The notes beneath the pieces were generated by a model. It ran no database searches. It worked only from the letters and a program-made list of their open reading frames with translations, and was not told the DNA's origin. Positions 1-64,000 of a stretch of DNA of 64,000 nt are shown here, in pieces. Source of the DNA: Rhizaria sp. SCN 62-66 (lineage: Eukaryota); assembly GCA_001724265.1 (NCBI GenBank), contig MEDY01000011.1, positions 1 to 64,000 of the forward strand. Direction: 5' to 3'. Each line of letters starts with the position of its first letter. Positions within the stretch are counted from its first letter, which is position 1. The position numbers and the translations under genes are program-made.

Positions 1-3000
1 GTTGGCCATCGTGGACGAAATGAGCTTCCACATCGAGCGACGCGCCTGCGGGTCCATGCCCGTCGACGGCTCATCCAGGAACACGATCAGCGGGTTGCCG
101 ACGAGTGCGATGCCGACCGAGAGCTTACGCTTGTTGCCGCCGGAGTACGTGCCGGCGGGCTTGTCAGCGATCTGCTCGAGGCCGAGCTTGGAAATGAGTG
201 CCGCCACGAAGCGTTCGACACGCGCCTCGGGCACGCACTTAATGCGCGCGTACAGCATGAGGTGTTCGCGCGCGGTAAGCAGCGGCAGCAGGGCGTCGAA
301 CTGCGGACAGTAGCCGATGAGCTGGCGGACCTCGTACGGGTTGTTCATGATGTCGAGGCCACCAAGCAGCGCGGTGCCGGAGGTCGGGGACTCGTCGCCA
401 GTCATCATCTTCAAAGTTGTCGTCTTGCCTGCGCCGTTCGCACCGAGGAAGCCAAAGCACTCGCCCTTGCCGACACTATACGCCATGTTAGCGACGGCAA
501 TGTGGGGCTTGGCGCCGAGACGTGACGGGTACACCTTGCGCAGGCCCTTAATGGCAACCATGAAGCGCTCGGGGTCATCGCACTCGCCACTGGCGACGCG
601 CGCGCGCTCGGCAGCAACGTCATCATCCTCCGGCTCGCCACTCACGCTCACGTCAACAGCGGCCATGGTCTCAGAGAGCTCAGCGTAGTCACTGTCGTTA
701 CCGCCAGCGTTCCTACGCTTACGGCAGGGCAGAGAAGCGAGCGCGGCCTTGATGGAGCCGCTCGAGTGCACATGCTCGATCACGAGCAGCGCGGCAGCGT
801 ACACAAAGAAGTCAATCACAAGGAAGATGAAAGGCCAGCCGGTGACTTCGAGATCCCAGATCTCGACGACCTTACCGAACGTTGCGCGCGAGTCGCGCAC
901 CATGAGGTTCGCCATCAGCTCACCGAGACAGAAGGGCGGGAAAAAGCGGTACAGGAACGCGAGCTGGCTGTTGAGATCCGCGGTCGACGGCAAGAACGCC
1001 ATGACAATGTACGCAATGAGCAGCAGCACGGAGAAGAAGAAGTTCGCGAGCAGCGTGACGTTTTGCGCAACAGAGTGCGACTCGAACAGGAAGGTCAGGC
1101 AGTACGTGAAGGGCGCGACAGCAAGGCAGAACAGCCACAGCGACAGCATAGTGGCGCCGATGGCGTCGCCTAGCAGCGGTCCGACGTCGAAAATGAGCAG
1201 CACAATAATCACAAGAGCGAACGGAAGAATGAAGTTAACAAGATCCCAGATCAGCGCAGAGACCCAGTACGCGAGCGCAGACACGCCGCTGATGAGCTGC
1301 AGGTGCTTGCCCTTGTCGGCGCGCTCCTTGACGAGGAACCCGGCGAACGTGGCCGGCACGAAAGCCATGGCCATGCAGATCGCGAAAGCAACGCCGGAAG
1401 TCATGAGAACCATCTGCGAGTGCGTCTTGTCAAGCGGCTTATTGGTCACAGTGACCGTGGGCACAGCAGCGTTGACGTCGGCGTCGCCAGCAGCAACGGC
1501 GGAGGCATGCGTCGCGCGAAGCAGAGCATTGGTCCACGCGTTGACGGCCATCGGCATCGCGTCGCGCGCAGTCGTGTTGATGAAAACAAGCGAGTTGATG
1601 TACGTGTCATCGGCGGCGTCGCCCACAGCAACGTCCCTCGCGACCTCAGCAACAGTCTCGCTCTCACTCACAGCCGCCACGGCCGCAGCATCAGGGAAGT
1701 TGCGCAGCAGACGGAAGCCGAACGCGAAGAAGCGCGTGGGGTCAACCTCCTTGTCATCGGCACCACCCATCAGCGCCGCGGTAAAGCCAGACATGAACTT
1801 GCGCACGCGCTCAACGACGCTCACACTCTCCATGGTGTCAGCGTCAGCAACAGATACTTCAACAGGTACAACATCAGCGGACCTCAAGCCGGCAGTGGTG
1901 CGAGTGCGAATATCAGTGTTCTTCTTGTCGTCGTCATCGTCGTCGCCGTCGCCGTCAATCTTGGCCATGAGCGCGTCCGAAACAAGCTGCGACCACTTAT
2001 ACTTAGCGGGGTCCTCGGCCGGGATGTCGTTGAGCGGCTCCAGCACCAGGCGGTCATCCTGGGCCTCGAACGCGCTGACGAGCCTGCTCAGCGCGTCGGC
2101 ACTCGTGGTACCCTCGGTCGTCGTCGTGTTGATGTACGTGAACGTGTACGGGTTGGGAATCGCCGGCAGCGTCGTCACGACGGCCTGGAAGCCGGCGTGA
2201 ACGGCCAAGCGCGTCGACACGATGAACGCCGTGAGTACAAGCATTGGGAACAGCAGCTGCCACGTCCACACGCGGCGGTCACGCTTCGCAGTGTGGAAGC
2301 GGCGCGCAATCAGCGCCTTGGTGTGGCGGATGAACACGGCCGACGGCGACAGAGTGCGGACGTTCGCCTCACCCTCAGCCGAAGCCATGGCCTCGTAGTC
2401 AGCCGCGTCGTCGCCAGACGACAGAACGGCGTCACCGGCACTCGCACTGGTGTTGGCGCTGACAGGCTTCTGCGCACCGGCACTGCTGTTGATGCCGCCC
2501 GCGACCGGGACCTTGCTATCGGTGGTGTGTGAGCCGGCGGGGAAGGACGTGGGCGTGCCTTCGCTCTCGAGGTGGTCCGCGCCGTGTCCGACGCGCAGGA
2601 ACACTTCTGTCAGCGTGGTGACGGACATGCCCGCGGCGGCGACGCCCAGCGCAAGCTTGCGCTGCTCTAGCGCGTCGAACAGCAGAGGAAACACGGGCGC
2701 GGCGGAGAACGGGAGCCGGAACGAGATCTCGCCACCGGCATCGGAGAGCACTTCCGCGGCGGGGATCACGGCGAGAACCAGCGCGCGCACGGGGGAAATG
2801 CCCGACGAGGCCGCGGTCGAGAGCGCGCGGTCCACGAGCACGTCCACCTCGGCATCGGTCGTCGGCGACGCGGGCGCGATCGCGGCGGCGGCCTGCGCGG
2901 CAGACAGCAGCGGCGCCGCGGTCTTCGGGGTGTTGCCCTTGGCGCTGCTGGCGAGGGCGCCAGCGGGGGCGTTAGTCTTGGCCTTGGAGACAGTGAGCGT

Positions 3001-5322
3001 GTAGCCAGCGCCGTACTGGTGCTTGAGGAAGAGCGATGAGCCGTTGCACATGAGCTTACCGCTCGCCATAATAGCAATGCGGTCACCGATCTCGGCCTCC
3101 TCCATCGAGTGCGTGGTGAGGACGATGACGCGGCCGGCCTTGGAGCGCAGCAGCAGGTCCCAAATCACGCGCTGCGACGCGACGTCCATGCCCGACGACG
3201 GCTCGTCCAGGTACACAATCTTAGAGTCGCCGATGAGCGCGATGCCAACAGAGAGCTTGCGCTTCTGGCCGCCGGAAAGCGTGCCAGCGAGCGCGTTGGC
3301 CTTATTGTCGCCCGTGGCGCCAAGTCCGACCTCGTCGATCATGCGCTGCGCGGCGGCCGCGACCTCAGCCTCGGGCACGCCCTTGATGGCGGCGTAGAGC
3401 TCCAGGTGCTCACGCACACTGAGATGCGAGTACAGGATGTCGTGCTGGGGGCACACGCCCATCTGCATGCGGATCTGGTCCATCTCGGCGGCCAGGTCGC
3501 GGCCCAGCACGGTGACGTGGCCGCTGGTCATGGGGTACAGACCGGTCAGCGCGTTGAGCATCGTCGACTTGCCGGCGCCGTTGTGGCCCAGTAGCGTGAA
3601 GATCTGGCCCTCGTACATGTCGAGACTGAGCGCGTTGACGGCGACGAACTCGCCGTCGGGCACACCCTGGAGCGGGAACGTCTTGCGCAGACCGCGAATG
3701 CGGACGAGCTCCTTGCCGCGCACGAACGCATCGGGGGCCTCAATCTTGGAGTAGGGCTCGTTGTCGAATATGGTCAGACCGGTGCCCGTGCCGTCGTCGC
3801 CGCGCTGGCCGACGTCGAGGGACGAGCTGTTGTTGCCGTTGGGCGACAGCAGGCTCGAGCGCACTGACTCGTCGACGGCGGAGCGCGCCTTAGGCGCCTT
3901 GCTGCCGCACCAGAACGAGGGCTTGAGGAAGAAATACCACTTGCGCGGTGTGCCGTACTCGTTGGGCAGCACTTCCTGCAGGTAGAGGCCCAGCACGAGC
4001 ATGATGACCGAGGTAAGGATGAGCATCATGATGCTGTCGGCGACGGAGTAGTTCTCAATCTCGGTGTCAAGCGTGGACCAGGTGACGCCGACGGAGCCCG
4101 ACTCGAGGCGCGCCACGGAGCGCGAGCCGTAGGCCAGCGCGATCGACGGCGCGAAGGAGCCCAGGAGCTTGGCGGAGCGCGCCGACGAGGACGCGGCGGC
4201 CATGTCGCCGAGGAAGAGCGAGACGATGAAGATGATGGCCGAGAACGACGCCGCCGTCTGCGCACGCGAGAAAAACGTGGACATGAAGAAGGCGAAGGCG
4301 TAGAGCGCCATGTAGTACGCGTAGAAGAAGATGAAGATGATAAGCGTGTTCGAGTATTGGTAGATAGACCACGTCGTCGTGAGGATCATCAGCAGGCACG
4401 TGACGGCGAAGAGCGCGGCGTACGTCAGCCACCACGTGAGCGAGATGACCCACGTCTTGAGCCCCATCATGCGCGTGCCTTCGCGGATGCGCAGCTCTTT
4501 CTCCGACACCAGCTCGCCGACGACGAGCGTGATGGGCAGCACGCCGAGAATGGTGAAGAAGAACCCCATGTAGCTGCCGATAATATCGGAGAAGATGTCG
4601 GCCGTGTACTTGCGCGTCGGCATCGGCACCACCTCGATCGCGGGCTCGCGCTGGAGCGCGTCGTGCGGGTACGCGCCCGTCTCGGCCAGGATCGCCATGT
4701 CGATCGTTAACTGGAGCCCCGCGTAGGCGCTCTTGCAGTATGTCTTGAGCGACTTGGAGTCGTACTTGGGCGTCACGTCGTTGAACGGGCTCGTCGTGTC
4801 TGTGTTAGGCGAGCCCTCGTAGGCGCCCGAGGTGACGTTGAAGCGCAGTGTGTAGGCGTAGTCGGGGCCTACGAGCTTGCCCGTGGGCGCTGTCACGGCG
4901 GCGAAGACGTTGCGGAAGCCCGCGGTGCCGTACTCGGAGGACTTGAGGTACGTGTCGAGGTCCTTGATCGTGTCGAAGCCGCGCACGAACTTGGCGGCGA
5001 GCGGCGTCGCGGCCTGCGGGTTGGTGAGGCGCTCGATAACAGCCGTAAAGGCCGACGAGGGGGCGAAGGCAAGGAAGCTGTCTGTAATGGCAAGGCGGCC
5101 GTTCAGGTCCGTGGTGGTGCCGTCCACGGAGAGGTGGCAGGTGTCATCTAGGTGATGCGCGGCCTCGTGGACCTCGGGCTCGGTGTACGTGTGCAGCCAG
5201 ACGAGCAGAAGCATGATGAGTGCGGGGAGAATGACTGAGAGCAAGGTTGAGACGAGCTTGCGGCGCTTCAGGAGAATGTTCTTCACCATCAGCGCCTTGA
5301 ACTGTTGGAAATTGCCGCCCAT
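1..5322 (-). CDS. ABCA: ABC transporter subfamily A, full-size (TMD-NBD-TMD-NBD); 3' end lies outside the window
   Basis: ATG at 5322 gives MGGNFQQFKALMVKNILLKRRK, a typical ABCA N-terminus. NBD1 has LLGHNGAGKST, LSGGQKRKL and YLDEPSSGMD; NBD2 has CFGFLGANGAGKTT, YSGGNKRKLSV and FLDEPSTGMDP. Probably absent from the ORF track because no stop is reached before position 1. Confidence 0.95.
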   Translation of the reverse strand, partial: MGGNFQQFKALMVKNILLKRRKLVSTLLSVILPALIMLLLVWLHTYTEPEVHEAAHHLDDTCHLSVDGTTTDLNGRLAITDSFLAFAPSSAFTAVIERLTNPQAATPLAAKFVRGFDTIKDLDTYLKSSEYGTAGFRNVFAAVTAPTGKLVGPDYAYTLRFNVTSGAYEGSPNTDTTSPFNDVTPKYDSKSLKTYCKSAYAGLQLTIDMAILAETGAYPHDALQREPAIEVVPMPTRKYTADIFSDIIGSYMGFFFTILGVLPITLVVGELVSEKELRIREGTRMMGLKTWVISLTWWLTYAALFAVTCLLMILTTTWSIYQYSNTLIIFIFFYAYYMALYAFAFFMSTFFSRAQTAASFSAIIFIVSLFLGDMAAASSSARSAKLLGSFAPSIALAYGSRSVARLESGSVGVTWSTLDTEIENYSVADSIMMLILTSVIMLVLGLYLQEVLPNEYGTPRKWYFFLKPSFWCGSKAPKARSAVDESVRSSLLSPNGNNSSSLDVGQRGDDGTGTGLTIFDNEPYSKIEAPDAFVRGKELVRIRGLRKTFPLQGVPDGEFVAVNALSLDMYEGQIFTLLGHNGAGKSTMLNALTGLYPMTSGHVTVLGRDLAAEMDQIRMQMGVCPQHDILYSHLSVREHLELYAAIKGVPEAEVAAAAQRMIDEVGLGATGDNKANALAGTLSGGQKRKLSVGIALIGDSKIVYLDEPSSGMDVASQRVIWDLLLRSKAGRVIVLTTHSMEEAEIGDRIAIMASGKLMCNGSSLFLKHQYGAGYTLTVSKAKTNAPAGALASSAKGNTPKTAAPLLSAAQAAAAIAPASPTTDAEVDVLVDRALSTAASSGISPVRALVLAVIPAAEVLSDAGGEISFRLPFSAAPVFPLLFDALEQRKLALGVAAAGMSVTTLTEVFLRVGHGADHLESEGTPTSFPAGSHTTDSKVPVAGGINSSAGAQKPVSANTSASAGDAVLSSGDDAADYEAMASAEGEANVRTLSPSAVFIRHTKALIARRFHTAKRDRRVWTWQLLFPMLVLTAFIVSTRLAVHAGFQAVVTTLPAIPNPYTFTYINTTTTEGTTSADALSRLVSAFEAQDDRLVLEPLNDIPAEDPAKYKWSQLVSDALMAKIDGDGDDDDDDKKNTDIRTRTTAGLRSADVVPVEVSVADADTMESVSVVERVRKFMSGFTAALMGGADDKEVDPTRFFAFGFRLLRNFPDAAAVAAVSESETVAEVARDVAVGDAADDTYINSLVFINTTARDAMPMAVNAWTNALLRATHASAVAAGDADVNAAVPTVTVTNKPLDKTHSQMVLMTSGVAFAICMAMAFVPATFAGFLVKERADKGKHLQLISGVSALAYWVSALIWDLVNFILPFALVIIVLLIFDVGPLLGDAIGATMLSLWLFCLAVAPFTYCLTFLFESHSVAQNVTLLANFFFSVLLLIAYIVMAFLPSTADLNSQLAFLYRFFPPFCLGELMANLMVRDSRATFGKVVEIWDLEVTGWPFIFLVIDFFVYAAALLVIEHVHSSGSIKAALASLPCRKRRNAGGNDSDYAELSETMAAVDVSVSGEPEDDDVAAERARVASGECDDPERFMVAIKGLRKVYPSRLGAKPHIAVANMAYSVGKGECFGFLGANGAGKTTTLKMMTGDESPTSGTALLGGLDIMNNPYEVRQLIGYCPQFDALLPLLTAREHLMLYARIKCVPEARVERFVAALISKLGLEQIADKPAGTYSGGNKRKLSVGIALVGNPLIVFLDEPSTGMDPQARRSMWKLISSTMAN

Positions 5323-6328
5323 TGTGTTCTACAAGTCTACTGCCTTCGGGCGAGCAAAGAGGGAGACTGCAAGGGCAAAGGGGGGAGTATACCAAAAAGA
5401 GGGCGTATACGTAGATGCGTGAGAAAGCGATGCTTTTGATAGACAAAAATGTTGATGTGGCACTTAGTGCTAACCGGGGATAGCGGCGACAGACCGTTGG
5501 CTATGCGGGCATGAGTAGGCCGATGTTCGCGCTTAACATCGTGTGCCACGGCGCGGTCGGAGCGCTTGCTTTGTGCCTGTCGTTCTTTTGTGCCATCGAA
5601 CTTGGCAACTCTTCATGTACACGCGCTCCAGCACCCGAACATACCCGGAAATTTAGCAAAGTCATTAAACAAGGTTCTCCTAAAAGAAAAACAAGCATAA
5701 CGTGCTACAGACGATCGCAGACGGCTGGTTGGACAAACCACTAACAAGATGACGTCGCTACTTTTTTTAGCTACCGCGACAGCACTTGTGGCTACACTGC
5801 AAATATGGCACTTTATCTGCGTATACAATGCTACTGTGTTGTATTTTGCCACGTTATAACAAAAAATAAAAAATTAAAACAAGTCTCCGGAGAAACTACC
5901 TTGCATCGCGCAAGATTATCATGTTAAAACAACAAAGTTCGGTGCTTCCTTGCGACTAAGCTGGGCAACGAGCGAGACAACAACGAAGAAACTGCCACTC
6001 TCAAAATGTCATCAAGGATATTGTGTTCTCCGTCAACGTCAATGTTGCTGTGATATGATATTTCTGTCGGAGAGGACTATCTAAGAACTTAATGAAACCG
6101 GCGTAACATTGAGTCTATGAACCTATAATGCAAGTTCCGTACAGCGGCTGTCTCACTGCAACTGAGCTGTGGGCCTGTCACACAGTACATCCTTCATAGA
6201 CACACATGCCCCCCTTCTATGTAAATACGTGATGATTCCACAATATTTGTGTCACTGTGTATGTGCTCACTTTTCTTATATGATCCGTAACCTTAAATAC
6301 TGACTCCAGTAGAGCCCCCCATAGTACG

Positions 6329-6859
6329 ATGTCTGACTGCGGGACATACAACAAGCACAAGTCGTCCCACGGCGGCCGCACCCTCATCGGCAACTGGCAA
6401 GAAGAGGAAGCCGACAAGGCCCGCGGTGATGTGACTCGACCGCGTTACCTCAACACCTTTGCGCGCGTCGTCGCTCACTACGATAACCGCGACTCTGAGC
6501 CCAAGGAGTCGATCAACACGAGCACGTACCGCCCGATGTTCTCCTCCGCCTCGGAGTTCGCGCTCACACAGTCGTTCCCCAACCAGCGCATGGCCATGCT
6601 CGATTCGATCTCCGCGCAGACGGACCGCCGCAAGCTGGAGACGACGTACCAGTCCTCGATCTGCCTGCCCAAGACCACGCGCCCCGGCGCCAGCTACAAG
6701 GCTGACCCACTGACCGGCACCTTCCGCGTCCAAATCGGCTCACATGCGCCGCAAAACACGGCCAGTGCGAGTCCCAGCACCACCGCGGCGGCCGGCGCAG
6801 CCATGGTGCAGACGCAGGGCCCTGCGAATGCGAGTGGCACGCGCTACATCGCGTATTGA
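6329..6859 (+). CDS. 176-aa protein with N-terminal TLIGNWQEEE (NWE) motif; probable ciliary microtubule inner protein
   Basis: GC-rich ORF from ATG to TGA flanked by AT-rich DNA. The LIGNWxEE motif is typical of NWE-class MIPs (CFAP68/95/107/161). Exact orthologue not assignable. Confidence 0.65.
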   Translation: MSDCGTYNKHKSSHGGRTLIGNWQEEEADKARGDVTRPRYLNTFARVVAHYDNRDSEPKESINTSTYRPMFSSASEFALTQSFPNQRMAMLDSISAQTDRRKLETTYQSSICLPKTTRPGASYKADPLTGTFRVQIGSHAPQNTASASPSTTAAAGAAMVQTQGPANASGTRYIAY

Positions 6860-7049
6860 ACGACATTACACAACACGCAATCAATCTTCTCAGTCAGTGC
6901 TGTTTGGCCAGGACGAGAACTAAGGCCATTGTAGCTTCACAACTTTTTGAATACATGACACACTGAATACACTTCGATTCAAATGAGTACAATCGAGACA
7001 CGGTTTGTTAATTTCACAAATTTTATTATAACTGGTAAAATAGTAATTA

Positions 7050-7640
7050 TTACTTATCCCTTCCGGCTCGCGCTGCAACAGCAAGCGCGGCGCGGAGCTC
7101 GTGCTCTCTAGATACAATAACAGCCCACGTTCGAGCAGTGCAGTCGCGGCGGGACGAGCCGCGCGCGCCGCCGGGCCAGAGCCCGCGGACGGAAACGCAC
7201 GCGACACGATGCCAGTCGTGTCGCGCGCGCCGTCCGCAGGATTCAGCGCCCAGCGGCGGCGCGCGCCAGCAGCCCCGCCCTGCACGCGGGTCAGCGCAAA
7301 GTGGCAAACTTCAAACACACACCATGAGAAAGACGAAACAAAAAAATGATGTGCGTGCAAGGTCTGCCAAGTGTAGTCGATCTTCCTTCGCTGCAGCGGC
7401 CGGCTGCGGGGGCGGCGCGGGGCGGAGTCGGCGCCAAGCCGACAAAAGGCACCGCGCGCCCTCGCAGCCGGCGTGCGGCTGCAGCGAAAGAGAACGACAG
7501 TTTTTTCAAACAACTGCAAGTCAAAAACAAAACCATTAAAGAAAATTGTAACATTAACTTGATCGAAATACATACAGGACAATACAAAGGAGTCAAAAAG
7601 AGAAGTGAGTCCCGTGCTTGATGCGCCATAAGTGTTGCTC
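7050..7640 (-). ncRNA. Candidate structured, possibly spliced non-coding RNA with two long GC-rich nested hairpins
   Basis: Nested inverted repeats at 7138-7285 and 7376-7498. Four imperfect positions in the first hairpin become G-U pairs on the minus strand. Intron-like segments at 7575-7514 and 7358-7280. Boundaries approximate. Confidence 0.5.
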
Positions 7641-7775
7641 ATGTCCTCTGCAGTTGTTGATAGTAGGACGGTTTGGATGAGGTCGCGGCAATGCGACTCT
7701 CAAAAAGAAAACATCAACACTAACCGCCGCAAAGGACACAAATGAGCAATCACTCAAGACATCAGCAGATAGCAC

Positions 7776-10700
7776 TTACTCCTCGGCAACCGTGGCCACA
7801 GCCGCAGTCTCAGCGCGCTCGGCCTCGGTACCTTCCTTGGTGACGGCGAGCTTGGCCATGGTCGCGATGCGCGCGTCCATGTTTGCGATGCGGGCCGCGA
7901 GCGCAGTCTTGGCGTAACCGAGGCGCTTGGCCTTGTCGCGCAGCTGCAGCAGCACGGCCGGCACCTGCGGCGGCGGGTTGCCAGACGAGATGTCGTACTC
8001 CTTGGTCTGCTCGTTGTACGCCGCCTCGGCCTCGATGGCCTTGGCGCCGACGGTGGCGAGCTTGGTAACGAGCGAGACCATCTCGAGGTTGAGGCGGTCG
8101 CTCTGCAGACGCAGACGCTCGAGACGCGCAAACTGCACCATGCGGGGCTCGTCGCCGCCAGAGTGCGCGCGTGCAGTCACGGCCACGATGTCCTCGGGCT
8201 CCACGTCGGGCGCGCGCGCGTCGGGCGCAAGCTGGGCCTCGACCTGCATGTCGTGCGCAAGCGTGTTGCGCCGCACGTTCTCCTCGATCAGCAGCAGCTC
8301 GCGCTTGAGCGGCGCGTAGTCACGGAAGGCGCGGTACTGGTCCAGGCGCTCGAACAGCTCCTCGCGGGCCAGGTAGTCGTCGTGCTCGCTGCTCAGCATC
8401 GTCGAATCGAGGAAGTCGCCGATGACGTCCTCCTTGAGCCCCAGCGCCACGGCAGGCGTGAACGAGTCGCGCAGCGCCTTGTTCTGGCGCAGCGTCGAGT
8501 CCATCGCAGTCCACTGGCGCTCCACGTCCTGCCACGACGACTTGCTGTGGCCGCGGACGAGCGGCAGCGCAGCGGCCTGGCCCTGGGCGTCGGCCATATC
8601 AGCGCCGGCCGTCCACGACGAAGCGGCGGGCACGCCGGCCGACGAGGGCGTGGCGAGCGCGTCGATGGTCACGGCGGCAGGCACTGAGGCCAGCGTGGCA
8701 GCGTCGGGCGCCGAGTCGGCGGAGCCGAGCGCCGTGCGTGAGAAGAAGAGCTCGGCCATGAGGCTCGAGTTGAGGTAGTAGAAGGCCTTCTGGAACTTGC
8801 CAGACTCGTCGTGCCAGTCGTTGGCCGCGATGTGCGCGATCGTGTGCGTGAGGATGAGCGCGAACTTGCCAACGTTGTTGATGCGTGACTCGTGGACGAA
8901 AATGGTGCGCGACGCGACATCGTAGTGGATCGAGTTTTTGTACAGCGAGTCGGACATCTTGTAAGCATCGAGCTTGACGGGCAGCGCCGACGCGAGCAGC
9001 AGCGAGAACGGGGTCAGTCCCAGCGCGTTGGCGCAGTAGTCGGTGACGAACACACCGTAGCGGTAGAGCAGGAACTGGCGCGCGTTGAGGCTCGCGGGCG
9101 ACACCACGACGGGCTGCTTGGGGGCAGTCGAGGGATTGGGCGTGAGCATCTCGTCCACAGCGTCGACGTGCTGCTTCGCGAGCTTGTCGAACTGGCCGTC
9201 CTGGTGGTTCTGCTGCTCCTTACACACCTTGCGCACGAGGCGCTCGATGCGGTCCACCTTGGTGACGAACATGTCCGACGTGCCGGGGGCGCCGATCGCG
9301 CCGGGCACGCCCGCGAAGCCCGCGCCGGGCGTGAGGTAGGCCGCCTCCAGGTCGCCCGCGCCGCCGGGGAGCGAGGCGATGACGGCCTGGCGCACGCCGT
9401 CAGGCAGCGCCGAGAGTGACTCGTTGGCCGCGCTGGCGTTGCTCTTGAGCTGTGCCGCGATGGCGTCGCGCTGCGCGTCGCGCGCCTGCCTAAGGTGCGC
9501 CACGGCCTGGTCCACGCCGCGCTGGCGCAGCATCGACAGCATCTTGCCGGCCTTGACGAGCTTCATCACGGCTTCCTTGCGCAGCGTGTCGAGCTTGGCG
9601 TCGCGCGACGCGCGCTCCTTGCGGAGCCGCTCGGCCTCCTCCTCGGCGGCGAGGAACGCCTCGTTCTTCTCCAGCTCCTGGCGCACCTTGTCCTGCGCGC
9701 GGCGGGCGGCGATCTTCTTGCGCTGCTCCTCGCGGCCCTTGAGGCGGTCCTGCAGGTCCATCATCTGGCGCTTCTTCTCGAGCTCGTCCTGCACCTGGCG
9801 GTTCTCAACGTCCTCGTTGTAGCGCTTCAAGATAGCCTGGCGCTCGGCGTCGTCGAGGGCGGCGTCGGAGTCCTCCTTCATGCGACGCTCCTTCTCGGCG
9901 AGCTCGGCCTCCTTGTCCTTGCGGGCCTTGTCCTGCTGCTCCTCGAAGCGGCGCTGCATGTCCTCCTGGTCCTTCTTGATCTGGGCCTCGACGCGCTCCA
10001 TCTCGGCGCGCATCTGCTCCTCGCGCTTCGCCTCGGCCTCCTCCTTCATGCGCGCGATGTCGGCCTCGACCTCAGCCTGCTTGCGGCGGATCTCCTCCTC
10101 TTCCTCGCGCTTGCGCGCCTCGGCCTCCTCCAGCTTGCGCTGCAGCTCCTTCTTGTCCTCCCAGCGGACGATGTCGATGGGCGTGTCCTTGCCGAAGATC
10201 TTGCCGAACATGTCCTTGATCTCCTGGTTGTACTGGTCGCGCGCGTCGCGCAGCTCGGCCTCGTGCTTGCCCTTGATCTCGCTCTCAATCTTGGCGCGGA
10301 TCGCGTTCTCGTCGATCGACTTGTCCAGCGCAGCCAGCTGAGCCTTCTCCTCCTCCTCGGTGATGGTGCCGTCAGCTTTGGCGCGGCGCACGTCCTCCTT
10401 CTTGCTGAACAGGTCAGAGTACGCGTCGTCGAGCAGCGCCTTGGTCTTGCGCGCGGCGTCGGCGCGCTGGTCGCGCAGCAGGTCTGCGAGCTCGCGCTTC
10501 TGGCGCTCCGCCATGACGCTCGAGATGACGTTGGCGCCCGTGGTGGCATCGAGGTTCTTGTCGCCGATGACGTTGGTCAGCAGCTCCTCCTCCTTCTGCT
10601 TCTTCTCGCGCGTCACCAGCTCCTTTTCGAACTGCTGCTGCTCGGCGTCGGCGTCCTGGCGCTCGCCGTCGTGCTTCTTGGCCAGCGCTTTGGCGCGCGC

Positions 10701-13700
10701 GGCCTGGCGCGCGCGCAGCGCGGCCTCGAGCTTGGCGCGCTGAGCGGCCTCCTCGGCCTCCATCTGGCGCTTCAGCTCGGCCTTCTCGCGCTCGAACTGC
10801 TCCATCAGGCGCCGACCCTCGTCCGCCGTCGTGGCCTGCGCGTTGAGGTTCACCATCTGCTGCTCCTCGAGCTGCGCCAGCGCGGCTTCGCGCTTGGCGC
10901 GCGCCTCGTCCTCAAACGCGGCCATCTGGCCCGCGGCCTCGCGGTCGATCTCGGCGTCGAGACGGCGCTTAGCCTCGTCCTGGTCGCGCTGCAGCTCCGC
11001 GCGCTTGCGTGCCGCGTGCTCCTCCAGGAAGCGCTTCTTCTCGGCGCGCATCTCCTCGTCGTCGCCGAGCCCCATGTCGTCGTCGTCGTCGCCGAAGCCA
11101 CCACCGCCGCCGCCACCGGAGCCGGCGGTGGGGGAACTGAGGCCGACCTGGGAGATCTGCTGCGCGAGCGCAGCGACGTCAATGCCGGCGACGATCTTGT
11201 TCTCCTCGTCCTCCTTCTTCTTGATGCGGGTGACGACCTCGGCGTAGTCCTTCTCCTTCTCGTCGAAATCGCCCTTCTGGCGCAGCTTGAGCGCGTCAAG
11301 CTCGCGCTTGCGCTTCTGCTTCCACTGCTGGTGCTTGTCGCGCAGCGACTGCTGGTACTTGTTGGCCTCGGCCTTCTTGGCGTCCTCGAGCTTCTTGAGC
11401 TTGAGGATGTGCTCAGAGATGCTTGCGTGCTCCTCCTCAGATCCGGCGACCATGCCGCGGCGCTTGATCTCGAGTTCCTCCTCGAGGCGGCGCTTCTCGG
11501 TCTCGAACAGTGCGGCGTCCTCGGCGGCCTTGAGCGCCTGCGCCTCGATCTCGCGCGCCATCTCGCGCTGCTGTTCCTCGGCGAGGCGCGAGAGCAGGAG
11601 CTGCTTCTCGTTCTCGTGCTCCTCCAGCATCAGCTTGAACATCTCCGTCGCCTTCTCCAGCACAGCCCTGTCCTCAGTGTCGTGCACGTCCATGCCGAGC
11701 ATCTCCTGCGCCTGGTCCAGCGCCTGGCCCTTCTGCTCCGCGAGCATCTTCTCCATCAGCTCCTGCTTGCGCATGAAGGCGCCGTACAGGTTCTTGATGT
11801 CGTCAGCCGAGATGGTCGAGTCGTTGACCTTAGAGAGCAGCGCGTCGATGTCATCGTCGAACTCGCCGCGGGGGCCCGAAGCGCCGCCGCGGAGCGCGTC
11901 GTCCTCGTCGTCGTTAACGAGCATGTCGTGCAGCGGGTCGACCATGACGTCCTCGTCCAGCCCGCCCGCGCGGTCCTCGCGCGCGAGACCGACGCCGCCG
12001 AACTCGACGTCGTGCGGCATGATGGCCGCGCCGGCCTGGCAGAGGAAGAGGCGCAGCGCCTTCTCGAGCTCGGGCGGAACGCCGACGAACACGGCCTGCT
12101 TCTGCTTGGTCGTGGCGGCGGCGATGAGCTTGCGGACCGCGAGCAGCGCCTGCTCGCCGTCGCGGCGGGACATCTCGCGCGCCTCGCGGAGGTCCACGAG
12201 GATCTGCTCGACGACCTCGCCCGAGACGTCGTCGTCGGGGTTGGTGACCTCGCCGACGAGCGCGAGCAGGATGTTCTCGCAGTACTCGTCGATCTGGAGC
12301 TTGAAGTTAGTCTTGACGTTGTCGACGACGGCGTGGTTGCGCTGCTTGCGCAGATCGCTGGCGCGAGCGGCGAACTTGGAGTCGAGCAGCTGGATGTTGT
12401 TGAGGTTGGGCTCGAGCACAGTCTCGCGGAAGTTAATAATGCGCGTGAGCAAGTCACCCTCGAGGTCGCTGATACGCTCCTCGCGCTGGTTCATCATCGT
12501 CACGAGCTCCTCGCCAATCACACCGGCGTTACGCGCGAGCAGCTTGCGGCGCGCGTCCTCCTTGTTGGACTGCATGAGCATCTCGTTGATGCGCGACACG
12601 ACTTCGTTACCGACGATGGCGACCTTGTCGTTGACCTTGGGCAGCGGCGTGTTGGGGCCCAGTTGGATGTCCGAGGCGATCTGCGTCTGCAGCTCGGTCA
12701 CGAGCTCCTGCATCAGGTTCACGATCTTCTTCTCCAACGATGCCTGCGAGTGGTCGTACGCCTGACGCGAGGTCGTCTCGGCCATGAGCAGGTTCTTGGC
12801 GGCACGGAGGAAACCGCTGTTCTCGGTGATCTTGACGGCGAGCAGGGCCTTGATCTGCTCCGTCTCGGCAGCGATACGGTCGCACTCGTCAGTGAAAGAC
12901 GCGATCTGGGCCTGGAAGTTGGACTCGGTCATCTCGGCGTACTTGGTGAGGTCGGACTCAATCTTGCGGAAGTTCTGGCGCACAATCGAGTCGTCGGGCA
13001 TCTCGTTGAGTGCGCGCACGCGGCGGGCCTCGTACTGCGAGAGCTTGGCGAAGATGGCGATCAGGATCGACACACCGACGAAGGCAAGGATGAGGATGTA
13101 GACGATCCAGAGGTCGGGCGTGACGACGACGGACGCGCGCTGCGAGATGCCGAGCGACACGAGCGTGGACGTGGCCGTCGATGACGGGTCGAGCACGGGG
13201 CACGTGACGCCGTAGGGCATCACTGTGAGGACTGTGAGCGCATCGAAGTCATTGTTGCGCGCGAAGACGTACGTGCCTGCCGTGTTGAACGAGTAGCCGA
13301 AGGTCCGCATCGTGGGGTCCGCGGCCAGCATCGTGGGCAGGTTCGTGAAAGCCGAGGCGTCAAACGTAGGGTTGGTATTGATGGCGTTGGCGACGATGTA
13401 CACTGGGTAGTCGAGCGTCGAGTTGAGCTGCCAGATGGCGCCGCCGCCCAGGGGCAGGCAGGCCGTGGCCGAGTAGTAGCCGGCGTCGTACGAGTCAAGT
13501 GTGTCCCACTGCACGAGCGCCTGCACCGACACGCCGGCCAGCGCGGACGCCGTGCTCGACAGCAGACTGACGGGGGCTGACGCCAGCAGCGCCGAGAAGG
13601 CGCCGTCCACGCCCAGTGTCTTGGCCGCGGAGCGCATGGAGGCGCTGACGCGCGCAAACAGGGGCTTACTGCGAGCCGCTGAGAGCTCCACAGAGCCGTC

Positions 13701-16059
13701 CGCGCCCATCACAACGCTGTCTTCGTCCTCGTCATCCTCATCGCTGCTGTCGGAGCTAGCCGAGGTAACGGAGACGGAGACGATGCGCGACGAGCGCGGG
13801 TCAAGCCCCAGCGCATCAGCAGACATTGTCGCGAAGCCCCCGGAGGTCTGGTTCAGCAGGGCCTCGAGTGCGACGCCGCGGGGGCCCGTAGCGCGCGGCA
13901 GGGCGTCAGCGGTGGCCGTGGCGCCCGTGGCGGCGGCGAGCCAGCGCGGCACGCCCATGACGGCCTTGTGGCCGCGCGGGGTGGACTCGAACAGCACAAC
14001 CTTGCACTCGGTGGCCTCGGCGCATTCGAACTGCGGGCCGTAGAAGCCAGGCAGCTTCGACACCGGCATCGAGACCGGCGCGCGGGCCAGAGGGTCATCG
14101 ATGGTGAGCACGAGCGACTCGCGGGATGAGCCGTCCACAGTCACCTGCGGCAGCAGCGTGCAGTCGCCGTAAGGGCACATCTGGTGGCGGTCGGGCGCCG
14201 CGCACACGCAGATGCCCATCGTGGGGTCGAAACGACCGGCGGCACGCGCGCGCGCCTCAGCCTCCTGCTCAGCGGTCAGCGCGCTGCCGCGGGGCACGTT
14301 GGACGCGGCGCCGCTGCGGACGCGCTTGTTGAGCCCGGCGCCGCCGCCGGTGACGGCGGAAGGGAGCAGGCGGACGTCAACGTGTGCGCAGGCGCTGGCG
14401 CAGACGAAGGCATCGGTGGGGTCGACGCACACGCCCGCGGCGGAGCGCACCTCGCCGTCGGCGCAGGGCTCGACGAGCACAGGCACGCAGTCGGCGGTCG
14501 AGTCGACGTCGTGCGCCGTCACGGCGGCCGCGCCAGAGGCGTCGGAGCTGCGGCGGGAGTCGTATGACACGTAGCCGGGGCGGCAGCGGCACTCGCCGTG
14601 GGCAGACATGTAGAAGCGGCCGGCGCCGACGCAGGCGCAGGAGGCGCCGCCGGGGGCCGCGACGGCCGAGGCGCCGCAGGGAGTGCAGTGCGCGGCGCCG
14701 GGGCGGGCCGCGATGGCGCGGTCGCCGCAAGGCGCGCAGGCCGCGGCGGAGATGGCGCCAGGGACGGGGTTGGCCGAGCCGGCGGGGCACGCAAGCGGCT
14801 TCTCAGCGCCCGCGGGGCAGTAGTGGCCGGTGGGGCAGAGCATGCCGTTGTGGAGCGCGGGAATCGTGGGGCGCGCCTGCGTGGTGGCGCCCGCGCACAC
14901 GTGGCCGGCGGCGCAGGGCAGGCAGGTCAGGCGGGCGGAGTCGGCGCCGTAGGTGCCCGCGGGGCAGGGCGCGCAGGCGTCGTGGAGCGTGGAGCGGAGC
15001 AGCAGCGCGTCGACGCGGTCCAGCGGGAGCGCGCCCGAGGCCAGGAAGGCGTCGCGCGTGCCGGCCGGGCAGAGCAGCGGCGCCGCGGCACCAGCAGGGC
15101 AGAAGGAGCCCGGCTTACACGGGGAGCACTCGAAGGCGCCAGTGGTCGCAAAGGAACCCGCGGGGCAGGGCACGGGCGTGGCCGTAGCCAGGAGCGGGCA
15201 ATGCGCGCCGGCGGGGCAGGCTGAGCACACGGCGGCGCCCGCGGTCGCGAAGAAAGCGGGCGAGCACGCGACGGGAGCGGCGGCGGCGTCGGGGCAAGCG
15301 TGACCGGCGGGGCAGGGCACGCAGATGGCCGTGCCGGCGGGCGCGGTGGTGCCGGAGGGACAGGGCTGCGGGACCGAGGACGCGGCGGCGCCGGCGGCGA
15401 TGTCCTCGGCGGCGGCGCAGGCGAAGCCGGCGGGGCAGGTGCGGCAGAGCGCGGAGCCCGCTGGGGAGTAGGTGCCGGTGGGGCAGGCCACAGGCAGCGC
15501 GTCGGGCGCCGGGCAGGAGAAGCCGTCGGGGCAGGAGAGGCACTTGGAGGAGCCCAGGGGCGCGTAGGTGTTGGCGGGGCAGAGCGCGGGCGCAGCGTCA
15601 GCGTCGTGGCAGGCGTAGCCAGCGGGGCAAGACGTGCACGAGACGGAGCCTGCGGCGGCGGCGTAGGAGCCGGTGGGGCAGGCGACGCAGGCGTCGGCGG
15701 AGGAAGCGCTCGGGTTAGCGTTCATCGTGCCCGCAGGACATGCAAAGGCGGCCTGGCAACCGCCCTCGCAGCTGCAGAAAGAAAGAAAAGGGTGTGCAGT
15801 GGGACGATGAAGGGAGAGGAGAGGATGAGTTTGAGGTCACAGGGGTTATGCGGAGAGTAGTTGCATGCAAGTGAAGAAAAAGTGGCGGGATAGAGTAGAA
15901 TATGCAATGTCAAAAAAAGAAAACGTACAAGTGTCCTGCAGGGCAGGCGATGCAGCTCTCCTTTGAAGCGAAGGAACCGGGGGAGCACTGCAGCTGGCAC
16001 TGCTGTGCTTCGACGGCCCCAAAAAGGAGCGCGAAGAGGACACACGCCAACGCAAGCAT
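7776..16059 (-). CDS. About 2700-aa type I membrane protein: signal peptide, Cys-rich GCC2/GCC3 (ephrin-receptor-like) repeats, one TM helix, very long cytoplasmic coiled coil, C-terminal globular domain
   Basis: Exons 16059-15929 and 15771-7776. The GTACGT..TGCAG intron joins CPAGH-F-CEGG. Signal peptide MLALACVLFALLFGAVEA; many CPAGxxC repeats; TM segment LWIVYILILAFVGVSILIAIFA at about 13048-13113; stop TAA. Alternative in-frame ATG at 16089. Confidence 0.85.
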
Positions 16060-16773
16060 GTGCCGGGGATGCCAAACGATTTTCTGCATCCTAGGAAACA
16101 AAAGAGGTGTGTGAAAATTCGGGTAGACGGTCAGCAGGGGGCTCAGAGAGGTGCAAATAAGATCTGCCCCGTTCGAACGGTTGGGCCGATTGGGAGTTTT
16201 AGAGTAACGAGTGCGATTGAAAGTCAAGCCCGCAATGTCGCCCAACAAAGTAAAACAAAAGATATATCAGACCGCAAATCACCCATAAACGCTATAACTG
16301 TTTAAATCAATGACCTTAACGCCCACTGTGCTCGCTTTTGTCGCCTCTGTCGCTCGCTCGTTACTGTCTCCACTGCTCGACTGACCGACTGACCGAACGA
16401 AGTCAAGCCGGGTTCGCAAAAAATCCCGCGAGGCCTCAGCACGTCGGTTTCTCTTTTTGGTCGGATAAAAAATGTTATGTGTGACTTGTACACACCGTTG
16501 ATGAACGTAATATGTATATTGCAGGAAGTGCACGTACTAACTTGTTTGATATGTTTTACATCTGTTTCGCAAAAACCTTGTTATAGACCACGGTCCTTGT
16601 GCGAAGAGAGCTTCTCTCCTGAGGTGAAACCCGACCGAGCTGCAAGACCCCTCCCCGACCCCGCCGGCCTGACCACCAAGACGGTCCCGGCTCGTTTCCT
16701 TGCCACACCCCACAGCAAGGCGTGTTGATTTAAGCTGTTTGTGGCGCTGTAAACCCGTCAAAAAGTGCTCGAT

Positions 16774-19700
16774 ATGTCACACAACTACAACCAACAGCAG
16801 CATCACCACCATTCGTCGGGCTTCGCTCCTGCCGAGACGTCTGCCTCCGCCTCTGTCCCGCCGCTGCTGCCGTCATCTGCACCCTTTGCGCTGCCCGATG
16901 ACCGCACGTACGACATCGTTGCCGCGGCGAACATGCACACGCACGCCTACGCGTCCCCGCGTGGCGCAGTGTCCAAGTCCGCGCGCGTCTCCGGCGCCGC
17001 CCCCACCCAGCCCCCCATCGTCGGCTCCTCCAAGCTCCGCGGCGCGTACATCAACGACCACATTGCCGAGGCCGTCGCGCGGCCCAAGCCGGCGATTCCG
17101 TGGGCGACGCTGAGCAACCCGCAGCTGTCTTTCCTCACCGACGGCGTCGTCGAGCGCCACGTCGAGGAAACCTTCTCCAACATCTTCTCTGAGACGCCTG
17201 CGTACAAGACGGTGCTCGAGACGCCGCTGTACAAGCCCCCGCTCGTGGCCCCGCCGCGCCACGCCCCCGCGTCGGCCGCCGCGGCCGCGCGTCTCCCCGC
17301 AGCGGTCTCCTCGGCCGCAGCGGCCTCCGCAGTGACTGGCGCCGCGCTCGCTGGCTCGGCCGCTCGCGCCCCGTCGTCGATGGCCATCTCCACCGCGCCC
17401 TACCGCGGCTACACGGGACCCGACCGCGCTGGCGGTGGCGGGCTTGCGCGGCTCAACAAGGGCCGCATCGGGCCCAACGCCCTCTCGCGCGCCCCCGGCC
17501 TCGGCTCTGCCTCTGCTGACAGCGCCAGCTCGACAGCGCAGATGCCGCCGACGCTGGCGCTGACCTGCGCGCTCGAGCACTCGCTCGCGCTCTCGCCTCT
17601 GCAGCGCGGGCTCACCGCGCGCATCCGCGACGCCTCGGGCCTTAACAGCGCAGCCCTCGCAGCCTCCTCCTCCTCCGCCGGCGCTGCCGCCGCCGCCTCC
17701 GCCGCTGCCGTCGCGCAGGGCCCGATCACGTCGCGCTCGATGCGCATCCACTCCGCGGCCGCTGCGCAGTCTCTGGCCGCCGTCGCCGCGTACGCCGCCG
17801 CGCCGCCCTCGGCCTCCGGGTCCAACTCGCGTTCCGCTGCCGCCGCCGCGACCGCTGCGGCGGCGCTCGAGGGCATGCCGCCGCCCGCAGCAGTCGCCGC
17901 GGCCGCCTCCGCCGCGGCCGCGTCGCGCGCGCGCGTGGCGCTGGGGCTGACGATGCCGCCGCCGCCCACACCCGCGGCGGCCGCGCACTCCCGCGCCGCT
18001 GCCGCGCGCTCCCGGTCGTCATCCCCCGTGCGCTCGCTCGCGGGCACCGCGGCCGGCACCGCGTTCGCGCCGTACAACCACTTCCCGTCCGCCGCGACGA
18101 CCGCGGCCGCGGCCAACGGCGCGAGAGGTGCCGTTAGCACCGGCGGCGGCGACCCCAGCGCGACGCTGCGGCCGTTCGCGACGGCGGCCGAGGTCGCCCG
18201 CGCGCGCGCGCCCGCGCCGCCGCCGTTCGGGCCCGAGGCGCGCGCCGCTGAAGACGCCGCCGCCGCGGCCTACGCGGCGCAGCGCGCGGCCACGGCCAGC
18301 AGCAGCATGAGCGCGCGCCTGACGGCCTCGGCGCCGCCGCTCGCCCTCGCGCTCGCGCGCTCCGGCCCCGGGCACAACGCGCACAACAGCCTCGGCGACA
18401 GCTCCGCGCGCTCCGACCCCGACTGGAGCAGGCATGACGGCAGCGGCAACTTCCGCGAGACGCGCCTGACGGTCCCGCAGCTGCAGTTGCCCACGGCCCC
18501 CGCGGCGCGCGCGCTGACGTCGCGCTCTCTGAGCACGCGCGCGCTGCGCACGCAGCCGGGCTCGCTGTCGGGCCGCGCCAGCGACGTCAAGCGCGTCGAC
18601 GAGCTGCACCGCCGCCAGCTGCTGCCTGTGCTCGGCGTATGTCTGCGCCTCCCGCCCCCGCCCGTGCTGCACGCGCCCCAGCGTCTCGAGGACCCGTCCT
18701 GGGACCCCTCGGCGGCGCTGCCGGCGTCGCTGCGCGCGCTCACCGCCCGCCGCGCCGCCGGACTCGCCGCGGCCGGGTCCACTCGCGAAATCGCCGCCGA
18801 GCGGCTGCGCGCGCTGACGCAGGAGCAGCGCGATGCGATTCACACGGTCGAGACTGCGCGCGCCGCAGCCGCGAGCGAGGCCGCGATCGAGAGGGAGATC
18901 GCCGCGCTCAACAGCGCCGCCGTCGCGCGCGCGACCAACGCCGCCGCTGCTGCTGCCTCCGCTGGTAGCGCTGCTGACGGAGCTAGTAGCGCTGGCGAGG
19001 GCTCTCCGCGCGACGCCGCGCACCAGGCGCAGCCCCCATCCGCGGGCTCGGTCGTGGTGTCCGCGGTGCGCGCGCGCGCTGCGGCGCCCGCAGTCGCATT
19101 GACGGCGCCCAACTCGCGCTACCGCGCCCCCGCCAGCGCTGTCGCGGCCGTCGCGGCGGCGCGGCACGGCGCCGGCGACTTGGATGGCGACGCGCGCGAC
19201 GCGCAGACACTGGCCGACGCGCAAGCCTCGTTCCCGGGCCCGCGCGCGCTGACCGCGCGGCCGCGCGCGGACGCGGCGGCGACGCGCGCGGCCGAGGCGC
19301 TGATCGCGCAGACGGTCCCGCGCGACGGCGCCGGCGCTGAGAGAGCGCGCGCGGGCACGGACGCGGCCGCGCTGGCGTCCAAGGGCGCGCGGCGCTCTGC
19401 CGAGCTGTTTGAGGGCCACCGCGCGGCGCTGCTGCGGCTGGTGCGCGACTACGAGCTTCGAGCGCAGGCGTGTGCGCGCGCCGGGCAGACGCGCGCCGAG
19501 GCCAACGCGTACTACTGCATTGGCGTGCTGCACGATAATCTGCGCTGCCCGCGCGAGGCCGCCGAGTGGTACTCCAAGTTCGTCGTCGCGGCGCACGCGG
19601 CCGGGGACAACGCGCTCATGGCGTTGGGCCACAACGCGCTCGGCATCGCGCTCGCCGCTGCCGCTGCGGCGGAGGCTGGCAGCGACGACGCGATGGTGTC

Positions 19701-20229
19701 TGCGGTGGAGGACGCGGTGGCGCAGCACGAGGCGCACTTGGCCGTCGCCGATCTGTACGGCATCTTCGTCGCCAACACCAACATCGGCGTGCTCAGCGGA
19801 CGCCTCGGCCACTTTGCGGCTGCCGCGGCGGCCCACAAGCGCGCGCTTGAGGCCGCCGCGCAGCTGCAGGCGCCGATTCCGCTCATCACGGCCACCGGCA
19901 ACCTCGGCCTCGCAGCCTTTGCCGACGGCGCTTTCGACGCCGCCGCGACGTGTCTCGAGCAGTTCCTCGAGCTCGGCGAGCAGTTCCCCGCACTCGTACT
20001 CGCGCCCGCGCGCGCGACTGCGCTGCTGGCGCTGGGCGAGATGGCCGTGGCGCAGCACGAGTACGGGTACGCGCGGCACCTGCTGCAGAACGCGCTCGAC
20101 GAGGCCGCGCGCGCCGGCGACTGGGCCGCCGTATCCAAGTGCCGTGTCGCGCTCGGCGTCGTCAGCGGCGCTGCAGCGGCGGAGACCGGGCTCAAGGCAC
20201 TCGGCGCTGCGATGGCGCACAACGCGTGA
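16774..20229 (+). CDS. About 1151-aa protein with Ala-rich disordered N-terminus and C-terminal TPR repeats
   Basis: ATG 16774 (MSHNYNQQQHHHH) to TGA. TPR-like units include EANAYYCIGVLHDN, ALGHNALGIAL, VANTNIGVL, ATGNLGLAAF and ALLALGEMA. Confidence 0.8.
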   Translation: MSHNYNQQQHHHHSSGFAPAETSASASVPPLLPSSAPFALPDDRTYDIVAAANMHTHAYASPRGAVSKSARVSGAAPTQPPIVGSSKLRGAYINDHIAEAVARPKPAIPWATLSNPQLSFLTDGVVERHVEETFSNIFSETPAYKTVLETPLYKPPLVAPPRHAPASAAAAARLPAAVSSAAAASAVTGAALAGSAARAPSSMAISTAPYRGYTGPDRAGGGGLARLNKGRIGPNALSRAPGLGSASADSASSTAQMPPTLALTCALEHSLALSPLQRGLTARIRDASGLNSAALAASSSSAGAAAAASAAAVAQGPITSRSMRIHSAAAAQSLAAVAAYAAAPPSASGSNSRSAAAAATAAAALEGMPPPAAVAAAASAAAASRARVALGLTMPPPPTPAAAAHSRAAAARSRSSSPVRSLAGTAAGTAFAPYNHFPSAATTAAAANGARGAVSTGGGDPSATLRPFATAAEVARARAPAPPPFGPEARAAEDAAAAAYAAQRAATASSSMSARLTASAPPLALALARSGPGHNAHNSLGDSSARSDPDWSRHDGSGNFRETRLTVPQLQLPTAPAARALTSRSLSTRALRTQPGSLSGRASDVKRVDELHRRQLLPVLGVCLRLPPPPVLHAPQRLEDPSWDPSAALPASLRALTARRAAGLAAAGSTREIAAERLRALTQEQRDAIHTVETARAAAASEAAIEREIAALNSAAVARATNAAAAAASAGSAADGASSAGEGSPRDAAHQAQPPSAGSVVVSAVRARAAAPAVALTAPNSRYRAPASAVAAVAAARHGAGDLDGDARDAQTLADAQASFPGPRALTARPRADAAATRAAEALIAQTVPRDGAGAERARAGTDAAALASKGARRSAELFEGHRAALLRLVRDYELRAQACARAGQTRAEANAYYCIGVLHDNLRCPREAAEWYSKFVVAAHAAGDNALMALGHNALGIALAAAAAAEAGSDDAMVSAVEDAVAQHEAHLAVADLYGIFVANTNIGVLSGRLGHFAAAAAAHKRALEAAAQLQAPIPLITATGNLGLAAFADGAFDAAATCLEQFLELGEQFPALVLAPARATALLALGEMAVAQHEYGYARHLLQNALDEAARAGDWAAVSKCRVALGVVSGAAAAETGLKALGAAMAHNA

Positions 20230-20637
20230 GTTGTTGGGAATCGAGGTGCGCTTGCTTTGTGATGATCAATGTAGCTGAGTAAAAACTGTATATGATGAGT
20301 TGTTGTTGTTGACTAATGTTACTTAGCTTTTTACCTATGCGACATGCCTACGCGACTGTGATTAATTTGATTACATCTCTGTGTTTCATGTGTTTAATAT
20401 TGCTTTTTGTACTTCACTGTGTTGTGCGTGTCAAGATTTTCGCGAGGCAATTATAATACACGTCTACAAATCTTTTTTTACCGATGAAAATAAATCATTA
20501 AGTAATGTATTGAAAGGGGCATTAGGTTGCGTAGTTTATCTCATAACAACACAGCATGTTGTGCCGCATATTGGCTCATGTGACGTACATGTAAGCATAA
20601 ACAAAAAAATCATAGATAAGAGATGTTAGTAGCCGCT

Positions 20638-23600
20638 TTAACCGCGCAGGAACGGGTGCGCAGGCATCAGCACAGCGGCCGGAGCAGAGACAGTCCGAGA
20701 CGCAGCCTCCGGCGTCTCCAGAGTCAGCTGACTCACAGGCAGGTCGCCGCCGTGCTGTTGCTGTTGCTGAGGCTGTTGCTGTTGCTGCGGCATCACTGGC
20801 GAGACAGGAGAGCCTGGCGCAGCCGGCGACGGCGCGATGCTGCCACCATTACGCGCAGCGGCGGCGGCAATAGCGTGCAGCGCGCCGGGCGACGCCATTG
20901 CAGCCGCATTCTGCGCGGGCGAGTAGTGTGAGAGCTCAATCGGCACAGGGCTGCTCACGCCGTTGGTGTAGTACTCCTCGGCCTCAGCCTCTGCAGCCGC
21001 GCCGAGCGCCGGCGCGGCGGCGAGCGTCGCAGCGTCCGCGGCCGCAATCGCAGCGAGCGAAGCATCGGCGCTCCCGGCGTTGGCGCTGTCCTTGGCAAGC
21101 GTGTCGTCGACCTCCTTGAGCAAGAACTCGACCCACATTTCGGCCAAACTCTTCTTCTCGCCACTCGCCGCAGGTGCAACGGCAGCGGCAGCGGCCGCGT
21201 TGGCAGCAGCTGCGTCTGCGGCGGCGTCCGCAGGCGCGACCACTGTGGTGTTGACCCAGTTCCACGCCGAGCGCAGCACCTGCGTCGACCGCTGCACGAG
21301 CACACGGCCGGCTTCCTGACCGGGGATCGGCAGCAGCTGCGCGCGCGCACGGGCGCGGGCGGCAAGCACGCGCGCCTGCTGCTCGTCGGAGAACTGCAGG
21401 ATGCGCATCATGAGATCGGCAACCTCGCTCTGGCCGGCGCCCGCGGGGCGCGTGAGGTACGCCTCCATGAGCTTCACCACGATGCGCTTGTCCACAGTGT
21501 TCTCCTCGAAGCCCGCCGTAGCGCGGCGCAGCTTGTCGCCCAGAGCCTCGGTCTGCGCGCGCAGTTGCGCGCTCTCGCCCTCGAGTCGCGCGACCGCGGC
21601 CTCCAATTCAGGCACGCGCGCCGCCGCCGCCTCGCACTTCTCGGCGCGCTCTGCGGCCGCGGCGGCCTCGGCACGGGACTCGTTGAGCGCACGATCGCTG
21701 GACCGCGCGGCCTCGGCAGCGGCGACGCGCGCCGCGGCGAGCTCGTCCTGCGCAAGCTGCAGCGCGGCGTGCACGGCGACGTTGGTGCGCGAGAGATCGC
21801 TGTTGGCGTCCTCGCTGCGCTCCATCTCACGCGCCGCAGACGCCGCAGCGGCCTCCACGGCGGCCACGCGCGCGGCCGCGGACTCCACGGTCGCTTCGGC
21901 CTCCACAGCGCGCGCCTCGGCCGCGTCCGCCCGCGCGCGCTCGGCGGCAGTCGCGGCCTCACCCTCAGCGCGCGCGGCGGCAGCGTCCTCGCGGGCCTGC
22001 ATCTCGCGCGCAGCGGCGGCCTCAGCGGCGGCCAGCGCGTCCTCGGCCTCTCCGCGGGCCGCGATGATCTCGCGCTCGACCACGGCCTCCGTCTCGGCCT
22101 GCGCCTCGGCGGCAGCGGCAGCGGCGGCGTCGGCGGCCGCGCGCTGCGCAGCGAGCTCCTCACTCCACGCCGCCGCAGCGGCCTCGGCTTCCTCGCGGAT
22201 GGCCGCGGCCTCCGAGCGCGCGGCCTCGGCCTCGGCCAGCGCGGCGGCCAGCGCGGCGGCGGCGTCGGCAGCGGCGACCTCGGCCTCTGCGCGCTCGGTG
22301 GCCAGCTCGGTCGCAAAAGCGTCAGCCCGCGCCTCGGCATCGGCCACAGCGGCGTCGGCGGCCAGCACGCGCGCGTCGCTGTCGACGGCGCGGCCCTCGG
22401 CCTCAGCGGCGCGGGTCGCAGCCTCGTCCACGCGCGTGTCAGCCTCAGCCACCGCGAGCTCAGCGGCAGCGGCAGCGGCCTCTGCGGCGGCGGCGCGGGC
22501 CTCGGCAGCGGCAGCGCGCTCCTCAGCAGCCGCAGTGCCGTTCTCGGCCTCTGCAGCGCGCGCCTCCGCGGCAGTCGCGCGGGTTTCGGCGGCGACAGCG
22601 CGCGCCTCGGCCTCAGCGGCCGCCTTGCGCGCCTCAAGCGCGGCGGCCTTGGACGCGCGTGCGCGGTCCTCCCATGTGGTCTTGGCGCGGCTGAGCTCCT
22701 GCGTCAGCGCCAGCGTCTCCTGCAGCTGGCCGCGTAGCTTCTCGACAACGGCAGCATGCGCAGCGTTGGCGGCCGTGGCGTTGTTCGCGGAGGGCTCGGC
22801 AGAGAAGGGCGAGGACGGGAACGGGGCCGGGAACGCGCCGACGGCGGCCGCACCCCACGGGCTGTTGACGGTCTGCTGTGCGCTCGACGCCGCAGCAGCA
22901 GCAGCCGCGGTCGAGGCGGCCACCGACGCAGCCAGCGCGGCGGCGCGCTGCTCGGTCTGGGCCACGAGCTTGGCCTCGCTCAGCTCGCGGTCGCTCTCCG
23001 CGCGCGCCACAGCCTCCTTGAGCGCGGCAGCTTCGCCGCGCACGGCCTCAGCCTCTGCGCGCGCCGCGGCAGCCTCTGCGCGCGCAGCGTCGGCGGCGTC
23101 GGCCGCGGCGGCCGTGGCGGCGTTGGCGGCCGCGAGCTCCTCCTGCGCGACGGCGACGACCTCGCGCACCTTGGCGCGCGCACGGTCCTTGAGCTGCGTC
23201 TCGCGTGCGGCCGCAGCTTCTGCGGCGGCGGTCGCAGCGGCCTCGGCGGCTTCGACAGCCGCAGCGGCCTTAGCGTCGGTGGCAGCGCAGTGCGTGCACA
23301 CGCCAACCTGCGTCGTCGCGGCGACCTCGGCCGCGGCGTCGGCGGCGGCAGAGGCGGCCGCGGAAGCCACGCTGGCTGCCGCAGAGAAGAACGACGACAG
23401 TAGGCCGCCGCCGCTCTCCTGCACGACGACGTTGCTGGTCTCGGCTGCGGCTGGGATAGTCGGAGCAGTCACAACGACTGGCGCGGGAACGGGCTCAGCG
23501 TCAGCGGTAGCCAGGGGCGATGTGGCGATGTCGAAGTCGTCGACACCGCCCGCCAGCGTCGCCACCGTCGCATTGTGCGCACTGTGAAGTGTCGCGGCGT

Positions 23601-25717
23601 TGAGCTTGAGTGTTGCAATCTCCTCCTCGAGAGAAGCGTGCACAGAAAGTAATGCATCGCGCTCCTCGTTCCACGCGCTCTTCTCACTCGCCCATGCACT
23701 GCGCTCGCTCTCCAAAATTGCACTGACAACGCTCGCACTACCAGAGCTGGCGTCAGAGCTCGCTGTCGCAGCACCAGAGTCAGCGGTGGCGTCGGGCGCA
23801 GGCGCCGTCTGCTGGGCGGCCTCGAGCGCGCGGTACCGGGTCATCAGCGCCTCGGTCTTGCCGCTCAACGCGTCGAGCGCAACCTTCAGCTCGCCCTTGG
23901 CGGTCTCAGCCTCGGCCTTCGCTCTCTGGGCTTCGGCCCTCCCAGCCTCGGCCTCCGCCCGCGCGGCCTGCGCCGCCGCAAGCGCAGCTTCAGTCGCCGC
24001 GAGCGCGCTCTCAGCGGCCGCGGCGCGGGCCTCAGCGGATGCAGTCCTGGCCGCCGCGGCCGCCGCAGCCTCGCGCAGCGCAGTCGTCTCGGCCTCGGTC
24101 TCGCGCAAGTCTGCGCAGGCGTCGTCAACCTCGCGGCGCAGACGCGCAGACTCGGCCGCGGCGGCGTCAGCGGCAACCGCGGCGCGCGTCTCGGAGGCGT
24201 GCAGCGCGTTGCGAGTCATCTCCAGCTCGGTCTTGAGCGCGAGGAGCGCGGCGGCCTTCTTGGCGCGCTTGCTCACCGGGCCCGGGGCCGAGACGGCGAG
24301 GGCGACGGCGGCGGACTCGTCGGCAAACACACTGTCGCCGTCCTCGTCCTCGTCATCACCGCCATCGTCAGCGCCGTCAGCATCACCGTCAGCATCGGCG
24401 TTCACGTTCGCGTCCGCAGTGCCGTCGACCTTGGCCTTGAGCGCTGCGATCACGCTCTCGGCCGCGGCAGAGGCGTCGCGCAGAGCCGCAACCTCGGCGC
24501 GCAGCCGCGCGACTTCGGCCGCGGAGGTGCTGACATCAGCAGCACCACTCTCACTATTCTCCCTGTCGCCAACATCAAAGTGCTCGCCCTCAAAGGTCTC
24601 GCCGACGGCGAGCTTGCGGCGCGGCAGCGCGGACAACAGACTGGCGGTCAGCCCGCCACCGCCGAGACTGCTGCTGCTTTCCGACTCCACGGCATTGTTC
24701 TCGCGACTAGTACTCGCGTTCCCGCTGGTGATGCCGAGACGCGCGAGCGTGGTCGCGAGAGGGTTCTCATCGCCGCCGTAGTCGCTGACCTCACTGCGGA
24801 CCTCGCCGTCGTCGTCGTCGCCACCGTTGACGTCGCCGCCGTTGTTGTGTGCGGCAGCGACGTCGGGCTCGCTGAAGTCGTCGAGCATCGCCAGCCGCGC
24901 CGCGTCGTCTTCGTCGTGGTTATTATCCTCGCTGTCGCCGTCGCCGTGGCCGGTGTACGCGAGTGTGCGCGGGTCGTGGTCGAGATCAATCGCGGCGGCG
25001 GGGCTGCCAAACGGACCCGCGAACTGCTGTTGCTGCGGCTGCTGTGTGCTGTTGTTGTGAACGATCGGCGCAATGCCGCTGGCGCCGCTATTGCCCGCCG
25101 TCGCTGAGGCCGTCGACGTGGGCGCCGCGGGGCCCGCGCGGATGCCCAGCGCCGAGAACGCCGGCATGCCGGATGCGCCGAACACGGCGTGCATGACGCT
25201 CTCCGCCACGCGCTCAGTGGGCGCGACAGCGCTCTCGGCCGCAGTCGCAGCGGGGGACACAGTCGTCATCGCGGTCTCCGTCGCTGCGGTCTGAGCGGTG
25301 ACCGGCGCGGTGACCGGCGGTGCACTGGCAGAAGCTGCGGCGGCCGCGGAGACTGCTGCGGCGGCCGTGACCGCTGCGGCGGCGGTGGCGGGACTGAGGT
25401 CGTGCGCGCAGCCGGGTACCTCGCAACCCTCGCCCTCGCACTCGACGAGGCTGGCGAGGCGCGGGCGGAACGACGGAGACGAAGCGCCGTCGTCGGCGGC
25501 GCCCAGAGAGAGCGTGGCCGAGGTCGAGGCGGGGACGGAAACCGGGAGCGATGACTCGGCGACTGGCTCGGAGGACGCGACGGAGACTCTGGGCTCGAAG
25601 GAGGCGGCGGGCACCGTGGGCAGCAGAGGCTCGGTGGAGGCAGAAGCAAACGGGTTGCTGTTATCGATATTGCCGAAGAAGTCGTACTCTGCCAGTGTCG
25701 CGGTGCCCTGGCTCGGC

Positions 25718-25752
<35 letters not shown>

Positions 25753-27285
25753 AGGCTCAGTGACGGTGTTATCAAACTGAGCAGTTGCGGCAGTGTAAGA
25801 ATCAGAAATTTGCGCGGTATCAAGAGGACTATTTGTAAGCTCGTTGCCAAACACGTCGTCGTTGATGTCGCTCAAGTTGTGGGCAGCTGCAGGCACAGCA
25901 ACAGCAGCAGTGGACTCAGTCGCAGAGACTGCAGTAGCGGGTGCAAGCGGGCTCGACGCAAACGCTGTCGCAAACGAAGGCAGCACAGCCGCGGCCGCGG
26001 TAGCAGCAGGAGCAGGAGCGGAAACTGTCGTTTCGAACGGGTTATTCACTGCGACACCTGTCGCTGCGGCCGCGGGTGCGACCACAGGAGACAGAGCGGT
26101 GTGCGTGGTGACTGTGGCGTTAGCGGGGGCGCCGAAATAGCTGTCCAGGTCGAGCGCATGGCTGTCAGCGGCGACAGCGGCAACATCGTCGCTGCTCTGT
26201 GTAACAACAGCATCGCTGGCGCTCACGGCAGCAGCAGTGGCGGCTGTGGTAGAGCTGGCAGTGCCAGACACAGCGCGACTGCTGTTGCTGTTGTTGTTGT
26301 TAGCAGCAGCAGACGGCATCAGGAAAGGATTGCTAAATGGCACGGCGGCGCCGACGGTCGCGGTCCCAGGCGCAGTCGCAACTCTCCCAGCAGCGGCACC
26401 GGGCGGCGCAACACCAGGAGGAAACAGCGATCTCGCCTGTCCACCAGCAGCAGTGGCGCTCGGATTCGCACTGGCAGTTGCGCTGGGGGCAGGGCCGCCG
26501 CGGCCCGGGGGAAACAGCGACGACCCCGCCGGACGCAGCGCCGGGGCGCCAGACTGTGCCCCCGCAGCGGGGAGACCCGGGGCAGCGCGCGGCAGCGAGT
26601 TCGCAGCGTGGGGCGCGGAGGCGTGCGTCGCGGAGGCGTGCGCGGGCGCCGGACCGGCCTTGATGGCTGAGAGCGAGACCGACGTGTTCAGTGTCCCCAC
26701 GGGGCTCGCAAAGCCGGTCGCCACAGTCGGTGTGCCCCCAGCCGCGGCGCCCGTGCTCGCGGCGGCGGCGGCGGCGGCGGCGTCGAGGAACGGGGTGAGC
26801 TGGGGCGTATACTCGCCGCCGCGGGCGTGCGAGGGATCAAACGCGGCCAGCGAGGAGACGCTCGCGAACAGAGACGCGCCCGCCGAAGCCAGAGACGTCG
26901 ACAGGTCGGCGGCAACCAGCGAGAGCGTCTCGGAAGCCGCGGTGACCGGGTCCGAGTTGGGTCTCGCAGGGCTGGCGGTGGCGCTGGCGGCGGCGGGCGG
27001 CACGGAGGACGACGACGACGACGAGGACGTGGAGGCAATGGAGGCGGGGGCGGGGACGGGGGCAGCGGATGAGGGCGCGACAAAGGTGACCTGCTGTGAG
27101 GAAGGATTGTCTTCGTCGGAGCCGGGGTCAACGGCATTGAAGTCGTCGACAACTTCCTTGGAGAGCGCGACAGCGGCGTCCTTGGCGCGGGCCAGACCGT
27201 GCTGCGCCGAGGTTTGCGCCTGCTCGAGGCCCTGCAGCGCCAGCGCCTGCGCGGACCGCGCCAGCTCGCTAAACTGGCTCCACAT
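20638..27285 (-). CDS. Golgin of the GMAP-210/Rud3/GC3-GC4 type: long coiled coil plus C-terminal GRAB and GA1 motifs (about 2215 aa)
   Basis: Likely start MWSQFSELARSAQ (amphipathic N-terminus); Ala/Glu coiled coil. GRAB motif ENTVDKRIVVKLMEAYL...EVADLMMRILQFSDEQQ; GA1 motif SLAEMWVEFLLKE; stop TAA. Confidence 0.85.
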
Positions 27286-27831
27286 CAGCCACGAGAAAAC
27301 GTCTAAATGCCGGTTTTCAAAGAAAAAATGAAGAAAAGGAAGCGCTGCGGGGAAAGATTTGCGAGGAATGGAGTGGCATTGCGTCAGCATCGTCATGGTG
27401 GGAAGAATCACTGCATAGAGTGCCGGTAAATAGATGTAGAAGTGGAAGATATACACGATATAGATCGCGCAGTTTTAAATGTCATGTTTGAGATTTGGGT
27501 CTATCGACGTTCATTAGAGAGCTCTGCACATCAGTTCATTGTTCTGCCACTTGTTGAGTGCCTTGCCACCTCGAAAAAGTCTCGAAGGGGGGGTAAAGCG
27601 AAAGCTTGCATTTTCATATCGCAAGCTTTGTCACATGTCCGTCTCTGTTGTTAAGACTTGTTCCCTCAGATTATACATAGATTTTTAGTCGTTTTTTGAA
27701 AATTATACGCCGCAAGCTCACCATCATCACCACCAACGTGGTCGTTTTTAGGTTGCCCTTTACCCCTTGAACGTTTAACGGTTACCATCCATCCCCCGTC
27801 CCTGCGCCGCGCTTCCCGTCCGTCCCGCTCC

Positions 27832-28853
27832 ATGTCCGCCCCTGCCCCGTCCCCCGACGGCTCCTCCGAGCCGTTTGACCCGATCCTGCCGCAGCTGCTG
27901 CAGCGCGACATGACTGGCGTATACAAGCAGTACGGCGGCCTCAGCACCCCGCTCGGCCGGCAGATGTACGCGCTCTACAACAAGGAAGAGGACGCGAACA
28001 AACGCGCAGCCGCACGCGCACAGCTCGCCTCATCGGCGTCGCGTGCCGGGAAGCAGCCGCTCGCCCCGCAGGAGCAGCACGCCGCGCAACGTCAAGTACG
28101 TCCAACTACAACGAAGCTTTGGCTTCTGTGCTAGATGCATGTATACTTGCAAAGCTATATCTCATCATAAACGACGCTTTTCCTTGCCAAAACGTATTTT
28201 TGATCTGTTTTGCGTGCGTATTCACTCAATGTATTGTAACATCATTCAAATGCAACATTTTTGCGACAAGTCCACTCACTTCTCCTTCCTCGCCTTTGCT
28301 ACTTTCCTTCTTTGTAAAGGCCGCCTACGACGCCGCGGTCGCGCGCAAGACCGCCTACCAGGCGCCCCCGCCGCCGGCACCCAAGTCCTCCCAGCGCGGG
28401 CCGCGCTTTGCGCCCGTGGACCTGATCCCGCACCGCCGGCCTGGTGCGGAGATCCAGCGCGACATGCGTGCCGAGGCCGATGCGGAGCGCGCGGCCCGCA
28501 ACCCGGCTGGCGGCGTCCGCGGTGCGCACGTCAGCCGACAGGCCCAAGTCGAGACGCTGCAGGACCGCATGGAGGGCGTTCCGGCCCCCGCGGCCGCCGC
28601 GGGCGCGGTTGCGGCCCGGCGCGCTGGCGCGAAGCCCGGAGCCCGCGGCGCGAAGGGGGCGGCTGAGACTGAGGAAGAGCGTCTGTTTGCGGCGATCCTG
28701 GGCGAGATCCGCGAGCGCGAGCAGTACATCGCACGCATGCGCAGCGTCAAAGGCCCGCTGTGGCAGGACCAGCTCGTCGAGAAGGAGATCAAGGATCGCG
28801 TGGCGGAGCTGCAGAAGCTCAGCGCGCTCATCGACGACGCCGCCGGGCAGTGA
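27832..28853 (+). CDS. UPF0193 (EVG1/C22orf23)-like protein, about 265 aa
   Basis: Exons 27832-28095 and 28320-28853 with a phase-0 GTACGT..AAAG intron. The C-terminal LFAAILGEIREREQYIARM...EIKDRVAELQKL resembles the UPF0193 C-terminal helix pair. Stop TGA. Confidence 0.65.
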
Positions 28854-29279
28854 GCGCGGGCTGCGACCGTGGAGAGTGACCGTGAGCAGGGGTCTATGAT
28901 ATGATATGCCATTGTGCCAGGGACGTGTTGCCTGGGCCCGACAATCGCTTCATGTAAGATGACATGATGACATGACACGAGATATGAGTCTAGAGAAACA
29001 CAACGAGATCATTTTGATTCAGCCCAGGAAACTTGAAATCCAGTTACACTAGAATATGTATTCAGTTTTACGACACATCGTATATAGAATGATATAATCC
29101 GATATAATACAATACAATACAAAATTGGGTGCTTGAAATCTTTTCTTGGCACTCTAATCTGACCTGGCCTACACTCACTCATTACTCATTGTAGGCACAT
29201 GTGTGTGTGCTTTAAGCACTTCACAATTTGACGTGTCCGTACGATATTACTTACACGCCTCAATTCCACGTACATGCAC

Positions 29280-31556
29280 TCACATGCCTCCATTGTTGTT
29301 GCTGTTGCTGTTGTTGCCGAACTGGCGATTGCCCGCCGCCGCGGCCGCCGCCGCCGCCGCGACCGCGGCTGTGACAGCCGCTGTGGCCGCCGCCGTCACC
29401 GCCGACACGCCCGCGCTCTGCTGCCCCTGCAGCTGACCGTGGGCAGCAGCCGGGTGACCGTGTGCCGCGTAGCCGCCGCCGGCGAGCGCCCCCGCTGTGT
29501 GCATGCCGCGCGCGGCGGCGGCGGCGGCGGCGACGCTATTGGCGTCAGCGGCGCTAAGCGCAGCGCTGATCGCCGCGATGGCAGCGGCGGGGAAGCCATG
29601 GCTGCCCACGAAGCCGTTAACGCCGGGGATCGAGCCGCCACTGGCACCGCCGCCGCCGTTGTTGCTGTTGTTGTTGTTGTTGTTGTTGCTGCTGTTGTTC
29701 TCGGCAGCGGCAGCCGCAGCCGCAGCAGCCGCCGCCGCCGCGACGGCCGCGACACTGCTGCTCGCTGCACCAGCCATGCCCGCGCCCGCGCCCGCGCCGG
29801 CCGCGGCACCAACGCCAGTGCCGGCAGCGGCCAGCGGCAGCACGCCAGTGCCCGCAGCGGGGGCGGCGACCAGGGCGGCGACGGGGGCGAGGGCGGGCCC
29901 CGCAGCGGCGGCCCTTGCGGCGGCAGCAAAAGAGGCGGCAGACGCGCTGTCCGCCCCCGCGCCCGCCGCGCCCGCGGCGCCCCCGCCCACAGCTGCGGCG
30001 GCGGCCTGCGCGACTGCGAGCGCGCGCTTCTGGCGGAACCGCTGCGAATACTCCCTGCTGCGCTGCGCGTACGTGGGGTCCTCCTTGCGGCGCTGGTTGG
30101 CGATGCGCATGCGTTCACGCGCCTCTTCGACCTCCTCGGGCGTCCGCCGCGCGCGCCAGCGGGCCTCGGCCTCGCGCTTGCGTTCGCGCGCCTCCGCGTC
30201 GTGGCGCAGCGCCGCGCGGTACGCGACCCCGTACGCGCGGCGGCGCTCGACGGCCTCGGGGGAGAGCTGGCGCGCGGCCTCGCGCTCGCGCCACTGCGCG
30301 TTGGCCACGGGGTCAAGCGCGCGGCGGCGCGAGGTCTTGTCGAGCCCGTCGAGGATGCGCGCCCACACGACGCGCAGCTCGGGCTCGGACCAGTTGGGGT
30401 AGCTGCGCCGCAGCGAGGGCGGGATCGGGTCGCGCTCCGTGTCGGTGCGGCGGCCCTTAATGCGGTACTTGAGGTTCGGCGCGTCGGGGTTGTGGAACAG
30501 CAAGGGGTCATCCTCGCTCGCCACCGTGGGCACCTCGGGAATCACCGCGCGCCGCGGCCGGCGGGCCACCCCCGAGCGCCGCTCCTGCAGTTGCCGCAGC
30601 TGCGCCTGGCCCTCCTCGTTGTCGTCATCTTCATCGCCCTCGCCGTCGCCCTCGCCCTCGCCGTCGCCCTCGCCGTCGCCGTCGCCGTCGCCGTTAGCGT
30701 TGAGCTCGGTGGGGACGAGGGCGCCGGTGGCCCCCAGCGCACCGCCAGCGGCGCCGGCAGCGGCGCCGGCGGCAGGGCGGGCGCGGGCGGCGGCGCGGGC
30801 GCGGGGGCGCTGCTGCTGGCCATCTTCGTCCTCGTCCTCCTCCTCGCCGTCTTCGTTGCCGCTGGTGATGTAGTTGGCGCCAACAGCTGCGGCGGCGGCG
30901 CGCGGGGGTCGGCCACGCGGGCGCCTGACCTCAGTTCCGGGCACAGCGCCAGGATCAGCCGCAGCTGCAGCAGCGGCAACGGCAGCAGCAGCAGCGCTGG
31001 CGGGCGCACGGCGGCGCGCCGCGACTCTAGCGTCAACGCCCAGGCCAGCGGCAGCCACGGCAGCAGCGGCGGCGGCGGCAGCGGCGGCGGCAGCGGCAGC
31101 GGCTGAGACAGTGGCTCCATCGCCCAGTCCGTCGCCCGGAGCAGCCGCGCCACCGACCGCGGGGACTGGGTGGAGAACCACGCGGCGACGCTTGACGGCA
31201 GCGCCGGCGGCGTCGCCGTCGGCCTCAACCTCGGCGTCACCGGCGGCGACACCGGCGGCGTCGGCAAGGTCGGTGTCACCGACGGCCGCGGCAGCCCGGC
31301 GTGCGCGTGGCTTCCGCTGCCCCATCCCAGCGGCAGCGGCAGCGGCGGTGCCAGGGACGGGGCCGGCGCCGGGGGGCAGGAGCGTGTTCGTGGCCCGCTC
31401 GGCGGCGGCCGCGGCGGCCGCGGCGAGGGTGACGCTCAAGTCGTCGCTCGAGGGGCGCGCGCCCTGGCCCTGGCTCTGGCTCTGACCCTGGCTGGGGCCC
31501 TGCAGCTGGCCAGTGGGCTTGCCCAGCTGTGCAGCGGCGGCTTGAGTCTGCGCCCT

Positions 31557-31649
<93 letters not shown>

Positions 31650-31962
31650 GCTGCTGTTGGCGGTGTTGGTGGGCGGCGTTAAGCGCCAGCGTGATCGCGT
31701 TCTCAGTCATCGTCACAGCATGCGCGTCAGGCCCGCTGACGTGCTTCTTGAGCTGCGCCTCAAACGCGACAAGTCGCTGGAGGATCTGGTCCTGCTGCTG
31801 CTGCTGCACCATCTCGAGCAGCTGAAGCTGGGACGGGTCGTAGGCGTGCTGCTGCAGCTGCAGCTGGTCCGCGCGCGTCTGCAGCTGCTGCAGCTCCTGC
31901 AGCGCGGCCGCGGCGGCGCCGATCACCGCACTCGAGCTCATCGTCGCCAGCCCCGGCGGCAG

Positions 31963-31997
<35 letters not shown>

Positions 31998-32673
31998 CCG
32001 CAGCGGCGTTGGCGTTGGCGTTGCCCGCGCCGTTCGCTGCCGCAGTCGCCGCAGCAGCGGAGCCGGCGGCGGGGGCGGCGCCGAGGGGGCGGCGGGTCGC
32101 GCGGGCCGCTGCCGCCGCGGCAGCCGCGGCCTGATGCTGCTGCTGTTGTTGTTGCTGCTGCTGGTGGTTCTGCGCAGCAGCCTCGGCGGCAGTGACGCGC
32201 GTGTTGCGCTGCCCCTGCTGCTGTGACGCGTTGTTGGCGCTGGCAGCGGCGCCCGCGCGCACGTTTGCGGCGATTCTCGGCCGCTGTGACACAGCCAGCG
32301 CGGCCGCGACGGCAGTGAGCGCCGCCGTCGCCGCAGAAAAGCTGGGCGCCGCGTTGCTCGCGGTGCTCGCGGTCAGCGCAGGGGTGGTCACGGTCACGGC
32401 GGCGGGCGCGGGCGCGGCGGCCTGGGCGCGGCGGAGCGTGCGGGTGGCGACCGGGGCGTCGTCGGCAACAGGTGCGGCGGCGGATGAAGCGACGGGGGCA
32501 GCGGCTGGCTTGGCGGTCACTGCATCGCTTTTAGGAGCTATTTTGGCCTTCGCAGCGACAACCATGGCTGCAACGGATGCGGCCGCGGCAGTGGCAGCGG
32601 GGAAAGGCTGGGAGTTGTTGGAAGCGGCCGCGGCGGCAGCGGCGGCAGCGCGCTGAGACTGCGGTTGTGACAT
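29280..32673 (-). CDS. Ala/Gln-rich probable nuclear protein with AT-hook (RRPRGRPPR) and basic helical region, about 1130 aa; reading frame broken by one extra base in a CAG tract
   Basis: The frame from MSQPQSQ (32673) to 31648 joins the 31646-29280 frame if one base near 31647 is removed, reading HQHR-polyQ-RAQTQ...DDLSVTL. Stop TGA. Confidence 0.7.
31557..31659. repeat. (CTG)n/(CAG)n microsatellite of about 34 units encoding polyQ, with a 1-nt phase slip
   Basis: 30 in-phase CTG/TTG units at 31557-31646, one extra base at about 31647, then 4 more units. Confidence 0.95.
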
Positions 32674-34000
32674 CGCGGACTGAGCTGCTAGAGTGAGCAG
32701 AACGCGGACTATACAAACGAAATTGCACAAAACAGAACAAACAGCAAAGAGAGGTTAGTATGCATAATAAATATTTGTGCGTTATCTTCGAATAATAGCA
32801 GCTATGCGTGCTACACGAGTTGATGTCTAAACAAGATGGCAAACTCGGGGATTCGCCCAGGCTGGAGTGAGATGAGGCGTATGGCAGAGAAAGTGAGGCG
32901 TACGTTAAGTTCCTGTGCAAGAATACGCCGTTTTACACAGAACTAAGTTCTGGACGCGTTACTTTAAGGCTTTGCAACCTTGCTGGTGCGCCTGTGCTCT
33001 TGAAAGAGTGGAGTCAAAAGAAGAAGCTTGCTGCGAAGAAGCGCGATCAGTTGCGCTGCGTTTTTAGCAAGACGGTGATGTTTGATCAAAACAAAATGGG
33101 TGAAAAAAAGAATTAAATTAAAACAAAAACAAGAATATGAACGTTAGATGCCAATTTGTGAATGTGGCAAGGTGTACAAGCAATTTCTTTGTGAAAGAGA
33201 GAGGTCCCAGTGATGAAGATCGATAGTCTTTCGAGATTCAAAAGATATCGTGAAAAAGAGCGTTAAACGAGGCTAGATTTGGGAGGTCAAATATATATGT
33301 ACGCGTCTACATAATATTAGTTTGATGTCTCTAGCCGGCAAAATATTGCTGCTAGGATCAATGATTTCGGCAGCACTCCACACCCGAAGAAGAAGAAGTA
33401 GAAGACCGTATTAGCTTCGCATTTTCACATTGATTTCATCCTACTTGAGTATGGTATTTATCACTTAAACCAATGCCATATAGTTTTTGTGTGGCATTTC
33501 TATGTGATAGATTGCTACAACGGCATGCCACATCAGATATGAGTCGCTGTGGCTCATATTCGCATCCTGACCACACTCCGCAGTGTCATGACCTTGGCGC
33601 AGTCACGACAGCGACTCTTGTGCAGACAGGGCAAATAAAGATTCAATCATGTACAAATCACGAACTCGTTTTCTGTATGTTGCAGCTCGCGGCCATTATC
33701 CGTGCAAAATGTTGGTATTTTTAGCTCTCGTGTTGAACTCTTAGTAAGAGTTCTAAACAATTCTTCTCACGCCAGCCCACGGGTTCTCAGCTTTTGGAGT
33801 CACACAACGCGACGAAAACATCGAAAACAAGAAAGCAAACTCTGTATCATAATTGAACCTAAGTCAAGATATATCTCATATATAGTATATGTGACGCATA
33901 CACTCGGATTCCACGTCCTCTTCAAGTCATTACGACACGTACAGCTGTCACAGTTTCACGGCAGAAACAAAGTGGAACAACCGAACAGCAGAAACCCTGC

Positions 34001-37000
34001 TTAGAGCGGCGCCACAGCCGAGAACACGCGTCCCGGCGCAACGCCCGCAACTGTGGCGCCCATCCACGCGCGCCACTCCTCGTCCCTGTCGGCCGCGGCA
34101 ACGACCCCCGCGCCCGCACCCGCGACGGCCGCTGCGTCGGCCGCGGCTGTATTGTGCGCCGCCGTCTCGGCCCCCACGCCCGCGGCGCCGCGCCACACGG
34201 CCTCGTCGTCCGCGCGCGTCCACCCCGCGCGCCGCCCGCCGCGGCCCTCAGCAGCACCAGTGCCAGTGGCGGCGTCGGCGTCGGCGTCCGGGTCCGGGTC
34301 GGTCGTGGCGCCCGCGCCGACACTATGCTTGCTGCTGTGCTCGAGCAGCATAAACTCGGATGCCAGCTCCATCGCCTCTTCCTCCGCGCGCGCCGCGGCC
34401 TCGGCCTCGCGAGCGTCGTCGCCGTCGCTGGCATCGCCGTCGGAGCCGTAGTCAAAGTCATCGTGATCGTCGTCGTCGCCGTTGTCGTCGTCGTCTTCGT
34501 CGTCGTTGTCGTCGCTCGCCATGTCGTACACAAGGCCCTGGTCGTCGCACCGCGCAGCAGCCGCAGCAGCCGCAGCCGCAGTGGCGTCAGCGCTGGCGCC
34601 GGCGGCAGAGTTCCCAGCGCCGCCGCTAATGCCAAGCGCGTTGCCTGACGCAGAGGACGGCAGTGGCAAGCCCCGACTGCGACTGCGGCTGCGGGTGTGC
34701 CCGCGCCCGCGACTGCGCCCGCGCTCAGTCGCCGCCCCCGCGCCCCCAGCGCCAGCGCCAGGTGGCGCGACTGCGGCCGTGCTGCGGCTGAGCCGGCGCC
34801 GCGCCAGCGCGCGCGCACGCATCACTGCGCCCGCCACAGCCGCCGCGGCGGCCGCGCGCTCGCCGGGGCCGCGCGGCCTAACTTTCGCGATGTCGCGCAT
34901 CCACACGGCCGGGTGCAGCCGGAGCCGCAGACACAGCCTCTGCTGCACGGTGACGCCACCGGCAGCAACTGCGCCTGCGGCTGCGCCAGCGGCTGAGGCG
35001 GATGTGGATGTGGGGGGCAAAGTGACTGTAGGGAGGTTGACGTCGCAGGGCGTGAGCGCAAGCGCGCCGAACGTGGCGTTGGCCCACAGGGGCAGCGCCG
35101 CCGACACGGGCTCCGACTCGAGCCAGAGCCGGTGGGCCACGAGCAGTGCCACGGCCTCGGTCACCACCGCCGCTGCTTCAGTCTCTGCAGCGGTCCCCGC
35201 TGCGGGCAACGCGCTGGTGCCGGGGCCGGAGTTCAGACTTGAGCTCAGGCTTCTCGAGCTGGGCTGAGACGAGACAGCTAAGCTGCTACTGCGCGTGTTC
35301 GCGCTATCGGGGATGCTAGCGGAGCCGCAGAGCAGTGCGTGAAGCGCGCTCACTTCACCGGGAATGACTGCGCAGTCGTCGTTGCGCAGGAAGTTAAGCC
35401 GCGCGGGGAAATCAAGCCGCGTGAGCGCAGTGCGCATGGCAGCATACTCAGCCTCGACACCACCGCGCACAGCGCCGAGCCCCCAGCTCGACTGTGACCG
35501 AAGCAGCGAGTGTGAGCGCTGAAGCGGTGAAGGCTCAATGGACGATGTTATAATGCTGCTATCGTTGCTGTTGATAAACTTAAGAAGCTTTGGCAGCGGC
35601 ATCTGTTCACAGTCCTCAACGGTGAGGCCCGTAACAGCTAACCGCAAAGAGTCCATATCACACCGCAAAGAGTCCATATCGCAATCCCCAGCCGCATCCG
35701 TCACCGCGCTCTCAGACTCGGGCGCAGTGATTTCACTCTCAGTAGAACGCACGGCTGCAGTGCTGGCGGCCCCCGCGGCGGCGGCGGCCACGGAGCGCAC
35801 GGCAGCGGCGGCGGCAGCGCGCACGGCGGTCTCCAGCAGCGCGTCCGACGCGTAGAGCCAGAGGGGGAACTCGCTCGCGGCCTGCGCGGCGGACACGGCG
35901 GCGCGCGCAACCAGGGCCTGGGGTGGCGCCGCAGTGTCCACGAAGCCAGCAGCGGTCTTGGCTGGAACAGCAGCAGGGCTAACAGGGGCGGCGCCGGTGA
36001 CGGCAACGAGCGCCGACAACAACGAGCGCGCGCGCGCCGTAGCGCTAGCGGTGCATTGACTGCTCCCGCTGCGGTGGTCAACAAGAGCAGGGACTGCGCT
36101 ACCATCAACAGCGTTGCACGCGCAGTCGGCGTCGTTGGCGGCGGCCACAAGCTGCTGCGCGGCCGCGGTCAGCGTGAGACAAGCGCCCTCCAGCGCGCTC
36201 ACCGCGCTGCCGCTGCCAGGGTAGAACAGGGCGGAGACTGTGTCGGCGGCCACGGGCGCGAAGGCCCCGGACGCAATGGCGTTGGCGGGATAGGCGGGCA
36301 CGGTGACTTCGACCACGGTTATCTCGACGCTCACACGGCCGCTAGCCTCCGCTGTTGCTGCAGAGCTGTTGTCGTTACTCTCGGGGATAGACTCGGCCTC
36401 GCCTGACTTGCTCTCATTTGCGGCGGCAGAGTCCAGGGCCACAGGGGTGACCGTGAGCACGACCGGGGACGCGGAGCCATCTCCAGCCACCACACCGTCC
36501 TTATCCCCGCCCTGGCTCGGGGCAGACACGGCTTGTTGTTGGGCGGTATTTTTCATCGCCGTAGCGGCGGTGTGAGAGAGAGCCGCTGCAGCGTTGTGTG
36601 CCGCGACGGCCGCAGCGGCCGCGGGCGCAGACCGGCCCAGCAGCCGGCCGCAGCGCAGGCGGCCCACAGTTACGACATCGCCGCACTCGCTCAGCTCGTC
36701 ACAGCCACATTGCTCCTGCTCCTGCCCCTGAGGCTCCTGCTGTTGCTGCTTCTGGAGCTTCAGTCGCAGTTGCTCTGCGGTGTCAACGTTGGTGCGCACC
36801 GCGGGCAGCAGCGGCGGCGCGGCGGGGTCATGCACCGACCTCTCGGCCGCGATGTTCACCCATCCCAGGTACTCGAGCGTGCTCATGCGTCCAGAGCGCC
36901 AGCGCCGCGTCGCGCGCACCTTGGCCAGCACCTGCCGTGGGCGCGGGTGCGGCGGCGTCCGCAGCAGCCGCGTCAGCAGCAGGTACAGGCTGCGCGCTGT

Positions 37001-39787
37001 GGCCACAGCGCCGGCATCGGGGCGCTGCGGCCAGCGCTGCCGCCGCGCGTCGGCCCCCGCCAGCGCCGAGGCCACGGGAGTCGCCACGGTCACCCCGCCG
37101 CCGTTGCCGTCAGCGACGAGGCTGGAGCCGCCGCCGAGTTGGCTGGAGCTGCCGTGGGCGTGCGGCGCGGCGACGGCGGGGTCGAAGGCGAAGCTGGCGC
37201 CGAAGCTGTCGAGCGGCATGGCCGCGTCCTCCGGCTCGGTGCCGAAGACGAGGAACAGCGACTCGAGGGGCCGGAACACCGGGAGCACTTCGATCGCGCA
37301 GGGCACGCGCGCGAAGAGGCGCGGGAGCACGAGCTGCACCTCGTCCAGCGGGATCGACGCGACCACCTGGGTGTTTGCACCAGCACGCACATTCATGAAA
37401 CCGTCATCGCCGGCCGCAGAGTATGGCTGGGCGCTGATTCGACCGCCGCAGTGTGCAACGTTGCCGCAGGGCTCCCAGGTGCCGGTGAAGGTGACCGCCG
37501 CGTCTGTGACGGTCGCGTGTCCGCGCGCGCGGCGGCCGTAGCGCAGCAGCGTGCAGTCCGTACGCGCGTACGTCGTGCCCGTGAGACTGACCGCGAGCGC
37601 GGCCGCGAGCGCCGGGTCCACCGGCTCAGGCTCAGGCACAGGCGCAAGCGCGCCAGCATCAGCACTAACAGCAACAGCATCAGCAGCAGCAGCAGCAGCA
37701 CCAGCACCATCAGGGTGAGCGCCAGTGAGATCGAGCTCAACGGCGCCGCTGTCAGCAGCATCAGCGTCGTTCTTGTTGTCGTGGTTGTTGTCTTCGTCGT
37801 CGAATTCGCCCCACGAGTGCTCCCTGAGGAACTGGCGCGCCGCCGCAGAGGCCGACACAGCCGCGGCGGAGGCAGACGCGGCGGCCGCGGCGGCGGTGGC
37901 GGCAGCCGAATCGAAGGCTCTCGAGACGCTGGCCTTGGCCGCAAGGGCGAAGTCGAGCGGGGACAGAGGGCTGGAGGGGGCGCCGCTGCTCACGGTCACG
38001 TCGCTGTTGACGGTCAAGTCACGAGGCGCAGGCACGGTCGCGTGGGCGTTATTGTTATTATCAGCGTTGTGGTTGTCGCTGTTGATGCTGGGTGAGTTGG
38101 TGCTCAGTGCAAGAGGCTGTTCTGAAGCAGAAGCAGAGTTCAAAATGGCAAGAGAGCTTGCTTCAGCAACAACCGCAGGAGCAGCAGTTGGAGCAGCAAC
38201 CACAGCAACCTTGTTGTAATTGTTGTTGTTGTTCGTGTTGGTTCCAGGGTGGACGTAGCGACTGCGGCTGCGGCTCGGCGCAGGCAAAGCTCCCATTGCA
38301 AGTTCGGGCTCGGGCTGTGCAAGACTGTACGCGCCGCCGCCAGAAGCAGTGGTGCCCGGAACAGAGACAGGGAAAGCAGACGCAGAAGTAGAGGCGTTGA
38401 TGCTGCCATTAATTACATTGACATTGCTACCATTATTGGTGTTGCTGCCATTAACAGCTGTGTATGTGGGAGGATGCGCTGGCGGCGGCCCCCTCCCGCT
38501 CGCACTCGCATTCGAGCCTGCAGCTGCGTTGTTGATGCTGAAGCTGGGGCTGGCGCTGGCCATAGTGTAGCTCGCCGGGCCCGTGGCGGCAGGCACTGCG
38601 GCGAGGTCTGTCAGAGTACTCTCAAAACTGACTGAGCCCCAGAGACCCTGGCCCTGGGGGGGCTGGCTCTGGCCGTAGCTCTGACCGTAGCTCGGGCCCT
38701 GGACCTGATGGGGACCGTAGCTTTGATTCTGGTCCTGACTCGGCCCGTAGCTTTGACTGTACCCTTGACTGCTGTTGTTTTGATTGTAACCGTGAACGTA
38801 GCCTTGCTGATTCGGTTGAGTGTAGCCCTGGTTGGGAGGCTGCTGACTGTACCCTTGGGTGTTAGGTTGAATGGAGCCTGGATTGTTCGGCTGAACGTAA
38901 CCCTGATTGTTCGGCTGAGTGTAAGGCTGGTTAATTGGCGGAGTGTAACCCTGGCCGTTAGGCTGAATGTAAGGCTGCTGTGCATGACCTTGGTGATTGA
39001 GCTGGGGGTACTGCTGGGTCTGAGCATAAGGCTGTTGAGTGTAACCCTGATTGTAACCCTGGTTGTTGTAAGGCTGCGGGTAGGCCTGGCTCTGGTCAAA
39101 GGGCTGGCTCTGATCGAAGGACTGATTATGGACCGGGGGACCATAACCCGGGTTCTGAGTATAGCCCTGACTCTGAGCGGCCCCAGTGGCATGAGCAGCG
39201 GCGGTAGCGGCGGCGGTGGCGGTTGTCCACTCATCCTCGTTGGCTACATGAGCTGCATCGTTGTTGCTGTTGTTGTTGTCATGAAAGCTCTCTTCCTCTT
39301 CTTCGAGACCGCCGCTAGGATTCGCAGCAGCAACGGTAGCAGAGGGGTCACCAAGCGAAGATGACGCGGGCACTGCATTAACAGACGCCTGTGCGCTTGC
39401 GGGACCGTAAGCACCCGCGTTATCTGCGTTGGCCCCGTGATCGATGGCACTGCCACCGCCGACAGCCAAGTTAGCCAACTCGTCCTCAGCCGGCGCCGGC
39501 TGCTCTGAGAAGTACTCCACGTCCGCCGGCTTGTGCGTGCCGCAGAGCGAGCAGGCCGCGGCGAGCGAGACCTCGTGGTATGTGCAGATGGGGCAGCGCC
39601 AGCGGCGCAGCGCGGCGGCGGCGGCGGCAGCGGCGCGGGGGGACGGCACCTGGGCCGCCTGGCCGGGCACTGGTTCGGCGACGTCGGCGTCCTTGGTAGC
39701 GCCGCACATCGGGCAAAAGCGCGCGGTTGGCATTTCGACGAGGAAAGTGCAGCGCGAGCACGGCCATGGCGCGGCGGGAGCGGACAT
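34001..39787 (-). CDS. About 1928-aa protein: two RanBP2-type zinc fingers, G/Y/Q/P-rich repeats, PH-BEACH-like region and a degenerate BEACH domain with no WD40
   Basis: Zinc fingers WPCSRCTF..FCPMCG and WRCPICTY..ACSLCG. PH-like IPLDEVQLVLPRLFARVPCAIEVL. BEACH-like blocks RWRSGRMSTLEYLGWVNIAAERSVHDP and HRLWLESEPVSAALPLWANATFG. Stop TAA. Confidence 0.75.
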   Translation of the reverse strand: MSAPAAPWPCSRCTFLVEMPTARFCPMCGATKDADVAEPVPGQAAQVPSPRAAAAAAAALRRWRCPICTYHEVSLAAACSLCGTHKPADVEYFSEQPAPAEDELANLAVGGGSAIDHGANADNAGAYGPASAQASVNAVPASSSLGDPSATVAAANPSGGLEEEEESFHDNNNSNNDAAHVANEDEWTTATAAATAAAHATGAAQSQGYTQNPGYGPPVHNQSFDQSQPFDQSQAYPQPYNNQGYNQGYTQQPYAQTQQYPQLNHQGHAQQPYIQPNGQGYTPPINQPYTQPNNQGYVQPNNPGSIQPNTQGYSQQPPNQGYTQPNQQGYVHGYNQNNSSQGYSQSYGPSQDQNQSYGPHQVQGPSYGQSYGQSQPPQGQGLWGSVSFESTLTDLAAVPAATGPASYTMASASPSFSINNAAAGSNASASGRGPPPAHPPTYTAVNGSNTNNGSNVNVINGSINASTSASAFPVSVPGTTASGGGAYSLAQPEPELAMGALPAPSRSRSRYVHPGTNTNNNNNYNKVAVVAAPTAAPAVVAEASSLAILNSASASEQPLALSTNSPSINSDNHNADNNNNAHATVPAPRDLTVNSDVTVSSGAPSSPLSPLDFALAAKASVSRAFDSAAATAAAAAASASAAAVSASAAARQFLREHSWGEFDDEDNNHDNKNDADAADSGAVELDLTGAHPDGAGAAAAAADAVAVSADAGALAPVPEPEPVDPALAAALAVSLTGTTYARTDCTLLRYGRRARGHATVTDAAVTFTGTWEPCGNVAHCGGRISAQPYSAAGDDGFMNVRAGANTQVVASIPLDEVQLVLPRLFARVPCAIEVLPVFRPLESLFLVFGTEPEDAAMPLDSFGASFAFDPAVAAPHAHGSSSQLGGGSSLVADGNGGGVTVATPVASALAGADARRQRWPQRPDAGAVATARSLYLLLTRLLRTPPHPRPRQVLAKVRATRRWRSGRMSTLEYLGWVNIAAERSVHDPAAPPLLPAVRTNVDTAEQLRLKLQKQQQQEPQGQEQEQCGCDELSECGDVVTVGRLRCGRLLGRSAPAAAAAVAAHNAAAALSHTAATAMKNTAQQQAVSAPSQGGDKDGVVAGDGSASPVVLTVTPVALDSAAANESKSGEAESIPESNDNSSAATAEASGRVSVEITVVEVTVPAYPANAIASGAFAPVAADTVSALFYPGSGSAVSALEGACLTLTAAAQQLVAAANDADCACNAVDGSAVPALVDHRSGSSQCTASATARARSLLSALVAVTGAAPVSPAAVPAKTAAGFVDTAAPPQALVARAAVSAAQAASEFPLWLYASDALLETAVRAAAAAAVRSVAAAAAGAASTAAVRSTESEITAPESESAVTDAAGDCDMDSLRCDMDSLRLAVTGLTVEDCEQMPLPKLLKFINSNDSSIITSSIEPSPLQRSHSLLRSQSSWGLGAVRGGVEAEYAAMRTALTRLDFPARLNFLRNDDCAVIPGEVSALHALLCGSASIPDSANTRSSSLAVSSQPSSRSLSSSLNSGPGTSALPAAGTAAETEAAAVVTEAVALLVAHRLWLESEPVSAALPLWANATFGALALTPCDVNLPTVTLPPTSTSASAAGAAAGAVAAGGVTVQQRLCLRLRLHPAVWMRDIAKVRPRGPGERAAAAAAVAGAVMRARALARRRLSRSTAAVAPPGAGAGGAGAATERGRSRGRGHTRSRSRSRGLPLPSSASGNALGISGGAGNSAAGASADATAAAAAAAAARCDDQGLVYDMASDDNDDEDDDDNGDDDDHDDFDYGSDGDASDGDDAREAEAAARAEEEAMELASEFMLLEHSSKHSVGAGATTDPDPDADADAATGTGAAEGRGGRRAGWTRADDEAVWRGAAGVGAETAAHNTAAADAAAVAGAGAGVVAAADRDEEWRAWMGATVAGVAPGRVFSAVAPL

Positions 39788-40341
39788 TGGGATGGGGACG
39801 CGCCGGGCCGAGGTGTTTGAGTCTGGATGGACAAGGAGGAAAGCGCGGTTTACTATGCGAATGAAGCGACATAATGGAAACACGGAAAGATATATAGAGC
39901 TTTAGTGCATGTCAATTGTGATATCGAGCAAAAATCTATGTTGACGATCAGACCATGTCAAACAGGTGTTGAATGCAACGAAGCTCATATCTCGTATCTC
40001 TGACCCGATGCTCAGACAGTTTTTGCTTTCTTCGCGTCTGGCCCACGGTCACTTGCTCCGGTGCGCACCACGGAAATCATATCGTGTGCACGAAGAACTC
40101 CGACAATACTGTTCTGATAAAGATAAATACCAAGCATATTTGCGCTTTTATTTGGCGTTGTATTTAACTCGCGAAAAGACCTCACCTAGATACGATAGAC
40201 GCAGCCCAAGTAGGCGTCTTCCCGAGTCTCTTGCCTTCGCTTTAACCCGCTCCGCTCGTCTTATCTCTGCCCGTCCTGACCTTACCCTTCACTCTCTTAC
40301 CCTGTTCACACGCTCATGCGCGCGCTGTAGACTCTTGCCCA

Positions 40342-43300
40342 ATGAGCAAGACGTACCTGCGCTACGTGCAGCAGGACGTCTTCGGTCTGGTGGCGTCCAC
40401 GGCCACGGCCGACATCCTCTTCATGCCCAACTCGGGCGGCCGCGTCGTCATCGTCCCCGCGCTCGAGGACATCAATATCTGGAACGTCAAACAGGGCGTG
40501 CTTGTCGACGTCCTGCGCGACGCCGGCAACCGCTCTGCCGTCTCGGTGCTTGCGCTCGACCCGCAGGAGCGCTTCCTCGCCGCGGGCCACGAGGACGGCA
40601 AGATCCGCGTGTGGGACCTCAAGACGCGCGAGGTCGCCGTCGTCTTCAATGCGCACACCGCCGCCGTGTCCGCGCTCGCCTTCTCCGAGTCCGGCGACCT
40701 GCTCGCCTCGGGCTCGCGCGACACGGACATCGTACTGTGGGATGTGGTCGCCGAGCAGGGCGTGTGCCGCCTCAAGGGCCACAAGGACGAAGTCACCGAC
40801 CTCAAGTTCCTCAACATCCTCATCAACATCGTGCCCGACGCCGAGTTCCTGTCGCCCGTCGCGCCCACGCCCACACTCGGTGTCGCGCCGCCCGCCGCGC
40901 TGTCGACGCGCGAGATCCCCGTGCTCGTGTCCTCGTCCAAGGACTCGTTCCTCAAGGTCTGGGACACCGCGCTGCAGCACTGCATCCACACGCTCACGGG
41001 CCACCGCGCCGAGGTGTGGTCCTTCGACGTCACGGCGCGCGCCTGCGACAACTACGCGCTCCTCGTCGCCGGCTCCACCGACAAGACGCTGCGCGCGTGG
41101 AAGGTCTACACGACGCTCTTCGCGCCCGCCTCGGCGCCCTCAGAGGAGCTCTCGGCGCTGTTCGAGAAGGTCGGCGTCGAGTACGCGGGCTCGCTCGACC
41201 GCCCTGGCGGCAAGAAGCGCGTCCGCAAGGTCCGCTTTGACCACCCGGCCCCCGCCGCCGTCGCTGCCGCGCGCGCCCGCGCCCTCGTCTCCAACACCAG
41301 CTCGAGCTCGTCCAGTAGCAACAGTGATGCGAGCGTGTTTTACCCGCAGAACCTGCCGCTCGAGTCGCGCGTGCTGATTGTGCAGGGTGTAGACAAGGTG
41401 CTCGACGTTTTCGCCATCCGCGGCCGCGCCGAGCGCTCGAAGCGCGTGGCGCGCCGCTTCCGGCGCTACCGCGACCGGCTCAAGGACGTCGAGACGGGCC
41501 GCGACAAGTCGGGCATCGAGGTCCCGCCCCCCGCGGCGTACATCCCTTCCGACGACGTGGAGACGCAGGTGCCCGTGCGCACCGACACGCGCGTCACTGC
41601 CGTCGCCTTCAACCCCGCCGGCGCCGTCACCCGCGTGCACAACGGCGGCGATGACGACTTGGCGCTGTCATTCGCGCAGGTCGTGGTGGCGCTGCAGGAT
41701 AACGTCGTGCAGACGTGGGGCGTGCCGATGGTGGCCATGACGGTGGCCCACGCCGAGGAGGCCGGCATGGGCACCGGCACCGTCACCGCCGCCGCCGCCG
41801 CCGCGCTCGCCACCGGCGACGCCAAGCTGCAGGTGCACTACTCGATCGCGCTTCCGGGCCACCGCTCCGGCGTGCGCGTGACGAGTCTGGCCTCGGACGA
41901 CTCGCTGCTGCTCTCGGCGGCCGGCGCGCAGCTCAAGCTGTGGAACATGGCCACGCGCAACTGCATCCGCACACTGGACCTGGTGGAGCCCTCTGACGCG
42001 GACCGCGCGGCTTCGGCGGCGTCCACGGCGACCGCGGGCGTCGACGCCGAGGACGATGACGGCAGCGACATGGTGCTGTGCGCGCTCTTCGTGCCCGGCA
42101 ACCGCCACGTGCTGGTCGGCACCAAACGCGGCTTTATCGACCTCTACGAGCTCGCGTCGGGCCAGCTACTGCACCGCGAGGTGGCCCACGGCGGGAAGCC
42201 TATCTGGAGCCTCGACCTGCGCGCCGACCAGCGCGGCTTTGCGTCGGGCGGCGACAAGGAGGTCTGGGGCTGGGACTTCGAGCTCGTTGAGGTCGGCAAC
42301 GGTAACGGTCACGCGATCGGCGGCGGTGCGAAGCGGCTGTCGTTTGCGCAGACCCGCGCGCTGAAGCTGAGCGACGACGTGCTGTGTGTCAAGCACTCCG
42401 GCGACGGCCGCTACCTCGCCGTGGGGCTGCTGGACGGCACAGTCCGCATCTTCCACCAGGACACGCTGACCTTTTTCGTGTCGCTCTACGGCCACAAGCT
42501 GCCCGTGCTGTGCCTCGACATCTCCTCCGACTCGACGCTCATCCTCACGGGCTCGGCCGACAAGACGGTTAAGATGTGGGGGCTGGACTTCGGCGACCTG
42601 CGCAAGAGCTTCCGCGCGCACGACAACTCGGTCATGCGCGTCCAGTGGGTGCCCAAGACGCACTATTTCTTCACGGCCGGCAAGGACAAGCTCGTCAAGT
42701 ACTGGGACGGCGACCGCTTCATCGAGGTCCTCACACTGCCCGGCCACCACGCAGAAGTGTGGGCTTTCGCCGTGGCGTCCAAGGGCCAATACCTGGTCTC
42801 GACGGGCAACGACCGGTCGCTGCGGCTGTGGCAGCAGACGGAGGAGCAAGTCTTCCCCGACGAGGAGGCCGCGAAGAAACTCGAGGAGGCGCTCGACGCC
42901 GACGACGCCAACACGGCGACGGGCTCGGACAAGATTGGCAAGGTTACGGGCGGCATTGTCGCCGCGCCGGCCGACTCGACCGAGGTCTGGCGCGGCGCGC
43001 CCAAGAGCAAGAGCGCGCAGGACCTGGGCGAGCAGCTGATCGACGTGCTCGATATCTGCGAGGTTGAGGAGGAGAACTGGCGCCGCTACCACGCGCTCGT
43101 GCGCACGCGCGTGTCTGAATGGCGCGAGCGCCGCCGGCTCGCGGCGGGCGGCGACGCCAAGGCGGGCTCCATCGCGGCGCTGCTGGCCGTGACGGCCGTG
43201 ATGGGCAAGGACGGCACCGCGCAGGCCGTGGCGCTGGGCGGGGACGCCGCCGACGCCGAGCGCGCCGAGCTTCAGGCCGTCGTGTCCAACGTGCCCAAGC

Positions 43301-43803
43301 CTGCCCCGCACCCGTCGCTGCAGGGCGCGACGCTGGCGCAGCACGTCCTGCGCACGCTGCGGTCCGTGCGGCTGTACGAGCTGACCGAGACGCTGCTGAC
43401 GCTGCCGTACGAGTACGCGCTGCGACTGCTGGCCTTCCTCGCGCGCCTGCTGGAGCAGGGCAACGAGGTCGAGCTCTGCGTCAAGTGCGCGCTCACGCTG
43501 CTCAAGGTGCACCACGCGCAGATCGTCTCGGCCAAGGCCGGCGTCGAGGCGCTCACCGCGCTGCGCCGCCACGCGCGCCTGCGGCTCACGGCCATGAAGG
43601 ACGCCATCGGCACCAACATGGCCGGGCTGCGCTACCTCGCCGCGGACATCGAGCAGGCCGCCACGGCCAACTTCTTCGGCGACGCGGCCGACGCGCCGCA
43701 GTCGAAGCGCGGTCACCAGCGCAAGCGCGTGTACGACACCGTCGCCAACAAGCGCAGGAATGCGCGCGGAATCAAGAAGTTCCGTGGCATGCGCAGCAAG
43801 TGA
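40342..43803 (+). CDS. WDR3: U3 snoRNA-associated SSU processome WD40 protein DIP2/UTP12, 1153 aa
   Basis: MSKTYLRY..FGLVAS N-terminus; multiple WD40 repeats; SLYGHKLPVLCLDISSDSTLILTGSADKTVKMWGLDFGD; Utp12-type C-terminal domain (KDAIGTNMAGL). Stop TGA. Confidence 0.95.
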   Translation: MSKTYLRYVQQDVFGLVASTATADILFMPNSGGRVVIVPALEDINIWNVKQGVLVDVLRDAGNRSAVSVLALDPQERFLAAGHEDGKIRVWDLKTREVAVVFNAHTAAVSALAFSESGDLLASGSRDTDIVLWDVVAEQGVCRLKGHKDEVTDLKFLNILINIVPDAEFLSPVAPTPTLGVAPPAALSTREIPVLVSSSKDSFLKVWDTALQHCIHTLTGHRAEVWSFDVTARACDNYALLVAGSTDKTLRAWKVYTTLFAPASAPSEELSALFEKVGVEYAGSLDRPGGKKRVRKVRFDHPAPAAVAAARARALVSNTSSSSSSSNSDASVFYPQNLPLESRVLIVQGVDKVLDVFAIRGRAERSKRVARRFRRYRDRLKDVETGRDKSGIEVPPPAAYIPSDDVETQVPVRTDTRVTAVAFNPAGAVTRVHNGGDDDLALSFAQVVVALQDNVVQTWGVPMVAMTVAHAEEAGMGTGTVTAAAAAALATGDAKLQVHYSIALPGHRSGVRVTSLASDDSLLLSAAGAQLKLWNMATRNCIRTLDLVEPSDADRAASAASTATAGVDAEDDDGSDMVLCALFVPGNRHVLVGTKRGFIDLYELASGQLLHREVAHGGKPIWSLDLRADQRGFASGGDKEVWGWDFELVEVGNGNGHAIGGGAKRLSFAQTRALKLSDDVLCVKHSGDGRYLAVGLLDGTVRIFHQDTLTFFVSLYGHKLPVLCLDISSDSTLILTGSADKTVKMWGLDFGDLRKSFRAHDNSVMRVQWVPKTHYFFTAGKDKLVKYWDGDRFIEVLTLPGHHAEVWAFAVASKGQYLVSTGNDRSLRLWQQTEEQVFPDEEAAKKLEEALDADDANTATGSDKIGKVTGGIVAAPADSTEVWRGAPKSKSAQDLGEQLIDVLDICEVEEENWRRYHALVRTRVSEWRERRRLAAGGDAKAGSIAALLAVTAVMGKDGTAQAVALGGDAADAERAELQAVVSNVPKPAPHPSLQGATLAQHVLRTLRSVRLYELTETLLTLPYEYALRLLAFLARLLEQGNEVELCVKCALTLLKVHHAQIVSAKAGVEALTALRRHARLRLTAMKDAIGTNMAGLRYLAADIEQAATANFFGDAADAPQSKRGHQRKRVYDTVANKRRNARGIKKFRGMRSK

Positions 43804-44394
43804 AGTGTACGCTGTTGTTTTCTACTTCTGCTGGAAACAGTATGTGAGCGTCGGTGGTTAAGATAGCTCTAGTTTTGACACAAATCGTGTCGAGCTGAGA
43901 CGTGTGGCCATACTTATCATGGCCTAATATCGGCGAAAGATCAATACATACAAGTAATATTTTATTTCAGTGTCTCTATCAAGTTAATTTGGTGGCATAT
44001 CACTTGTTTACTTGACCTTGTTGGAGTAACAGTTCGTGAGATACGCTGAATTTTGTGAATTTTTAGTTCCTGTCCCAGTCTGTGTGATGTTGAAGTCGGT
44101 CTTGGAAGTAACGTTTACAAAACTAAAGCATATGTATCGACAGACTTGATCATCCAACGAACCTGTTATGATAATATATAATATAAATTGATATACTTTG
44201 TCGGATATTTCATTTGTATTTCTAACGACGATCAGCTTGACTCACATTGGCTACTTTTTATCTATAGGACCGAGTCGTTGAACAACCTCTAGAACCGATC
44301 TTTTGAAGCCGTGCCAGAGAGACATAGAGAGTGCCCTGCGCTCATACAGACCCCAAACACATACGCCCTTGAGGCCAGCGGGCTAACGCTACCT

Positions 44395-47193
44395 ATGGAC
44401 GCCAGCGACGATAATCCCTTCGGGACTGACGCGGCCGCGTTCCCCGAGCCTGACAATGGTGGCCCAGAGAACGAGGACCACAGCAATCACGGCGCAAACC
44501 ATGACGACAACGACGAGCAGGAGGAAGACTACTCCTCTTTGCTGATGGCACACAATGACGCCGATGCAGCTGACCCGGATGCGTCTCCCAACTCCTCCGG
44601 CGAAACCGGTGGCGATGACGAGAACGGCGGCGCCAAGCCCAAGCCTCGCGCTCAGCCCGTCCGCGTCAACACCTTCGCCCCGGGCACCTTCAACGTCACG
44701 GGCTGGGCGGCGAACCGGCGCAAGAAGTGCGCGGCTGCGCCGGGCTACACCGCGAAGCAACAGGCCGTGCGCGAGGCCTACTCAGCGACTCTGGCGAACC
44801 AGGAGCGGCTGCGTGGCGAGCAAGAACGGCTCCGCGCCGCACAGCTCGCAAAGGCGCAGCGCGAACGCGAGACGCGTGTCGGGCTGGCCGCGCTGCGCCG
44901 CAGCGAAGCCGACTCGGCCAAGGGGCGCGCTGTCATTGCCCAGCGCGAGCGCGAGGCCGCGCAGCAGCGGCGCCATGCAGAGTGGCTCGCAGAGCAACAG
45001 AACGTCGCAGAGGCCCGCGCCGCCCGTCGTAAGGCAGAAGCTGAGGCTGCGGCGGCCGTACGCGCCAATCAGCGCCGCGCGCACACGCTGGACGACGTCC
45101 GCGACGACCGCGCGCGCCGCGCGGAGGAGGCAGCCGCGCGCGAGGCCGGCGCAGAGGCAGACGCAGCTCGCGAAGAGCGCCACCGACAACAGCACTTGGC
45201 GCAGCTCAAAGCGTTTCACGCGCGCAAAGTGGCGCTGGCCAAGGCGCGGGGGCAGCCTCCGCCGCCGCAGCCGCCCGCGCTTGTGGCCGCACTGGCCGCT
45301 GCTGCTGCTGCTGCGGGTGCCGACGGGACGAGAGCTGCTGCTGTAGGTGCGGGGGCAGAGAGCAAGAGCGGTGACGGCGACGGCGATCACGGTAGTGCTG
45401 CTGCTGCGGGCGGGAATGATGAAGACGAATGGGCTCGCATCATGGCGATGAACCGCGGCGACGACGACGATGACGAAGACGGCGAGGGTAAGAATAAGCA
45501 CGATGACGACGATGGTGACGGCGACAAGGCTGACACTAGCAAAGACGACGACGCTGCTGCTGATGCCAGTGTCGACAAGGGCAAGACGAGTGAGCACAAG
45601 GACAACGACAGCTGCAGCAGCAGCAGCAGCGACACTGCTGTTGGTGACAAGTCCGCCAAAGGTGCTACGGCTGGGAACGCCAAGTCAGCCACTGCGCCGA
45701 CTGCGAAGGCGAACGACGGCTCCAGTGCGTTCACGGCCGCCCAGTTGCCATTTCCGCTCACGCCGGCTGCCGTCGCGTGGTGGGTGGCGCGCCCTCGCAA
45801 GAGCACGCCGCAGCACGCCGCGCTCACAGCTCTTCTTGCACAATCTCAGCCACAAACACAGTCGTTTCCGCAGGAGGGCTGCGCACAGTCATCGTCATCG
45901 TCAGGGCCTGGCTTCTGCCCGTGCTGTGGCGGCCTGACTTCCGCGCACGAACTCGAGCGCGTGCGCTCTCTCGCTGAGGCCGCTGCCGCCGCGCACGCCG
46001 CCGCCAACCCCGTTGCTCCTGCCCCCGCGACTGGCTCTGCAGCGGCGTCCTCGGCTGCGGTGTCCGACGCCGCGCTACAGCAGCACCAGAATCAGCAGCT
46101 TCAGCTCCAGCTCGTCGCGCAGATGCAAGCCCACGCGCGCGCGCAGCCGCACTGGCAGGCGCAGTCCGCGACGGCCGCGAGCGCGTACCCGCTCGCCGCG
46201 GCCTCGGCCCGCCGCGCGCTGCCGCTGCTGCCGGCGACCTCCACGGCCTTCCGCGCGGCCCCGGCACCGCAGCGGCGGGCTGCGGTGCTCGCCGCGCTGT
46301 CGCTCGCCACGGCGAATGTGTTCTCACCGGAGGGCAAGGGGATGGAGGCGGCGACGGTGGTGCTCGCCAGGGCCAGCGCAGCCGCAGACGCGCACGCCGT
46401 TGAGCAAGCGCAGGCTCAGGCGCAGGCTGCACAGGCTACTCAGGCACAGGGACTACAAGTGGACTGGACAGGTATGGGCGCCTCGACGCCGGTGTCTGTG
46501 ATGACCATGGCTGACCCGCCGTCGCGGCTCTGCGACTGCGCCGACTATCTCAACCATCTCCTGAGCAACAACAGCAACAATAGCTCGAGTTCTAGTTCGA
46601 ATGCGAGTGCGGCCCCGGGGGAGACTCAGTCTAAGCGCTCGGTGTGGGACATCGCTGCGCCCGGGCTGCCGCGCCGCGTGTCCGTGCTCTTACAGCTCGT
46701 GCCTCGGCTGCTGGGCTCTGGCGCTGCCGACACGCCGGCCGCATGGGCGTTGCCCTTCACGCCCGCTTTGCCCGCTGCGAACTCAAACAGCAGCTCGCAG
46801 TCGCTGCAGCAACAGTCGCCGGGGCGGTCTCCTGGGCAGGCAACGCGTCAGTCGCTGTCGCGAACACAGCCCGCGTTGCAATCACAGTCGAAGTCTCAGG
46901 CTGACACTAATAATCAGTATTATTTGCCTCCGATTTCGCGTCAGAACACTGGCGCCACTGCCGCTGCAACCAAGAGCTCGAGCAGTGACCCGAGCAATGT
47001 CAATCCTGAAGCTGTGAACAACAACAGCAACGCTGCAGCAGCGAGCACTGCGGGTCCTGTCAAGACCGTGAGCGCTGTTTTCGGCGATAACTCAGCGGCT
47101 GAAGCAGTGGCAGACTCGGGGCTGTTTGTGACGCGGCCGCTGACCTACGCGGACCTGTTTGGCCCTGTGTCCAGCACTGTGCGCAGCGACTGA
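44395..47193 (+). CDS. Hypothetical protein of about 932 aa with an R/E/A-rich coiled coil and low-complexity regions
   Basis: Long GC-rich ORF from the first ATG at 44395 to TGA, flanked by AT-rich spacers. No domain recognised. Confidence 0.75.
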   Translation: MDASDDNPFGTDAAAFPEPDNGGPENEDHSNHGANHDDNDEQEEDYSSLLMAHNDADAADPDASPNSSGETGGDDENGGAKPKPRAQPVRVNTFAPGTFNVTGWAANRRKKCAAAPGYTAKQQAVREAYSATLANQERLRGEQERLRAAQLAKAQRERETRVGLAALRRSEADSAKGRAVIAQREREAAQQRRHAEWLAEQQNVAEARAARRKAEAEAAAAVRANQRRAHTLDDVRDDRARRAEEAAAREAGAEADAAREERHRQQHLAQLKAFHARKVALAKARGQPPPPQPPALVAALAAAAAAAGADGTRAAAVGAGAESKSGDGDGDHGSAAAAGGNDEDEWARIMAMNRGDDDDDEDGEGKNKHDDDDGDGDKADTSKDDDAAADASVDKGKTSEHKDNDSCSSSSSDTAVGDKSAKGATAGNAKSATAPTAKANDGSSAFTAAQLPFPLTPAAVAWWVARPRKSTPQHAALTALLAQSQPQTQSFPQEGCAQSSSSSGPGFCPCCGGLTSAHELERVRSLAEAAAAAHAAANPVAPAPATGSAAASSAAVSDAALQQHQNQQLQLQLVAQMQAHARAQPHWQAQSATAASAYPLAAASARRALPLLPATSTAFRAAPAPQRRAAVLAALSLATANVFSPEGKGMEAATVVLARASAAADAHAVEQAQAQAQAAQATQAQGLQVDWTGMGASTPVSVMTMADPPSRLCDCADYLNHLLSNNSNNSSSSSSNASAAPGETQSKRSVWDIAAPGLPRRVSVLLQLVPRLLGSGAADTPAAWALPFTPALPAANSNSSSQSLQQQSPGRSPGQATRQSLSRTQPALQSQSKSQADTNNQYYLPPISRQNTGATAAATKSSSSDPSNVNPEAVNNNSNAAAASTAGPVKTVSAVFGDNSAAEAVADSGLFVTRPLTYADLFGPVSSTVRSD

Positions 47194-47521
47194 GATGCCT
47201 ACTTGTGAAACAACAATATTAATCGTTACCTAGACATCAACAATAAACGCTAAGCTTTTTCCATTCGGCATATCGCTAGGAATGATTTGAGATATAATTT
47301 GTATTTTGATTAAACCTATTAAACACAAATGTGAATGAATGAGCGACTCACTCTACTTGGAGCACGACTTACTATTTTGATACAATGACCATGAGAAATA
47401 TAACGTAACATAACGATGAACAATCATACCACGACATAAAAAGAATCAAGAGCTACTAACATTAAAAACGCAAACCTTCCAACACAATATAGTGCCGAGT
47501 TATTGCTGTTTCTCTTCCTGC

Positions 47522-50500
47522 TTAGTTCTTGTTCTTCTTGCCGCCGCGCTTCTTCCCGCCGCTGCTGGCGCCGTCGCCGTCGCCAGCCCCGCCGTCGCCG
47601 TCGCCGCCAGCCTCAGCGCCCGTGGCCGCGCCATCGGCGTCGCCGTCCTCGGGCGTCTCGGCCGCGGCCGCAGCCTTGGCCGCCGCGGGCTCAGCCGCCA
47701 CAGCGGGGGCCGCGGCCGCAGCCGCAGCAGCCGCAGGGGCAGCCGCCGCAGCCGCAGGCGCCACCGCAGCTGCGGAGGCCGACGCGGACGCGGAGGCCGA
47801 CGCGGTCTCCTCAGCCTCGAACACACGGCGGCTCTGCAGCAGCGCCTGCGTGTTGCGGTAGTGCGTGGCGGCGACCTGGGCCTGGGGCGAGTTGCCCTCC
47901 TTGGCGAGGTTCTCCTCGACCAGCGCGACAAGGCCGCGGAGGAACTTGACCTCGACCGTGGGGCAGCCCTTGTCGTAGAAGTACAGGTACCGGTTCAGGA
48001 TCTCGACGAACAGGTGTGCGTGTGCGCCCATGCACGCGTCGGCGATGTTGAGCGCGCGCTTGAGGCACTGCAGCACGCGGCGCTCGTCGCGGCCCACGTG
48101 GCCGGGCACGGGCTGCGGCGGCAGCGCGGGCTGCGCCGCGGCCGCGGACCCAGGCGGTGCGGGCGCGGACGCCACGGGCCAGAAGAGGTGCGCGCAGTTA
48201 AGGATGGCACGGCACTGGTCGGGCTTGGTGAGCAGACGCGACGAGTACTGCGTGGCCTTGGACGCGAGCGTGTCGTAGTTCTCCTTGTTGAGCGACACGA
48301 AGTTGGGCAGCGAGGCGACGATGAAGGTCAGCGCCGCGATCTGCGCCTTGGAGTCGGCGATCTCGGTCTCGTACGCGATAAACGCCTGCGCGGCGAACTC
48401 GTACGCAATGGCCTCGTGGCCGCACTTGTCGGCGACGAGCGCGGCCTGCATGAACAGCCGAAGCGCGATCTCGGGGTAAGGCTCGACAAGCACGGCGATC
48501 GTCTCGTGGATGAAGTGGAACACGCGCTTCGTCTTGGTCTTGACCGCGGTCGCGCCGGCGGCGGCGTCGTCAGCGGCGGCATCGGCGGTGGCCGAAGTGA
48601 CCGTGAGCGCGTGCTCGCGGGCGTGCGCGCGCTCGGCGAGGCGCAAGGCACCGTAGACGAGCGTGGGCAGCGTGTACGCAATGCGGCGCGGGCCGCCCTG
48701 GCCGAAGTACTTGCGCGCGTTAAGGTAGAGCTTGAAGAGCGTGTCGATGTCGTCCGAAGCGAGCAGCGAGAAGATGCGGCACACGAGGTGCTGCTCCTGC
48801 TCGAACTCGTACGCCTCGGCAGAGTCCGGGTCGGCGGCGGCCGCGGCGGCGGCGTCGTCGCCCGCGGTGGACTTGTCGTCCTTGAGCAGCGGCGACAGCA
48901 GCACGAGCAGCGCGTCGAGCGTGCCGACGTCGTCGAGAGGCGTGCGTGACGCGAGAAGCGCCTCGCAGATGGTCGAGGCCACCTGCTTGCGCTCCGGCAG
49001 CGCCAGCGCGGTGAGCGCGGCGTCGTAGTTGGTCAGCTGCAGCATGCGGATGCCGAGCCCGTGGAGCGGGATCGTGAGCAGACGGATCGTGGCCTGGACG
49101 ACCTTGCTGTCCAAACCGGCGGGGCCCGCGAGGCGGAGCTGCTGGGCGGTGAAGCCGAGTGTCTGGTCCACGAAGTCGATGCGGTCGGGGTGCACGATCG
49201 AGGAGAGCGTGAGCAGCGCGACCTGCAGCGCCAGCACGTCGGCCAGCGGCATCTTGGGGTTGCCCGCGACGATGCGCGCAGTGTACTCGGACAGGATCGG
49301 CATCATGCGCTGGTACAGCGGGTTCGCCGCCAGAGTCGCCGCCGCGGCCGCGGTGCCGGCGCCGCCGTCGATGGCGCCCAGGGCGGTGCGCGCGGCCGTG
49401 GCGAGACGGTCCATGAGCGCAGTGAGGATGTCCTTGGTGTTGACGGCGTCCTGGAGCTGCGAGCAAGCGGCCAGGAAGGTCTCGAGCGTCTCGAGGTGGA
49501 ACTCGTCGGGGAACACCTGTTATAGTCAAAAAAGAAAACAATCAAAATAAAATGAATGAACAATCAGCAAAATGAAATAGAACAACTCGATGACACATTG
49601 AGGAACCAACTAATATTTGATGAAAAATCGAAATCAAAAGAAGGCGTACCTGGATGACGCAGTCCATGAGGAACTCCTGGGCCATGACGTCCTGGCAGTT
49701 GATGACCTGCTCGAGCACGCGCGGCAGCACCTCGGTCTCGTACAGCTGCAGCGTGAGCCCGTTAAGGTTGGACAGACGCACGAGGTCGGTGCCAATGAGC
49801 TCGCGCAGAGAGCGGCGCTCGCGCTCGCGCTTGACACGGTCGCGCACCGAGGCCTGGTGTTGCATGCGAACCCAAAGCTTGTTCATTTCACTGAAGTTCT
49901 GCAGGATGAACTCGATGGCGTCGTGAACGGTGCCGCCCTCGCCCTCGTAGCCGGAGCCGACGTCGGGGAGCTTGTCCTTGGCCATCTGTGACAGGTACGA
50001 GCGCAGGAAGAGGCCGCGCATCGGGTGCTGCACGCCGCGGCACAGCTCAACCAAGTCGAACAGCACGTCCTTGGCGGGAGCGCGCTTAGACTTGATGTAG
50101 GTCGACGCGACGGTGATGAGGAGGTAGAGACGCGGGATGACGTTGCCGCAGTGCTGCACAGTCTCGTACAGGTCCGCCACGTTCTGGCCCTCGGCGCCGT
50201 CGGACTTGAAGTAGCGCGCGTTGATGTCGTCGAAGTGCTCCTCGGCGTCGTTCATCGCCTCGACGACCTTGATCCACAGCTCGTAGTAGGTGCCCGGCGC
50301 GAGCTTGGCCGTGCGGAGATGCTGGACGACCTGGGACGCGTGGGAGAGCGCGCTCACGATGTTGTTCTGGTCGAAACCGCGCTTCATAAAGTACACGCTG
50401 CGCTTAATGTGCTCCACGGCGCGCGCCAGAAGCTCGCTCTCGTCCATGGGCTGAGCAGCCTGTGACGCGGAAAATAAGGGAAGGTGCGTAGTGAGCGGAG

Positions 50501-50700
50501 TCAGGGGATGTGAGAAGGTGTACAAAGAGTTGATAATGGGGGGTGGTACTGAAAATAGTAACATTTTAGTATATGCGCGCTATGTTGATGTCTACAGGGC
50601 ATGACTTTGAGGCATGAAACAATGAATATGACCACGGTAGGCGGGCGGATATTGGGTAGGCGAGAGGACAAGGACGTACCCCAGCAGCTTGGCCTGACAT
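47522..50700 (-). CDS. VPS35: Retromer subunit VPS35, about 941 aa
   Basis: Exons 50700-50680, 50459-49650 and 49516-47522 with phase-0 GTACG..CAG introns. Motifs GNVIPRLYLLITV, CRGVQHPMRGLFLRSYL, NFSEMNKLWVR and DCVIQ|VFPDEFHL. Stop TAA. Confidence 0.97.
49517..49649 (-). other. Spliceosomal intron, 133 nt (VPS35); reference example of this genome's introns
   Basis: GTACGC donor, T-rich body, ACAG acceptor. Removal restores the conserved IQ-VFPDE. Confidence 0.95.
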
Positions 50701-51425
50701 CGTTGGTAGGGACGCGGAAGGCCTACATAAAGCAACAGAAACGGTAGAGAACGGAAGGTAAGTCAAATATCAAATCATCTAGCCGTGTCATGGCCTTTGT
50801 GGAGACATAAAAACCGCTGTGGAGCGGCTGGCAGAGAAGAGACGTCACCACTCATGGAAGCGAGCACAGCGCATCAAAATCGATATAATACATCCCCAAG
50901 ACCAACGTCACTACCGCTATAATTGAAGCACATAAACAAACCCACACACACGTTTCTAAACAATCCAAAAACACAATAACTTCCAGAGCACAAAGACAGA
51001 TATCTCCTTCCCAACAGACGGGCACCAAGCGCCTTTGGCTCAGTCTCTGCTTGGCCTCGCTCCCACTCGGTCGATCACTCGGTCGGTTTGTGAAGAGACC
51101 GCTAGGGAAGCGAGACTGCTGAACTCGGGAAGTTAAGCCGCGCGTGGAACTATACATTTTTTCATTTGTGGGGCCTATGGCATCGCTGCAGGACTGAGAG
51201 CATGTTTGTTTAGCCTGTTGGACTTTATTCTTGCTTTGGTCCGGTGTATATTTGCGCCAACGGTTGCTGTAGACGCCGGAGTATCTCGCTGAAGTCTGAG
51301 CACGCGAGCGCCAACAACCAACTGGGCCTGGCGTCAAACACATCCAGCTGGCCGCCCTGAACGTTGAATATCGTGGCGTTCGACTCGAAGCTACTCCAGG
51401 CCATTTTCTAGCGCGCCGTGTTGCT

Positions 51426-51669
51426 ATGCAGCTATTCAACGCCATCTTGTGCTCCGTACACCCATCTCGAGCTGATGGGTCCTCCACCCTCGACCCAAGA
51501 CGTCTTCTTCGTTATATCCACGCCGAGATTGGCCCGCTGCCTCCTCACCACCAAGTATGTGTATTTAGTTCAGTATTGACACCCCTTTGCATTGCTCACA
51601 CTTTTACTGCCTTTCTATCTCCCCTTCAAATCGCGTCCTGACGCTGCTCATCCTGCTCTCCAGGCGTAA
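51426..51669 (+). CDS. Spliced 44-aa small ORF, probable uORF of the PP2A-B56 transcript
   Basis: ATG at 51426, 43 codons, phase-0 intron 51555-51663 (GTATGT..CTGAC..CTCCAG), then GCG TAA. Confidence 0.5.
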
Positions 51670-52394
51670 CCACCCTCCCATCCTCGCTGCGTGTTGCTGA
51701 GCCCACTCTCTGCAACAGTTGCCCAAGACTGGCGTCGGGAGCGTTTCCGCCTGTCTTTGCGCACAAGCTCTTATCGTTTCTGTTTGCTGGCTCGCCCGCG
51801 CATCCTCCGTCTCGGCGTCCGTCACCGCGGTGCCGTCGCTGCTGCTGCTGCGCCAGAACCACCTCCGTTCGCTCTTCGCTCTCGCTCTCTCTGTGGTCTC
51901 GGTCGTCGCCGCTCGCTCACCCGCGCCGTTGCCGACATCGTCACCGCCGCACCCGTCGCCGCACCGCAGTCTCAGCGCCCGTGAGTGTCGCTGCTTCTGT
52001 CGCCGTCGCCGTCGCTGTCGCGCTGCCCCCCTCTCTCTCAAGCAGACCCGAGTTTAAGTCAGTACACGAGCTCTGTCGCTGTCACTGTCTGTGCTCGCTC
52101 CCGCGCTTACCCGCCAGTCTCAGTGCACTAGATTGCTGTCGCTGTTGCTGCTACTGCTGCTGAGACGCCTTGCTCGTTCAGCCGCCTGTCTCTAAGCGTC
52201 AGAGTCTGTGTCACCCTCGACGGTTAGCCACTCAGCCAGCCTTCCTGTTCTGCGGTGTTGTCTGACAGCTTCCGCGGCCAGCTCAGCTTGACTCAGAGTC
52301 TCAGCCCTACAAAGCTGTCTGTCGTCGTTGACTTACAGGAGCCGCATTAGCAGTTTCTGTCAGCACAACAGTCTAGTCTTGTTTCTTAACTAAC

Positions 52395-52531
52395 GTACGC
52401 GTGCAGCTGGCTTACCGTTGGTTGTTTTTTGCCCTGTTAGTTTCATTTAACTTAACACAGAGAAAACAGCAGTGCATACGTGTCACCTGCTTATCTCTTT
52501 CTCTTTCACCCACGCTACGCTACCGTTCTAG
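52395..52531 (+). other. Probable 5'UTR intron of PP2A-B56, 137 nt
   Basis: GTACGC donor, pyrimidine tract, TTCTAG acceptor; size matches the other introns. Confidence 0.55.
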
Positions 52532-52758
52532 GCTCGTCTCTCAGTCTAGTTCAGTTCGTTGCAAACTTACTTAGTCCAACTCTACCCCATCACTGTCCGT
52601 CCGCGCCGCTCTATATAGCATCTAGCAGCGCACGCCCATAGTCTCACTAAACACCTCGCCACAGCCACAGCAATCGTCTCTATCGCACATACTCCCTCCT
52701 CGCAAAACTCACTCGATACTCAACCACAGCGGGTCAACACACAGAGAACTGTCGTAAG

Positions 52759-54492
52759 ATGAGTGCCCCATTGTCCACAGCGTCCGCGGGCGGCGGCGAA
52801 GAGAAGTCCGCCTCCGACCTCGGCGAGTACGTCGCCAACAAGTCCCTCGCGCGCTGCCGTCAGGCGCGCTCTGTGTCGCGCGCAGTGCTTATCCACAATC
52901 TGCCTTCGCTGCGGGACGCCGCTCCGTCGCAGCGCCAGCGCCTGTTCAAGAAGAAGCTGCGGCTGTGCTCGTACATCTTCGAGTTCGGGACCGAGTCCGC
53001 GGACCCGGAGCAGGACGGGCTCGACAAGGAGCTCAAGCGCACCACACTGCTCGACCTTATCAACTTCCTCTCCATCTTTAAGCCGGCCTTCACAGACGAC
53101 CAGCTGGGGGAGATCTTCGAGATGATCTACCTCAACCTCTTCCGCCCCTTGCCCGCCAACGGCGCCGAGCGCCGCACGCCTTACGCGCCCGAGGACGAGG
53201 ACGACGTGCCTGGCCCGTCGTGGATGCACCTCCAGGTCGTGTATGAGTTCCTGCTCCGGCTCGCCACGGCGACCGAGACGGACTCGAAGCTGCTGGATCG
53301 CTACTTCTCCCAGTCCTTCGTGCTGGGGCTGCTGGAGCTGTTCGACTCCGAGGACATCCGCGAGCGCGACTACCTCAAGACGATCCTGCACCGCATCTAC
53401 GGCAACTTCATGTCGCTGCGGCCCTTCATCCGCCGCTCCATCAACAACATCTTCTTCCGGCTCATCTACGAAACGGACCGGCACAACGGCGTGGCCGAGC
53501 TGCTCGAGATCCTGGGCTCGATCATCAACGGCTTCGCGCTGCCGCTCAAGGACCAGCACAAGCAGTTCCTTGCCAAAGTCCTGCTCCCGCTGCACAAGGT
53601 GTCGCGCATCGACTCGTTCCACGCGCAGCTGTCGTACTGCGTAACGCAGTTCATCGACAAGGACCCCACGCTGGCGTCGGGCATCATCCTCGCGCTGCTC
53701 AAGGTCTGGCCGCAGACGGCGCACAAGAAGGAGCTCATGCTGCTCAACGAGGTCGAGGAAGTGCTGTACCGCGTGCACTCACGCTACCTGGGCGACGCGC
53801 AGATCCCGCTCTTCCGCCAGCTCGCGCGCTGCATCCACTCGCCGCACTTCCAGGTCTCGGAGCGCGCCATCTACATCCTCAGCAACGAAGTCATGGTGCG
53901 CTTCGTGGCGACCCACCGCCAGACGCTGTTCCCCGTGCTCGCCGACGCGCTTTTCTCCAACACGCACCTGGCCAACGGCGGCGTGTCGCCCACGTCCTCA
54001 GTGACGGCCACGGGCGAGCCCTCGACGTGGGTGCCCGGCGCGTCGACGCGCCCGCACGGACACTGGAACGCGACGATCGTGGAGCTCACGGCCGACGTGC
54101 TTAAGACGTTCGGCGAGATGGACGCCGCGACGCTGCGCGCCTGCAAGGACCACTTCGACGCAACGGTGCAGACCGAGATCGCCACGCGCACCGTCCGCGC
54201 GCAGCGCTGGGCCGCCGTGACCGCGATGGGCGCGGCCGTCGCCGAGCGCCTCGCCAAGGTGCACGCCGCTAACGCTAAGGCCCGTGGGGAGCGCGCGCTG
54301 GGCACGTTCCGCCCCATCCCGGGCACAAACTGGACCGGCGGGGCCAACGTGCCCACGCCCGTCGCCGCGCCCGGGGTCACCGGCGCTGCGGCGGCCGCGG
54401 CGGCCAACGGCGGCGTCGTCAGCGGCGCACAGATGGCGCAGGCCGCGGCCGCGGCGGGGACGCCACTCACGGCCGGGTACCGGCGCTCGTAA
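52759..54492 (+). CDS. PPP2R5: Protein phosphatase 2A regulatory subunit B' (B56), 577 aa
   Basis: Motifs LFKKKLRLC, PSWMHLQVVYEFLLR, LLELFDSEDIRERDYLKTILHRIYG, HNGVAELLEILGSIINGFALPLK, SPHFQVSERA and GHWN. Stop TAA. Confidence 0.97.
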   Translation: MSAPLSTASAGGGEEKSASDLGEYVANKSLARCRQARSVSRAVLIHNLPSLRDAAPSQRQRLFKKKLRLCSYIFEFGTESADPEQDGLDKELKRTTLLDLINFLSIFKPAFTDDQLGEIFEMIYLNLFRPLPANGAERRTPYAPEDEDDVPGPSWMHLQVVYEFLLRLATATETDSKLLDRYFSQSFVLGLLELFDSEDIRERDYLKTILHRIYGNFMSLRPFIRRSINNIFFRLIYETDRHNGVAELLEILGSIINGFALPLKDQHKQFLAKVLLPLHKVSRIDSFHAQLSYCVTQFIDKDPTLASGIILALLKVWPQTAHKKELMLLNEVEEVLYRVHSRYLGDAQIPLFRQLARCIHSPHFQVSERAIYILSNEVMVRFVATHRQTLFPVLADALFSNTHLANGGVSPTSSVTATGEPSTWVPGASTRPHGHWNATIVELTADVLKTFGEMDAATLRACKDHFDATVQTEIATRTVRAQRWAAVTAMGAAVAERLAKVHAANAKARGERALGTFRPIPGTNWTGGANVPTPVAAPGVTGAAAAAAANGGVVSGAQMAQAAAAAGTPLTAGYRRS

Positions 54493-55928
54493 GCAGAGCA
54501 GAGCAAGTGCGCAGAATAGCGCTTTGAAGATCAAACTGCGCAAACACGGTAGCAATGCAAAGTTTAGCATCAGATCGAAGTTGTGTCAAGGTCGTGTTAG
54601 ATGGCTCACTGTTGAAGTGAGGTCGAAATTCCGGCCCGCTCAGTGTGTCTGTAACTGCACACCGCTTTACGGTATGATACGATATGATGCTATGCTATGC
54701 TAGACTGGGCTCCTAAGTCTATCTCTCTCGTGTTGCACTCGCTGACTCGGGTGCTCATGGCGCTGGTTGCACTGTATTGCATTGTACTGTGCAGCACTGC
54801 AACGCGCTGTCTTGTGATGTCTTGTGCTGCATGTCACTGCGAGGCAGTGCCGTTCAGCTTTTGCTGTGTATAGATTTATACGCTCTGTTCGTCTGAGTGT
54901 GTGAGTGTATGAGTGAAGATTCTCGTCGTCGGTTGGGTGTAGTTAGCTGGCTGTCCGATTGGACTATGCGTTTAATTCTGTATAGTGCAGTCAGTCAAGC
55001 AATCCTCCCGTGGCTTTGGAAAGTGTGTGTATGTGAGGCACACGGCTTGACTTTGAGGCCGTGTGTCCTGTATAGGATGAGAACACGTGTGTGGAAGGTA
55101 GACTTTTGATGGAACATCTAGTATTGGAATAGGAATTGGAATCGTGGAAGAGTTTATAAGTATTATAGAAGCTACAGACCGAAAAAACAATTAAAATTAT
55201 TGGTATATCAAGGAACGAAAATCAAAACAAGAACAAAATCAAATCACTGGTCAACATGGGGAATATTTGCATAACCTACTGCCTTCCTTTGAAGGCTGTC
55301 TTATCAACAAGCAACAACAACAAAAAACAGAAACATATAGCGATGCTAGTGACCTTGGCGATATGTTCATACGGTCAGGAAGCTATGAGGATGACGATGA
55401 CGACAACGGTGAGGCAAGACGAGATTGTTAGCAATAGTAACTCCTGTCGCAACTGAAGTTGTGCGTTGGTGTCTTAGACACTTAACACCGCGCGCAGACC
55501 GACTTGTTGACCGATCTTGTGGTCGTCAGAATCAATACAAACATCATGTCTAATACTTAAACAATCTACTATGCTTGCTTTTCACTGCAACAATCTCCCG
55601 AAGTGTGACTCGTTTTAAAGTGCACCATGGGCGGGCGATGTTGATCGTGGGTGACTTGGCGGGATGAGCTTCTGGGTGAGTTTGAAAGTTCAACTGAGAA
55701 CATCTCGATCAAATTACCGTCAGGCAAAATGTCACAACATTATGGAATTTAGCGCACATATTTAAGCTCAATTTCTTTATTATAACTCTTCTTTGCTTGT
55801 TTTAGTGCTAGATTTCCGCATCAGAGGACACGACGAGGTAACCGTTGAAGAGCCATCGCCCACAGCAGCCGCTCCCTTGTCCACAGCATCGTTTTCGCCA
55901 CAGTTGTCTCTTCTGCGACTGCTTCCGC

Positions 55929-58900
55929 ATGGACCTTGGTCCAAAGCCCGCGCCCGTACGGCGTGGCAAGGCCATGAGCATTGTAGATACCACGTACCGT
56001 GAGTTCTTGACCCTGCTCTCAAAGAAGCAGCACCGAGAGTACGTCGTCATCGGTCAATTCATCGCATAACTCAGCAGAATAGTACTTTGTCGGTTGTGGG
56101 TGATATTATTGTGCTTTCCATCTTATTTTGTTTTATTAATTGTGGTTTTGTCGTTTCTAGGGCGCTTTATCGCATCAAGAACGGCGCGCCCATGGTCGAC
56201 ACCCGCCTTGCTCCGCTCTTCTCGTCCTCTTTCTTTCACGACGGCGGAGATATCAACGCGCGCGTTGCCGCCGCGCGCATCCGCAACGACAACCGCGCGC
56301 TTTCTGCGCAGCTCCGCCGCATCCGTGCGCAGCCCTCAGCCTCGCTCGCTCTCGTGGGACTGCTGCCTAGAAAGTAGCAACCTTCTCGAACTGCGAATCA
56401 ACAACAGCAGCGTCATGTGTCTCATGCGTCTGCTGATGGTGATACCAACGAGCTTGTTAATTACACTAATGACAATGTTAACTGTGATTATGAATACGGC
56501 GACGCCGATTACAACGGCGACAACTACGACAACTACAACGACGGTGACTATGCCAACATCGCGAATGACTCTAGTCCCACCGCCGCCGCCGCCGTGGGTC
56601 CGATTTCGCGCGGCCCCGTGCGCCACTACCGCGAGCGCCACCCCATGCCAGTGTACCAGCACGCGGGCGCCGCGCGCCGCGCCGCCGCGCTGGCTGCCGG
56701 CGCCGCCGACCACCGCCGTCGCGCCGCCCGCTGCGCCGCCATGAAGGGGCAGGTTTTGATCAACCTGAGCGAGAACTGGCCGCGCGTGTTTGCTCGGCAC
56801 AAGCAGACGCTGGCGATCCAGGCGGGGCGGCCGCGCAAGGGCAACTCGCAGCGCGCGCTGCCGCGGGAGGAGTGGGCCGGACGTGTGCTGAGGGAGAAGC
56901 TCGCCATCGAGGCGGAGGCGGAGATCGCTGCAAACACGGTACGCCGTACATGAAGTGAATAACAGACTCTTCTTTTTTTGAATGTGATCTTGCAATGAAA
57001 ATATAATGTGTTTAATCTCACTTTTGTTGTATTTTTGTTTTGCTGTGTTATATCGTCTATATTTAGGCGGAGGAGCTGACTCTTGCTAGCCGTGCCGCCG
57101 CCCCGCCGCGCCGTCCCCAGACTGCCAACGCCGCCGCCGCCGCAGCGGCCAGCGAGTGGGCGCCGGCGCTGCCCGCGCCCGCAGGCGCGATGGTTAAGGT
57201 TGGCGGCCACTTGGTGCCGTCTGCGGAGGTGGCGCTGACGCATCCTTACTATGACCCGACGCTGCACGCACAGGTACGCTGGACTGCAATCGCTCTCTTA
57301 AACTGAAACATGTCACGTTGTATTGATTGTTTCAATCATATGCAGTGCATATGTCTTTTTTGTATCATTCACAACTGCTTTCATTTATTTTTTACTTCGC
57401 ACACATGTTACGCAGACCTCTGTTGAGGCGAAACGCGCCTGGCGCCGTGCCCGCGCAGTTGCACTCTCCCTTTCTCACAACAACAATAACAACAACGACG
57501 ATAACAACGCCTCCAGTCGCGGCACTGAGCAGAATGATGACGAAACCGTTGAGCTCGATGTTGAAGTGGACGCCGCGCTGGCAACGCTGTTGCGCGCGTA
57601 TGGTGTGAAGCTGGACTTAAGCACTCTGTCTGAAGAGGAGTTGTCCGCCGTGGAAGGGTTCCTGATGCAGCAGCAAGAGCTGGAGCAGGAGTTTGACCAA
57701 GATCAAGAGCAAGATCAAGATCAAGAGGAAGGGCAGCTTGTTGAACACGTTGAATATGGCAACGACGCGCAAGATAAGGAGCGCTCTCAAGAGCTTAACG
57801 ATACAGCTCAGCAGCAACAGCCACGGCAGCATCGGCCGCAACAACAACGCCCTTATAGCGGCTCCCGTGTCACGTTCAGCACTGACTCTCAGCAGCAACA
57901 GCAGAAGCAGCAGCGCCCCCGCCCCGCCACCGCCCAGCCCCGGGCCCACAGTCGCGGGTACGGTCCTGGCCACGGCCACGGTCAGGGCCAGGGCCAGGGC
58001 CAGAGCCGGGTGACCGGTGGCGGCGGCGTGGGGCCGGGGCTGGCCGCACTGGACCCGGCATCTGCGCTGGGCCGGTCCGTGGCCGCAGCGGAACAGAGCC
58101 GGCGCCAACAGCAGCTCGAGCAGCAGCAGCAGTACCAGCAGCATCTGGAGCAAAAGAAACAGCAGCAACAACAACAGCAGAAGCAGCAGCAAATGCAGCG
58201 GCAGCGGAGCCCCAGCCCCGCCCGGCCCGACTCATCCCTCTCGTCCTCGTGCCCACAGTCCCGCTCGCAGTCCCGCGCGGCGCAGCCGTCGTCGCGGCCT
58301 CCGTCCGCGCTGGCACAGGCGGCGGGCTTTCGCCCCGGCGGGCCCGCGCTGTCACTGGCCGAGACCACGGCGCTGCGCGCGCCCGCCGCGCCGCCGCGGT
58401 TCACGGCGCTGGGGCCGGCGGGGTCCTACGGACAGGGTTACGGTCTGCAACCGCATCCGCAGCAGCCGCAGTCGCTGCAGCGTGGGCGGGAATTCAGTCA
58501 GTACCGCGGTGGTTCTAACGACAACATGAGTAGCGCTGCGTATAATGATGGTGAAGATGAGGGTCGCGACGACTATGATGGCTTCCATGATGGTAACTAT
58601 GGCTCTCATGCACTAGCTATCTATCACCAACAACCGCAACAGCTGCCGCAGCAGCACAACTCTCGCCCACCGTCTCAAGCGCAGTCACCCCCTCACTCAT
58701 CATACTCGCAATCACAACAACAACAACAGCAGCAGCAGCAGCAGCAACCGCAGCAGGTTTGTGCGCGCCCGCCCTCAGCAGCAGCCCTTCGCCACGCCAC
58801 TCTGTCCCGTCCCCCGATCGCGGGCCCCCGCCCCTCTACTATGACGGCGCCGCCCGTCGCGCCCAACGTCTTCGACTTACAGCCTGCGACGAGCGCTGAG

Positions 58901-60076
58901 TACCACTACGCGGCCCACGCGCCCGCTACGGTGCTCGCGGCGGCGCGGCGCGAGGCGCACTTGGCCCATGCAGCGGAGCACCGCGCTGCCGCGGCCGCGA
59001 AGGCGCGAACTAGTGTCAAAGCAGCGCGGGCCGCCAGCGCTAAGACGAGGGATGTCAGTCGCGGTGGCGGTCAAGACGGGACAGCGGAGGAGGAGGAGCG
59101 GCAGCAGAGGCTACTGTTGGTGCAGCGGTGGCAGCGCGAGGAGGAGGAGGAGAGGGCGCTCTATTACGACTGCGACCTCGCATTCGCTGACCCCGACAAT
59201 CACAACTATGGCAGCGACGGCATCGTGAACTCTCGCAACGGCGCTGCTGAGAATGGAGGCGAGGGCGGTGGCGACACTGCCGGTGACCGCGGTATGGCTG
59301 CCTTGCCCGACGCCGACAGCTATCGCCGCGGGCTGTGGTAGAACGACGTGGCCCGAATGCGCGCGCTGCTTTTGGAGGAAGAATCCGCTGCTCTACACCG
59401 TGAACAACAGCAACAACAGCAGCAACGGCAAGAGCAAGAGCAAGAGCAGCTTAAGCAGACAGAGCAGCAGCAACAGCGCTGGCGCATGCGTGTGCAGCTG
59501 CAGCCACAGCAGTCACGGTTGCAGGCGCAGTCTCAGTCGTCGCGGTCGCGGACTCAAGCGCAGGCGCTCGTGGCCGCCGTCGCAGTCGCCGGCACTGACG
59601 CCGGGCTCCCGGTGCACATGTACCCACGCGTGCCCCCCGCGCTGCCGCCGCGCGCCGCGCCGCCGCCGTCGATCCGCGCGCTCCCGCCGACAGGCAGACA
59701 CGGCGACGGCTGCAACGATGTCGACGGCGACGGCGATAGTATGCGGTCTCGTGGCGGGACGGAGCCCGAGCTGGCGCGGTCGCCCGTGCGCGCTTTATAC
59801 CCCGCCAGCAACGGCGCGTATGGTGCAAGCTCTTGTGCTGGAGCGCGCGCGCCCCGTCCCTCCACTGCAACAGTGTCTGCAACTGCGGCGGCGGCCAAGA
59901 ATAGCGGCAGTGGCAGTGGTATTGGCAGTGGGCCAGTGGCGCGGCCCGGCTGGCCGGTGAAGCTGATGGACTGGGGCGACGCTGAGGGGCTCGACGCACG
60001 GTACGCGGCCGGAGGCGTGGGTGGCGGAGGCAGGGGCGTCGGAGGAAGCACGGTTGCTGTGGCCGCACGCAAGTAA
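55929..60076 (+). CDS. Four-exon gene with N-terminal CFAP97/KIAA1430-like domain and Gln-rich tail; about 1251 aa if two in-frame TAGs are read through
   Basis: Exons 55929-56038, 56161-56938, 57067-57273 and 57416-60076, all with GTACG..AG introns in consistent phase. HREALYRIKNGAPMVDTR...RIRNDNRALSAQLRRI resembles the CFAP97 domain. TAGs at 56375-56377 and 59339-59341; final TAA at 60074-60076. Confidence 0.7.
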
Positions 60077-61418
60077 GCAAAGAAAGTGATGTAAAACATA
60101 ACCTGTCGTTGCGACAGTCACTGCTGCGTCTTGACCTGAGACCGCGAACGTCAATTTAAACGAACGAGATACTTAGAAATGTGGTTATTTAGACTTGAAC
60201 AATACAATATATGTTTGTATGAGCCATCGTAAGCGTTGTTCAAGTTAATATGCATGCTGATATGCAGTAGACGACAATGGCACGCCCCTGTCTGAGACTC
60301 ATTTAAATTAAGTAAATCCTCGCTCAATATCGATATTTCACAGTAGGTATCTGCAATTTCAACTAAAACTGTATTTTTTATATTTGATGTAAACATTTTT
60401 TTGTCCGAATTTTCGAATATCATCCTGTGTTTTTTGCATTTTGTATTTCTCTTTGAGACGTGAAAAATATCGATCGCCAGAAATAAGAATGAATGACAAA
60501 CACTCTCGAAACTGTTTTCTTTTGTAGCGCGCTAGATTTAGCATGAAACAAAGTTTAACCAACTAAAATCACATTAATTTGAAAAAAGACATATCCCACC
60601 GCAAAATCCGTGTTGATGAAGCACATGGCAACATAGAGCATGGAGTTATGAGAGTAATTTTAGCAATTATAGGAAACAAAATCTAGTTTTCATAGAGAAA
60701 CAACATTATTTTTAATATAGTGCGTTATAAGACATTGTTTAAGTACAATTTTTATTAATATACGCAATAATTCAAAAGAAAAATATAAGATAAATAGTAT
60801 TGAACAGCCTTCCCTGCTAGTGCTCGGTAGATCGTCAGAATGACCCACCTGAACGCGGCGCTTGAGATGAATTGTCAAAACAAAAGGGAGTAATCCTTTT
60901 AGTTTAAGGTATGAACCTGGACATTTGTTCGGTTATATCTGCTCAACTCACGTGAGATGAGCATCCGAGCATGTGCGTGTAATTCCGAGTCATCATACGT
61001 GTCACATCATTGCTTTTTCTCGTGATGGAGGTCGGATATTGTTTTGTATTGCGTCATACAAACTGGACTGCGTTGGGCACCTCGCCAAGCAACAACCAGT
61101 GTTCGTTTGAAAGTTCGTATTCAGCTTATTCTGCAAAGATACGATGGTGATCTAAGTATTCCCAGTCCTTCCGCCTTGTTACAGCGGAAGCGCCAGGAGA
61201 GATAATTTTGTTCTAAGTAACGTCATAAACAACCATATACACATCTCATGACAAGATTGTCACAGTCCGCTCACTTTGAGCAACGATGTGGCGTTCGTTG
61301 CAGCCCTACGTTTATATTAGGATTACTCTGCTGTTGTCATTGTCAGCCATTGTGCCACCCATGAGTGAGTGAGGAAGTGAGTGGGTGAGCGGGCATTACG
61401 CGTGTGAGTGTGATTAGC

Positions 61419-62063
61419 TTACCTGCGCGTGTTAGCCGGGGTGGACTTAAGCGTGGACTTATGCGTGCGGCAAATGGCGTGCACAATCGCGTACGCGTTG
61501 GGCTCGGTGGGGCGCGACGCCGAGTCCGGCGAAAGAAGAAACGTGTGCACGAAGCCGTACGACTGCTCCTTCATGCCGAACTTGGCGTCGCCGGCGATGG
61601 TGACGAGCAGCGCCGAGTTGGCGCCGTTGGCCGCCGGCATCACGGGCTGCACATCCAGCGAGAGAACCTCGTGCTTCGAGATGGGGAGCACCGAGGTGAA
61701 GAACGCGCGGATGTCGGCGGCGCCGGAGTAGGCGGTGCCGTCCCAGATCAGCGTCGCCTGCGCGCTGAACATGTTCGCCAGGGCCTGTGATATAGGACGC
61801 GAGAGCGCCAGCGAGAGCGAGTTGAGATGGTGAAGGCAAGAGTTGCGGGGAGCGAGGACAGCGGGGTGGGATACGGTGAGATTATGAGGTATAAGAGGTG
61901 TAAAATCACGTCTAGCGCTAATAGACAAGACATTATAAGACTAGGGTGGAAATGGCGTGTGACGTACGTCGCGACTGGAGTCACAGATGGTGTAGAAGAC
62001 GTCCTTAAACGACTCGCCACTGAGGTCTGCGACCATTTGTGTGGTCTGCGGATTGATCTGCAT
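61419..62063 (-). CDS. NXT1: NTF2-related export protein (p15/NXT), about 153 aa
   Basis: Exons 62063-61968 and 61784-61419 with a GTACGT..CACAG intron. SFKDVFYTICDSSRDALANMFSAQATLIWDGTAYSG..LP.SKHEVLSLDVQPV..LLVTIAGDAKF..FVHTFLL matches the NXT pattern. The TAA overlaps a possible GTAAGC donor, so a tiny last exon is possible. Confidence 0.88.
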
Positions 62064-62437
62064 ACTGTCTGAAGATCGGGTGTTAAAAGATGGCCAAGTA
62101 TGTCAGAGTTTTACAGTTACGGCAGTGAAGTTTCAGCGCAATTGACAATCGTATGAGGGCACTAGCGATGGATTTAGACAGGCTGCCTGGGGGCAGATCG
62201 GACACGACCGATTCGAGGTGGACCGTCCAGTCGGTCGGCAACCTGCGGCTTAACTTGAGCAACCGGAGATGATCTTTGGAAGGTAATTGTGCCTCATAGA
62301 GACGACTTATGCCGCACATAGCGCTACTATTTAAATACTTCTACTCTTGATCTCTATCCAAGTTTATTAGCTCATCGCGAATCTCTCTGTAACCCTTTCA
62401 AATTGCCCTCCATTTTCCCGGTTGTCCTCAGTCAACA

Positions 62438-62961
62438 ATGGCCAAGGTACGCTTTAAGACCATTTTCGTATCCTTATATCTCCTTTTATAGTCTATTCGT
62501 TCTTGATCTTGGCGACCGTTTGTATATTCTGTCATTTATCACTTGCGGTGTTTTGAACCGCTTCTGTTTTCCCCGTCAAATGCGCTCTCTCCGTCTGGTC
62601 GGCTTCTCATCTGCTGCCTCGCCCGTTTTCTACTTTTTCCTCGCTGCCGTGCACAGAAGAAGGTCAAGACTGTCCTCGTCAAGCTCCTCAGCCAGGCTGG
62701 CACTGGTTTTTTCTACCTGCTCAAGAAGAACCCCACCAAGGTTCGTCCCACCCCCACTTAGCCCTCTTCTCTCCCATAGCTCTGCCCAACCACAAACCAT
62801 AACGTCTCTCGTCTGACTTTGCCCCGCCCTTGCTCACGTCAATTCTCGCCGCATCCCTTCACCCCATTGCTCCTCTCCAGAACCCCGCCAAGGTGATCAT
62901 GCGCAAGCACGACCCCGTCGTTAACCAGCACGTCATCTTCCAGGAGGCCAAGCTCAAGTAA
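62438..62961 (+). CDS. MRPL33: Mitochondrial ribosomal protein bL33m, 57 aa, three exons
   Basis: Exons 62438-62446, 62657-62740 and 62881-62961 give MAKKKVKTVLVKLLSQAGTGFFYLLKKNPTKNPAKVIMRKHDPVVNQHVIFQEAKLK then TAA. Confidence 0.93.
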
Positions 62962-63675
62962 GCGCTTCTCACAGCGTCACGCACACAGCGATCACATACT
63001 AAGCGAGCACGTTGTGGCTGTGTCTTGCTCTCTCTCGCGCTCTCTTGTACGCTTCCTGCTTCAACGCATCCCCGCTCTGTCTTGACTACTTACACGCGCG
63101 CGCCTGTGCCTTCTTGCTATGCTCATGATGCCTCAACACACAGGCATATAATAGCTTGAAGAAAATGAGCGAAGCAGAAGCAACCGTAACGAGAGGACAA
63201 CTGTTTCGGCAAGACACCCGCACGTTCTTTATAATTCCTTAATACTTCCCCATAACCACAAGCAAACATCGAATATTTAATCACACATCGCCGCTCTACT
63301 CTGTATCCGCACTCGCGTAGCAAGCGAGCAAGCACAGATAGCATGAGCAATAACAACACGATAACAGCAAAAACAGAAAGAAAAACAACACAATCTACAA
63401 AGCAATACAAACTCTATATTCCAAACACAATGACGCTTGTTCACATTGTTATTGTATCTACAACACATTGATTTAATCCCAGTGTCTTTTGTTTGATTAT
63501 TTGCTTTGTCGCGTTAATATCAGTATCACCAGGTCTCTCAATGCAAACACCGACAATGCGTCAATGCGCAAGAACGAGATGTGTCCTAATCGACGTCCGA
63601 ATGAAACGCCTCCACTGGCCTTTATCAGAAAGTGTCGCACACAGGCTGCATCGTGAGATTACACGCTCAGCTCAT

Positions 63676-64000
63676 TCACTTGTAGTCCTTGCCGCCCCAC
63701 TGTCGCTGGCGACCCTGCTGCCCGCCCGCCGCCGCGCCGCCTCGGCTCCCACCAGCGCCGCCGCCAGCGTTAGCGCCGGCGTTGCTGAGGCCGAGGCCCG
63801 CGTTAAGGCCGGCGCGGGGCCGGTTGGAGTCGTCGAGCAGCGCGTGGTCCTCGAACGTCCGCACCACGGGCGCGTCCTGCCCCACATCCCAGTGCGTCGA
63901 AATGGCGATCTTCTCCCCCATCTTGGCCAGCGTCTCCTGCAGCATGGTCGCGAAGTCCTCGCCCATGCGTTCCATGCGGCGCTTGTGCTCCGCGATCTCG
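63676..64000 (-). CDS. 3' end of a coiled-coil protein resembling dynein regulatory complex subunit DRC12/CCDC153 (5' part outside the window)
   Basis: EIAEHKRRMERMGEDFATMLQETLAKMGEKI resembles the CCDC153 C-terminal helix. Stop TGA. Confidence 0.55.
   Translation of the reverse strand, partial: EIAEHKRRMERMGEDFATMLQETLAKMGEKIAISTHWDVGQDAPVVRTFEDHALLDDSNRPRAGLNAGLGLSNAGANAGGGAGGSRGGAAAGGQQGRQRQWGGKDYK

Follow-up and report, generated by a model that had tools for sequence, protein, structure and literature searches.

Does a gene that carries two in-frame TAG codons point to a variant nuclear genetic code, or is it an ordinary gene that has recently been broken? This locus lies in a window of 64 kb (64,000 nt, the whole stretch of DNA analysed here), and the first-pass annotation had described it as an otherwise intact spliced frame interrupted at codons 109 (TAG1) and 1007 (TAG2). 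Joining the exons bore out this description: the model comprises 1251 codons plus TAA in four exons and three introns on the forward strand, with TAG1 and TAG2 as the only in-frame stops (Table 1). All three introns have the form GTACG...YAG and are phase-consistent, and the coordinates agree with the earlier statement that those following TAG1 keep the phase and that 244 codons separate TAG2 from the TAA. Codon bias is weaker here than in any other gene of the window (GC3 0.73; A-ending codons 10.5%; CAA at 43 of 135 Gln codons), and neither a frameshift nor a damaged splice site interrupts the 3.75 kb of repeat-rich frame.

Table 1 Coordinates of the TAG-interrupted gene and its features within the window.
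Feature	Position	Strand	Details
Exon 1	55929..56038	+	ATG at 55929
Intron 1	56039..56160	+	122 nt, GTACG...TAG, GC 0.37
Exon 2	56161..56938	+	Contains TAG1, a low-GC D/N/Y-rich linker and a conserved helical domain
TAG1	56375..56377	+	Codon 109; 3' context CAACCT
Conserved stretch 3' of TAG1	56741..56923	+	67% identity (41/61 aa) to P0011
Intron 2	56939..57066	+	128 nt, GTACG...TAG, GC 0.30
Exon 3	57067..57273	+	
Intron 3	57274..57415	+	142 nt, GTACG...CAG, GC 0.37
Exon 4	57416..60076	+	Q/A/S/G-rich, low complexity; contains TAG2; TAA at 60074-60076
TAG2	59339..59341	+	Codon 1007; 3' context AACGAC; then 244 open codons to the TAA at 60074

The two TAGs interrupt one ancestral coding frame and are unlike ordinary gene ends. 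Within the 100 codons that follow real gene ends we counted 3–12 stops in 15 of 15 cases, and a coding score trained on the window's other genes fell between −0.79 and −2.02. After TAG1 and TAG2, the same distance holds no stop and scores +0.20 and +0.21, respectively, in keeping with the earlier remarks that no AT-rich gene boundary follows TAG2 and that the frame stays open after TAG1. Stop-free runs of equal length arose in 26 of 5000 and 21 of 5000 base shuffles. The continued frame also includes a conserved stretch, as the protein fragment P0011 matches the gene 122–182 codons 3' of TAG1 (41 of 61 residues).

P0011 is a 76-aa fragment from another organism, encoded on 2.2-kb contigs. Together with the gene product itself it made up the two matches of exon 2 among 1.84 billion representative proteins, and a search of shorter proteins gave the same two. 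The exon 2 and TAG2-region searches returned no homologue that covers TAG1 or TAG2; for the TAG2 region, 0 of 1803 candidates matched, which is a weak negative. The Atlas offered no lead for P0011 (best score 0.83), and folding exon 2 from its single sequence gave a pLDDT of 51 and no structural match. The CFAP97-like domain previously assigned to this region could not be recovered by Pfam (E up to 10, seven pieces), by PDB sequence or by fold, a weak negative given that exons were run singly and intron 1 splits the region. The helices flanking TAG1 may resemble both halves of a domain of the CFAP97 type, a likeness that serves as a lead only.

If the TAGs were the ends of separate neighbouring genes, or were removed by atypical introns, they would never be internal codons at the ribosome. 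We regard this as improbable. The idea of separate genes draws on the first 50 codons 3' of the TAGs, where the coding score is −0.48 (TAG1) and −0.21 (TAG2) and GC also dips; over that distance from TAG2 the +1 frame outscores the main frame (0.47 versus 0.0), and a Met lies 6 codons 3' of TAG2. However, when 977 windows of the gene at a distance from both TAGs were scored, 10.8% fell below −0.2, in similar Q/N/D-rich patches. Intergenic gaps in the window span ~330–2300 nt and none occurs at the TAGs, and the first Met 3' of TAG1 is 90 codons away, which counts against a new gene start there.

Removal by splicing has its own points of support. Both TAGs are preceded by G, giving GTAG, and a frame-keeping GT-AG stretch of 201 nt is present at 56374–56574. 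The splicing of the gene is itself a deduction: among the 15 joints listed of 71, none belongs to it, and a spliced joint in RNA contigs was seen only for a gene that we take to encode ribosomal protein L33. Against removal stand the splice signals of the nine introns examined, which have a GTACG (8) or GTTCG (1) donor and a pyrimidine fraction of 0.68–0.86 before the AG. We collected the frame-keeping GT-AG stretches of 40–400 nt that would take out a TAG (21 for TAG1, 92 for TAG2); none has a GT(A/T)CG donor, and their pyrimidine fraction is at most 0.62. Judged by these signals, the genome's own splicing could not remove either TAG.

Both TAGs are real and common to independent studies. A contig from study P3 (X4 record 4; 55467–56702, 1236 nt) covers TAG1 and one from study P5 (X7 record 21; 59189–59415, 227 nt, depth 3.6) covers TAG2, each with 0 other letters. 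The sequence L001, which may derive from the source sample, is identical over 4659 nt including TAG1. An assembly or sequencing error is therefore highly improbable and largely refuted by these contigs from two studies and by the L001 identity, although the assembly has a probable slip at another place (the frame changes within a CAG repeat near 31600) and TAG2 is backed by one independent contig at that low depth. CAG in reads had been named in advance as the outcome that would expose an error; what the P3 and P5 contigs carry is TAG at both sites. The strains are near-clonal, as eight X4 contigs that cover 8,369 nt differ at 1 letter, so the presence of the TAGs in several studies says little about their age. 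One strain variant could be assigned to the gene, at 56827 in one X4 contig, and this change is synonymous.

The window consists of gene-dense, GC-rich eukaryote DNA with few introns and includes ABCA, WDR3, PP2A-B56 and NTF2-domain genes as well as VPS35 and the putative gene for ribosomal protein L33. We found no tRNA gene in the 64 kb, and an eRF1 gene is absent from the window. The organism was found in at least six wastewater or bioreactor studies: 11 runs share words with its sequence, several at a small share, and come from bioreactors, wastewater, activated sludge and microbial fuel cells. The small-share runs X9–X11 were left out of the evidence. Metagenome contigs of the organism reach 150 kb, and a metagenome scan with PP2A-B56 gave 145 pattern matches that reduce to one locus, identical to the window. 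No match came from viral sequences scanned with P0011, P0015 and a pattern flanking TAG2, nor from prokaryote genomes scanned with an alignment of VPS35 and with the pattern for TAG2. A search with a tRNA-CUA motif matched only two phage tRNA clusters, which are irrelevant to the organism. In a quick-method tree whose more careful search is unfinished, the window's VPS35 groups with four other VPS35 proteins in a long-branch clade (SH-aLRT 100).

An established UAG-reassigned code is excluded for this organism. The 15 other genes of the window (16 segments), among them ABCA, WDR3, VPS35 and PP2A-B56, hold 0 in-frame TAGs in 15,151 codons, and the lowest published rates would predict ~135 (UAG = Gln) or ~85 (UAG = Leu) in the window; moreover, all four other VPS35 proteins of the clade are uninterrupted at 795–853 aa, in a search that admitted proteins of 346–1103 residues only. 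With the interrupted gene added, the count is 2 TAGs in 16,402 codons and 1 affected gene of 16. If read as sense, TAG would account for 0.27% of the codons for Gln, 0.15% of those for Leu or 0.22% of those for Glu. The other genes often use synonymous variants at the first position (TTG/CTG 48/548; AGG/CGG 23/92), and TAG/CAG stands at 0/536; at the TTG/CTG ratio ~47 TAGs were expected, or 88 in a binned version, and 0 were observed. No further TAG-bearing gene appears to be hidden in the window, as 0 of 141 free frames of at least 45 codons score as coding with TAG.

These numbers set the window apart from the UAG-only codes described so far. In Iotanema spirale, UAG encodes Gln and UAA and UGA serve as stops (Panek et al. 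2017, PMC5304391). The counts given there are 204 UAGs in 126 genes, with UAG in 348 of 730 contigs, 22 of 28 hyperconserved UAG sites corresponding to Gln and 0 of 119 complete ends using UAG (PMC5304391); its eRF1 is reported to carry a change in the GTS motif (PMC9161772). The window resembles Iotanema in that UAG is the sole in-frame stop and genes terminate solely in UAA or UGA, but differs in having 2 TAGs in one gene and 0 in conserved columns. The rhizarian exLh, in which UAG encodes Leu, is listed with 384 UAGs in 71 genes, fewest in highly expressed genes (PMC5304391). Here, too, the pattern is UAG-only and seems to avoid highly expressed genes; the Leu share noted above is what separates it from exLh. 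In phyllopharyngean ciliates, UAG is given as 18.5–31.8% of Gln or 6.5–10% of Leu codons and occurs in 78–91% of genes, with tRNA-CUA genes in two MAGs (PMC11687900). Again the UAG-only pattern is shared, whereas the GC-rich, intron-poor genes of the window lack widespread UAG and tRNA-CUA. Among the titles and abstract openings returned by a literature search, none reported a nuclear code in which UAG alone is reassigned and used this rarely.

Gene ends gave a less decisive picture. Of 15 stops, 8 are TAA, 7 are TGA and 0 are TAG. If TAG had its local non-coding share of 0.24 (267 of 1119 stop triplets), this outcome would have a probability of 0.017; were the share 0.10, the probability would be 0.21. 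Across eukaryotes, TAG use is described as rising with GC (PMC9348620). Still, 7 UAG ends in 170 genes are reported for the standard-code protist Euthynema mutabile (PMC9161772), which makes 0 of 15 unremarkable here.

The reassignment proposed in the first-pass annotation accordingly survives in part: a code of the Iotanema or exLh type does not, and a very young or leaky sense use of UAG stays open. It is possible, if doubtful, that UAG is an undependable stop that is read as an amino acid yet is extremely rare, whether the reassignment is very young or a weak suppressor with a CUA anticodon competes with eRF1. With the same reserve, UAG would have gone from gene ends and be accepted only where expression is weak and codon bias low, as in this gene. 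The absence of TAG from the 15 gene ends, a frame intact save for two codons of one kind, and their location in the gene with the weakest codon bias, where a rare codon should first turn up, are all consistent with such a code. So are the conserved domain after TAG1, the synonymous strain variant, the sharing of the TAGs among several studies and the exLh parallel, where UAG is given as rarest in highly expressed genes (PMC5304391). Usage, on the other hand, is ~40- to 70-fold under the lowest published cases (2 versus 85 or 135 expected), and 1 of 16 genes is affected compared with the 78–91% (PMC11687900) and 348 of 730 contigs (PMC5304391) cited above. Conserved columns hold no TAG, the conserved window genes are TAG-free, the VPS35 of relatives is uninterrupted and the window has no tRNA gene; the Euthynema count (PMC9161772) further weakens the argument from gene ends. 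Glutamine would be the first candidate for the residue, by nearest mutation only (one transition from CAG), with Leu and Glu as further candidates.

In its fullest and more tentative form, this explanation would describe a long-branch wastewater flagellate at the start of a UAG-only code change, with UAG off gene ends and decoded, perhaps leakily, at about 1 codon in 8000. Were this true, the nuclear code change would be seen at a far earlier stage than in the published cases compared here, in which UAG is reported at 6.5–32% of its codon family. One genome could then show the order of events, from gene-end loss through a suppressor tRNA and an eRF1 change to spread into genes, and the models of codon capture and of an ambiguous intermediate would meet a test in nature. 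Screens that rely on conserved columns would overlook such a code. A young pseudogene, by comparison, would be ordinary.

Programmed readthrough under the standard code, with both UAGs leaky and protein forms of 108, 1006 and 1251 aa, is in our view decidedly improbable. It would account for the TAG-free state of the other genes together with a conserved domain downstream. The TAG1 3' context agrees with CARYYA in five of six letters, CAACC following the TAG directly as in the TMV-type UAG-CARYYA signal (PMC4132726), and a modest hairpin lies 3' of it (z −1.86; 8 of 200 shuffles fold equally well). The sixth letter, however, is T instead of A, and all six seem to matter according to the same source (PMC4132726); the yeast form CARNBA is not matched either. 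TAG2 departs further from the TMV type, with neither a CARYYA context nor structure (z +0.80), and two leaky stops in series would leave a very small yield of full-length protein.

We favour, although with less than even confidence, a standard code and a young pseudogene with two fixed nonsense changes, narrowly ahead of UAG as a rare or leaky sense codon. The weights behind all these judgements are rough, order-of-magnitude priors that derive from no measurement. In a fast-evolving, mostly disordered gene of 1251 codons, point mutations would have turned two codons, most likely CAG, into TAG, and both changes would then have reached fixation in a species that is nearly clonal. Translation would halt at codon 109, and the mRNA would probably be lost to nonsense-mediated decay, since two introns lie downstream of this codon. 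The loss would be so recent that the rest of the frame has not yet decayed. Termination at TAG, origin from CAG and loss of function are what we infer for such a pseudogene; the sequence shows two real and fixed changes of a disabling kind, shared among studies, in what was one ancestral frame, and no TAG in the other genes. Nonsense alleles, initially listed as a caveat to reassignment, are at least as likely as reassignment itself.

Two stops of one kind require no special cause: nonsense changes placed at random in the frame produce TAG in 61–63% of cases, mostly from CAG, and both are TAG with a probability of 0.37–0.39. Their occurrence in one gene has a probability of 0.006 per codon, 0.03 per Gln codon or 0.08–0.18 when weighted by rare codons; in a pseudogene, the first knockout would free the gene for the second change. 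Real and common stops in a poorly conserved gene with codon bias and splice sites intact are typical of young unitary pseudogenes as a general class, whereas two nonsense changes without a frameshift are a less common state among them. Under neutral decay, we estimate that indels arise about as fast as nonsense changes, and the absence of a frameshift or broken splice site from the frame speaks against a pseudogene. The lack of TAG at gene ends and the synonymous nature of the only placed strain variant do so as well. The CFAP68-like flagellar gene of the window is intact (Atlas score 0.93), so no general flagellar loss is at hand to account for decay.

Among RNA contigs, whose presence does not show expression and whose depth does not rank it, a polyA metatranscriptome (X8 record 30) contains a 270-nt piece from between the TAGs. 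This counts against a pseudogene, but the run also has unspliced sequence and may include DNA. The two codons also differ in their surroundings. TAG1 sits within a rare-codon patch (top 5–10%), a further point against a pseudogene; TAG2 lies outside such a patch, with 73–81% of precursor codons having equally AT-rich flanks (8–12 codons), which supports one.

The CUA-anticodon tRNAs that a motif scan matched on viral contigs L002 and L003 sit in clusters like those of TAG-recoding phages. They have no bearing on the in-frame TAGs of the gene at 55929-60076. In the AT-rich stretch preceding this gene, one open frame starts Met-Gly-Asn and the other is acidic and Q-rich, terminating in TAG CAA TAG TAA; by coding score, both fell outside the top-scoring set among the window's free frames. 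The stretch may be the remnant of a decayed gene.

Features located in the window and on two viral contigs.
Feature	Location	Strand	Setting	Basis
CFAP68-like microtubule inner protein gene, intact	window 6329-6859	+		Atlas protein comparison, likeness 0.93
GC-rich non-coding element, three long hairpins	window 7040-7510		between two convergent genes	folding z-score
Frame switch in long CAG repeat	window 31560-31650	-	within gene 29280-32673	reading frame
2.3-kb gap	window 50500-52750		upstream of PP2A-B56	intron-like signals and pieces from RNA runs
AT-rich stretch, two overlapping open frames	window 55190-55450	+	directly upstream of gene 55929-60076	
CUA-anticodon tRNA	L002 2969-3041		viral contig (about 100 kb), 13-tRNA cluster	
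CUA-anticodon tRNA	L003 2986-3058		viral contig (about 100 kb), 13-tRNA cluster	

The nine introns across the window (122-224 nt) exhibited a highly uniform 5' splice site, which reads GTACG in eight and GTTCG in one. The gap upstream of PP2A-B56 is probably a long spliced 5' UTR. Inside the CAG repeat, the reading frame shifts phase from poly-Ala to poly-Gln, probably through an assembly slip, with a genuine frameshift as a possible alternative. The intact CFAP68-like gene indicates that the organism probably bears a flagellum.

Compared with shuffled sequences, the non-coding element folded with a z of -8.2 across its 471 nt, and its 125-nt hairpin (about 7372-7495) reached -9.55. A run of six Ts follows the hairpin element on the plus strand, and an Rfam search of the element returned no family reaching the gathering score. 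The element could be a small-RNA precursor, a novel structured RNA or an inverted-repeat element.

The C-terminal part of database protein P0007 matches the window gene at 7776-15725, and its N-terminus carries what we take to be a resemblance to a bacterial Lrp/AsnC regulator; P0007 is probably the product of a chimeric contig. In a tree made by a quick method, the window's VPS35 and those of four relatives (P0015, P0023, P0031 and P0033) formed one long-branch clade, apparently an uncatalogued protist group present in public assemblies. The organism itself was near-identical between studies and across samples dated 2015 to 2025 (sequencing runs X4, X5, X7 and X8 on window 51000-64000), with X4 contigs differing from the window by one letter in 8,369 nt.
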